A stretch of DNA of 64,000 bases from Mobula hypostoma (taxonomy: Eukaryota). Where the stretch lies: contig NC_086108.1 of assembly GCF_963921235.1 (NCBI RefSeq), positions 10,974,001 through 11,038,000 of the forward strand, read 5' to 3'. Shown here one piece after another: positions 1 through 64,000 of this stretch. Under the pieces are notes generated by a model. The model was given only the letters and a program-made list of their open reading frames with translations, was not told the DNA's origin and made no database searches. Every line of letters begins with the position of its first letter. The first letter of the stretch is position 1. A program made the position numbers and the translations under genes.

Positions 1-850
1 GGGAAGAGCACCAGGGAGAAGTGATGGGCAGGTAAGGAGAGAAGGTGAGGGAGGGAAACAGGCATGGAGAATGGTGAAGTGGGGTACAAATACCAGAAGT
101 TCAAAAAATCGATGTTCATGCCATCAGGTTGGAGGCTACCCAGATGGAATATAAGGTGTTGCTCTTTCAACTTGAATTTAGTCTCATCATGGCAGTTGAC
201 ACGTGGGAATGGGAAGTAAAATTGAAATGGTGGCCACTGGGGGATCCCATTTTTTCTGGCAGGCAGAGCTTAACTTCTCAGTGAAGCAGTCTCCCAATCT
301 ACGTTGGGTCTCACCAATATGCAGGAAGCTGCACTGGGGGCACTGGACACAGTATATGACTCCAACAAACTCACAGGTCAAGTGTTGCCTCACCTGAAGG
401 ACTGTCTGGGGCTCTGAATGGTAGTGAGGAAGGAGGTGTAGGGGCACTTGTTCCACTTGCAAGGATAAGCACCAGAAGGGAGATCAGTGGGGAGGGATGA
501 ATGGACAAGGGGGTCACATAAGGAGTGATCCCTGTGGAAAGAGGTTGGAGGGTGGGATCCCATTGGATATGGCAGAAGTTTCGGAGAATTATATGCTGGA
601 TGCAGAGCCTGGTGGGATGGTAGGTGAGGACAAGAGGAAACCTATCCTTGGTAGGGTGGTAGGAGGATGGGGTGAGGGCAGACGTGCATGAAATAGAAGA
701 GATGCAGTTGAGAGTGGAGGAAGGGAAGCCCCTTTCTTTAAAGAAGGAAGACGTCTCAATTGTTCTGGAATGAAAAGCTTCAGCCTGAGATCAAATGTGG
801 TGGGGACAGAGGAACTGAGAGAAGTGGATGTCATTATTACTAGTGGCAGG
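1..850 (-). mobile_element. Penelope-like element fragment (GIY-YIG endonuclease region), degenerate
   Basis: ORF 187-462(-) reads QVRQHLTCEFVGVIYCVQCPQCSFLHIGETQRRLGD, homologous to the GIY-YIG ORF at 23107-23838; purine-rich 3' UTR at the window start. Confidence 0.85.
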
Positions 851-859
851 GTGGGAAGA

Positions 860-1335
860 AGTATTGTCCACATAATAGTGAGCATCAGTGGGTTTATAAA
901 AGATATCACTAGGTCTTTGCAGAACACCATGTTCCCCACCAAACTCCAGGCAGAACATGCTCCACCTACAACCACCCTCTACCAATTCTGTATCCAAGTT
1001 TCCTTGGGTCTCATGCCTACCATGGAGCTCCTTATCAAACACCATCCTCAAATTTATATTCACCATATCCACTGCTCTACTTTCTTCAGTGTGCTTTGTC
1101 ACATCCTCAAAATTCAGTCAGGCTCCTCACAAAGCCACTCTGGCTACCTCTAATCAGACTTGTGCTTCTCCACATGCTCCTAAAGCCTGTCTCTAAGAAA
1201 CTTCTCTAATAGTTTGCCCATCACGATAGAAAACTCTGGTCTATAATTCCCAGGATTATCCCTGTTAGCTTTCTTGAACAAAGGAATAACATTTGTCTCC
1301 CTAAAGTCTTCTGGTAATACTCCTGTGGTCAATCG
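860..1335 (-). mobile_element. CR1 LINE RT N-terminal fragment, degenerate
   Basis: Translation GVLPEDFRETNVIPLFKKANRDNPGNYRP..MGKLLEKFLRD is the CR1 RT domain 0-1 signature. Confidence 0.8.
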
Positions 1336-1871
1336 AAATACAGTGGTCACTGCCAATAGTTCAATGGGGGGGGGGAGTGTAAGGTTAATTGAGAGTTGAT
1401 AAAGTGGGCAGTTGGATTGGATTTTCCCTACTTCTGTGAGCGCAACACACCTGGGCAACGCTCCACAGGTAGATGGCTGGTGCTCTAACTGGACTCGCCT
1501 GGCCAGAGGCTCAGTTCGTTCTGGAGCACAGGCCTTCAAGACTACAGCTGGGATGTGCAATAGCGTGGTGGTTAGTGTGAGCGCTGTTCAGTGCAGCAAT
1601 CACTGACCATCCACCGCGAATGTGGACAGTTCAGGCTGGGTAACATGATTGAATCACTGTTCAAATATCTGCTTTGTACTGTGGACTTCAGGCACCTGGT
1701 GGAGTGGACAGTCACAAACGGCTCATTTCAAGAGGACTAGAATATAAAAACAAGGACGTAATGTTTCAAAGATAGAAAGCACATTTATTTTTGAAGTATG
1801 TATGCAGTATACAAAGCTTTATATAAATATAAAAACACTCGAGGCTTTATAAGATTTGTGTCACACTGCAC

Positions 1872-2277
1872 TTGAATTGAAATGACTTTATTACTTACAT
1901 CCTTTATATACAATCTTTATGTTATGTCTCTGCCTAACTATGCAATGTGCAATTTATAGTAATTTATAATAAAGAGTATGTTCAAGAGGACAGTTAATAT
2001 AACATGGAAATACAGTTCTGTCAGCATGAATTAATCTCACTGATGGCCTGGTGGAAGAAACTGTCTCAGAGCCTGTTAGTCCTGGCTTTTATGCTGCTGT
2101 ACCGTTTCCCTGATGGTAGCAGCTGGAACACTTTGTGGTTGGGGTGACTCAGGTCTCCAATGATCTTTCAGGCCCTTTTTACACACCTGTCTTTGTAAAT
2201 GCCCTGAATAGTGAGAAGTTCGCATCTACAGATCCAACTGGGCTGTCCGCACCACTCTCTGCAGAGTCTTGTGATTG
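1872..2277 (-). mobile_element. Rex1/Babar-type LINE 3' end
   Basis: Reverse complement resembles 26900-27335, including the AATAAA(G)TCA(A/T)TTCAATTCAA tail. Confidence 0.7.
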
Positions 2278-2500
2278 GAGTATTATTGCATGCAGTTTTT
2301 GACCCGTTATCTAAGAAAGATGTACTGGCATTAGAAAGAGTCCAGAGGAGGTCCATGAGAATGATCCAGTAACGACAGGGTTAATATGAGAAGAGCTTGA
2401 TGGCTCTGGGCCTTCACTTGCTGGACTTTAGAAGAATGAGGGGGGATCTCATTGAAACCTATCAAACATTAGAAGGTCTAGTCAGAGTGGATGATGAGAG

Positions 2501-3395
2501 TGTTACATACCTCATGGATATCTTGTGACTGTCTTACGACCATGATGTAATTGAATAGCTGATGAGGATGATGTAATGGTCTTTTGGAGGTCACCTGATG
2601 TAATTTTCCTGCTGATGTGAGGTCACATGATAACATGTTCACCTCGAGTATAAAAGGAGACCCCTAGGGTGACGCAATTAGTCTTCCAGTTAGAACGTCA
2701 GCCGGATACTCCGCTCCACTGCGTATTTGCCTTATGACGCAGTTTTGATTTAAAACTGAGTTTTATGTTCTAGTGTAAGGTACAAAAGTGTTGGACCGGC
2801 AGTTTAACCAATTGCTACTAGATTTGTTGATGTATCTTTTCAGTAGTATTGGAGAGTGAAGACGGGAACCTGAAGGAGTCATTCGGTGGTTTTGGAGAGG
2901 ATCAACCATTATTGAATTTGTTCAAGAAAGAGTGATCTGCATGAGATAGCCTCTGCTAAAAGCAGCAGAAAAGACTGTGCAGTATCTAGTATCCAGAGGG
3001 AAAGGTCAGTGCCTTTAAACCGTTTTATTTCCGTCATCGTGAATCCTGTAGACAAGGTAGGTTCCGGCTGGGATCGGCAGTGACGTCGTGTCTTCGAGGA
3101 ATTCTTTACTTCAGGAAAGTCTCTCCTAATTGACTGTATAAATTTCTTGCACTTTCAAATTTATCATTCTAAGAACTGTTTTTGAATTCACCACTTTAAG
3201 AACTGATTTCACATTTATCGCTTTAAGAACTAGCACTGAGTGGCGGTTTGTTAAATGGCTGCATAGCAGTTTACTTCCGGTTAAGATTTTCGTTTGTTTA
3301 TTTTTTTTAAATATTGGGCAGAGTTTAATAAATGTTTAATTGTTTTTATAAAACCTGATTCGATTGATATATTCATTGTTGCCGACCACGTGACG
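2501..3395 (+). mobile_element. Solo LTR (Gypsy-like), about 895 bp
   Basis: Starts TGTTAC and ends GTGACG (decayed GTAACA/GTGACA); TATAAAA at 2649; AATAAA at 3327; interrupts a CR1 that resumes at 3396. Confidence 0.7.
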
Positions 3396-3730
3396 AGAAT
3401 GTTTCCTATAGTGGTGGAGGTCCAAAACCAGAGAGCGCAGCTTCAGAATAGAGAAATAATCCCTTAGAACAGAGATCAGGAGGACTTTCTTTAGGCAAAA
3501 GATGGTGGCATTTTGGAATTCATTGAGACAGATGGCTATGACGGCCCCGTCATTGGGTATATTTAAAGTTAGGGTTGATAGTCAGGATGTCAAAGGTTAC
3601 AGGCAGAAAGCAGGAGAATGGGATTGAGAGAGAAAATAAACCAGCCAGGCTGGAACGGCAGAGCAGACTCAATGGGCTGAATGGCCTCAATCTGCTCCTA
3701 TGTCTTAGGGTCTGATGGAAAAAAAATATT

Positions 3731-3825
3731 CTGACGAAGGGTCTTGGCTCAAAAAATCATCTGTTTATTCCTCTCCATAGATGCTGCCTGACCTGCTGAG
3801 TTCCTTCGGCATTTTCTGTGTGTTA
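3731..3825 (+). mobile_element. Isolated PLE terminus with a decayed hammerhead motif
   Basis: CTGACGAAGGGTCTTGGCTCAAAA followed by GATGCTGCCTGACCTGCTGAGTTCC, as in the PLE 3' end at 24115-24204. Confidence 0.7.
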
Positions 3826-3902
3826 TGGTCTTAAATAGATGACTGTTAGTTCCAGATCTCTGTAGAGCTTCTAAACTCTCAAAGGAACTATTTCTGTTGG
3901 CT

Positions 3903-5057
3903 TGCAGAGACTGTGGTGCAGTGTGAGATTGTACAGACGGTGCAGAGACTGTGGTGCGGTGTGAGATTGTACAGACGGTGCAGAGACTGTGGTGCGGTGT
4001 GAGGTTGTACAGACGGTGCAGAGACTGTGGTACGGTGTGAGGTTGTACAGACGGTGCAGAGACTGTGGTGCGGTGTGAGGTTGTACAGACGGTGCAGAGA
4101 CTGTGGTGCGGTGTGAGGTTGTACAGACGGTGCAGAGACTGTGGTGCGGTGTGAGGTTGTACAGACGGTGCAGAGACTGTGGTGCGGTGTGAGGTTGTAC
4201 AGACGGTGCAGAGACTGTGGTGCGGTGTGAGATTGTACAGACGGTGCAGAGACTGTGGTGCGGTGTGAGGTTGTACAGACGGTGCAGAGACTGTGGTGCG
4301 GTGTGAGGTTGTACAGACGGTGCAGAGACTGTGGTGCGGTGTGAGGTTGTACAGACGGTGCAGAGACTGTGGTACGGTGTGAGGTTGTGCAGACGGTGCA
4401 GAGACTGTGGTGTGAGGTTGTACAGACGGTGCAGAGACTGTGGTGTGAGGTTGTACAGACGGTGCAGAGACTGTGGTGCGGTGTGAGATTGTACAGACGG
4501 TGCAGAGACTGTGGTGCGGTGTGAGATTGTACAGACGGTGCAGAGACTGTGGTGTGAGGTTGTACAGACGGTGCAGAGACTGTGGTGTGAGGTTGTACAG
4601 ACGGTGCAGAGACTGTGGTGCGGTGTGAGGTGGTGCAGAGACTGTGGTGCGGTGTGAGGTTGTACAGACGGTGCAGAGACTGTGGTGCGGTGTGAGGTTG
4701 TACAGACGGTGCAGAGACTGGTGCGGTGTGAGGTTGTGCAGACGGTGCAGAGACTGTGGTGCGGTGTGAGGTTGTACAGACGGTGCAGAGACTGTGGTGC
4801 GGTGTGAGGTTGTACAGACGGTGCAGAGACTGTGGTGCGGTGTGAGGTTGTGCAGACGGTGCAGAGACTGTGGTGTGAGGTTGTGCAGACGGTGCAGAGA
4901 CTGTGGTGCGGTGTGAGGTTGTGCAGACGGTGCAGAGACTGTGGTGTGGTGTGAGATTGTGCAGACGGTGCAGAGACTGTGGTGCGGTGTGAGGTTGTGC
5001 AGACGGTGCAGAGACTGTGGTGCGGTGTGAGGTTGTACAGACGGTGCAGAGACTGTG
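3903..5057. repeat. 38-bp minisatellite, about 31 units, with 33-bp variants
   Basis: Unit GCAGAGACTGTGGTGCGGTGTGAGGTTGTACAGACGGT; the spurious ORFs have a 38-aa period (3 x 38 nt). Confidence 0.97.
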
Positions 5058-5254
5058 ACCATGAGATGGAGAGAGAGAGCAGCATAGTGATTAGCACAAT
5101 CACCTACAACTACGTTTTAAGATGTGGGTTTTATTACTGCCACTGTCTGTAAAAAGTTTTTACACTCATCACCTCTCCTGTGAGATGGCTTTCTGCAGAT
5201 TGGACCTGGACTTTTGCTATGTTTCTTTGTCTCCTCTGTTCTAGTGATCAGCAG

Positions 5255-5500
5255 AACACAGATCCCCTTATTCAGCTGGAGCTTTTGGCTAGGGTAGTCA
5301 CTGAATGATTTTGTGGGTCTGTTTCTATAAAGTCCGTGACATACAAGCTGTATTCGTTTAGATTCTCTGAGTCCTTGAGCATGGCCCAGTCCATCGTCTC
5401 GAAGCATGACCACCTCTTTGTTGTTCTAATCTCTGCAGCCTGATATGTGGAGGACAGCCAAGTGACCAGATTTCCCAACATGATACCTGGGTGTGGAACA
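5255..5500 (-). mobile_element. Rex1/Babar-type LINE internal fragment
   Basis: Translation CFETMDWAMLKDSENLNEY..VTDFI resembles the endonuclease-RT linker of Rex-type LINEs. Confidence 0.55.
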
Positions 5501-5689
5501 ATAGGCATTCTTTACTGCGGTTTCCTACCTGACCTAAACCTTTTCAGTCACAAGGTTGGACACACTTTGGCTTGTTTTTCTCAGAAACTTCAAAAGCTGA
5601 GGGGAGACTTGATAGGAGTAAATAGAATTGTGAGAGGCATCGTTTGGACAGTCAGAATCATGAGGTGAATGCACAGATGTACTAGAGAT

Positions 5690-5808
5690 TCGGACACTGC
5701 TGGATATCTCGAGGAATACACACAAAATGCTGGAGGAACTCAACAGAGACAGCATCTGTGGAGGGAAACCAACACTCACCATTTTGGGCTAATACCCTTC
5801 ATCAGGAC
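5690..5808 (-). mobile_element. Isolated PLE terminus with a decayed hammerhead
   Basis: Minus strand GTC-CTGATGA-AGGG-TATTAG-CCC-AAAA plus the GCTGGAGGAACTCA terminal motif. Confidence 0.65.
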
Positions 5809-6224
5809 GGCACTTGGATCCTTCATTACGCAGAGTCTTTTAACCCCTCGTGTAGAGGTGTTAACCTTGATTGGGCATTGATTTAAACTCAGAAGGAAGA
5901 GTTAAATGGAGAATTATGTGGAAAAGTTTTCACTCGAGAGTAGTAGGTGCCAGGAACATATCACCAAGGAAGGTCTTGGAGACAAATACAGTAGCAATCA
6001 CCTTAGTATCCAATTCCTGACTTCAACATGCATGTAGGCCTATTCCACAGCCCATGGAAGGTAGTGCAGGGGGAGGGGTTAATTCCAAAATTCTCATCCC
6101 TAAAGCCAATGCTTCTCTTCTTCTGCCTGAATTGTTGATCAGTCATGAGCTATCTCTCAAAGTTCAAAGATTGAACTAAATTTATCGTCAAAGCATGTAT
6201 ATGTCACCGTATACTACCTTGAGA

Positions 6225-6639
6225 GGTTCCTTAAGGTTGTTACAGCCGGGGGAAAGAGTTTAGGGGCATGGAATGGGGACAAGACCCACGACCTATCAAA
6301 TGCTCCCAATGGTGTGCATCTCAAATAGCTTATGACGACCAAGTCCAGCTCCTGGACTTCATGTGTATCCTAGCTCACGGGAAAGGCTTTGGGATTAAAC
6401 CTGAAGGAAAAATCTGGAGTTGGAGTCCCCAAGGCAGTCCCTCATTGCATTTAACATTGACTAGCAACTCCTGCAACACTGCTGGTACCAAACTATATCA
6501 GTGTCTGCCATTCCTTTGGGTTCATCAACTGCATGGAGAAGGTGAGCTTGCTACATGGGGAAACAACTCGCTCTCCATATCATACTGACCAGGCTTGCAT
6601 ATCTGGAGAGCAAGGACCATGACTGATGGAGGCCTCAAC
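6225..6639 (+). mobile_element. Non-autonomous retroposon, family shared with 44722-45290; internally deleted copy
   Basis: Starts GGTTCCTTAA and ends GGAGGCCTCA; 12-bp TSD ACTACCTTGAGA (6213-6224) / ACTACCCTGAGA (6640-6651). Confidence 0.75.
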
Positions 6640-6871
6640 ACTACCCTGAGATTTATTTTCTTTCAGGCATTCACAGTAGAACAAAGAAACCCAACAGAAT
6701 CAGTAAAAGAACTACACACAAAAACTGGCAAACAATTATTGTGCAAAAAGAAAACAAACTGTGCAAGTAATAAATAAACAGATAATCATACTGATTAATT
6801 AATCCAAGAATATGATTGCAAAGAGTACTTGGATGTGAGTCCATCAGTTGTAAAATCAACTTGAACTTGAG

Positions 6872-7035
6872 GTGAGTGAAGTTATCCACACTGGTTCAGG
6901 AGCCTGATGGTTGTGGGGTAATAACTGTTCCTGAACCTGGTGGTGTGGGACCTGAGGCTCATTGTGGTGAGTGAAGTTATCCACACTGGTTCAGGAGCCT
7001 GATGGTTGTGGGGTAATAACTGTTCCTTAACCTGG
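6872..7035 (-). repeat. About 1.7 units of the 95-bp LINE-derived tandem repeat
   Basis: Reverse complement matches the units at 19556-19914. Confidence 0.85.
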
Positions 7036-7039
7036 TTGT

Positions 7040-8115
7040 ATGGGACCTTCAGCCCATCTAGTCCATGCCAAACCATTTAAACTGCCTACCCCCATCAAAC
7101 TGCATGGGGACCATAGCCCTTGTACCCCGACCATCCATATACCTATCCAACCTTCACTTAAACGTAGAAATTGAGCTCGTATGCACCACTTGTACTGGCA
7201 GCTCATTACACACAATCTCACCACCCTCTGAGTGAAGAAGCTTCCCGTCATGTTCCCCTTAAAATATTTCACCTTTCACCCTTAACCCATGACCTCTTGT
7301 TGTAGTCCCATCCAATCTCAGTGGGAAAACAAGCAACACACACCAAAGTTGCTGGTGAACGCAGCAGGCCAGGCAGCATCTCTAGGAAGAGGTACAGTCA
7401 ATGTTTTGGGCCGAGACCCTTCGTCAGGACTAACTGAAAGAAGAGCTAGTAAGAGATTTGAAAGGGGGAGGGGGAGATCCAAAATCATAGGAGAAGACAG
7501 GAGGGGGAGGGATGGAGCCAAGAGCTGGACAGGTGATAGGCAAAAGGGATATGAGAGGATCATGGGACAGGAGGCCCAGGGAGAAGGAAAAGGGGGAGGG
7601 GGGTATAAAACCCAGAGGATGGGCAAGGGGTATAGTGAGAGGGACAGAGGGAGAAAAAGGAGAGAGAGAGAAAGAATGTATGTATATAAATAAATAATGG
7701 ATGGGGTACGAAGGGGAGGTGGGGCATTAACGGAAGTTAGAGAAGTCAATGTTCATGCTATCAGGTTGGAGGCTACCCAGACAGAATATAAGGTGTTGTT
7801 CCTCCAACCTGAGTGTGGCTTCATCTTCACAGTAGAGGAGGCCGTGGATAGACATATCAGAATGGGATGTGGAATTAAAATGTGTGGCCACTGGGAAATC
7901 CTGCTTTCTCTGGCGGACAGTGGAAAAAGCCTGCTTGCATTTACCCTGCCTACACCCCTCATAATTTTGAATGCCTCTAACAAAATCTCCCCTCAATCTT
8001 CTACATTACAAGGAAAAAAATTCCTAACCTTTTCAATCTTTCTTCTAACTCAGGTCCTCCAGACCCGGCAACATCCTTGTAAATGTTCTCTGTATTCTTT
8101 CAACCTTATTTACAT
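7040..8115 (-). mobile_element. CR1 3' end interrupted by a PLE
   Basis: Translations FKGNMTGSFFTQRVVR and EAFKIMRGVGRVNASRLFPL. Confidence 0.8.
7330..7917 (-). mobile_element. 5'-truncated PLE (GIY-YIG C-terminus, 3' UTR, hammerhead motif)
   Basis: PVATHFNSTSHSDMSIHGLLYCEDEATLRLEEQHLIFCLGSLQPDSMNIDFSNFR; TSD CAGTGGGAAAA (7319-7329) / CAGTGGAAAAA (7918-7928). Confidence 0.9.
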
Positions 8116-8544
8116 CTTGCCTGAGTGCTGATGTCTAGCCCATCCTCGTTCAGCTCCTCTAGTAAGACGAACTGTTCCTACTAGAATCCACCTGCTGGGT
8201 CAGCAAAGAAGAATAAATAGACTTGACCTTGACTGCCAAGGGCCAGCCTGATGTGGTGAAGCCGGTGGCTCTCGCTGGCTGCCTCTGCACGAGGTTTGTG
8301 AGCACCAGAACGAGAAATGATAAAAAGCAGCTGTGCTAATGAGAAACAAACCAGACATGTCAAAACCAGTTAGTGTAAGCGGCTGGCCGTCAGCCTTCAG
8401 GTCCGTTCACAGCCATAATTCACACCTCAGCTGGCCAATGAATCAGCTCTGCCGACCACAGAAACAGCCTCATCGCGTTTCCCTGTCAGAGAGGAGTCGC
8501 CGGAACATTCTGACACAGTAAGGGCACTGAGGTGTCACAGGGGT

Positions 8545-9790
8545 CAGAACGTGCTCTGGAATTTCACATTTGAAAGGCCTCGATAGAGTGGGTGCAGAGA
8601 GGACGTTTCCCAAGATGGGGAGTCTATGGCCAAAGGGGACATCCTCAGAATAGAGGGGTGGCCTTTCGGATGAAGATGGGGAGGACAGATAGTGCTGAGT
8701 GTGTGGAATTCATTGCCACAGACGGCTATGGAAGCCAAGTCATTGGATATATTCGGAGGCTGGAGCTTAGGATGACAGTGCCTAATGACAACTCGTTTGC
8801 TTGCATCTTTGGAAGCAGCTCTATTTCCATCTTTAATATCTCTTTTTTCCCTCTTCTGGGTTCTTTTGAAGACTCTGACCTGGAGTTACACACTGACTTC
8901 AGTTCTTTGTGAAAATGGGACCTGCTCTTACAGCCTCATGTCCGGCCACTTTTCAATATGCCAAGAATGCGGCCTGGAAGTCCAGTGCACCTTCAGGGTG
9001 CCAGATTTTCGTGGCTCTGGAGGCGGATGGATTCAAGGCCGGTGCCACCGCCTGATGTGTTGTGGGAGAACACAGAAGATCGAAAGCAACGAGGTGGCTG
9101 CTGGCTGTGTGCCCAGAGACCCGAGTTCTTTGGGCACAGAGCTCGGTAAAAGTGATGCAACAGACTTTTATCACCATAAATCAGTGAATTGTTTTTGTTA
9201 TGCCTCCCCTCTCGCTGTGAAACAGACACTCGATGGGCCGAATGGCCTACCTCTGCTCCTATATCTTGTGGTCCTATGGTCTCTTTTTCTCTTATTAGGG
9301 ACAGAGAGAGCCTATGGTATGTCGAGTACTGGGTGATCGAGTCATCTTTGGAAGTCTATGTCTTTATTGAGGATTTGTTGCATGCTCAAGTGTTCAGTGG
9401 GGGGTGTCGATGCTTTTTTGCTGGTGGAAGCAGGAGCTTTGCTGATGCTTATGCATGGGAGGGGGGAGCTGGGGAGGCTTTGGGCTTCTAACGTTAAACT
9501 CATTCATTCATTGGGGCACTCCTCTGTTTTCTTAGATAGTTGCGAAGAAAAAGAATTTCAGGATGTATATTGTATACATTTTTCTGACATTAAATGTACC
9601 TATTGATAGCTAGTGAAACCTATATTTGAGACAGAGGTTGATAGGTTCTTGATGAGGGCATGAAGGGGTACGGGGAGAACGCAGGAGATTGGGACAGAGG
9701 GGGAAATGGATCAGCCATGAGGAAATGGCAGAGCAGACCCCATGGACCAAAAGGCTTAATTCTGCTCCTATATCTTACTGTCTTATGATC
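8545..9790 (+). mobile_element. CR1 3' end split by non-autonomous repeat(s) at about 8752-9605
   Basis: CR1 3' sequence at 8545-8750 resumes at about 9620 (TATATTTGAGACAGAGGTTGATAGG). Confidence 0.6.
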
Positions 9791-10077
9791 TTATTATCCA
9801 CATGTTAGGAATCTGGCAGCCCCAGAATTACTTATCATCCACTTCATTTCTTCTGGGAAGACCAGCAAGTCACTGCCCATCGAAATCCTGCTGGGAGATG
9901 CCGGAGTTAATTCTAGATAGAACAGTCATCAGACTGAATCTGTGAGATAGGCCCGTGCAGATGGGTTGCTAAGGGCTCTCGTTCTTCCAGGGAATTGGGC
10001 CAATATTCACCCTTTAGGATGCAAATCCCTGCCGATCCTGAAAATCTGAAACGAAAACCAGAAGTGCTGGAAATATT

Positions 10078-10352
10078 TTATTTTATTGAGATAGTGTGCA
10101 AAATAGGCCCTCCTGGCCCTTCAAGCAATAACACCCAGCAATTCTCCCAATTTAATCCTGGCTTGATTATAGGACAGATCACAATGACCAAATAACCTAC
10201 CAAGTGGTACATCTTTGGACTGTGGGAGGAGACAGGAAGACCCAGAGTAAACTCACGTGGAGAACATACAAATTTTATAGAGGCAGCAGAGGGAATTGAA
10301 CCCTCGTCACCTATTCTGTAAAGCGTTATGCTAACCACTACACTACCATGCC
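10078..10352 (-). mobile_element. tRNA-derived SINE (V-SINE/HE1-like)
   Basis: Minus strand has an A-box-like GGTAGTGTAGTGGTTAGC, a B-box-like GGTTCAATTCC and the central CCTCCCACAGTCCAAAGA. Confidence 0.65.
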
Positions 10353-10469
10353 TCCATATGCGGTAAGTCGAGCAGGATGTGTGGGGAGAAACAGATAACA
10401 TTTTGGGGCAATGACTGAGGCAAAACAACAGGAAAACTGTGGAGAAAGGGCAGGAAAAAGCAAAGGGGT

Positions 10470-10875
10470 GGTGTTCTCCCCACTTCCCCTCTGCATCTCC
10501 TCCTCTGTGATTCTCCCTCCCCAACCATCTCCCTCCACACCTCCTCCTCTCCACACCTCCCCTTTCAAACCTCTCTCTCCCTAACTCTACACCTCTCCCT
10601 GTTTCCCTCCCTCCTCAAATCTCCCTCTCCACACTTCTCCCTCTTCTCAGCCCTCTTCCATACCTCTCCCTCTGCATACTTTTCCCTTTCTCTCATCACA
10701 CCTCTCTATCTTCCATGCCCCTCCCTCTGTATACCTCTCCCTCTCTGTCCACACCTCTCCCTCTCTCTTCCGTAACTCTCTCTCTGTCCATACCTCTCCA
10801 CAAATCTGTCTCCACGGCATTCTCTTTAAGTCTCTCTCTTTGTATCTTAAACCTTTTTCACCTCTAACTTCTCCC
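10470..10875. repeat. Pyrimidine-rich low-complexity tract of degenerate CACACCTCTCCCTCT units
   Basis: Direct inspection. Confidence 0.8.
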
Positions 10876-11334
10876 AGTTGAGTGAAGCTGCCTGGTTAAT
10901 CCTCTACCTTCCTTCCCAAATGCTGCTTGAGCTGCTGGCCACCTTCAGCTTTTTGTCGTTTTTATTTCCAATCTCCCCAGTTAGAGGACTGTCTGAACAA
11001 CCACAGGCTCTCCCAGTGTCAACACCAATATGCCTCTGTCATCCAAGCAGATCAGGAGCAGATTAGAAAGGATTTGCATTTATATAACTTCTTATCATGT
11101 CCCTGCGGACATCCTGCAGTGCACCTGCATAAAATTCATTGCTCTGAACTGTGGTTGGTGAACAAATCAGACAGGCATCTGTCTTCACAAGCCAGACCCG
11201 TTCACACATCTCCTGAACCACGCCTGACCTAGTGTTGCTAATCGTGATTTGAACTTTCATCAAGAGTCAAACACGCACGGTGACTGAAACATTACACAAA
11301 AGTTCGGTAATGTTACTCAAGAAAACAATGATAT

Positions 11335-12075
11335 CACTGAACAACAAAGTTTTTTGAAAGAGTTGCTTTCTCAGATTTGTTTATGATAGACCGTTTGAAG
11401 CTGAACACAAACATAATTTCAGACTACTTGTATTGTGTAGGAATTTGGAGAAACATGAAACTAACTTTTATTGAATTGTATAACAGTGCTGACACTTTGA
11501 AGTAGTTCAACTAAACTAAAAATGTTTAGGTGATTTTCATTTGAATTCAGTGTCTGAGGCTTCTGTTTAAGTGTCCAACAATAATCAGCCAGCATTAGAA
11601 TTCCAGTTGCCCTGATACCATTTCTCCATGACCACAATGTCCTGGTGAAACCTTTCACCATGCTCGTCACTGACAGCACCAAGATTTGCAGGGTAGAAGT
11701 CTAAATGGGAATGCATAAAATGAATCTTTAGTAACATGTTGCACTTCATGGTTTTGTATGCTTGAAGCATATTGTCAACTTAGTTGTCAAAGTTTCAACA
11801 ACATCCTTGAATGACTTCCATGCGATTTTCTCCAGTCCCACTTGAGTTTCTCAAAATTGCCTATCATTGATGACCTGCTTGATTTGTGGACCAACAAAAA
11901 TACCTTCCATAATCTTGGCATCAGTTATTCAGACTTGAATTATGAACTGAGAATAAAATGATTTTTAAAACATGGTGCGTGATATGGAAATTTCATGGTA
12001 ATTTTCATGGTCAGCAGCCCAAAATCTATGATACACCCAAAAGCATTCAGAAAGCAAAATCGTTGTTGTCCAGTG
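11335..12075 (-). mobile_element. Internally deleted DNA transposon, Chapaev3-like (CMC superfamily)
   Basis: TIRs CACTGAACAACAAAGTTTT / reverse complement CACTGGACAACAACGATTTT; transposase C-terminus KIHFMHSHLDFYPANLGAVSDEHGERFHQDI..YQG..MLADYCW. Confidence 0.8.
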
Positions 12076-12429
12076 TAGTTGGAACTCAGAGACAGTTAGA
12101 AGATAGAACGCAGAACATTATGCACAGTGCACACCCTTCAGCCTACGATGTTGTGCCAACATTTTAACCTACTCTAAAATCAATCTCATAGCCTCCATTT
12201 CAGACTGGAACTCAGCAAAAGGAAACTACTCTTCTCTGAAGCCCGTAGCTGAGGAAGAGAGGAGACATGAGATAAACAGTCATAACACAGAATCCAAAAC
12301 AGACAGAGTAAATGCTGGAAAGCTCAGAACAAAATACATCATTTCTCAGTAGTCTGGATTTAACTCCTTCTGTCACTTCTGCCCTCAAATTTCCAACAGG
12401 TCTATATATGCTTATGTAGTCCTGGTCTT

Positions 12430-12920
12430 TGTCCACAACAGGAGGTTGTAGATTCAGTCCAGTACATTATGGGTAAAGCCCTCTCAACAACTGAGTACTT
12501 CTACATGAAATGCTGTCAGCATCCATCACCAGGGACCTCACCACCCTGGTCATGCTCTTTTCTCCTCTGCCATTGGGAAGAAGGCACAGGAGTCTCAGGA
12601 CCTGCACCAGCAGGTTCAAGATCAGTTACTACCCCTCAGCCATCAGGCTCCTGAACAAATGAGGTTCATTACACTCATCTATTGAGATGTTCACACAACC
12701 AATGATCTCACTTTAAGGAATCTTTATATCATTATTTATTGTTATTTATATTTGCATTTGCAGTTTGTTGTCTTCTGCACTCTGGTTGGTCTTTCATTGA
12801 TCCTGATATAGTTACATTTCTATAAACTTGCTGAGTGTGCCCACAAGAAAATAGATCTCAGGATTGTATTTGATGACATATACAGTATGTACTCTGATAA
12901 TACAGTTACTTTGAACTTTG
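12430..12920 (+). mobile_element. Rex1/Babar-type LINE 3' end
   Basis: Contains AGGTTCAAGATCAGTTACTACCCCTCAGCCATCAGGCTCCTGAA (RF.NSYYP.AIRLLN-like) and a TTTGAACTTTGAA tail. Confidence 0.7.
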
Positions 12921-12949
12921 AACCAATTTTTCTGCTCCTCTACAAACTT

Positions 12950-13685
12950 TCTAATCACCAAGCTATCTTTCCATCTAGATATTGTGAACCGGAGTTGTCC
13001 CAGCACTGATCCTTACAGACTAGACACCAATGGTCACAGTCTTCCTGTCAGAGAAGCACCCTCCATGGTAAAACATTGGCTTCAATTATTGAATCAAATT
13101 TATCTCAATTTTACCAGCTCAATGTGGATTCCATAGGACTCAATCTTCTGGGCCTGCCTACCATGATAGACCTTGTCAAATGCTTTATTAAATTCCATGG
13201 AGATAACATCACTGCCTTGCTCTCATCAATCACTTCCTCCTCCTGAAAAACACTCAATCCAATTTGTGAGTCTAGTTCTTCCCCCTCACAAACCCATGTT
13301 GACTATCCCCAATGCATCCAGGCTTTTCTCGATTTGAACAAATCTTGGCCCTTATACCAATCCAGGCTTTGACCCAAAATGTTGAGTTTTTTTTCCTGCT
13401 GCAAATGGTGCCTGACCTTCAGCAGATTGTTTCCTGTAGTTCATCTGCAGTCTATTGTGCCTCCCTAATGTTTCTCAAGACTCCCAACTCCTCCCTTCTT
13501 AATATTAACATGTCCTAGAATATCAGTGCATAGTTCCCTGTCATCACCATCATCCACAATCTCCTCCTAGGTGAATACTGATGGCAAATATTCATGAAGT
13601 ACCTCACCCTCCTCCTCTGCCTACATGAATAGGTTTCCTATTTTGTCCTTCCCTTTCCCTACCTACCATCTTGCTCCTGATATAC
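12950..13685 (-). mobile_element. Degenerate CR1 RT fragments
   Basis: Reverse complement of ACCTTGTCAAATGCTTTATTAAATTCCAT encodes MEFNKAFDKV (RT motif); a QHGFV-like segment lies at about 13290. Confidence 0.6.
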
Positions 13686-13686
13686 G

Positions 13687-14985
13687 TGTCACAAACTCCT
13701 GAAGTATATTGGGGAGATCACAAGCAGAGGAATCAGATATAGATGTGGAATCACCTCTCGTTGACATAGAACATAGAACATTACGTCATTTGATGTTATC
13801 TCGGTGTACTCTCAGAGTACAGGATCCAGATGCAGAGGAGTGACAGTCTTTCTCTGTCACCGAGGTTGCGGGTGTCGACTCAACCCAGGAGGAGCGGGCG
13901 GCAAGCTTTCGACTCTACTCAGTGGCGTAGGAAAGGCAGGGTCCCCAGGAGCAGACGAAAATAAGACATTAGATGTAGGATTGCCAATAGTGTCTGAGCC
14001 ACACCGTGACGCAATTCACAATGACTCCGCTCCTGGGTCGAATCGTGAGCCTGCTGTCTGCAGCTGTTGAGTTGAATTGGCACCAACAAACTCTGTGATA
14101 GAGGAAGCCTACCGTTTCTTCACAACTGGGTCCTGTCCTCTGAGAGCCCCCTGCAGCAGAATGTCTCCACTAAAGCACTAAACAAGAGACTTCTTTAAAT
14201 AATCACAGAATGCAGGAAACACGTAACTTGACAATATTAAACCGAAAGCACAAGGGCTTAACGACTTTAGTTCAGAAAACGATCAGGCGGGTGGAGAAGA
14301 TGGCGGCGCACCTGCGCGTACGCAGCTCTCTGGTAAAAAATGATATCGTATCTGTTAAATAGGGGCCATGGACAATTCTGATTTGATGGAGAATGGAAGT
14401 GAAAGCACAGAGGAACATCTGGAGAAATTTCTGAAACGCTCGTTCGCTGCTGTCATTACTGCGTGGTCGGGAATCTTTCGGAGGGTAGGCCTCAAAATCC
14501 CCAGCCCTGCCTGCTTTTGGTGACCGAGAAGGAGGTCGAATCGTTCAGACAGAGATGGTGCTCAGTACTCAGTGTCGGAGGGCTGATCAGAGCTCCAAGT
14601 TTTTGGATGACTTAGAATCGGGTTGTGGTCGGCATGGCAGGGAGAGTTTTTCTTCCTTCTCCCGTCTGCATGAGATGTGGGACATTTGAGAAACTTTGAA
14701 CTTTACTGTGCTCATGGACTTCTTCATCAAGTTATGGTATTGTTACACTGTTGTAACTATATGTTATAATTATGTGGTTTTGTCAGTTATTTTCAGTCTT
14801 GGTTTGTCCTGTGTTTTGTGATATCACACCGGAGGAAATAATGTATCATTTCTTAATGTATGCATTACTAAATGACAATAAAAGAGGACTATGTGTCTTC
14901 ATAATCTAATTTAAATACAGGTGCTTGAGAAACTTAGAAACTGAACACTCTATGGCAAGTTGCAGAAGCCGCAGGGCTCATGACA
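13687..14985. mobile_element. Possible LTR-like element hosting the insert at 14287-14910
   Basis: Bounded by TGTCAC...ATGACA inverted termini between CR1 fragments; no TSD seen. Confidence 0.3.
14287..14910 (+). mobile_element. Non-autonomous LINE-derived element of the GAGAAGATGGCG family
   Basis: Homologous along its length to 36112-36805(-); ends AATAAAAGAGGACT..CATAATCTAAT. Confidence 0.75.
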
Positions 14986-14989
14986 GGTG

Positions 14990-15385
14990 CTTCTGAACCT
15001 GCACTCACTGGAGTTTCGAAGAATGAGGGGGGAATCTCGTTGAAACCTATCGAATATTGAAAGGCCTTGATAGAATGGATGTGGGGGGGGGGGAGACTAG
15101 GACCAGAGGGCACGGCCTCTGAATTGAAGGATGTACTTTAGAACAGAGATGAGGAGGAATTTCTTCAGCCAGAGGGTGGTGAATCTGTGGAATTCATTGT
15201 TATGGAAGGCTGTGGAGGCCGAGTCATTGGGTGTATTTAATAAGTTTTGATTATTCAGGGTGATGAAGGTTACATGGAGAAGGCAGCAGTATGAGATTGA
15301 GAGGGATAATAAATCGGCCATAACAGAACAGTGAAGCAGACTTCATAAGCCAATTGGCCTACTTCTGCTACTATATCTTACAATG
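14990..15385 (+). mobile_element. CR1 3' end
   Basis: TCACTGGAGTTTCGAAGAATGAGGGGG...AGGAGGAATTTCTTCAGCCAGAGGGTGGTGAATCTGTGGAAT. Confidence 0.8.
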
Positions 15386-15542
15386 TCTTACAGTACAGGC
15401 CCTTTGGCCTACCGTGTTGAGCCAACTTTCTAAGATTATTCTGCCTTCCCCCTTAATAGCCCTCCATTTCTCTATCATCCATGTGCCTATCTAAAAGTTT
15501 CTTAAATGCCCCTGATGTATTTGCCTCTACATATTATACGTC

Positions 15543-16975
15543 CATAAGACCAGAAGGTCATAAGATATTGGAGTAGAATTAGGCCATTTGGCCCATCGTT
15601 TCTGCTTCACCATTTCATCATGGCTGATCCATTTCCCTCTCAGCTCCAATCTCCCTGCCTTCTCCCCATATGTACTGTCCCAGTACTTTCATATTTGTGT
15701 GCTGTAGCACTTACTTTTTATTTGCAGTTATTTTGTAAATATCACTATTCTTTGCATTTCTGGTTAGATGCTAACTACATTTCATTAGCTTTGTATCTGT
15801 ACTCTGCACAATGACAATCAAGTTGTCTAAACTAATGTTCCTTCATGCCCTGACCAATCAAGAATCTATCAACCTCTGACTTAAATATACCCAACAGCCA
15901 CTGTGGCAACAAATTCCACAGATTCACCACTCTCTGGCTAAAAAAATTCCTCCTTATCTCCATTCTAAATGGACACCCCTCTATTGTGAGGCTATTGTTA
16001 TGTACCCCGTAACTGGGTTGCCAAACCAGCAGAAATGGACCACTCATTGGAGTCTGGATTACTAGGAACTAATAAAGTTTTATTAAAGAAATAAGTAACA
16101 CAGTATTCTAGTTGTAAGGATATAAATGCAACAGGTTATCAATGATAAAACACACATGTACACAGAACTAGGGTAATAGGAATCAACCAAGCTCTATCGC
16201 AGTCTAGGGGTAAAATGATCAGTCTTAAGTGACGCGGAGTTCAGTTCGGCTTAGTACAGTTCGTAGTAATCGCTGCTGTGCCATTGGGGGGGGGGCGGGA
16301 TTGCAGTTTGATCCAGGCAGATCTTTGATGTCTTTGCAGTTGGTTTTCGGGCGGACCCTTTTATGTTTTCCATCCCGCTGTGGTCACTGACTGTGACCCC
16401 TCCATTCCGGATACGACCGTTCTTCCGCGGTGAACCCGGCACCCAGGCAAGGGCGGACACACACACCAGGTTCCCACCGATCATACCTTTACACCCTGTG
16501 AGTCTATGGTCGGTTTCCGCGAACCGGACCTCCAAACTTTCACCAACTTGTGGGGCACACCACTCTTCCAGGGTCTTGTTATCTCGTGATCTCGTGTGTC
16601 CCGTGCCTTAGCGAACCTGTTCTTTTTATCCCCCTGATGGGGTATCGCCTGTCCATCAAACTTCGAACAGTTCAGGTTCAAAACAACCGGTCTGTCAATA
16701 TTCTGAATTGTGTTTCTTTCCATTATCTCTCTCTCCTCTTTCATTAACATTTTGAATGTTTCTCCATTGTCTCCCTTATCTCTCTCATTAGCATCAATCG
16801 TCTGATAACTTGGTTTGGCGTCACACTATGTCCTCTAGTCTTCGACTCCCCCAGTATAGAAGATATCCTCTTCACATACACTCTATTGAGGCCTTTTAAC
16901 ATTTGGTGGCTTTCAAAGAGGTTACCCCTCCTTTTTCTGAATTCCAGTGAGCACCGGCTCAGAGCCATCAAGCAT
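15543..16975 (-). mobile_element. CR1 3' end interrupted by a Rex-type tail (about 15673-15835) and a solo LTR
   Basis: Translations MEIRRNFFSQRVVNLWN and SLEFRKRRGNL..KTRGHS flank the LTR. Confidence 0.8.
15996..16825 (-). mobile_element. Solo LTR (Gypsy-like), 830 bp
   Basis: TGTTA...TCACA termini; exact 4-bp TSD CTAT (15992-15995 / 16826-16829); cleanly interrupts a CR1. Confidence 0.88.
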
Positions 16976-18222
16976 CAGTGGCCAACACTCTGATCAACAG
17001 GTTCCCACATCGGACTGTCAGACAGGACCATGTCCTTGTGAAAAGGAGATTAATGAGTGGGTTGTCAATCGTGTTATCCAGGTGAAGAACTGACATTTTA
17101 TGTACACTCGGCCTTATAGAATCAAGACCAATAGCTGGCTACTGATTATGGTTGTGTGTGGAACCAGAATTGTTGCTGCCTCCACAGCCATCTGCTGTTA
17201 ATCTGTGGGGTGTAACATGTACTTTACTGCCTGGTGGGTAGATGATTAGAGTGGAATTTATTTCCAACGCAGGTTCCATCCTGGAGTGTGGCCACAAAGT
17301 GACAGCGAGGATGTAATTAGGTTCCTCTGTCATTAAGACAATGAGCAATGTCTGGGGGATCTGAATCCTGTGCGTGGATTGTGAACGAGCTGGAGAGGCA
17401 TCAGTAACATCCTGGGCCAGGTTAAAGGAAGCAAAGGAATTTATTTTTGTCTCTTCTGTGTTTAGACACCTATAAGCCTGACTGGTTGAGGAGAGCTTTT
17501 CACTGCATGCCTGCTGACTGCGTGAGCATCTTTGTGGGCTAATTTAGGCTGGAAATCATGTGATCAAACACCCTTGAGGGGTTCGCCAATGCTGCAGGCT
17601 CCTTCCACTGGCTTCCTATGCCAGGTTGTACACCCTCACTAATATGGCTCTCAACCCACTGTGGGCTCCGAGGGACCTGCTGACTTTAGCAGACTGCAGC
17701 CTTTCTTGGTTTCTGTGCCCAGCAGGTCTCTTGTGGCTCCAGTCGATGAAATACAGGTTGCTTCCTATAACAAAGGAGGTGAGTGAAGAAAGCAAACAGT
17801 CCGGCGTGGGAACAGTTCAATGCAATAACCCTGACACTGCCCCCCTCAGCTGCCCACCTATTACTGAGACACCAAGTACATGAAAGGCCCTGGATCACCC
17901 CTCCCCTGCTGACCTAATTCCAAAAGAACAGCCCAGGATTGAAACATTCCAACATCAAAACAATTTCTTCTGCCCTACCACTGGTAGGCAGAGGGTCATG
18001 GAGTCACAGAAAACAGGAACAGGCCTTTCAGCCCATCTAGTCCATGGCAAACTATTACTCTGTCTAGTCCCATTAGCTGCCACCTGGACCATAGTCCTCC
18101 ACAACCCTCCCAGGCATGCACTTCTCTTGAGTATTGCAATCAAACCTGCATTCGCCACTTCCACTGTCAGTTTATTCCACACTCTCCTTGTGAAGAAATT
18201 CCCCCTCAGGTCCCAATTAAAT

Positions 18223-18513
18223 GTGTGGTGCGTGGCCAAGTGGTTAGGTCGTTGGTCTAGTGATCTGAGGGTTGTGGGTTTGAGCCTTGGCTGAGGCAGT
18301 GTGTGTGTCCTTGAGCAAGGCACTTAACCACACAATGCTCCAGTCTACCCAGCTGAGAATGGGTACCAGCAAAAATGCTGGGGGTTAACCTCGCGATAGA
18401 CTGGCGTCCTATCAGAGGGGGAGTCTCGTACTCTCAGTCACTTCACGCCACGGAATCCAGCATAAGCTCCGGCCTGATGGACCATAAGGCTCGTGACAGA
18501 CTTAAAAATAAAA
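18223..18513 (+). mobile_element. Full-length tRNA-derived SINE
   Basis: A box TGGCCAAGTGG at 18233-18243; B box GGTTTGAGCC at 18277-18286; A-rich tail; perfect 12-bp TSD TCCCAATTAAAT (18211-18222 / 18514-18525). Confidence 0.92.
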
Positions 18514-18611
18514 TCCCAATTAAATACATCACCTTTCATCCTTATCTCATGACCTTTAGTTCTTGTCTTACCGAACCTCAGTGGAAAAAACCTGCTTGAA
18601 TTTACCCTATC

Positions 18612-19040
18612 ATTATCATCATCATCATCATTACATGCCACGTCATCATCATTCTGTGCCATGCCATATGATATGGGTTATCATGGTCTTTCCACAAGCA
18701 TGATTGATCTTGGCAAATTTTTCCACAGAAATGGTATCCCATTGCCTTCTTCTGGGCAATGTCTTTGCAAGACAGGTGACCCCAGCCATCATCAATACTC
18801 TTCAGAGACTGTCTGCCTGGTGTCTGTGGTCGCATAACCAGGACTTGTGATATTCACTGGCTGCTCATTTGACCATCCACCTCCTGCTCCCATAGCTTCA
18901 CGTGACCCTGATCAGTGGCAGGGGGGGGGGGGGCTAAGCAGGTGCTACACCCTTGCCTAAGGGAGACCCATAGGCTAGCGGAGGGAAGGAGCACCTTACA
19001 CCTCCACCAGGGTAGAGGTGTATCTCCACCCTGTCACCAA
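18612..19040 (-). mobile_element. Non-autonomous retroposon with an (ATG)n tail, RTE-type
   Basis: (CAT)n tail at 18611-18652; inserted in a CR1 with imperfect TSD ACCCTATC/ACCCATC. Confidence 0.6.
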
Positions 19041-19369
19041 ACCCATCTATACTCTTCATCATTTTGTGTACCTCTGTCAAATCTGCCCCCATTCTCAAGG
19101 AGAATGGGATCATTTGGTCATTAAAGGAATGATAATATTTCCTTGGGAAAGCTGTACAACTTGCATAAACAGATTAGGAGTAAGGACATGAGAGACAGCA
19201 GATACTGACATCCAAAGCAACAACAGGATGCCAAGGGAACTCAACAGGTCAGGCTGCACCTGTGGTGGGGAATGGACAGTCAATGTTTTACAAGTTTTCT
19301 AAGCAGCCCTCAAGACATCATTGTGGTTCACCAGCACCATCAAGGAGAAGGTTCAAGCGCCCCAGGACT

Positions 19370-19914
19370 CACACCACCAGGTTCAGGAACAGTTGTTACC
19401 CCTCAACCATCAGGCTCCTGAACCAGTATGGATAACCACTCACCACAATGAGCCTCAGGTCCCACACCACCAGGGTCAGGAACAGTTATTACCCCACAAC
19501 CATCAGGCTCCTGAACCAGTGTGGATAACCACTCACCACAATGAGCCTCAGGTCCCACACCACCAGGTTCAGGAACAGTTATTACCCCACAACCATCAGG
19601 CTCCTGAACCAGTGTGGATAACTTCACTCACCACAATGAGCCTCAGGTCCCACACCACCAGGTTCAGGAACAGTTATTACCCCACAACCATCAGGCTCCT
19701 GAACCAGTGTGGATAACTTCACTCACCACAATGAGCCTCAGGTCCCACACCACCAGGTTCAGGAACAGTTATTACCCCACAACCATCAGGCTCCTGAACC
19801 AGTGTGGATAACTTCACTCACCACAATGAGCCTCAGGTCCCACACCACCAGGTTCAGGAACAGTTATTACCCCTCAACCATCAGGCTCCTGAACCAGCGT
19901 GGATAAATTCACTC
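19370..19914 (+). repeat. Tandem array of six 93/95-bp units derived from a Rex-type LINE ORF end
   Basis: Unit starts at 19370, 19463, 19556, 19651, 19746 and 19841; the unit encodes SLRSHTTRFRNSYYPTTIRLLN; LINE 3' UTR continues to about 20195. Confidence 0.95.
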
Positions 19915-20199
19915 AACTTCACTTGCCCCATTATTGAAATGTTCCCACAACCAATAGATTCACTTTCAAGGATTCTTCACCTCATTTTCTCGATACCTAT
20001 TGCTTATTTATTTATTATTATTATTTCTTCTTTTTGTATTTGCACAATTTGTTGTCTTCTGCACTTTAGTTGACAACCCAAGTTGGATGGTCTTTCATTG
20101 ATTTTATTATTGTTATTATTCTACAGATTTATTGAGTACGCCCACAAGAGAATGAAAAAAGGTTGTAAATGGTGATATATATGTGTTTTGATATTTCCT

Positions 20200-20480
20200 G
20201 AAGGATAGAAGAGATTTGATAAAGGTATACAAAATTATGAGGGGTATAGATAGGGTAAATGAAAGCAGGCTTTTTTTCCATTGAGGTCAGGTGGGACTAC
20301 AACCAGAGGTGATGGGTTAAGAGTGAAAGGTGAAATGTTTTAAGAGATCCTGGGGAGCGGGGGAATGTCTTCACTCAGAGGGTGGTGAGAGTGTGGAACA
20401 TGCCGCCAGTACAAGAGGTGATTGTGGGTTCGATTGCAACATTCAAAAGAAGTTTGGATAGGGACATGGATGGGAGGGAC
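20200..20480 (+). mobile_element. CR1 3' fragment
   Basis: GATTTGATAAAGGTATACAAAATTATGAGGGGTATAGATAGG; TTCACTCAGAGGGTGGTGAGAGTGTGGAA. Confidence 0.8.
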
Positions 20481-20799
20481 AAGGTGTGACAATCCAAACT
20501 GCAAAGCCTACGTGGTTCCAACAGAGTTATATATCCCAGAAACTGACCCCTAATCTGTACTCATCCATGCCGATCGTAGTGCCTACCTGAATTATTCCTA
20601 TTTTCAGATGGATGGCTTCTATCCCTTTAAACTGTTCTGATCCACACTTCGAATGTGAAGACCTACAACTATATACTGGATGGGCTGAAGGGCCTCTATC
20701 CCTGCTGTGTTGTTATATGACTCTACGGCAAAGACATTCAACATCTCTTTGGAACCAGCCACTGCTTGCCCGGGCTTCAAGGCAGCCACCACCATCCCA

Positions 20800-21245
20800 G
20801 AGCTGACCTACCTCAGTGACTAACGTCCAGTGGCAGCGACCTCAATAGTAATGAAATGCTTTGAACGACTGGTTATGGATCTCATTAAATTCCATTGGAC
20901 TCTTTCCAGTTCACTTATCACTGATGTCCGTAATCGCTCCCATTACCCCTCTACCATCAGGCAGAAGATACCGTAGCATTAGGACAAGAATTGTTAAGAT
21001 GAGGAATGGCTTCTTCCTCCAGGCCATGAGCCCTGCCTCCACCGAGATCGCGTGACATATGAAGCGGCAATGGCATTAAACTGTCTACTTTTTACTTGTG
21101 TTGTAAGTGCACCTTATTACTTGCCAATTTATTTGTGGCGATGTTACTTTATGTGCCGCGTATGTGAGTTATATGTGCTGTGTTGTGCACCTTGTTATTT
21201 CGTTTAGTGGCAGGGTTGAATAGCTATAAACTTGAACTTGAAACT
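20800..21245 (+). mobile_element. Rex1/Babar-type LINE fragments with 3' tail
   Basis: Translation PLPSGRRYRSIRTRIVKMRNGFF; tail TAAACTTGAACTTGAA. Confidence 0.7.
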
Positions 21246-21409
21246 GAAATACATGATATCTCACAAAATTAATAGAAAATGGACATTGAGTATTTATATT
21301 TAAAATACAGTGAGAAATATCAGATGATATGAAAACTACCGAGTGGTTGGGGGATGGATTTAAAGTCAAAATACATTTATTATCAAAGTATGTTTATTAT
21401 ATACAAGCT

Positions 21410-22172
21410 CAGAATCAGAATCAGGTTTAATATCATCAGCATATGTCGTGAAATTTGTTGTCTTTGTGGTAGCAGCACAATGCAATACATAATAATAGAA
21501 AAAGTACTGTGAATTACAATAAATATACATATTAAATAGTTAAATTACATAAGTAGTACAAAAACAGAAATAAACAAGTAGAGAGGCAGTGTTCATGGGT
21601 TCAATGTCCATTCAGAAATTGGGTGGAGGAGGGGAACAATCTATTCCTGAATCACTGACTGTGTGTCTTTAGGCTTCTGTACCTTCTTCCTGATGGTGGC
21701 AATGAGAAGAGGGCATGTTCTGAGTGGTGGGGGTGTTTAGTAATGGATGCCGCCTTTTTGAGACATCACTCCTTGAAGATGTCCTGCACATACTACAGAG
21801 GCTAGTGCCCTTGATGGAGCCGACTAAGTTTACAACTCTCTGCAGCTTATTTCAATCTTGTACAGTAGCCCCCTCCCCTCCCACACCCCCCCCCACCACC
21901 CATACCAGACGGTGATGCAGCCAGTTAGAACGCTGTCCACAGTACCTCTGTGGAAACCTGTGAGTGTCTTTGGTGATATATCAAATCTTCTCAAAGTCCA
22001 GATGAAATATAGCCACTGTCATGCCTTCTTTGTAACTGCTTTGATATGCTTGGTGCTGGAGAGATCTTGACACCCAGGAACTTGAAATTGCTCACTCTCT
22101 GCACTTTTGACCCGTCTATGATGACTGGTGTGTCTTCTGTCGGTTTACCCTTTCTGAAGTCTGCAATCAGTC
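21410..22172 (-). mobile_element. Rex1/Babar-type LINE 3' portion
   Basis: (CAGAAT)n tail; homologous to 59015-59720. Confidence 0.75.
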
Positions 22173-23106
22173 CTTGAGATTACAGGCAGCCGCAAAACAA
22201 TAGAACCCATTAAAAAGAAGACTGTCAAATACCCAATAAGTTGAGTAAACCTTGTGGAGCGGTGAGCTGAACCAGCCCATCCCAGGGATTTCATACAATC
22301 CCTGATTTGAACGAAAGCACGGTCATTTTCTTGACTGCAATCACTGTCTCAAGTATATCCCTGTGGAATTACTTCCTACTTCTTACATCACTGGCGTTTG
22401 GGCAGCAATGAAGATCCTCCGTCTCTGGCAGCGTTCAGGGCTTCCTTCATCATGTCAGTAGCTTCCCCTCAGTTTTCACTAAACACAAAATACTCTGCAG
22501 ATGCTGGGGTCAAAGCAACACTCACAACACGCTGGAGGAACTCAGCAGGTTGGGCGGCATCCGTGGAAAAGATCGGTCGATGTTTTGGGCCGGAACCCTT
22601 CGTCAGGTCTGAAGAGAGAAGGGGCAGAGGCCCTGAAAAGAAGGTGAGGGGGAGGGTGGGAAGGAGAAGGCTGGTAGGTTCCATGTGAAAAACCAGTAAG
22701 GGGAAAGATAAAGGGGTGGGGGAGAGGAGGCAGGGAGGTGATAGGCAGGAAAGGTGAAGAAGGAATAGGGGAAAACACAATGGGTAGTAGAAGGAGGCGG
22801 AACCATGAGAGAGGTGATAGGCAGCTGGGAGAGGGGGCAGAGTGAAATAGGGATAGGGGAAGGGACGGGGAGGGAATTACCGGAAGTTGGAGAATTCTAT
22901 GTTCATACCAAGGGGCTGGAGACTACCTGGACGGTATATGAGGTGTTGCTCCTCCAACCTGAGTTTAGCCTCATCACGGCAGTAGAGGAGGCCATGTATG
23001 GACATATCTGAATGGGAATGTGAAGCAGAGTTGAAGTGGGTGGCAACCGGGAGATCCTGTCTGTTGTAGGCAACAGACAGGATCTTTCCATTCCGGGACA
23101 TCTCAA

Positions 23107-23838
23107 ATGCCCTCTTGCTTTAAGGATCTTGGTTTCCCTTCTGCTGTCATCAATGATGCCCTCACCCGCATCTCCTCCATTTCCCGCACTTCAGCCCTCA
23201 ACCCGTCCTCCCACCACCCCAACAGGGACAGAGTTCCCCTTGTCCTCACCTACCACCCCACCAGCCTCCGGATCCAGCACATTATCCTCCGCAACTTCCG
23301 TCACCTTCAACAGGACCCCACCACTAAGCACATCTTTCCCTCTCCAGCCCTCTCCGCTTTCTGGAGGGATCGGTCCCTCCGCAACTCCCTGATCTACATG
23401 TCCCTCTCGACGGATCTCCCACCCGGCACTTATCCCTGTAAGCGCAAGTGCTACACCTGTCCCTACACCTCCTCTCTTGCCACCATTCAGGGCCCCAAAC
23501 AGTCCTTCCAGGTGAGGCAAAACTTCACTTGTGAGTCTGTTGGGGTCATCTATTGCATCCGGTGCTCCCGGTGCAGCCTCCTCTACATCAGTGAAACCCG
23601 ACGCAGATTGGGGGACCGCTTCGTCGAGCACCTCCGCTCCGTCTGCCACAACAGACAGGATCTCCCGGTAGCCACTCACTTCAACTCTGCTTCCCATTCC
23701 CATTCAGATATGTTCATACATGGCCTCCTCTACTGCCATGATGAGGCTAAACTCAGGTTGGAGGAGCAACACCTCATATATCGTCTAGGTAGTCTCCAGC
23801 CCCTTGGTATGAACATAGAATTCTCCAACTTCCGGTAA
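23107..23838 (+). pseudogene. 5'-truncated PLE ORF: RT thumb, Cys-rich linker and GIY-YIG endonuclease (Neptune-like)
   Basis: RVPLVLTYHP, GTYPCKRKCYTC, VIYCIRCSRCSLLYISETRRRLGDRFVEH (YIG changed to YIS), LEEQHLIYRLGSLQPLGMN; open for 243 aa. Confidence 0.88.
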
Positions 23839-24108
23839 TTCCCTCCCCCTCCCCCTCCCTTCCCCTATCCCTATGTCACTCTGCCCCCTCCCCCAGCTGC
23901 CTATCACCTCCCTCATGGTTCCACCTCCTTCTACTACCCATTGTGTTTTCCCCTATTCCTTCTTCACCTTTCCTGCCTGTCACCTCCCTGCCTCCCCCTC
24001 CCCCACCTCTTTATCTTTCTCCTTACTGGTTTTTCACCTGGAACCTACCAACCTTCTCCTTACCACCCTCCCCCCACCTTCTTTATGGGGCCTCTGCCCC
24101 TTACCTCT

Positions 24109-24148
24109 TCAGTCCTGACGAAGGGTTTCGGCCCAAAACGTCGACTGA
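24109..24148 (+). ncRNA. Minimal type I hammerhead ribozyme motif with a G12-to-A core change
   Basis: UCAGUC-CUGACGA-A-GGGU(UUCG)GCCC-AAAA-CGUC-GACUGA; perfect 6-bp stem I. Confidence 0.75.
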
Positions 24149-25083
24149 TCGTTTCCACGGATGCTGCCCGACCTGCTGAGTTCCTCCAGCGTGTTGTGAG
24201 TGTTCCTCACTTCTCACTACTGTCAGTCATGCAAGTCCCGGGTGGAGACTCAGGAATACCGTCACACACAGATGTAGAAGGCTTCTTCATTGCTGTTTCA
24301 GTAACAGTTTTGTTTTACCAGTCAGGTTTGTTAGCCCTGAACTGAACCTGGAGGACTGGTGGACCACACTTAGTCTGACCTCTACCCTTTGACCTGTTCG
24401 GCATGGGTGATCCTACGGGAACCAAAGTATAAAGCCCTGACTCCAGCCAACATATCTCACCGGGTCATTGAGGCACGCAAGCCTCCAAACCCAACGAGAA
24501 GGTTGTGGCCCTCTTGGAGGCACCCCCCCCCCCGCGTCCCCCCATCCCCCCGGAGCTGGCCACCTACCAAAGGAGCTACAGCTCCGAAGCTGTAATCCAG
24601 GTACAGATGGGTCTGGAAACAGTGACATGTTGTTAAATTGAACCCACTTGTGGATGAGATGTAGATTTTCCTGTGCTTGCTGTTAATTTCGTTTAGATTG
24701 ATTTCCTGGTGGTGTAATTAAATGCACCATGTACCAAGGCATACAAATTGGTGGCATTAATCAGCAGTTTATAGAAAGAGAACTGCGGCCAAGGAGTTGT
24801 TCATTTATGAGGTTCGGGCTACATCTGCCACAGTATTGAATCATTCAATGTTTCATAAAATCAGACTTTGCCCAGTTAATTCAGAAGAGTGTCCACAGAT
24901 GCTTCCAAACTCTTTGGCAAGATGAGTGAACTGACGTCAGCCTTCCCTCCTGGGCCTGAGACTCTCTCTCCTTTTTTTTTGACAAAACTACAATAGTTTA
25001 TTTACACAAAAATACACAAAATCAAGAATTTACAAGACAGTGAACAAATTAAAGTTGAAATATGATTATTGGCGACATGAGAG

Positions 25084-26420
25084 AGTCTGCAGATGCTGGA
25101 AATCCAGGGCAACACAACAACACACTGGGGGAGCTCAGCAGGTCAGGCAGCATCAATGGAAATGAATAAGCAGTTGATGTTTCGGGCTGAGACTCTAATT
25201 CAGGACTGGAAAGGAAGGGGGTAAGATGCCAGAACTAAAAGGTGGAAGGAGGATAGCTAAAAGGTGATAGGTGAAGCCAGGAGGGTGGAAAGGTCAAGGG
25301 CTGGAAAAGAAGGAATTTAATAGGAGAGAACAGTGGATCATAGAAGAAAGGGAGTGGGGGGGAACAGGGGGAGGTCATAGGCAGGTAAAAAGAAGTAAAA
25401 TGTCAGAGTGGGGAATAGAGCAAAGCGGGCGGGGTGGGGGGCAGGTGAGGAATTTGTTCACCGGAGGGAGAAATCAATATTTATGCATTAGGTTGAAGGG
25501 TATCAATATGGAATATAAGCTCTTGCTCCTCCACCCTCATCTTGGCACAAGAGGAGGCCATGGACCAACATCGTCGTGGTTGTCCCTCAAGGTTGAGGAT
25601 GATGGTCTTCGTTCTGAAGAAGTGGCCCACAGAGCGAAGACACCTGTGCGTGTATTTGTTTAATGTGTACTTGATGTTGCACTCCAAGAGGCACACGATA
25701 CTTCACAAATCAACCAACTGATTCCAATGGCATGGAAACCACGACGATTGGAGCTGATGGATTTGTTGCAGCCTTCATCCGCCTTCGCAGCCGTTGAGTT
25801 TGAAGTAACTTCGTCCGCCTGTTCCACCATTGAGGTCTTGGTTGGATTGTTCTTTGTCAGGGACCTCACCCTCGACCTTACCGCCATGGGTGACCCTACC
25901 AGGAGCATAGCCCCAGATGGCGCTGCTCTGGAGATCTCAGGACCACACAAGCTTCTCCACCACGACAAGGTGACAATCCAGGGAGAAGATGGACTAACAT
26001 ATCGTAATGGGAATGGGAGTGAGAATTTAAATGTTTGGCCATCAGAAGGTCCTGCTTGTGGTGGATGGTGTGGAGGTGCTCAACAAAGCAGTCCCCCTAT
26101 TTTCGACAATCTCTCAATGAAGTGGTCCCCCAACTTACAGTCTATAAAACAGTCAGTCCCCTGGCGGGGCACACTGTACCCACGGTGACCATATGTTCCC
26201 TCTCCAAGGATACCCAGGCATGAATGTGTCTCTGGAAGAGAGGTAGGCTGTCGTCCCAGGAAAAGCCCTCGACTCCCCATTTCCTGGACCGATGAATGGC
26301 CAACTTGGCCAGGCCCTGCAGCAAGCCCAGCAGTGGACCCTCCAGGTACACTGAAGCAAAACAACCAGATATAAGGAGCAATAGTCTGAATGCTGATGGC
26401 CTCCTTTGTGCATGGTACTT
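25084..26420 (-). mobile_element. Degenerate PLE
   Basis: Terminal motif, decayed hammerhead at about 25171-25208, RVEEQELIFHIDTLQP, and an LGDHFIE fragment. Confidence 0.7.
25572..25988 (-). mobile_element. Short RTE-type non-autonomous element (5' end joined to 3' tail)
   Basis: 12-bp TSD ATGGACCAACAT (25560-25571) / ATGGACTAACAT (25989-26000); minus 5' end CACCTTGTCGTGGTGGAGAAGCTTG resembles RTE/Expander 5' ends. Confidence 0.7.
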
Positions 26421-26429
26421 CTGGGCTGG

Positions 26430-27335
26430 CTGTGTGTATACCCATGACCGTGTCGCCACCCACACTTCTAATCTGCTACTTAAGTTTGCCGATGACACTA
26501 CATTGATTGGCCTTATCTCAACAATAATGAGGTGGCCTACAAGGAAGAAATCAGCTCTCTGACACACTGGTGTCAAGAAAACAACTTCTCCCTCGATGTC
26601 GCAAAAACAAAGGAGCTGGTTGTGGATTACAGGAGGAATGGAGACGGGCTAACCCATATTGACATCAATAGATCTGTTGTTGAGAGGGTAAACAGCTTTA
26701 CGTTCCTCAACACCCACATCACTGAGGACCTCACATTGTCTGTACACACCAGCTGTGTGGTGAAAAAGACACAACAGTGCCTCTTTCACCTCAGACAGTT
26801 GAGGAAGTTTGGTATGGGCCCCCAAATCCTAAGAACTTTCTACAGAGGCACAATTGAGAGCATCCTGACTGGCTGCATTACTGCCTGGTGTGGGAACTGT
26901 ACCTCCCTTAATCGCAGGGTTCTGCAGAGAGTGGTGCAGACAGCCCAGCACATCTGTAGTTGTGAACTTCCCTTGATTCAGGACGTTTACAAAGACAGGT
27001 GTGAAAAAGGGCCCGTGGGATCACTGGGGACCTGAGTCACCACAACCACAAACTGTTCCAGCTGCTGCCATCCGAGAAACAGTATCGCAGCATAAAAGCC
27101 AGGACCAACAGGCTCCGGGACAGCTTCTTCCAACAGGCCGTCAGACTGATTAATTCATGCTGATTTGAGCGTATTTCTATGTTACATTGACTGTTCTATT
27201 TATTATAAATTGCAAAGTATGTATTATAAATTATTATGATTGCACATTACACATTTAACTGGAGACGTAATGTAAAGATTTTTACTCCTCATGTATGTGA
27301 AGGATGTAAGAAATAAAATCAATTTAAATCAATTC
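26430..27335 (+). mobile_element. Rex1/Babar-type LINE RT C-terminus and 3' UTR
   Basis: YTHDRVA..LLKFADDTTLIGLI; WCQENNFSLDVAKTKELVVDYRR; FYRGTIESILTGCITAW. Confidence 0.88.
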
Positions 27336-28352
27336 ACAAACACAACAGGCTGAAGTTTTCCCCATTCCTGTCCTATGATGGATGTGTGAGGTGAACTGAA
27401 CATGTAGGGACTCTTTTTCAATTTTGTGTTTTAAAATTGGATTCAGCAGTTTTTGCAGGTCCAGGTGACTTCTTCCAGTTCATCTGCAAAACAGCTTACT
27501 CTTCTATTCTCATGTCTCTCCTTTCTTTTCAAGGCAGCTGGGGTTGTGTCAGAGTCCATGATCTCCAGATGCAGCTCAAACTACGGTTCTCGTGCTTGGA
27601 CTTGCCATGTATCCTGGTGTTTCATTATCTCCAGGCGCAGCCTGAAAGACCCATGGCCGATCCAGTTCCTCGCCAATGTTGCCAACTGAAGCATCGCAGG
27701 AGACTGAAACACTGGAACGGGAGGCGGTGGGTGTGGCTGTCAGAAGAAGGCTCCTGCACATGAGCGATCTTCTCTCTCTCTCTCAGTTAATGATGAGTGA
27801 GATTCTGTTGGGCCTCAAGTCAGGGATCTCAGGCAAGTGACGCAGCAGATTGTAACATCGAAACAGTGAGTTGCTGGTCTCCCCTTTTGTTGTTGCAGGA
27901 GTCATATCTCTCTCTCCCTCTCTAGTGAGTGAGGGAGAGCCTGTCTGAAATGTTGAAGTGCTGGGATAGACCGTAGTTTTTGATGGACTCCGGATCATGG
28001 TCTCTGAGGACTTTGCTATTGTTTGCATGGTGGGGAGGGGATGGAATTTGATACTTTTGTTGTTGTTTGTGCCTGGGAGAGGCGGCTTTGTGGTTCTAAT
28101 GTTTCTGACATTCATTCTTTGAGGGTATTTTTCTATTTCGTGGATGTCTGTGAAGAGTAAGAATTTCAGCTTGTACCTGTATACATTCTCAGTCAGGAAA
28201 TTGAAACATTTGATCCATTTATTCTGTGTTTCTCACGCATTCTTCATGGTGTTTGCCTGTTTTTTTGCATGTTGTTTGGGAGGGGCTGCTCTTCCTCTTT
28301 GAATGGGTACAATGATTTTCTTTGTTTGGTGGCTCTCTGTGGGAAGACAAAC

Positions 28353-29935
28353 CTCAGGGTTGTATATGAGATGAATCTCAGGTTGTAAATGAGATAAATG
28401 TCATGATTGTATATGAGATGAATCTTAGGGTTGTATCTGAGATGAATATTAAGGTTGTATATGAGATGAATCTCAGGGTTGTATATGAGGTGAATCTCAG
28501 GGTTGTATATGAGGTGAATCTCAGGGTTGTATATGAGGTGAATGTCAGGGTTGTATATGAGATGAATCTCAGGGTTGTATATGAGGTGAATGTCAGGGTT
28601 ATATATGAGGTGAATCTCAGGGTTGTATATGAGGTGAATCTCAGGGTTGTATATGAGGTGAATGTCAGGGTTATATATGAGGTGAAACTCAGGGTTGTAT
28701 ATGAGATGAATGTCAGGATTGTATATGAGATGAATCTCAGGGTTGTATATGAGGTGAATGTCAGGGTTATATATGAGGTGAATGTCAGGGGGTTGTATAT
28801 AGAACATAGAATACTACAGCACAGTACAGGCCCTTCGGCCCACAATGTTGTGCCGACCCTCAAACCCTGCCTCCCATATAAGCCCCCACCTTAGATTCCT
28901 CCATATACCTGTCTAGTAGTCTCTTAAACTTCACTAGTGTATCTGCCTCCACCACTGACACAGGCAGTGCATTCCACGCACCAACCACTCTCTGAGTTAA
29001 AAACCTTCCTCTAATATTCCCCTTGAACTTCCCACCCCTCACCTTAAAGCCATGTCCTCTTGTATTGAGCAGTGGTGCCCTGGGGAAGAGGCGCTGGCTA
29101 TCCACTCTATCTATTCTTCTTATTATCTTGTACACCTCTATCATGTCTCCTCTCATCCTCCTTCTCTCCAAAGAGTAAAGCCCTAGCTCCCTTAATCTCT
29201 GATCATAATGCATACCTTCTAAACCAGGCAGCATCCTGGTAAATCTCCTCTGTACCCTTTCCAATGCTTCCACATCCTTCCTATAGTGAGGCGACCAGAA
29301 CTGGACACAGTACTCCAAGTGTGGCCTAACCAGAGTTTTATAGAGCTGCATCATTACATCGCGACTCTTAAACTCTATCCCTCGACTTATGAAAGCTAAC
29401 ACCCCATAAGCTTTCTTAACTACCCTATCCACCTGTGAGGCAACTTTCAGGGATCTGTGGACATGTACCCCCAGATCCCTCGGCTCCTCCACACTACCAA
29501 GTATCCTGCCATTTACTTTGTACTTTGATGAATGTTAGGGTTGTATATGAGGTGAATCTCAGGGTTGTCTATGAGATGAATGTCAGGGTTGTATATGAGA
29601 TGAATGTCAGGGTTGTATATGAGATGAATCTCAGGGTTGTATATGAGATGAATGTTAAGGTTGTATATGAGGTGAATCTCAGGGTTATATCTGAGATGAA
29701 TCTCAGGGATGTATATGAGGTGAATCTCAGTGTTGTATCTGAGATGAATCTCAGGGTTGTATATGAGGTGAATCTCAGGGTTGTATATGAGACAAATGTC
29801 AGGATTGTATCTGAGATGAATCTCAGGGTAGTATAAGAGGTGAATGTCAGGGGGTTGTATATAAGTTGAATGTTAGAGTTGTACATGAGATGAATCTCAT
29901 GGTTCTATATGAGAAGAATGACAGGGTTCTATACT
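28353..29935. repeat. 24-bp minisatellite split by a CR1 insertion
   Basis: Unit GAATCTCAGGGTTGTATATGAG(G/A)T at 28353-28800 and 29528-29935. Confidence 0.95.
28800..29527 (-). mobile_element. Young 5'-truncated CR1 (subfamily A)
   Basis: Intact 210-aa ORF 28860-29492 (DLGVHV..LYKTLVRPHLEYCVQFWSP..ERVQRRFTRM); TTCTATG tail. Confidence 0.95.
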
Positions 29936-30317
29936 GCATGAATACTTTGATAATAAATGGACTCTGACCTTGACCACCTGTACCTGTTGATACGAGCACC
30001 CATGTACGCCTGGTCTGCAGGTCACAGAAGGAAGCAGAGCTGAGGCACTGGTCTCATCCTCATCTATGTTCTAGGTGCAGCACAAACATCTTCAGAAAAC
30101 TGAGGTGGCAGATGGGGGGAATGGGTCCCATGACGCAGAGAAGAGGTGGAACACAGTATGGTTACTGAATGAGAAAGTTGAGTGTTGTCACAGCAACAGC
30201 CTTGCACTCAATGTCAGTCAGACCAAAGAGCTGATTGTGGACTTCAGAAATGGTAAGACAAGGGAACACACACCAGTCCTCACAGAGGGATTAGAAATGG
30301 AAAGAGTGAGCAGTTAA

Positions 30318-30890
30318 ACCATAAGACCATAAGGTATAGGAGCAGAAGCAGGCCATTCGGCCCATCGAGTCTGCTCTGCCATTTAATCATGGGCTGATCC
30401 AATTCTTCCAGTCATCCCCACTTCCCTGCCTTCATCCTACACTCTTTGATGCCTTGGCTAATCAAGAACTTATCCATCTCTGCCTTAAATGCACCCAATG
30501 GCTTGGCCTCCACAGCTGCTCATAGCAACAAATTCCACAGATTTACCACCCTCTGACTAAAGTAATTTCTCCGCATCTCAGTTCTAAATGGACACCCTTC
30601 AATCTTAAAGTCATGCCCTCTTGTCCTAGAATCCCCGACCATGGAAAATAACTTTGCCATATCTAATCTCTTCAAGCCTTTTAACATTTAGAATATTTCT
30701 ATAATCCCCCCTCATTCTCCTGAACTCCAGGGAATATAGCCCAGGAGTTGCCAGATGTTCCTCATACAGTAACCCTTTCAGTCCTGGAATCATTCTTGTG
30801 AATCTTTTCTGAACTCTGTCCAATGTCAGTATGTCCTTTCTAAAATAAGAAGTCCAAAGCTGCACACAATACTCTAAGTGTGGTCTCGCA
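30318..30890 (-). mobile_element. CR1 3' end
   Basis: KDILTLDRVQKRFTRMIPGLKGL..GLYSLEFRRMRGD. Confidence 0.85.
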
Positions 30891-30892
30891 GT

Positions 30893-31059
30893 AAAATATG
30901 ACTTCCATCATGCTGAGTGTCTGCCCCTAGTCTGAGGGAGAGGAGCAGGGCGAAATCACCTTTATTCAGGGGTCTGTGGGAGGAGCCACAGGGGCAGTCA
31001 GCAGAGGGGCATGTCCAGACAGATAACCCAATTACAACATATATATATGGTTTACCACA
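30893..31059 (-). mobile_element. Truncated LTR 5' segment (Gypsy-like)
   Basis: Minus strand starts TGTGGTAAACC, followed by CCCCTCTGCTGACTGCCCCTGTGGCTCCTCCC and AATAAAGG; the other end is missing. Confidence 0.5.
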
Positions 31060-31063
31060 CCAT

Positions 31064-32250
31064 CCCAGTCTGTTATATCTGTTGCCCACACCTCTCTGTC
31101 CCCCTCCCAGTCTGTTACATCTGTTGCCCACACCTCTCTGTCCCCCTCCCAGTCTGTTATATCTGTTGCCCACACCTCTCTGTCCCCCCTCCCAGTCTGT
31201 TATATCTGTTGCCCACATCTCTCTGTCCCCCTCCCAGTCTGTTACATCTGTTGCCCACACCTCTCTGTCCCCACTCCCAGTCTGTTACATCTGTTGCCCA
31301 CATCTCTCTGTCCCCCTCTCAATCTGTTACATCTGTTGCCCACACCTCTCTGTCCCCACTCCCAGTCTGTTACATCTGTTGCCCACATCTCTCTGTCCCC
31401 ACCTCCCAGTCTGTTATATCTGTTGCCCACACCTCTCTGTCCCCCTCCCAGTCTGTTATATCTGTTGCCCACACCTCTCTGTCCCCCTCCCGGTCTGTTA
31501 CATCTGTTGCCCACACCTCTCCGTTCCCCCCTCCCAGTCTGTTATATCTGTTGCCCACACCTCTCTGTCCCCCCTCCCAGTCTGTTATATCTGTTGCCCA
31601 CATCTCTCTGTCCCCCTCCCAGTCTGTTACATCTGTTGCCCACACCTCTCTGTCCCCCCCCCGGTCTGTTACATCTGTTGCCCACACTCTCTTGTCCCCC
31701 TCTCAATCTGTTACATCTGTTGCCCACACCTCTCTGTCCCCACTCCCAGTCTGTTACATCTGTTGCCCACATCTCTCTGTCCCCCTCCCAGTCTGTTACA
31801 TCTGTTGCCCACACCTCTCTGTCCCCCCCCCCCGGTCTGTTACATCTGTTGCCCACACCTCTCTGTCCCCCTCTCAATCTGTTACATCTGTTGCCCACAC
31901 CTCTCTGTCCCCACTCCCAGTCTGTTACATCTGTTGCCCACATCTCTCTGTCCCCCTCTCAATCTGTTACATCTGTTGCCCACACCTCTCTGTCCCCACC
32001 TCCCAGTCTGTTATATCTGTTGCCCACACCTCTCCGTTCCCCCCTCCCAGTCTGTTATATCTGTTGCCCACACCTCTCTGTCCCCCTCCCGGTCTGTTAC
32101 ATCTGTTGCCCACACCTCTCCGTTCCCCCCTCCCAGTCTGTTATATCTGTTGCCCACATCTCTCTGTCCCCCTCCCGGTCTGTTACATCTGTTGCCCACA
32201 CCTCACTGACCCTCTCCGCGCACGGTTTGTTACATCTGTTACCCACACCT
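31064..32250. repeat. 42-44 bp minisatellite, about 28 units
   Basis: Unit CCCAGTCTGTTA(C/T)ATCTGTTGCCCACACCTCTCTGTCCCCCT. Confidence 0.97.
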
Positions 32251-32917
32251 CACTGCACCCCTTGCCAGCTCACTAGCTCTCCCTCTATGCCGGTGAAATA
32301 TGATGTCTCCTTTTACGAGTCATTTCTTCCATCTGCAATTCAAGAGACAGGTGCTGATAAGCAAAATGTTCCGAATGGAGCAAGTTTAAAAAAAGACAAT
32401 TTCTCCTAAAGAAAGCAATTTGAAAAAGATTTCTCCGGAACCCTTTAATGGCTTGTGTTTGACCATTTATTTTCATAGCAAAGACAGTGCCACAGGTGAC
32501 GTGGATTCAACGCTCTCTGTACAACCACCTCTGCACGAAGCCAGATCCCAGTTCTGCAGGGCTTCCACCAATCCTACCAGGACTTTTCTCCTCTTTTATG
32601 TATCCTATATATTACAAGTGTGGTTCTGCTGCTGTCGGAGCCTGTTATCTTCAGTCTGCAATGCGATTTCGAGCTGATTGGGCGATCTGCCACTTTGTGG
32701 TCTCCAAGAGTGTTCTACAAAGCACACGGCGTACGGGCTAGGAATCCTGGAGACGGAGCGGGGACCCATCATTGACTCCATCTCTCGTCAATTAAAGCGC
32801 TGAAGAAGATTGAAGTCATCTCGCTTGTTGCTGTCAAGGGAAGTTCCCAGCGTTCGAAATGGTCTCTTTCTCGCTCTCCTCGATGATGTCAGCAGGTGGA
32901 GCTGCAGCAAGGTTTAA

Positions 32918-33040
32918 TCAAGCAACACACATCAAAGCTGCTGGTGAACGCAGCAGGCCAGGCAGCATCTCTAGGAAGAGGTACAGTCGACGTTTCGGGC
33001 AGAGACCCTTCGTCAGGACAAACTGAAAGAAGAGCTAGTA
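32918..33040 (-). mobile_element. Isolated PLE terminus, same subfamily as 7330-7452
   Basis: Near-identical to 7330-7452 (CAAGCAACACAC..GCTGGTGAACGCAGCAGGCCAGGCAGCATCTCTAGGAAGAGGTACAGTC). Confidence 0.85.
32986..33019 (-). ncRNA. Minimal type I hammerhead ribozyme with an intact core
   Basis: Minus strand GUC-CUGACGA-A-GGGU(CUCU)GCCC-GAAA-CGUC-GAC; predicted cut after GUC, between 32989 and 32988. Confidence 0.8.
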
Positions 33041-33604
33041 GTTTGATGGTTTGCACTCTAGTTCACTTTTTATGAATTATTTTTGGGCGATTTTTGAATT
33101 GGGGCTGCTGGCAGATAAGTACTGAGCTGAACTGCACTGAGATATGCCTTTTGACTTTGTGTTTTATATTCTGTGTTTTTGCTTTTTTCGTGCCATTTGT
33201 GTAATTTTTTTGGGGGAAAGTAGGGGGCGGTGGGGGGGTTTGATGTCTGATGTTTTTCTGGGTTTTCTTTGTCTCCTGACTGTCTGGGGGGAGGATGCAT
33301 CTCAGGGGCGTATATTGCCTACGTACTTTGATAATAAATGTACCTGGAATCTTTGACCTCGCCAAGTCTGATGCTTAGACTTTGCTGGGTTGTGCATACT
33401 GTCCAAGGTGATAGTTGCTTGGGGATGGAGACTTTGTCTATTGTCTCAGGTGGTTTGTAGTCTGAGAGCACGAGCAGTCAGACAAGCAAAGTTCAGTCCC
33501 AAATCTGAGTTTCAGCTGCCTGGGAGGGTTTAGAATCTCCAGCTAATGTGCTGGTAAATGAGTGGTGGTGCTGGAGGGAGACCATGCCATCTCTCCTTCT
33601 AACC

Positions 33605-34235
33605 CATAAGTCATAGAAGGAGTATTAAACCATTCAGCCCATCAAGTCTGCTCTGCCATTTCATTATGGCTAATCCATTTCCCTCTCAACCAAATTCCCC
33701 TGCTTTCTCCCTGTAACCTTTCACACTCTGACTATTCAAAAACCTATCAACCTCCAACTTAAATACACCCAGTGACCTGGCCACCACAGCCACCTGTGGT
33801 ACTGAATTTCTCAGTTTAACCACCCTCTAGCTCAAGAAGTTCCCCCTCACCTCTGTTCTGAATGGATGTCCCTCTATCTTAAGGCTGTACCTCTGCTCCC
33901 AGGTTCCATCACCAAAGGAAACATCCTTTCCACATCCGCTCTGTCGAGGCCTTTCAACATTTGATAGCTTTCCCCCCATTCTTCTGAATTCTGCTGCGTA
34001 CAGGGCCAGAGCCTTCAATTGCTGATCATATGATAACCCTTTCATTCCTGGAATCATTCTCGTGAACCTCCTCTGAACCCTCTCCTATGTCAGGGTCAGC
34101 ACCTTCAATAAGGGGCCAAAACCCATCACAGTACTTCAAATGAAGCCTTACCAGTGCTTTATAAAGACTCAGTATTACATCCTTGTTTTTATATTCCATG
34201 CCTCTTGAAATAACTGTTAACATTGCATTCATGTT
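33605..34235 (-). mobile_element. CR1 3' end
   Basis: ISRGMEYKNKDVILSLYKALVRLHLKYC; MIPGMKGLSY. Confidence 0.85.
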
Positions 34236-34687
34236 CCTCCAAATTCTGCAAGGCCTTGGTCTAACCTCTGGTCTGCAAGGAGGACATTGGCCATTTAGGG
34301 GGAACCTGTCTGCATCTTCTCAGAGCCCAGTCTGATTCACGTTAACATCAAGGTTCTCCTCCGACTGCTTCTCCAACTGGCTGCACAGGACCGTGATCAT
34401 TTCCAGCTCAGATTATCTAACTTTTCACAGCTGGAAGTCAGTTCTGGAATTAGAGAAGTGTATATGTGTGTGGGTGGGAGGGAGAAAAATGGTTTGACTT
34501 CTTTGCTATGTTGTTCTGCTGAGCATTGTGGGTATGAATGGGTGGCAACACCCTCAGATGTGTTGGCTGTCAAGCAAATGACATACTTTACTGTATGTTT
34601 TAATGTACACGTAATAATTAAACTTGAATCGTGAGTCTTCAGTGTGTTTACCATGTACTTAATGAATTAAAACATCCTGAGGTCCTC

Positions 34688-35000
34688 CAGAATCAGGTTT
34701 AATATCACTGGCATATGTCGTCAAATTTGTGGTTTTTGTGACAGCAGTCCAATGCAATACATGATAATAAAAAAAGATAAGTTACAATAAGAAGTATATA
34801 TATATATATATATATAAAATAAGTAGTGCAAAAACAGAAAAAAATAGAGAGTTTGTGTTCACGGGTTCAATGTCCATTCAGGAATCTGATGACAGAGGGG
34901 AAGAAGCTGTTCCTGAATTGTTGAGTTTGTGTCTTCAAGCGTCTGTACCTCCTCCCTGATGGTAGGGGACAAGTCCTGGGTGATGGGGTCTTTGATGATA
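34688..35000 (-). mobile_element. Rex1/Babar-type 3' end
   Basis: PLPSGRRYRRLKTQTQQFRNSFFPSVIRFLN. Confidence 0.75.
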
Positions 35001-35009
35001 TTTGCTGCC

Positions 35010-35420
35010 CATTATGCCGGTGGTGTTTAGGGCAGCAAAGGAGGTCCTCCATGTCTGGAGTTGCTCCCAACTTCGTTCATCACGTCAGTAACTTCCTCTC
35101 CGTTTTCACTGCTGTCTTTCATGTGAGTCCCAGGTGGAGACTCAGGAATACTGTCACACTCAGATGTAGATGGATTCCTCATTGCTGTTTCTGCAATTTT
35201 GTTTGTCTGGTCAGTTTGTTAGCCCTGAGCTGAAGCCCTGAACCTGGAGAACCGGTAGACCACTCTTAATGTGGCCTCTACTGTTTAACCTGTTTGGCAT
35301 GGGTGATCCTGCCAAGAATCAAAGTATAAAGTCCTGACTCCAGCCAACATAGCTCCCTGGGTCATTGAGGCATGCAAACATCCAAACCCAACAACAAGGT
35401 GGCAGTCCTCTTGGAGGGTG
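35010..35420 (-). mobile_element. RTE-type non-autonomous element, uninterrupted copy
   Basis: Matches 22385-22481 joined to 24220-24520, and partly matches 39610-39895. Confidence 0.7.
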
Positions 35421-36111
35421 AAGTACAGAAGTCCTCTGATATATTGCATTTCCAATGTTCCACTCCATCAGATGTGACTGTACCTCATACTGAGGCATGA
35501 AAACCTCCAATCTATAACAAGATAACGATGTTCTTGGAGGGTCCTTGATGTTGGATACTGATTTTTTGTGACATTACACGAAGACAGGATGATTGGGAGT
35601 TTTAAAGAGAACCATATGGCACAGAGATCCTGGGATTGGTTTAATCATTGCTAGGTACAAGTCAACTTTCCCCCTGATCACTTGGAGGAAGACAGAGGAC
35701 TTGGGAGCTTATGGGGCAAATGGGGGTCAAAGGTTCAAAGATTCACTTATTATCGAGATATACAACTCTGTAATACTGCAGCTTTCTGGGTAACCATGAA
35801 ACCAAGATAGAAAAGAGAAGAAAGGCAGTATGATCATCAACCCCAAAATCCCATCCCCCCACAAAAGAAAAACAAACAAAAACAGAGCACAAACATCAAC
35901 CCTCAAATCCTTCCTCCTGCACAAAAAAAACAAACAAAATGTATCAGGTACATCAACCCCCGAATCCCTCCTCCACGAAACACAAACCAAATGCCTCCTC
36001 CACAAAACAAAAACCAAATGGATCAGGCATATCAACCACTCCCCGCAACAAAAAAACCCGAGAAGATTGGGCGAAAGAACACAGAATATAAAAACTACAA
36101 GACTGAAAAAT

Positions 36112-36805
36112 AGATTAGATTAGATTAGATTAGATTATGAGGACACACAGTCCTCTTTTATTGTCATTTATTAATGCATGCATTAAGAAATGGTACAATG
36201 TTCCTCCGGTGTGATATCACAGAAACACAAGACAGACCAAGACTGAAAAACTGACAAAAATCACATAATTATAACATATAGTTACAACAGTGCAAGTAAT
36301 ACCGTAACTTGATGAAGAACAGGCCATGGGCACGGTAAAAAAAGTTCAAAGTCTCTCGAAAGTCCCATTATCTCATGCAGACGGGAGAAGGAAGAAAACT
36401 CTCCTCCTGCCATGAGCATCCAGTGCCGCAAACTTGCCGATGCAGCATCCTGGAAGCACCCGACCACAGTCCGACTCTTGAGTCCGTCCGAAAACTTCGA
36501 GCCTCCGACCAGCCCTCTGACACCAAGCACCAAGCACCATCTCTGCTGAGCGCTTCGATCCCAGCCCCGGCCGCCAGCAATAGGAAAAGCCAAGGATTTG
36601 GGGCCTTCCTTCCGGAGATTCTGAATCGCACAGTAGCAGTGGCAGCGAACCGGGCATTTCAGAAGTTTCTCCAGATGTTCCTCCGTGCTTCTCACATCTG
36701 TCTCCATCAACTCAGAATTGTGCATGGCCCTCTATTTAACAAATACGATATAATTTCACTGGAGAGGCCGTGCGCGCTGCGTCGTGTCGCCATCTTCTCC
36801 TCCCA
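36112..36805 (-). mobile_element. Non-autonomous element of the GAGAAGATGGCG family with an (ATCTA)n tail
   Basis: (TAGAT)n at 36111-36136; CGCCATCTTCTCC at about 36788-36800; AAATAG on both sides; homolog of 14287-14910. Confidence 0.8.
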
Positions 36806-37214
36806 CTCTAAATAGAGTCTATAGTCCAAAGTCCACATCCAAAATGCAGAAAAAACCTGGTCAATACTCTCCAGGCCTGGACACAGCAGCAAGCTCTCCC
36901 CTCTCTGGTACAAAACAACCGACCAAAAGGCAGGCAGTCGATGCTCACGCTCTGCACTCGCTTCAATGCGTCAGTCTCCCTCGTTGCTTTAATTGCTGAA
37001 CAATGGGAGAAGTGGGACAAATGAGAGTCTGTGGGACAAGTGGGCATAACAGACGAAGACCATGGAGGTGTTTGAGGACAAGACTGGGAAGCTGAACATG
37101 GTGGCTTTGGTTAATTGGAAGCTGGTATTGGTGACAGAGCAGTGCCAAACACATCATCCTTCACAGCCACTCAATGTGTCCATTAATTGCTCACTAAACT
37201 GTCATAAGACATTA

Positions 37215-38110
37215 TAGTATAAGATACAGGAGCAGAATTAGGCATTGGGGCCATCTAGTCTGCTCCACCATTTCATCACGACTGATCCATTTTACCTCTC
37301 AGCACCAAACTTTCGCCTTCTCCCCGTATCCCTTCATGCCCTGACCAATCAGGAATCTAAGAAATCTCTGCCTTAAACACACACAAAGATTTGGCCTCCA
37401 CAGCTGCCTGTGGCAATGAATTCCACAGATTCACTACTGGTTAAAGAAATTCCTCCTCATCTTTGTTCTAAATGGACGTCACTCTATTTTGAAGCTTAGT
37501 GTCCTCTGGTTGTCGACTTCCCACCATAAGGAACAGCCTCTCCAGATCCACTCAATCAAAGCTTTTCAAATTTCAATAGGTTTCAATGAGATTGCCCCTC
37601 ATCCTTCTGAATTCCAGTAAGTACAGGCCCAGAGTCATCAAACACTCCTCATATGACAAGCCTTTCAATCCAAGAATCATTCTTGTGAACCTCCTTTGAA
37701 CCCTCTCCAATGTCAGAACATCCCTTTTAAGGTAAGGAACCCAATGCTCTCAATACACCAAGTGAGGCTTCACCTATGCTTTATAAAGTCTCAGTTGCAT
37801 CCTTGCTTTTATATTCTACTCCTCTGGAAATGGATGCTAACATTGCATTTACCTTCCTCACCACAGACTCAACCCACAAATGAACCTTTTAGGGAATCCT
37901 GCACGAGGACTCCCAAGTCCCTTTGCACCTCAGATTTTGGAATTTTCTTTTCATTTAGAAAATAGTACACAATTCCATTTGTTCTACCAAAGTGCATGAC
38001 CATGCCCTTCCCAACCCTATATTCCATCTGCTACTTCTTTGCCAAATCTCCTAATCAGCCTAAGTCCTTCTGTAGCCTCTCTACTTCCTAAAAACTACCT
38101 GTCCCACTCC
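37215..38110 (-). mobile_element. CR1 3' portion, degenerate
   Basis: Collinear with the young CR1 copies (TTCTTGTGAACCTCCTTTGAACCCTCTCCAATG). Confidence 0.8.
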
Positions 38111-38169
38111 CTCACTTACTCAGTTATTTCACTTCCCAGCGTGCCCGTAATCTACTCTTATAAACTTAA

Positions 38170-38600
38170 GCAACACACTCAAACTACTGGAGGAACTCAG
38201 CAGGTCAGGCAGCATCTATGGAAATGAATAAACAATCGAAGTTTTGGACCGAGACTCTTCTTTGGATCGAAAAGGAAGGGGGAAGGTGGCAGAATAAAAA
38301 AGATGGGGGGAAGGGAATGAAGCTAGCTGAAAGGTGATAGGTGAAGCCAGGCGGAGAAGAAGGAATCTGATAGGAGAGGAGGGTGGACCATAGGAGAAAG
38401 GAAAGGAGGAAGGTGCCTGAGGGTAGGTGATAGGCCAGAGAGAAGAAGTGAAAGGTCAGAGTGGGGAATGGGGAGGGTGAATTGTTCACCAGAATGAGAA
38501 ATTGATGCTCGTGCCATCAGGTTGGAGGCTACCCAGATGGAATATAAAGTGCGGCTCCTCCATCCTGAGGGTGGCCTCACCATGGCATAAGAGGAGGCCA
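38170..38600 (-). mobile_element. PLE 3' portion, degenerate; a second piece lies at about 38870-39060
   Basis: Terminal motif CTGGAGGAACTCAGCAGGTCAGGCAGCATC and CCATCAGGTTGGAGGCTACCCAGA. Confidence 0.75.
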
Positions 38601-39609
38601 TTGATTCTTTTAAAATTCCATCCTTACTGGAATACATGGTAGTTGCCCACACATGACATCTCCCCCCACCACACAAGGGAGAGAGTAAGGCTGATCTCGG
38701 AAGGATAACTGCTGGCAGATTTTATACAATCTGCCGAAGGTATCAGTGTTCCAGGTCTTTCCACTCACTCTGCCTATCGTGTGAGGGGGTAGATTCTGCC
38801 TCACTGTGCCAGGAAAGGCTAGGAGGAGATGGGCTGAAGGTCCTGGACTTGTGTCTCGTTGACGTAGAAAGGGAAGAAGGAGAGGACCCAGGGGGAGGTG
38901 ATCGGCAGGTGAGAAGGGGTAAAAGGTCAGAGTATGGGGAGGGGGTGAACTTTGTTTACTGGAAAGAGAAATCAATATATTCATGCCATCAGCTTAGAGG
39001 CTATCCAGATGGAATGTAGGTGTTGCTCTTTCACACTGAGAGTGGCCTCATCTTGGCCACGTTTGGAGCACTGGCAGGTGTGGAATGCAACCGCTTATTA
39101 TAGAAGAAGAGAATTATGTTGCCTGGCCATCCATCGCTCAGGGCATAATGAAATTCTGCACCAGAGTGAAACTGTCCGTTTGATTTGCAAAGGGCATAAT
39201 TTGTTCCTTCACTCTCAGCAATAATGGGTTTCAGCTTGTCTTTTTTCAATAATATTCTATTACCAGACTATTTACAATACAGAGAGCCTTTATTGGCATT
39301 CTGCAAACATCTGTGATAATATTCGACTCCCATTAAAAATATACTGTCAGTGTGATTACAGGGGCCTGGATGCACATCGCGCTGTCTATCAATTAAACGG
39401 CACCTTTCTGATTCTAACCCACTTTATTTATCAATGATGATTACTTGCTCGCAGACACCCTGTTACACAACCTGGCGCCATGGGAGCAGAATTGTAAATG
39501 CGCTGTCTCCCCAGACATCCCTATGCTGAGAGGGCGTGTGAAGTGTTAGCCTCGAGTTCAAGAGCTGTGAGGTAATGTTGCAACTTCATAAGACCCTGGG
39601 TAGGTCACA

Positions 39610-39895
39610 CTTCCTCCAAGAGCAGCACAACCTCGCTGGAGGGCTTGGAGGCTTGCGTGCCTCAATGACCCGGAGAGATAGGCAGGCTGGAGTCAGGGTC
39701 TTGTGCTTTGGCTCTTGGTCGGGGTCACCCATGCCAAACAGGTCAAAGGCGAAAGGACAGACTAAGAGTGGGCCTCTGGTCATCCAGGTCAGAAGGTTGG
39801 GCTCGGGGCTACCAAACCTGACTGGTCAAAAAGAAGGTTCCGGAATCAACAACGAAGAATCCTGCTCTACAGACCGCGATGGAGGACCCCCGGTG
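39610..39895 (+). mobile_element. RTE-type non-autonomous 5' segment inside a CR1 3' end (39550-40155)
   Basis: GGAGGCTTGCGTGCCTCAATGACCC..GGCTGGAGTCAGGG..CACCCATGCCAAACAGGTCAAAGG, homologous to 24385-24490(-). Confidence 0.65.
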
Positions 39896-40165
39896 GAAAT
39901 AGCATCATTTTAAGGTGATTGGGTGGTGGTGGGGGTGGGGGAATGTCAGAGGTAGTTTTTTTACACAGTGAGTGGTGGCTGCACGAGGATGGTGATAGAG
40001 TTAGATACATCAGGGGCACTTAAGAAACGCACAGGCACATGGATGAAAGAAAATGCAGGTTGATGTTAGAGGAAAGGGTCTCGGAGTAGGTTTAGAGGTT
40101 TTGGCACAACATCATGGACTGAAGGGCCCATACTGTGCTCAGTTCTGTGTTCTACCTCAGTTCTA

Positions 40166-40449
40166 GTGTGTGGGAGTATTTGCTCACAGGGTTCGTGTGA
40201 AGCGTCTAGCGCAGTAGTGTAGCGGTGCTTGTAGTTAGTGCATGCTGCATACTGTATGCCGCACAGTGCTCTCTGCTTACAGCTATTGCCACTGGCTAGC
40301 CTTCTTAACAGAGGGTGAAAAGAGGAGCCGAGTGTGTAAGCCTCCTCCTGCCAGTACAGAGCCTCTCCACCACCAAGATTCCTGCAGTGCCTCCTCGGGG
40401 CCACACACAGAAACTGGGTATCTTACGGTCCCAGGCTAAACTACAGGGG
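40166..40449 (+). ncRNA. HDV-like self-cleaving ribozyme fold at the RTE 5' end
   Basis: P1 GUGUGUG 40166-72 / CACACAC 40402-08; P2 CCUGCAGU 40381-88 / ACUACAGG 40440-47; P3 GCC/GGC around L3 UCCUCGG; P4 CUGGG/CCCAG; J4/2 GCUAA with putative catalytic C40436. Confidence 0.75.
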
Positions 40450-41074
40450 ATCTCGGAGCAGCAGTGGGCCCCAGAGACATGCAGGCCCACCACTGTGTGG
40501 ACACGCCCTGGCGCCCGTCAGCCACTGTCTCAGCTATGGGCAAATAGCCCCACTGCCTTGTGGTAGGTCTGTTGAGACAAGGCTAAGGGAGCACACCCTG
40601 ACAGAAAAGCAATGTGCTGGCGGCGCGCCATAGGCAGGCCTTAACAGACCAAGGACCCGGCAGCCTCCTGCAGCCAAGATGTGGGACCGGTTGTCCTGGC
40701 ACCACCCTTGTCACCGGGATTTACCTCATCGTGGTGAAGATAGTGTTACTGGGGATGGTGCCCCCCCGTGGCACTTTAAAATCTTCCTTGCGCAGGTCTC
40801 CACCTCTGACCGCAGTGAACAATACCTGGACCTTACATATGGTTGAAGTCTGATGGCGATGGAGCTTCTGGGAGCGGGTACAAATGGACGGGGAGCTCTT
40901 AGTCAGAACCCTGCACGGCAACGGCATAGGATATTTGGTCGCTAGCAGCTGGGACTGGGTGGCAGCTGTTTTCAGTAGACCCCTGTGCGACTCAGCAGCC
41001 CTATTTAGGGACCGCACTGCTCACCCCAATTGGGGAAGGGCCTAGAAAAGGTGGCCTAAAAATCATATGGATAG

Positions 41075-44000
41075 GTTACTGCGCCTATCGAGTTATTCCA
41101 CTACTGCAGTCAAAGTAAGAAACAATACAACCTTAAACTGGCAACATGGAATGTAAGGACTCTCCTGGATTCGTGTGGCATCTCTGACAGACCTCACCGG
41201 AGAGCAGCCTTGATCGCTGCTGAGCTGAGGCGCTACAACAGCGACATTGCTGCCCTGAGTGAGACCAGGCTCCTGGATGAGGGCTCTTTAACAGAGGAAG
41301 GGATGGGTTACACCTTCTTCTGGAAAGGTTTTCCCCCAGGTGGACAACATCTCCATGGAGTAGGATTGCCCATCAAGAACACCTTTCTACCAAGTCTCAC
41401 AGAAACACCTGTTGGCATTAGTGAAAGACTAATGACTCTCCGTATCCCCCGGAAAAGCAACATTATACCACGCTTCTCAGTGCCTATGCACCAACTTTGC
41501 CATCTGAAAATGAGGCCAAGGAAGGCTTTTATCAGACATTGGATGAAGCTGTTTGCCGGATCCCTAGGAATGATAAGATCCTTTTGCTTGGGGACTTCAA
41601 CGCTAGGGTGGGCAGAACAACAGGATATAGAGTGGAGTGCTAGGTAGGCATGGTATTGGCAAGGTGAATGCAAATTGCATGAGACTACTTACTCTTTGCT
41701 CTGAACATAACCTTACCACAACCAACACCATCTTCCAGCAGAATGCAAAATATAAGACCTCGTGGATGCACCCTCGCTCTAAACATTGACACATGATTAA
41801 CTTCATCATTGTGAGACGTAGCGACATCAAGGATGTTCTCATCACCCGTGCTGTGAGAGGTGCAGAGTGCTGGACTGACCACCGTATGATTGTGGCCAAG
41901 CTCCATATGAAAGTGCGTCCCCCCTTGCGGCTACAAAAACCTAATAAAAAGTGGCTAAATTGCAACCGCCTGAGAAACACAGAAGCAAGAAGTGAGTTTC
42001 AATGCATCCTAGCTGAGAAACTAAGGGAGTTGGAACCTTGTCTGAGCTCAGAAAATACCATGGAATGACAGTGGACATATATCAGCTCTGCGCTCTATGA
42101 GGTAGCAGCCTAATCCATCGGCTACAAGAGCTGGAACCACCAAGACTGGTTTGACGGTAACTCAGACACCATCCACAACTTGCTTAAGGACATGCACAAA
42201 GCACACCGGGCAACTTTAGACAACCCTTCATCCACCAGTATCAGGCAGCATTGGCAGGCAGCTCGGAGGAAAGTGCAAAAGGCAATATGGGCCATATAAA
42301 ATGTGTGGTGGACTGAAAAGGCACATGAAATCCAGTCCTTTGCCACTAATAATGACATGCATAAATTTACAATGCTGTCAAAACCATCCACGGCCCAATA
42401 AATCAATGCATTACTTCCCTGAAAACAGCAGATGGTCTAACACTTCTGAAGAATCAGAATACCATTCTGCTGAGGTGGGCTGAGCATTTTAACACGCTGC
42501 TTAATCAGGACTCTGATGCAGACCCCACCATCCTGGACAAACTGCCTGAACTTCCTCCTATCCATGACCTCAGTCTACCACCACCCTTGCAGGAGGTTCT
42601 ATCAGCTGTCCATTCCCTTAAGAACAACCAGTCCCCTGGCACTGACAATATCCCTGCTGAGTTACTGAAGAACGGAGGGTACATGTGTATGCACACCCTC
42701 TACCAGTACATCACCAAGGCCTGGACTGATGAGAGCATCCCACAACAATGGAGAAACGCAAACATCGTTGTCATTTATAAGAACAAGGGTGACACGGCCA
42801 TCTGCAGCAATAGTAGGGGCATATCACTCCTTTCTGTTGCTGGAAAGGTCCTGGCTAAGGTGATGCTTCAGAGACTCATCAGCAACATCACTGAGTCAAT
42901 GCTGCCTGAATCACAGTGTGGATTTAGGAAGAACAGGAGCACGATCGACATGTTCTTTACAGCCCAGCAGCTTCAGGAAAGTGCCGGGAGCAACATCAGG
43001 ACCTGTCGACCTCTCCAAAGCATTCGATACTGTGCAAAGAGAGCTCTTATGGGAGGTCCTCCTCAGGTTTGGCTGTCCCAATAAATTTGTTAACATCCTC
43101 CACCAGTTCCACGATGGGATGACTGCTCGGGTGACCATAGGAGGACAAGAGTCCGAGCCCTTCCTTGTATGCACAGGGGTGAGGCAGGGGTGTGTGCTAG
43201 CGCCAGTGCTCTCTAACATCTTCCTCTTGTGTGTTCCCAAGCTTCTCCACAACGAGATTGAAGACAGCAGCGGTGTGGCAGTGGACGTCAGATTAGATGG
43301 CAACCTCTTTGACATCAGGAGGCTCCACGCAACCACCAAACTCCGTAGAGAGCGGGTCCTGGAGCTGCAGTATGCAGACGACTGTGCTCTTGTGGCCCAT
43401 ACTCTGGAGGATCTTCAGACTGTCCTTGATGTGGTGGTGAGAGCGTACAGCAGGATGGCGCTGACTGTCAATACCACCAAGACAGAAGTGGTTTGCCAAT
43501 GGAGTACCAGTCTCCCACCCACTCTACCTGCCTTCACTGTTGGTGATGAAAAGCTGTCAGTAGTGTCATCTTTCAAATACCCGGGGAGTGTTCTCTCTGA
43601 GGATAGCGGCATTTACAACGACATCGAGAGCCACATTAAACAGGCATCAGCTGCCTTTGGGAGACTTCAGCGTAGAGTATTTCAGAACAGGAGCCTTCGT
43701 CCCTCCACAAAGGTCACCGTATACCGAGCGGTTTATGTCACCACCCTCCTTTATAGCTGTGAAGCTTGGGTAACCTACAGCCGTCACATCAAGTCCTTGG
43801 AGCGCTTCCACATAACCTGGGAATTACCTGGCGTGAGCGGGTGCCTCACACTGAAATACTTGTAAAGACCAACTGCAGGAGTATTGAGGCCATGATCACC
43901 CAGTGCCAGCTGCAGTGGCTGGGGCACGTGATAAGGATGCCCCCATGTCTGCTACCCCACAGTGTGTTATACAGCCAGCTACATCATGGTCGATGCTCAG

Positions 44001-44290
44001 CTGGAGGGCTGAAGAAGCACTATAAGGATCAGATGAAGAATGCTTTAAGGAAGTGCAAGATCAGACCTGAGGACCTGGAGGAGGCTGATGCTGACCGTAC
44101 CACTTGGTGACAGCTGTGTAGGGACGGGGTTCATATTCTGGAAATGGAAAGAACAACCAGAAGACAGCAGAAGAGAGCCAGGAGAAATGCAGCCATGGGT
44201 GCTACCACTACCACATATACATGTCCCACCTGCGATAGAGCTTGTGGGTCCAGGATAGGACCAGGACCGGAGAGTCATTAAAGATCTCAC
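41075..44290 (+). pseudogene. RTE single ORF (AP endonuclease plus reverse transcriptase), with frameshifts and stops
   Basis: LATWNVRTLLD..DIAALSETRL..GYTFFWKG; LGDFNARVG; SPGTDNIPAE; RGISLLSVAGK; ESQCGFR; DLSKAFDTV; GVRQGCVLAP; ELQYADD; WLGHVIRM; CPTC. Confidence 0.92.
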
Positions 44291-44721
44291 CGTTAAAGGA
44301 GTGGACGTCTTCATCGGATTTCGATGGACAACCAAAGAAGACGAAGTTCTACCTCCTGAAGTTGGTTCCCTCACCGGCATCTTTTTAAACTGGGGTGGTG
44401 GTGGGGGGTGGGGGGAAGGTTCCAATGAACTGATTGGCCAGGTCAAAGGCCCTGTGTCATATTCAGCAACGCTGATCTGGAGGCTAATCCCTCAGCTCTG
44501 TGGAGGGTATTGATGATGTTTAGTTCTATAATCTGCCATTCTTGAATCTTTCAGAGAACTTTCACTCCATCCTTCCCAGAAGCATTGAGCCTGCTGGCCA
44601 GTGAGGGGAACGTGAATGGGCCTAATTCAATCCAACATCTTCTACAGTGATGTTGGTACTCATTCAGGGGAAGTGGGGTCACTGGGAGAAGCAGCAATTT
44701 ATCCACCTCCAATCACTGATA

Positions 44722-45290
44722 TGGTTCCTTAAAGCTGTTATAGACACAAGGTGCTAGTGTGGACAAGCTCCCACCACCCGTTAAATGTTCCCAACGGCGT
44801 GTGGCTCAAATAGCCTCTGACAACCAAGTCCGGCTCCTGGCCTTCACATGTGGCTTAGCTACTAACTCTAGCCAAACCGTTTCTACAGTCAGGAGAAGGG
44901 TGAAAGGTGGGTTACTGATGCCTTAAAACCAAGCACTTTGGGCAGATGGGGCTTGTTAGTTGTGGTTGGCAGCTCATCAAGGAGAAGGAAGACTCTGATC
45001 TCAAACTTTCATTGCCTTGCGGCTATACCCATTCATGGGGAAGGCTTCAGGAGTAAATCTCAAGGGAAAAATCCAGAGCTGGACTCTCTAAGGCAGTCCT
45101 ACATTGAGTTCAGTGCTGACTGGTAGCTTCTGTGACACTACTGGTGCCAAACTCTATCAATCACTACCATTCTCTTGTGTTCGTCAGAAGCCTGGAAAGG
45201 GGGAGCTTTCTACATGGGCAACAGCTTGCCCTTGATATTGTACTGCCCTAATTTGTACATCCATGGTTAGTCCTGACCAACAGAGGCCTC
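44722..45290 (+). mobile_element. Full-length non-autonomous retroposon (about 570 bp), family of 6225-6639
   Basis: Perfect 13-bp TSD CCAATCACTGATA (44709-44721 / 45291-45303); starts TGGTTCCTTAA and ends GAGGCCTC. Confidence 0.85.
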
Positions 45291-45757
45291 CCAATCACTG
45301 ATACTCACTGAGAGAGAATTGATGCGATCAGTGTCCGGAGTCACAGGTGAATGACCACAGATATCCTCTGTGAAGAATGTTAATAATTATATAGATGCTT
45401 TGCAGGGGATTTCATGTTTTGCCAAGCTCACTTTTTATACACAATAGATGTCACTTGTGAAGATCAAACAGTTGTAAATAAACTTCCAACAGAGAGGTGT
45501 GTAGCTTCTGGTTGTAAACGGGAGCCAGTCTTCAATTCTTAAAACATAAATAACAAGCAGTATTCAGATCGACATTAAAACAAAACACTGTCTATTAAGC
45601 AGTTTTTCAAATGGGCCTCAGACTAGGTGGCTCATACCATGAGACTAAGGCTCAGGAACAGTTATTACTCCTCAAACATCAGGCTCTTGAGTCAGCATTG
45701 ATAATTTCACTCACCAAAGTTCAAAGTAAACTTATTATCAAGGTGTATATACATATA

Positions 45758-46751
45758 TAGAAACATAGAAACATAGAAAGTAGATGCAGGAGTAGGCCAT
45801 TCGGCCCTTCAAGCCTGCACCGCCATTTATTATGATCATGGCTGATCATCCAACTCAGAACCCCGCCCCAGCCTTCCCTCCATACCCCCTGACCTCTGTA
45901 GCCACAAGGGCCATATCTAACTCCCTCTTAAATATAGCCAATGAACTGGCCTCAACTATTTCCTGTGGCAGAGAATTCCACAGATTCACCACTCTCTGTG
46001 TGAAGAAGTTTTTCCTAATCTCGGTCCTAAAAGGCTTCCCCTCTATCCTCAAACTGTGGCCCCTCGTTCTGGACTTCCCCAACATCGGGAACAATCTTCC
46101 TGCATCTAGCCTGTCCAATCCCTTTAGGATCTTATACATTTCAATCAGATCCCCCCTCAATCTTCTAAATTCCAACGAGTACAAGCCCAGTTCATCCAGT
46201 CTTTCTTCATATGAAAGTCCTGCCATCCCAGGAATCAATCTGGTGAACCTTCTTTGTACTCCCTCGATGGCAAGGATGTCTTTCCTCAGATTAGGGGACC
46301 AAAACTGCACACAATACTCCAGGTGTGGTCTCACCAAGACCTTGTACAACTGCAGTAGTACCTCCCTGCTCCTGTACTTGACTTCTCTCGCTATAAATGC
46401 CAGCATACCATTCGCCTTTTTCACCGCCTGCTGTACCTGCATGCCCACTTTCAATGACTGGTGTATAATGACACCCAGGTCTCGTTGCACCTCCCCTTTT
46501 CCTAATCGGCCACCATTCAGATAATAATCTGTTTTTTCTATTTTTGCCACCAAAGTGGATAACTTCACATGTATCCACATTAAATTGCATCTGCCATGAA
46601 TTTGCCCACTCACCCAACCTATCCAAGTCACCCTGCATCCTCTTAGCATCCTCCTCACAGCTGACACTGCCACCCAGCTTCGTGTCATCCGTAAACTTGG
46701 AGATGCTGCATTTAATTCCCTCATCCAAGTCATTAATATATATTGTAAACA
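45758..46751 (-). mobile_element. Young 5'-truncated CR1 (subfamily B)
   Basis: FTIYINDLDEGIKCSISKFTDDTKL; LYKVLVRPHLEYCVQFWSP; (TTTCTATG)n tail. Confidence 0.95.
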
Positions 46752-48473
46752 TTTTTTGTGGGCATACTCAATAAATCTATAGAATAGTAATAATAGCAGA
46801 ATCAATGAAAAATTGCCCAACTTTGGTGTTCAGTCAGGGTTCAGAAGACAACAAACTGTGCAAATACAAAAATAAAGGAATAATAATAAATAAATAGCAA
46901 TAAAGATCAAGAACATGAGATGAAGAATCCTTGAAAGTGAGTCCATTGGTTGTGGGAACATTTCAATGATGGGGCAACTGAAGTTGAGTGAGGTTATCAC
47001 CCTTGATTCAAGAGCCTGATGGTTGAAGGATAATGACCTAGTGGTGTGAGGGCTTTACTCGTGATGGCCTACTCTGATCTGATTCAATGATCTACAGACT
47101 CACTTTCAAGGACTGTGAAGAGATGTAACCAATAGGGCTTCACACCAGGTACTGAAGAACTGGGTGAAGTGTGAGACCAACAGATGACTTCCCTCTATGT
47201 TGGTTTCTTCCCAGAATTTCATTATGATTGTTAAGGCGAAAGCAAAGAAACCAAGGTTTGATTGATTTAAGCACTGGGCTGAGTTTGAATTTTGGGTACA
47301 GGCCAAATCAAGGCAGCGAGGTTCAGGCCTCAGAGCATATTGAAATGACTGATGTTTGGGCGATGATTTAACCACTCAGCCAGGTTGCAAAGGTCAGGGT
47401 GTTGGGGCCCGAGGTGAAGGACTGGCCAGTTCATCTTGCTGTATTTTTTCAGATCTGAGTTGAACTAAGGGTCTGAGGCCAAAGTGTCTTTGTGGGCTTT
47501 GGTTCAGAACATTGTTTGCTTGCATTTACTGTTAACATGATTTGTTTGTTTTTTCTCTGCGCTTTGGGTGTTTGACAAATTTTGGGTTTCTTTGTTTCAT
47601 GGCTGCACGTTAGGAGACAAATCTCAAGGTTGTATATGTACTTTGAACTTTGAACTTTTACCACATCACCATGAAGACTGAAAACTAACCAAGATTTATG
47701 AGTACAGGTTAGGGATGTAGAAACCTCTTCTGGGCCTTCGAGAGTCAGGTCAGCCTGACACTAGTAAACACTTCATCAAAGGCAACACCGGGAACAGGAA
47801 AAAGGTTTCACTTGTTCAATGGCTGAATAATTTAAATTCATCGACTCATTAGTTTGATAAACTGTAAGATGCTTGAGGATCATTAAAGATTTAAGCAGAC
47901 TACACTATCCTTAGCTGGAAGAATTAAAGTTTTGAACCGGTATTTAATATTTAATAAATTGCAGATGCTTCACCTTGTTCATCACCGCTGGTTTATTAGG
48001 GAAAGCTTGCTAATTGGCGTAATGTTCTTAATCACATCAAGGTTGAAAACTCAATTTTTCAGTCCACACATGTTCCATGCAGGGAGTCCACACTCAATGA
48101 GAAAGGTGGGGTTGAGGTGTTTACTGATAAAGTCAAGTCAAGTTTATTATGATTTAACTATATAATGTATACCGCCAAACGAGACATCGTTTCTCCAGAC
48201 TAGGGCATAAAGCACAGTTGTACACATTACACACAGGTAACTCACAATAGCTTAGGGAAGTAAGAATTAAATCTACAAATGAATTACATATAGATCAAAA
48301 AAAGTAAAGTGCATAAATTAAATATTGTGTAGGGTACAGTACAAATTATCCGGTGACACTTTGAATGTGATGCTGTAAGGCATTCAGAAACCTAATGGCC
48401 TGAGGGAGGAAATTGACCATTCTTGTTTTTATGCATCAGAGGCTCCTGCCTGATAGTAAAAAGTCAAGGAGGA

Positions 48474-49070
48474 TAGACGGTATATGAGGTGTTGCTCCTC
48501 CAACCTGAGTTTAGCCTCATCATGAAACCCGACGCAAATTGGGGGACCGCTTCGTCGAGCACCTCCACTCCGTCAGCCACGACAGACAGGATCTCCCGGT
48601 AGCCACCCATTTCAACTCTGTTTCCCATTCCCACTCAGATATGTCCATATATGGCCTCCTCTACTGCCATGATGAGGCTAACCTCAGGTTGGAGGAGCAA
48701 CACCTCATATACCGTCTAGGTAGTCTCCAGCTCCTTGGTATGAACATAGAATTCTCCAACTTCTGGTAATTCCCTCCCCCTCCCTTCCTCTATCCCTATT
48801 TCACTCTACTCCCTCCCCCAGCTCCCTCATTGTTCCGCCTCCTTCTTCTACTACCCATTGTTTTCAGGGCTATGATGTCAATGCTTCCCCTCCCCCACCC
48901 CTTTGTCTTTCAAATTACTGGTTTTTCAACTGATGCTACAAGCATTCTTCGAGTCCTTCCCCATCTTTCATTCTTCAGACCTGACGAAGGGTTCCGGCCC
49001 GAAACATCGACTCATCGTTTCTGACTGATGCTGCCCGACCTGCTGAGTTCATCCAGCATACTGAAAGTGT
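48474..49070 (+). mobile_element. 5'-truncated PLE with a 51-bp inverted 5' segment and a hammerhead
   Basis: ORF 48539-48769 is the GIY-YIG C-terminus; 48474-48524 is the reverse complement of 48668-48718 with 1 mismatch. Confidence 0.88.
48976..49012 (+). ncRNA. Minimal hammerhead motif; core intact, stems I and III partly decayed
   Basis: CAGAC-CUGACGA-A-GGGU(UCCG)GCCC-GAAA-CAUC-GACU. Confidence 0.6.
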
Positions 49071-49391
49071 TTCCTAGGATAGCTAATGTTGTTCCATTAT
49101 TTAAGAAAGTTTCTAAGAATAAACAGGAAATTGTAGGCCAGTGAGCCTGACATGAGTAGTGGGAAAGTTATTGGAAGGTAGTCTTGGGGACCAGGTGTAC
49201 AAGTATTTGCATAGAGAGAGACTGCTTAGGATAGTCAACATGGCTTTGCATGTGATAGGTCATATCTAGCCAATCTATAGATGTTCTCAAGGTAAAAGTC
49301 TATAGATTCTTAGGCGGTAACAGGCGAGGCGAAGAAAGTTTGGTTTTTCCTGTTTTCCATTTTTTCCTGTTCTTACAGGAGAGGGGGAAGT

Positions 49392-50327
49392 ATGAGTGTG
49401 AGGGCAGCTTGTTGTTCTCAGTGTCGGATGTGGGAGGTCCTGGAGTCTCCAAGCCTCCCGGACGTCCACATCTGCACCAGGTGCACTGAGCTGCAGCTCC
49501 TAAGGGACCACGTTAGGGAACTGGAGCTGCAGCTCGATGACCTTCTTCTGGTCAGGGAGAGTGAGGAGCTGATAGAGAGGAGTTACAGGCAGGTGGTCAC
49601 ACCGAGGCCACAGGAGGCAGACAAGTGGGTCACGGTTAGGATGGGGAAGGGGAAGAGTCAGGTACTAGAGAGAACCCCAGTGGCTGTGCCCCTTGACAAT
49701 AAGTACTCCTGTTTGAGTACTGTTGTGGGGGGGGACAACTTACCTGGGGGAAGCAACAGTGGCCGTGCCTCCGGCACAGAGTCCGGCCCTGTAGCTCAGA
49801 AGGGTAGGGAAAGGAAGAGGAGGGCAGTTGTGATAGGGGACTTGATAGTTAGGGGGTCAGATAGGCGATTCTGTGGATGCAGTCCGGAGCCCCGGATGGT
49901 AGTTTACCTCCTTGGTGCCAGGGTCCGGGATATTTCTGATCATGTCCAAGATATCCTGAAGTGGGAGGGTGAGGAGCCAGACCTCGTGGTACATATAGGT
50001 ATCAATGACATAGGTAGGAAAAGGGAAGAGGTCCTGAAAGGAGAATATAGGGAGTTAGGAAGGGAGTTTAGAAGAAGGACCACAAAGGTAGTAATCTCAG
50101 GATTACTGCCTGTGCCACGCGACAGAGAGAGTAGGAATGGAATGAGGTGGAGGATAAATGCGTGGCTGAGGGATTGGAGCAGGGGGCATGGATTCAAGTT
50201 TCTGGATCATTGGGACCTCTTTTGGTGCAGGTGTGACCTGTACAAAAAGGACGTGTTGCACTTGAATCATAGGGGGACCAACATCCTGGCGGGAGCTCGG
50301 AGACTTTGGCAGGGGCGGTCAAATTAG
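49392..50327 (+). pseudogene. CR1 ORF1p (zinc finger/coiled coil plus SGNH esterase); ORF2 absent
   Basis: CSQC..CTRC, coiled coil LQLLRDHVRELELQL, blocks IGDL(GDS)IVRG, GARV, HIGIND(GTND), ISGLLP, DVLH(DGLH). Confidence 0.88.
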
Positions 50328-51039
50328 AACGGAAAATACGGAATCTGGATCAGATTCAGGTGTAATATCACTGGCATATGGCGTGAAATTATATATATAT
50401 GTGTGTGTTCTTGAATCATCAAGTATTGGAACATAAATATGATAGGGAAAAAGGCAGAAACAATTTGTGAGAAGAACTGGGAAGGGCTGATAAATCTCTG
50501 AGCTCAGGGGGGAACATGAGATGTGAGTTGCAGGAGGGCGAAACTCACGGGTGTGAGATGGATTACTGAGTCCAGAACACGTGTCTGGTTCGAGGCAAAA
50601 GGTTTCAGAATTGAGAGAGAGTGTCAGGACAGATTGTCAGAGAGCAAGACTCCTTGGGCAATAATACCAGGCCAAAGTCAATCCTGCTTCTGCATGTGGA
50701 GAAGGGAAAACAGGGGGAGGTGGCGACAGAGCCCCCCACCCTATTTTTCTGCTCACTTCTCTTGTTCCACAAACGTTCCCCATTCCCAGTCTTCCTGCTG
50801 AGGACAGATACTGAATAAATCAGTTTATTAACAGAGATCCACCGTCTATTGGTTAATTCAATTTTCTTACAATGAACCACAGATGCTATGGTGCAGAGAA
50901 TGTCCTTATTATACAACAGCACTCTCAGCTGCAGAGAACACTAGCACACAGTTAGGATGCAGCCTTGGGCCTGGCATTGCTGCACTCAGTGCCGAGCACT
51001 CCCGGTGATGAAAACAGAAGCAGGAAAGATAAGGATTCA

Positions 51040-51169
51040 GAGAAAATAGAGAGAGGAAGAGAGTGAGAGAGCGAGAGAGAGAGAGAGGGAGAAAGAGGGA
51101 GAGAGAGACAAAGAGAGAGAAAGACACAGTGACAGAGAGAGAGCAGAGAGACAGGGAGACACACCACAG

Positions 51170-51227
<58 letters not shown>

Positions 51228-51270
51228 TCAGAAATAGAGAAAGAAAGACAGAGAGAAGAAGGGAGAAAGA
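51040..51270. repeat. (GA)n/(CA)n/(TA)n microsatellite complex; GA-rich sequence continues at 54105-54205
   Basis: Direct inspection. Confidence 0.9.
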
Positions 51271-51272
51271 AA

Positions 51273-51436
51273 GAATGGGGTCTTTTAAGAGACTCCTGGA
51301 TAGGTACATGGAGCTTAGAAAAATAGAGGGCTATGGGTAACCCTAGGTAGTTCTAAGGTAAGGACATGTTTGGCACAGCTTTGTGGGCCGAAGGGCCTGT
51401 ATTGTGCTGTAGGTTTTCTATGTTTCTATGTTTCTA
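51273..51436 (+). mobile_element. Short CR1 3' end
   Basis: TTTAAGAGACTCCTGGATAGGTACATGG..GGGCCGAAGGGCCTGT..(TTTCTATG)n. Confidence 0.8.
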
Positions 51437-51476
51437 ATAGAAGAGAGATAGAAATATACATATAAACAATAGAATG

Positions 51477-54100
51477 AAACATAGAAACATAGAAAATAGG
51501 TGCAGGAGTAGGCCATTCGGCCCTTCGAGCCTGCACCGCCATTCAGTATGATCATGGCTGATCATCCGACTCAGAACCCTGTACCAACCTTCCCTCCATA
51601 CCCCCTGATCACTTTAGCCACAAGGGCCATTTCTAACTCCCTCTTAAATATAGCCAATGAACTGGCCTCAACTGTTTCCTGTGGCAGAGAATTCCACAGA
51701 TTCGCCACTCTCTGTGTGAAGAAGTTTTTCCTAATCTCAGTCCTTTATCCTCAAACTGTGACCCCTTGTTCTGGACTTCCCCAACATCGGGAACAATCTT
51801 CCTGCATCTAGCCTGTCCAATCCCTTTAGGATTTTATACATTTCAATCAGATCCCCCCTCAATCTCCTAAATTCCAACGAGTATAAGCCTAGTTCATCCA
51901 GTCTTTCTTCATATGAAAGTCCTGCCATCCCAGGAATCAATCTGGTGAACCTTCTTTGTACTCCCTCTATGGTAAGGATGTCTTTCCTCAGATTAGGGGA
52001 CCAAAACTGCACACAATACTCCAGGTGTGGTCTCACCAAGACCTTGTACAACTGCAGTAGTACCTCTCTGCTCCTGTATTCGAATCCTCTCGCTATAAAT
52101 GCCAGCATACCATTCGCCTTTTTCACCGTCTGCTGTACCTGCATGCCCATTTTCAATGACTGGTGTATAATGACACCCAGGTCTCGTTGCACCTCCCCTT
52201 TTCCTAATCGGTCACCATTCAGATATTATTCAGATAATAATCTGTTTTCCTGTTCTTGCCACCAAAGTGGATAACTTCCCGTTTATCCACATTAAATTGC
52301 ATCTGCCATGAATTTGCCCACTCACCTAACCTATCCAAGTCACCCTGCATCCTCTTAGCATCCTCCTCACAGCTAACACTGCCACCCAGCTTCGTGTCAT
52401 CCGCAAACTTGGAGATGCTGCATTTAATTCCCTCATCCAAGTCATTAATATATATTGTAAACAACTGGGGTCCCAGCACTGAGCCTTGCGGTACCCCACT
52501 AGTCACTCCCTGCCATTCTGAAAAGGTCCCGTTTATTCCCACTCTTTGCTTCCTGTCTGCCAACCAATTCTCTATCCACATCAATACCTTACCCCCATAC
52601 CGTGTGCTTTAAGTTTGCACACTAATCTCCTGTGTGGGACCTTGTCAAAAGCCTTTTGAAAATCCAAATATACCACATCCACTGGTTCTCCCCTATCCAC
52701 TCTACTAGTTACATTCTCAAAACATTCTATGAGATTCGTCAGACATGATTTTCCTTTCACAAATCCATGCTGACTTTGTCCGATGATTTCACCACTTTCC
52801 AAATGTGCTGTTATCACATCTTTGATAACTGACTCCAGCAGTTTCCCCACCACCGATGTAGGGCTAACTGGTCTATAATTCCCTGGTTTTTCTCTCTCCC
52901 TCCTTTTTTAAAAAATGGGGTTACATTAGCCACCCTCCAACCCTCAGGAACTAGTCCAGAATCTAAAGAGTTTTGAAAAATTATCACTAATGCATCCATT
53001 ATTTCTTGGGCTACTTCCTTAAGCACTTTGGGATGCAGACCATCTGGCCCTGGGGATTTATCTGCCTTTAATCCCTTCAATTTACCTAACACCACTTCCC
53101 TACTAACATGTATTTCGCTCAGTTCCTCCATCTCACTGGACCCTCTGTTCCTTACTATTTCTGGAAGATTATTTATGTCCTCCTTAGTGAAGACAGAACC
53201 AAAGTAATTATTCAATTGGTCTGCCATGTCCTTGCTCCCCATAATCAATTCACCTGTTTCTGTCTGCAGGGGACCTACATTTGTCTTTACCAGTCTTTTC
53301 CTTTTTACATATCTATAAGAGCTTTTACAGTCCGTTTTTATGTTCCCTGCCAGTTTTCTCTCATAATCTTTTTTCCCCTTCCTAATTAAGCCCTTTGTCC
53401 TCCTCTGCTGAACTCTGAATTTCTCCCAGTCCTCAGGTGAGCCATTTTTTCTGGCTAATTTGTATGCTTCTTCTTTGGAATTGATACTATCCCTAATTTC
53501 CCTTGTCAGCCATGGGTGCACTACCTTCCTTGATTTATTCTTTTGCCAAACTGGGATGAACAATTGTTGTAGTTCATCCATGCGATCTTTAAATGCTTGC
53601 CATTGCATATCCACCGTCAATCCTTTAAGTGTCATTTGCCAGTCTATCTTAGCTAATTCCCGTCTCATACCTTCAAAGTTACCCTTCTTTAAGTTCAGAA
53701 CCTTTGTTTCTGAATTAACTATGTCACTCTCCATCTTAATGAAGAATTTCACCATATTACGGTCACTCTTACCCAAGGGGCCTCTCACGACAAGATTGCT
53801 AATTAACCCTTCCTCATTGCTCAATACCCAGTCTAGAATAGCCTGCTCTCTAGTTGGTTCCTCTACATGTTGGTTCAAAAAACCATCCCGCATACATTCC
53901 AAGAAATCCTCTTCTTCAGCACCCTTACCAACTTGGTTCACCCAATCAACATGTAGATTGAAGTCACCCATTATAACTGCTGTTCCTTTATTGCACACAT
54001 TTCTAATTTCCTGTTTAATACCATCCCCAACCTCACTACTACTGTTAGGTGGCCTGTACACAACTCCCACCAGCGTCTTCTGCCCGTTAGTGTTATGCAA
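51477..54100 (-). mobile_element. CR1 subfamily B, 2.6 kb, truncated within the APE domain
   Basis: VGVVYRPP, IMGDFN, EEPTREQAILD, KSPGPDGLHP, QHGFVKGKSCLTNL, YLDFQKAFDKV, GVPQGSVLGP, FADD; a few frameshifts. Confidence 0.96.
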
Positions 54101-55276
54101 TGAGACAGTATAGAAAGTGAAGAGAGCGAATAGAGAGATAGTGAGGAGAGAGTGAGAGAAAGGGGGTGACGAGAGAAAGCAAGGAACTGAGAGAGAGAGA
54201 GAGGGGATCTGAAGAATATTATCCTTGATGTCCACTTTTGCCAGGGAGCTGGGAAGAGGTCGACATGTTGCAGGATCTCATTTTGAGCATTTATCAATGG
54301 GCACCGGGCTTGAAGAAACGTCCCTCTCATGGAAAGTTCAGCATAAGCACCCTACCCTCTCTACCCTGAGCACCTTAGCAAACAAACGCCCCAGAAATCA
54401 ACCTCCGAGTGTGCGCAATCTCAGCTTCGCCCGTGTACTGTAGTCAGCGAACAATGTCAGAGTGAGCAAATCCCTGCTATCCCCTGGAGATACATAGGAG
54501 CCAAAGAGTCATAGAAAAGTACAGCACAGAAACAGGGTCTTTGGCCCATCTGGTCCGTGCCGAGCCACAGAGACAGAGCCAGGATCTATGCGAAGCCTGA
54601 CCAGACCCGAGGAACACCTGGTGCAGGGGCTTGGGAAAATGGGCTGTGTGGGAATTAAACTTTAAATACTGTACAGAATTGAGATGGAAAGAACACATTT
54701 GGAATTAAGGTAGGGAGATGAAATATTAATCTAATGAATGATAAAGTATTTTAAACCGATATTGAAATTTGATGGATTCATAATCCACATTAAATTAGTT
54801 TTCTTAAGGCTGAATAATTTGCTGGGAAATAATTATGACTCAGTATTGCCATTAAAACTACTTACACTTCAATAAGCACTAGATACTCAGGCTTTGAATA
54901 TATCAATACATAGCTATATATTATATATACTGTATACTTCTTACTGTAACTTACAGATTTAATTATTATATATTGCAATGTACTGCTGCCACAAAACAAC
55001 TAATTTCATGACATATGCCAATGATATTAAAAGTGATTCTGAATCCGATTTGGAATTTGCGTTAGAGTGCAGACCATCAAACGAAGCTCTCGCAGTTTGT
55101 TAAATGTGTTCTGGTCCTCTTCTTGTTGATCTTTTCTGTGATTGTAATCGGGATGCTCTGGATGACACAGCGCTGGATCGAACTGAACTGAGGTGAGCAG
55201 AATATGGCTGGACTCGAGTTTACGGGTGAGTGTTTTGCAGTCTCGTTTTCTCTGCAATTTGTTGGGGGAGGTTTGG

Positions 55277-55575
55277 TCATAGAGTCATAGAAGAGTACAG
55301 CACAGAAACAGGCCCTTCAGCCCATCAAGTCCATGCAGAACAATTTAAACTGTCTCCTCCCATTGACGTTCATCGGGACCTCAGCCCTCCATACCCCTCC
55401 CATCCTTGTACCTATCCAAACTTCTCTTAAATGTTGAAATCGAGCTCGCATGCTCCACTTGCACTAGCAGCTCATTCCACACTCTCACCACCCTCTGAGT
55501 GAAGAAGTTCCCCTCGTGTTCCCTTTAAGCCTTCACCTTTCACACTTAACCCATGACCTCCAGTTGTAGACCCAC
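55277..55575 (-). mobile_element. CR1 3' end
   Basis: Reverse-complement homolog of 55820-56103. Confidence 0.8.
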
Positions 55576-55579
55576 CAAA

Positions 55580-56103
55580 AAAGGTGTAAATAAGGTTGAA
55601 AGAGTACAGAGAAAAGTTACAAGGATGTTGCTGGGACTGGAGGACTTGAGTTATAAGTAAAGATTGAATAAGTTAGGACTTTATTCCTTGAAATGTAGAG
55701 GATTGTGAGGAGATTTGATAGAGGTATACAAAATTATGAGGGGTATAGATAGGGTAAATGCAAGCAAGCTTTTTCCACTAAGGTTGGATGGGACGTTCCC
55801 TCCCCCCCCCCCCCGTAACTAGAGATCATAGGTTAACGGTGAAAGGTGAAATGTTTAAGGGGAACTTGAAGGAGAGCTTTTTCACTCTGAGTGTCATGAA
55901 AGTGTGGAACGAGCTGCCAGCACAAGTGGTGCATGCAAGCTCAATTTCAACTTTTAAGAGAAGTTTGGATAGGTATGTGGATGGTAGGGGTATGGAGGGC
56001 TATGGTCCTGGTGCAGGCCAATGGGAGTAGGCAGATTAAATGGTTCAGCATGGACTAGATAGGCGGAAGGGACTGTTTCTGTGCTATACTTTTCTATGAT
56101 TCC
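55580..56103 (+). mobile_element. CR1 3' portion
   Basis: ERVQRK..RMLLGL; HRLTVKGEMFKGNLKESFFT..WNELP. Confidence 0.85.
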
Positions 56104-56494
56104 ATACTTAAGACACAGATAGATAGATTTTTCCACATCGGGGAATTTACGGCTCTGGGGAAAAGACAGGTAGGTGGAGCTGAAAGCATAGCCATGTTCA
56201 CCACGATCTCATTGAATGACAGAGCAGACTTGATGGGCCGAATGGCTCCTAGTTCTTATTCCTTCTGTTCCCCTGATCAGCATGGGTGTATTGAGCTGAA
56301 TGGCCAGTTCTATTCTGTCTGATTCGATGACTCAAGTCTAACAAGCCCTGGATGGAGTTGTAACATCAGTCACCTAGCTCGGTCAGTGTTTTCCTAGGAG
56401 GAAAACAGGAAGGTAAGATTAGATTTATTTACCATGTGTACATCAAAATATGAAAATGTACATTGTAATGCCATTGTAAATAGTAGAAAAAAAT

Positions 56495-56835
56495 TTCCTT
56501 TCCCCCCTCCCCACATCTTTTATTCCCACTCTGGATCTTTACCTCTCTCATCTGCCTATCACCTCCCCCTGGGTCTCCTCCTCCTCCCCTTTCTCCTGTG
56601 GCCCACTCTCCTCTCCTATCAGATTCTTTCCTCTCCAGCCCTTTACCTTTCCCAACCACCAGGCTTCTCCTATCACCTTTCAGCTGCCTCCTTCCCCTCT
56701 TCCTACCTTCTTATTCTGGCATCTTCCCCCTGCCTCTCTCATCCTGAAAAAAGGTCTGGGCCTGAATCGGTGACTGTTTATTTATTTCCGTAGACGCTGC
56801 CTGACCTGCTGAGTTCCTCCAGTGTTTTGTGCGTC
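56495..56835 (+). mobile_element. PLE 3' UTR and terminus with a decayed hammerhead
   Basis: Pyrimidine-rich UTR, then CCTGAAAAAAGGTCTGGGCCTGAA and GACGCTGCCTGACCTGCTGAGTTCCTCCAG. Confidence 0.7.
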
Positions 56836-56899
56836 TTGCAGTGAAACGCATCATTTGCATCAACAACCAGTGTAGTCAGAGGATGTGGTGAGGCAGCCC

Positions 56900-57090
56900 A
56901 CAAGTGTTGCCGTGTTTCCGATACCAGCATCTCACTAACTCTAATCGATACGTCTTTGGACTGTGGGAGGAAACCAGGGCACCTGGAGGAAACACTCACA
57001 GTCAAAGGGGGAGTGTACAAACTCCTTACAGGCAATGGCAAGAAATGAACTTGGATCACTGGCGCTAAAATAACTTTATGCTAACTGCAA
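56900..57090 (-). mobile_element. tRNA-derived SINE fragment (V-SINE/HE1-like)
   Basis: TCTTTGGACTGTGGGAGGAAACC shared with about 10212-10235. Confidence 0.55.
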
Positions 57091-57092
57091 TA

Positions 57093-58429
57093 CACCCTAT
57101 CCTCATTATATGCGTCTTCAGACAATGCGGATTCACAGTTATGTGAGGAACCTATTTCTACCAACTTCTCATTATATGCATCCAAAACTCACAGTTATGC
57201 GAGGAGCACTGCTTTCCGGCCAATGCAAGTCACGTGCGCACGCCTTAAGGATGAAAAAACTGTGTCAGGTTTCAAGGCAGCAAAGGATAGATTGACTTTG
57301 CTTATATGTTCCAATGCCGAAGGAGACTGTAAGATGAAGCCTCTCTTAGTTTACCATTCACTAAACCCCTGTGCTCTTAAGGGTTTGAGTAAGAATCTGC
57401 TTCCTGTCCACTGGGCAGCTAACAAGAAAGCATGGGTCACTGGTCAAATCTCTGAAGATTGGTTTGTTAATCATTATGCTGTGAGCCTGAACGCTACTGC
57501 TGGGAATGGAATCTTGCCTTTAAAGTTCTTTTATTGCTTGAAAATGCGCCAGCCCATCCTAAACATCTGGACAGCATTCATCCTAACATAACAGTGCATT
57601 TCCTACCACCTAACATAACATCGCTGATTCAGCCACTCGACCAAGGTGTGATATCCACATTCAAGGCGTATTTTTTATGGCGAACTGTCTCTCAGATGCT
57701 GCAAGCAACAGACGATTTTGAAAATCCTGGGAGTTTATCAATGGTGAGGGAATGGTGGAAGTCTTTCAACAACATTGATGAATCCTGGAAAGAGGCCAGG
57801 TCTTCCACTCTGAAGCAACTGGCAGAATTTTTTAAGGCTACGGAACACTTGGCACAAATGGCTATGGACATGGACCCAAGTTTAGAACGGAGTCAGCATT
57901 TCAGTCGTTCCCCGCAGACAGGCCTTCTTCCCTACAAGCAAATTCATGCTGAAAAACAAAATGCTGCCAAGCAAACAATCCTCACCACTTTCTTCAAACC
58001 GGAGTCATCTCCTGCTGCCGGCGGTACTGAGAGTTCTGTGAGTCTTCCTTCACCCCTTGCTGTCCTTGATGATCCCGACGATACACAAACATCCACCTTA
58101 TCCATGTAAAGCTGCCCGACACCACAACAACCCCTCATATCCCGGAGCGAACACACCTGCCACTGTTGGTGAGTACTGTACACCAGAAGATGTTAACTTT
58201 CTGTGACTTACTACATTGAATATTACCTTAAATTGATGAAATATAATACAAATGTTGCCTCGTGGTACTGCTTTTGTGTTGTATTGGTATGAAAATGTGA
58301 ATAAATTACAGATAAAACATATTTAGGAAGCCCTCAAGAACGCATCCCTATTTTTTCCATTTAAATAATTATTCACATTATGTGTCGACTTCGAGGAACG
58401 TATCCCCCGCATATAACGAGGATAGGGTG
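57093..58429 (+). mobile_element. Internally deleted Tigger/pogo DNA transposon
   Basis: 22-bp TIRs CACCCTATCCTC(A/G)TTATATGCG with TA on the left; GFKAAKDRLTLL..NKKAWVT..LENAPAHP..FLPPNITSLIQPLDQGVI. Confidence 0.92.
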
Positions 58430-58802
58430 TTATCAAGGATCCCACCCATCCAGCATCCTCTTTGACTTTCTACCATCAGGCAGGAGACTCTGATGCATAA
58501 AGACAAGAACGGTCAGGATGGGAAACAGCTTCTTCCCTCAGGCCATGAGGGTTCTGAACTCCCTGCCGCATCACAGTCAAACTGTCACAGGATAATTTGT
58601 CCGGTACCCTACAATATTTAACTTATGTACTTTACTTTGTTAATCTGTGCGTAATTCATTTGTAGACTTTATCTTTACTTCCTAAGTTATTATGTATATG
58701 TGCGTGTTATGTGTACTATTATGCTTTACTCCCTGGTCCAAAGAAATGTCTCTTTTGACATTGTATATGTATATATTTAAATGACAATAAACTTGACTTG
58801 AC
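58430..58802 (+). mobile_element. Rex1/Babar-type 3' end
   Basis: CTACCATCAGGCAGGAGA..AACAGCTTCTTCCCTCAGGCCATGAG; AATAAACTTGACTTGACT tail. Confidence 0.7.
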
Positions 58803-59726
58803 TATAGGGTGTCATTCTGGGGATTGTTCAGAAGCCAGGGAAATGATGAAAAGCTGATAAAGGGATAATGAAGACAGCAGACTGGGGCCGAGATGGAATA
58901 TGGATCAGCCATGATGAAATAGCAGTGAAAACTAGATGGGCCAAATGGCCTAATTCTATTCCTATGGCTTATGGTCTTATGGCTTGAGCCATTGAAAAGA
59001 CAACAGATGATTTTCAGAATCAGAAATCAGGTATAATATCACCAGCATGCTGTGAAATTTGTTAATCTTGTGGCAGCAGTACAATGCAATACATAATAAT
59101 GGAGAAAATAAACTGTGAATTGCAGTAAGTGTATAGACTATACATATTAGATGGTTAAATTAAATGAATAGTGCAAAAATGGAAATAAAGAAAGTAGTGG
59201 GGTAGTGTTCATGGGTTCAATGTCCATTCAGAAATCAGATGGCAGAGGAGAAGTTGAGTGTGTGTCTTCAGGCTTCTGTACCTCCTCCCTGATTGTAGCA
59301 ACGAGAAGAGTGTATGTCCAAGGTGATGGGGGTCCTTAATGATGGATGCCGGCCTCCTGGAGGCATCATTCCTTGAAGATGTCCTGGATACTACAGAGGA
59401 TAATGCCCATGATGGAGCTGACTAAGTTTACAACTTTCTGCAGCTTATTTCAATCATGTGCAGTAGTTCCCCGCGCGCACCCCCCCCCCCATATCAGACG
59501 GTGTTGCAGATAGTTAGAATGCTCTCCATGATACATCTGTGAGTGCCTTTGGTGACATACGAAATCTCCTCAAACTCCTGATGAAATATAACCACTGTTG
59601 TGCCGTCTTTGCAGAAGCATCGATGTATTGGGCCCAGGACAGATCCTCAGAGATGATGACACCCAGGAATTTGAAATTGCTCACCCTTTCCATTTCTGAT
59701 CCCTCTTTGAGGGCTGGTGTGTGCTC

Positions 59727-61743
59727 CCACAAGGATCTGTTCTGGGACCTCTACTTTTCGTGATTTTTATTAACGACCTGGATGTGGGGGTAGAAGGGTG
59801 GGTTGGCAAGTTTGCAGACGACACAAAGGTTGGTGGTGTTGTGGATAGTGTAGAGGATTGTCAAAGGTTGCAGAGAGACATTGATAGGATGCAGAAGTGG
59901 GCTGAGAAGTGGAAGATGGAGAAGTGTGAGGTGGTACACTTTGGAGGGACAAACTACAAGGCAGAGTACAAAGTAAATGGCAGGATACTTGGTAGTGTGG
60001 AGGAGCAGAGGGATCTGGGGGTTCATGTCCACAGATCCCAGAAAGTTGCCTCAAAGGTAGATAGGGTAGTTAAGAAAGCTTATGGGGTGTTAGCTTTCAT
60101 AAGTCAAGGGATAGAGTTTAAGAGTCGCGATGTAATGATGCAACTCTATAAAACTCTGGTTAGGCCACACTTGAAGTACTGTGTCCAGTTCTGGTCACCT
60201 CACTATAGGAAGGATGTGGAAGCATTGGAAAGGGTACAAAGGAGATTTACCAGGATGCTGCCTGGTTTAGAGAGTATGGATTATGATCAGAGATTAAGGG
60301 AGCTAGGGCTTTACTCTTTGGAGAGAAGGAGGGTGAGAGGAGACATGATAGGGGTGTACAAGATAATAAGAGGAATAGATAGAATGGATAGCCAGCACCT
60401 CTTCCCCAGGGCGCCGCTGCTCAATACAAGAGGGCAGGCGGTGACTAGTGGGGTACCGCAAGGCTCAGTGCTGGGACCCCAGTTGTTTACAATATATATT
60501 AGTGACTTGGATGAGGGAATTAAATGCAGCATCTCCAAGTTTGCGGATGACACGAAGCTGGGTGGCAGTGTTAGCTGTGAGGAGGATGCTAAGAGGATGC
60601 AGAGTGACTTGGATAGGTTGGGTGAGTGGGCAAATTCATGGCAGATGCAATTTAATGTGGATAAATGTGAAGTTATCCACTTTGGTGGCAAAAATAGAAA
60701 AAACAGATTATTATCTGAATGGTGGCCGATTAGGAAAAGGGGAGGTGCAACGAGACCTGGGTGTCATTATACACCAGTCATTGAAAGTGGGCATGCAGGT
60801 ACAGCAGGCGGTGAAAAAGGCGAATGGTATGCTGGCATTTATAGCGAGAGGAGTCGAGTACAGGAGCAGGGAGGTACTACTGCAGTTGTACAAGGCCTTG
60901 GTGAGACCACACCTGGAGTATTGTGTGTGGTTTTGGTCCCCTAATCTGAGGAAAGACATCCTTGCCATAGAGGGAGTACAAAGAAGGTTCACCAGATTGA
61001 TTCCTGGGATGGCAGGACTTTCATATGAAGAAAGACTGGATGAACTGGGCTTGTACTCGTTGGAATTTAGAAGATTGAGGGGGGATCTGATTGAAATGTA
61101 TAAAATCCTAAAGGGATTGGACAGGCTAGATGAAGGAAGATTGTTCCCGATGTTGGGGAAGTCCAGAACAAGGGGTCACAGTTTGAGGATAAAGGGGAAG
61201 CCTTTTAGGACTGAGATTAGGAAAAACTTCTTTACACAGAGAGTGGTGAATCTGTGGAATTCTCTGCCACAGGAAACAGTTGAGGCCAGTACATTGGCTA
61301 TATTTAAGAGGGAGTTAGATATGGCCCTTGTGGCTACCGGGATCAGGGGGTATGGAGGGAAGGCTGGGGCGGGGTTCTGAGTTGGATGATCAGCCATGAT
61401 CATAATAAATGGCGGTGCAGGCTAGAAGGGCCGACTGGCCTACTCCTGCACCTATTTTCTATGTTTCTATGTTTCTACGACATGGCTTTAAGGTAAGGGG
61501 TGGGAAGTTCAAGGGGGATATTAGAGGAAGGTTTTTTACTCAGAGAGTGGTTGGTGCGTGGAATGCACTGCCTGAGTCAGTGGTGGAGGCAGATACACTA
61601 GTGAAGTTTAAGAGACAGGTAGTAGACTACTAGACTGGAGGAATTTAAGGTGGGGGGGTTATATGGGAGGCAGGGTTTGAGGGTCGGCACCACATTGTGG
61701 GCCGAAGGGCCTGTAATGTGCTGTACTATTCTATGTTCTATGT
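59727..61743 (+). mobile_element. CR1 subfamily A, 5'-truncated, split by a CR1-B
   Basis: PQGSVLGPLLFVIFINDLD..FADD..LLNTRG, resuming HGFKVRGGKF at about 61480; matches 28800-29527. Confidence 0.93.
60433..61477 (+). mobile_element. CR1 subfamily B, 5'-truncated, nested in CR1-A
   Basis: VTSGVPQGSVLGP..FADD..GYGGKAGAGF; (TTTCTATG)n tail; closely similar to 45758-46751. Confidence 0.95.
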
Positions 61744-62285
61744 TTTACCTTTTCTGAGGTCCACAATCAGTTCTTTGGTCTTACTGATACTGAGTGCAAG
61801 GTTGCTGCTGTGACGCCACTCAATGCCACTCAATGCCTTCTCTTCCCCATCTGAAATTCTGCCAACAATCGTTGTCTCATCGGCAAATTTATAGATGGCA
61901 TTTGAGCTGGCAATGGTGTAGACAGCTTAGAGCAGTGGGCTAAGCACACATCCCTGAGGTGTGCCACTGTTGATTGGCAGCGAGGTGGAGATGTTATTTC
62001 TGATCCACACAGATTGTGGTCTCCCAGTGAGGAAGTCAAGAATCCAGTTGCAAAGTTGCAGTTGCTATTTGTTCTACACGGACTGTACCTACGCAGATCT
62101 TCCTGTGGAAGTTTTGTACAAAATAAAATTTAGAATTATGCAAACTATTCCCGATATTATACTCCCACTGATTCATCAGAGTGTTGACTGTGATTACCCT
62201 AGTTTTGAAATCTTGCACTGTTGAGTTTTCCTTGAAAGCTATCTTGATAATTCCATTTCAGATTTTGAATAACTTATCAAACATA

Positions 62286-62465
62286 CAGTGCCTATAAAAA
62301 GTATTCACCCCCCTTTGAAAGTTTTCATGTTTTATTGCTTTATAACATTGAATCATAGTGGATTTAATGTGGCTTTTTTGACACTGATCAACAGTAAAAG
62401 ACTCTTCTGTGTCAAAGTAAAAACATCTCTACAAAGTGATCTAAATTAATCACAGATGTAAAACA
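62286..62465 (+). mobile_element. Tc1-like transposon terminal fragment
   Basis: TA followed by CAGTGCCTATAAAAAGTATTCACCCCC, a typical vertebrate Tc1 TIR start; no partner TIR seen. Confidence 0.65.
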
Positions 62466-64000
62466 CGAATTAATATAGTTAAATGAAACAGCGTTTCTAC
62501 GGGGCCAAGGTGCAAAACACATTACCAACAGCACACAGCACGCTGTACATGGCACAAATAAGTTTCAAAGTGTACTTGTCATCAAAGTATGTATGCAGTA
62601 TACAACCCTAAGGTTTGTCTTCTCCGCAGACAGCCATGAAGCAAAACCATGGAACCCATTCAAAAAAAACATCAAACCCACGTGCAAAAAGAAAAATAAA
62701 TCTTGCAAATGGCAACAAAAGAAAAACAAGCAAAAACACGCAAAAACACAGAATATAAAACACAAAGTTGAAAGAGCCCATGCATATTCAGTTCCATTTA
62801 GAGTTTGTTATCTGCAGACTGCCCCAGTTCAAAATCTCCCAAAATAGCAACAAAGAAATAAGTGACCAGAAACCAGAACCAGATGATAACTGTTCTGAGA
62901 AGCTCCCAACTGCACCAGCTTCTGGGATTTAGACACGCTAACTCTCCAGAGCAACCATGTTTTGGGCACAAAGAATTCAGTATTTCAAGAGCACCTGAAT
63001 GGAGGTCCGGAGCTCAATGGTAAACCCTGCTGGTGATATCATCTAGCGTTTGTTTTGTGCTCAGTTCTTGATCCAGTCTGATATCGTGCCTTGATCTTTG
63101 CTCCAGCAGTTGGGTCCAAACCATCCTCGTCAAGGACTCTAGCCACAGTAACATGAATTCAAGTCCAATCCACAAACCACATTGATTAAACCTTGCCCAA
63201 GAACTCTGGCACCATCCACTGGCAGCATCAAGGGAAAGAAAGACCATTCAAATGCAGGGACCTTCCTCTGGCAGCAGAGAGCGAGAGGCTGGTCGATGTC
63301 ACTGAACACCCTCTCGCCTTCTGCACTTGCCTCAATGACCTGAATCTTCCTCAGCGCTTTGATAGGTGAGACCAGTGAGAAAAGGAGTCGATCACGGGCT
63401 CACACCCTGTCTTCAGGCCGTACACTTCACACTAAACCTGTCGGAGCACTCTCGGAGACTGCAAAGTGCCAGATCACTCAAATCGGCCCAAAAACACACC
63501 ATCAAAATGTAGAACACAGGCTCCAACAGTAGCAGAGCCATAATTGAAAGAAAAAGAAGACATGAAAGTAGTCTTGTAAACTGCTGGGAGGATGTTGCCC
63601 TCGGTTGTGTTGTTCGTTGACACTATCTTCACCCCTGAAATCATAATCTATGGTTACGCTTTCAGAAAAAGATACATCTAGACCAGAAACATCTACCACC
63701 CTCACAGATGCTGGTCAACCCGCTAAGTTCCTCTCACAATTTGTCTCTGCTGCAGCCTTCAGCAATTGAAATCTCTGCATCTGTTGGTGTAGTGTTGGGG
63801 AGTTTTGATCACTTTATTTTTCTGTGAGAAACACATTTCATACTGATGGTGTCAACCGGAAGATGACAACAAAGAACACAATAGCTCCTGTCAGCAGTGT
63901 GGGCACAATATGTAAACATTCTAAATGCAAACAGCGATGCTGTGACAGGTACAAAGGCACGAGATGGATTGAAATCGATCCTTGGCTCTGTGGCACAAAT

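Follow-up and report, generated by a model that had tools for sequence, protein, structure and literature searches.

A predicted HDV-like ribozyme heading an RTE-type LINE family of Mobula hypostoma

The window analysed here is a stretch of 64,000 nucleotides of the Mobula hypostoma genome (NC_086108.1, positions 10,974,001 to 11,038,000). It harbors on its plus strand a full-length but broken, RTE-like non-LTR retrotransposon of 4.18 kb (40166..44344), delimited by direct reading and by the domains of its relatives. A 5' UTR of about 900 nt is followed by a single endonuclease/reverse transcriptase (RT) frame, a short 3' UTR and a GAA-type tail. The remains of the frame (41078..44260, plus strand) are spread over six segments in three frames, with 59-79% identity to P0004, an intact relative used as protein reference. 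This one frame encodes an AP-type endonuclease and an RT, and the relatives of the element (1009-1105 aa) contain the endonuclease and RT families only. A single ORF with an N-terminal AP endonuclease and an RT, without ORF1 and without RNase H, is a trait of RTE elements, as in the single-ORF definition of the clade found in the available text of PMC13295347 and PMC13708176, and so is the short 3' UTR ending in a GAA-type, microsatellite-like tail; Vingi elements also have a single ORF, as do RTE elements and the present family. Among 23 family copies retained with a target-site duplication (see below), T|A is found at the duplication start in 14, against a background of 5.9%, matching the RTE insertion signature of a duplication that starts with A after T (PMC13295347, available text); TTT, as the T-stretch of RTE elements about 10 nt upstream of the duplication, was seen in only 5 of the 23. 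A sequence-only reading had called the element a full-length RTE LINE; its full length and the RTE traits of frame, tail and T|A start hold, and by anatomy and insertion signature it can be regarded as an RTE-type LINE, the trees built here containing no named RTE references. The upstream target-site duplication (40149..40165, plus strand) can be read either as 10 bp (40149-58) followed by seven extra bases or as 7 bp (40159-65), and both readings recur right behind the 3' tail (44345-55). The duplication AGTTCTA placed directly before the element by the same reading is therefore possible but ambiguous, since the 10-bp reading competes with it.

The flank at 40100-40160 belongs, from depth and loose ends, to a different high-copy repeat, which has a short tandem unit and of which the flank forms the 3' tail; the element was inserted in or beside this repeat. 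One contig of run X5 (organism B, depth 3.8) covers both the flank and the element start (40100-40250) with three differences, one of which disrupts the second pair of the P1 helix described below, suggesting that the insertion is likely common to a related species. Elsewhere in the window, long open frames at 45796-61380 and 23035-23838 look like further retroelement fragments, presumably CR1-like RT tails and a Cys-rich endonuclease-like frame, to label them by appearance. With respect to the reading frame, an AUG before the endonuclease is absent in the family (window 41040-41100). Of the 34 copies that can be read, 27 have an in-frame TAG at 41072-74, and 25 of 27 copies have TTG where the relative L100 has ATG, which points to non-AUG initiation or to a parent dependent on the protein of another element. 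The UTR behind the ribozyme (40450-41070) of the window element visibly resembles that of L100, and motifs close to the start of the frame are seen again in distant relatives.

The first 284 bases of this dead RTE-type LINE are predicted to fold as an HDV-like double-pseudoknot ribozyme, in which the five HDV-type helices (P1, P1.1, P2, P3 and P4) follow each other in the nested order. All parts lie on the plus strand. P1 pairs 40166..40172 with 40402..40408, the latter strand located by direct reading and family alignment; G40166 opens the element and is also where the cleavage product is predicted to start, so that P1 is a 7-bp helix starting with G at the element's 5' end (6-7 bp in HDV-like ribozymes). 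The 5' strand of P2 (40379..40388, 10 nt; core 40381-88, extendable to 40379) faces 40440..40449 (core 40440-47), with a C.A mismatch at 40443; T40379 is private to the window copy, all 55 other copies having C. P3 (40389-91/40399-401) and its 7-nt loop L3 (40392-98) occupy 40389..40401, the 3' strand of P1.1 lies at 40409..40410, and the P4 hairpin (40414..40434) has strands 40414-18/40430-34. J4/2 (40435..40439) holds C40436, the putative catalytic base from knowledge of the HDV family. This C is kept in 52/55 copies, and in eight of eight aligned elements the catalytic C and the last A of J4/2 are invariant. The two reverse-wobble bases of L3 are likewise kept, U40392 in 54/55 copies and G40397, a CpG site, in 45/55; a role of the conserved L3 G in the reverse wobble is described in the available text of PMC3774820. 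The claim of the sequence-only reading that every HDV element is present in the right order was correct at each of its positions on direct reading.

A descriptor tolerating one P1.1 change, run as that reading had proposed, found a single site in the window with 40166 as the sole P1 partner, and none on the minus strand. The background is a mean of 0.14 sites per shuffled 64-kb strand (100 shuffles), so the motif match alone is only modestly above chance; the case is strengthened by the position at the start of the element and by covariation in relatives. A scan of 39500-41500 with Rfam at E up to 10 gave no HDV-family match and a scan of the window no twister match, and the whole 295 nt, folded without pseudoknots, showed no greater stability than shuffled versions (z 0.28). 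The Rfam HDV models likely miss the window because they expect a short J1/2 and nest P1 around P3. These models are particular compact members rather than a definition of the class. For the Rfam families RF00094 (HDV ribozyme) and RF02682, P3, L3, P1.1 and J4/2 are in agreement with the model consensus given for the compact relative L140, which RF00094 matches end to end at 36.4 bits (gathering score 50). This was the one sub-threshold HDV match in an Rfam scan of 14 relatives; a scan of 20 further relatives gave nothing at gathering level, and no twister match was present in the 34 relatives scanned.

Protein alignment provided 78 metagenome loci, of which the 63 with sequence ahead of the reading frame were scanned with a scored descriptor that gives the window 20.5. 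Scores of at least 20 were obtained in 9/63 sense 5' regions, 0/63 reverse strands and 0/63 coding regions; this threshold was chosen after the scan, and below 16 there is no separation from controls. All nine matches lie 560-760 nt before the reading frame. An earlier strict descriptor (3/63 relatives versus 1/63 reverse strands, 0/63 coding regions and 2/189 shuffles) was too strict to inform, and the P1 strands it chose far upstream in L100 and L168 could be fortuitous, the P1 of L168 being re-placed by eye beside P1.2. With a model made from eight cores, a further six were picked up in 5' regions (E under 0.05), together with an odd match, L145 (E 0.017), seemingly inside a reading frame. 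Altogether a core was recognised, in several cases by eye, in 17/63 relatives and in 13/38 of those with at least 800 nt upstream; that most relatives have no recognised core is explained in part by truncation.

The pairings of the core covary among these relatives, as the sequence-only reading had asked of P1-P4. In the alignment of eight cores, some rows of which have P2 shifted by one column, 81.9% of cells are paired and two-sided changes occur in 9/20 pairs; the covariation score of 0.382, against 0.188 in shuffled alignments, was reached by 0/500 shuffles, the statistic ignoring kinship. P4 has 97.5% of cells paired with two-sided changes in 2/5 pairs, P3 95.8% with a G-C/A-U exchange, and compensatory changes are found in P2, P3 and P4 among divergent RTE-like relatives. 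As for P1, the 5' strands of relatives differ in sequence and yet complement their own 3' partners; they were placed by eye, with independent support only for L144/L104, L151, L140 and L106. L100 has two P1 candidates, and L136 pairs at 4/6 positions. L144 and L104, two copies of another family, part company, as judged by eye, at the G-run of the P1 5' strand. Relatives that have kept the catalytic-site bases encode proteins 44-80% identical to P0004.

Between P1 and P2 lies a J1/2 of about 205 nt. Folding prediction places in it a helix P1.2, which starts directly after P1 (40173..40176, plus strand) and ends a few bases before P2 (3' strand 40363..40371, plus strand). The window copy retains 4 bp of it (with 40365-68), and three other short-start copies have lost it. 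The common family start has the same seven P1 bases and is then 4 nt longer than in the window copy, which, like three others, misses one short-tandem-repeat unit. When J1/2 is folded alone, P1.2 has 8 bp in 7/7 long-start copies, a value matched by 1/100 shuffles in each of the two copies tested. An automatic search for P1.2 over 450 nt in relatives gave chance helices scoring as high as real ones. Together, P1.2 and the extended P2 are predicted to hold J1/2 closed.

The family also indicates which peculiarities of the window copy represent damage. At 40408-10, 55 other copies read CGG (21), TGG (16), CAG (14), GGG (3) or TAG (1). G is thus found at 40409 in 40/55 copies, and it is the majority base there in contigs of all four runs examined, from four other organisms. 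Since TGG and CAG are both products of CpG decay, the parent had GG at P1.1, and the AG of the window copy reflects a single CpG-type change at A40409, as had been proposed subject to a family consensus. P1.1, complete in the family, is reduced to one pair in the window copy. Where relatives have kept a single P1.1 pair (L134, L144 and L151), it is the pair lost here, suggesting that the window copy is likely impaired. This part of the earlier impairment claim stands as probable, whereas the C.A mismatch in P2, also invoked, is family-wide (A at 40443 in 49/55 other copies, G in 6) and therefore no defect peculiar to the window copy; evidently it did not stop the spread of the family. With one P1.1 pair, half of P1.2 and a lost reading frame, the window copy is likely slow or dead. 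On a strict test of intactness 24/73 cores pass, and ten copies also have intact P1 and P1.2 starts. The first P1 pair is mostly G-C in the family and G.U in relatives with a placed P1. T occupies 40408 in 17/55 copies, whereas six other CpG sites show TG in only 2-9/55; this excess, which gives a G.U first pair, suggests that some parent copies may have carried T.

J1/2 further contains a predicted three-way junction (40291..40355, plus strand) with an outer stem (40291-96/40350-55), a stem a (40299-305/40310-16) and a stem b (40322-27/40342-47). Across seven sequences, 94.8% of its cells are paired with two-sided changes in 10/17 pairs, and the bases of the joining strands are invariant; 0/500 shuffles reach its covariation score, and slid controls pair at 42-55%. 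A model of the junction recovered only its training sequences among 79 sources and scored 53-54 bits on three of four further stretches of the M. hypostoma genome, and a loose genome pattern for it gave fewer matches than its control. The stretches recovered, to which the loose pattern had nevertheless pointed, belong to a separate family of about 600 nt (1792 candidates; L245-L247, L249-L278, for example G000:C1:29327200-29328200). This family shares the junction, the L3 of its HDV-type core measures 8 nt, and over about 300 nt it shows 70% similarity to the window element. Most of its copies begin with an incomplete P1 5' strand, the full 7 nt being present in 1/30, with the anchor misplaced in several rows. 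As to known motifs, the junction was rejected as a hammerhead or twister, since Rfam gave no such match and it lacks the hammerhead core; for L139, an Rfam match of int-alpA (E 0.44, 25.7 out of 35.8 bits) was taken as chance.

On a quick endonuclease tree of 54 rows, without named references and with L152 left out, the seven junction carriers need five changes, at least three of which strong branches impose, and shuffled labels cluster just as well (180/500). This scattered distribution suggests that the junction either has an old origin with frequent losses or has passed from lineage to lineage. A hairpin insert of the junction is common to L106 (1768-1849), L136 (675-772) and L139 (42-123), and the L106 protein groups with those of L104 and L144, which both have a short J1/2, hinting that 5' heads may have been exchanged between lineages. 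We suggest only tentatively that the junction is an ancient module within the P1.2-closed J1/2 that moves along with the ribozyme head from one RTE lineage to another and has a second job, such as cleavage tuning, binding of the element protein for 5' joining, or ribosome recruitment. If so, a tertiary peripheral domain would be conserved in a ribozyme class thought to need a simple helix there, and ribosome recruitment would serve an uncapped RNA whose frame, in the window family, has lost its AUG.

The 5' boundary of the family coincides with the predicted cut. In a search of the same genome with 40100-40700, of which the best 40 of 1470 candidates were scored, 32/39 other matches begin at the equivalent of 40166, and the upstream flanks of family copies (30 loci) are unrelated to one another. 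A query with the core only, for which 30 of 40 matches were assigned loci, gave 22/29 copies starting at this position and the others between 40168 and 40306. An exact 22-base pattern inside the element, downstream of its start, had 42 matches in the genome; in the 30 examined, conservation reaches the first G of the family, 14 bases before the pattern anchor (20/30), and from two bases beyond this G outward no base exceeds 15/30. Full-length copies reaching well upstream of G40166, a possible refutation named by the sequence-only reading, were thus looked for, and conservation was found to end at the first G. Of 76 distinct family loci, 42 have a 3' end and 29 a candidate duplication; after removal of the window, three low-complexity and two doubtful cases, 23 target-site-duplicated copies were kept, among which the start falls exactly on the first P1 base in 9 and no more than 1 nt from it in 14 (range of start positions 11-27, versus 14 for the first P1 base). 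As most sister copies begin at or next to the predicted cut, the element likely trims the start of its own RNA. A T precedes the first G by one base in 19/27 copies (35% background, p 2e-4), in part as shared target bases and in part as additions, an enrichment that fits a strict cut-at-G model only through junction formation.

Such a boundary might instead reflect transcription initiated at G40166 from an internal promoter, with the HDV-like fold as a relic or used just for translation or protein binding, and some non-LTR elements do start transcription at their precise 5' end (PMC3774820, available text). We consider this improbable: although the starts of the second family rarely contain the whole P1, the boundary coincides with the opening base of a 7-bp helix, the other strand of which is 236 nt distant, and elements as divergent as those described above have retained the catalytic-site bases. 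The T ahead of the first G resembles the pyrimidine-purine step of initiator-like sequences and would suit a promoter. The extra bases at the junctions of copies vary (T, AT, GAT, GAC) and a G one base upstream of the first P1 base is rare (3/27), unlike the cap copying, with its upstream G, expected for L1. The two might also occur together, as in L1Tc, for which a dual promoter and ribozyme is reported in the available text of PMC8256844.

The compact fold put forward in the sequence-only reading, with the P1 5' strand at 40332-38 and a cut about 165 nt inside the element, fares worse and is very unlikely to be the active one. Six of its seven pairs are possible, the motif is kept in 43/55 copies, and compact forms exist in the relatives L140 and L151, but 0/29 copies of the core-only query start at 40332, the site lies in the loop of stem b of the covarying junction, and its counterpart in relatives does not track their P1 3' strand. 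Chance complementarity between a GT-repeat start and an AC repeat within a structured UTR is hardly credible and already largely refuted by the descriptor controls (both 0/63 on the scored descriptor) and the core covariation: both P1 strands are dinucleotide repeats, the loose descriptor has the background given above and the window has no Rfam match, yet in relatives with a non-repetitive P1 the architecture is retained, and its distance to the reading frame is the same.

At the level of sequence comparison, it is thus confirmed that a real HDV-like ribozyme fold marks the 5' end of this RTE-type LINE family. In active parents, this ribozyme very probably cut just before G40166 and thereby set the 5' end of copies. 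The parent RNA would fold as a double pseudoknot, P1.2 and the extended P2 would "pinch" J1/2 closed as in drz-Agam-2, and C40436, if it acts like its HDV counterpart, would be the catalytic base for cleavage before G40166. The RNA would be released uncapped from longer transcripts by this cut and reverse-transcribed to its cleaved 5' end, which may then be joined imprecisely, by microhomology or with untemplated bases.

The host of drz-Agam-2 is an RTE element. This ribozyme of Anopheles gambiae shares with that of the window the nested double pseudoknot, a large J1/2, P1.2 and an extended P2, and in such large HDV-like ribozymes P1.2 together with the extended P2 speeds cleavage almost a thousandfold (PMC4908430, available text). 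In contrast, the J1/2 of the window, of about 205 nt, has a three-way junction, whereas in the same text P1.2 is a helix and a junction is not mentioned. The predicted ribozyme of the window family also differs in that its first P1 pair is mostly G-C. HDV-like ribozymes located at 5' ends of RTE elements are established (PMC6765202, PMC5786205 and PMC3774820, in their available parts), and RTE ribozymes cleave at the 5' junction of the element (PMC3774820, same parts); like these known R2 and RTE ribozymes, that of the window sits exactly where a non-LTR element has its 5' junction. Drosophila R2 is cleaved at its own 5' end and has variable junctions with untemplated bases and microhomology (PMC3774820, available text), a variability matched by the junctions of the window family. 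In active R2 of silkmoths, J1/2 measures 216-498 nt and a 35-nt part of it is required (PMC6765202, PMC5786205, PMC3774820, PMC8256844, available text); their loops have little conserved sequence, according to these texts, whereas the junction found here covaries across distant elements. Perere-3, an RTE element of Schistosoma mansoni, carries Twister T-variant ribozymes (PMC8501958, available text), a different class with the same inferred job of processing the 5' end of RTE-clade RNA.

The hosts named in the available parts of PMC6765202, PMC5786205, PMC3774820 and PMC8256844 include mosquito, sea urchin, lancelet and lamprey, and no cartilaginous fish. No paper on an RTE ribozyme of cartilaginous fish was found in the accessible literature, which included parts of PMC7761336, PMC8501958, PMC10879173 and PMC13708176 and did not extend to the founding papers. 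Likewise, the junction was not found in print in this literature, which comprises neither the figures nor the supplements of the founding RTE-ribozyme papers, and the supplement of Kojima 2018 gave no useful match to four 8-nt motifs.

A ribozyme at the 5' end of RTE elements being already known, the present case extends this arrangement to a vertebrate RTE-type family in which the genomic evidence for the cut site is unusually clear, and the conserved junction of J1/2 is what it adds. Such large HDV-like members are missed by standard Rfam scans. As RTE elements are under development for use in gene insertion (PMC13708176, available text), knowing the folds of their 5' UTRs is of practical value. 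The natural occurrence of intact and damaged copies of one family permits a direct test of the P1.2 "pinch" model, and the conserved junction, which is the part worth bench work, offers a concrete target for the role of long J1/2 inserts. Finally, the missing start codon of the family bears on how uncapped retrotransposon RNAs are translated.
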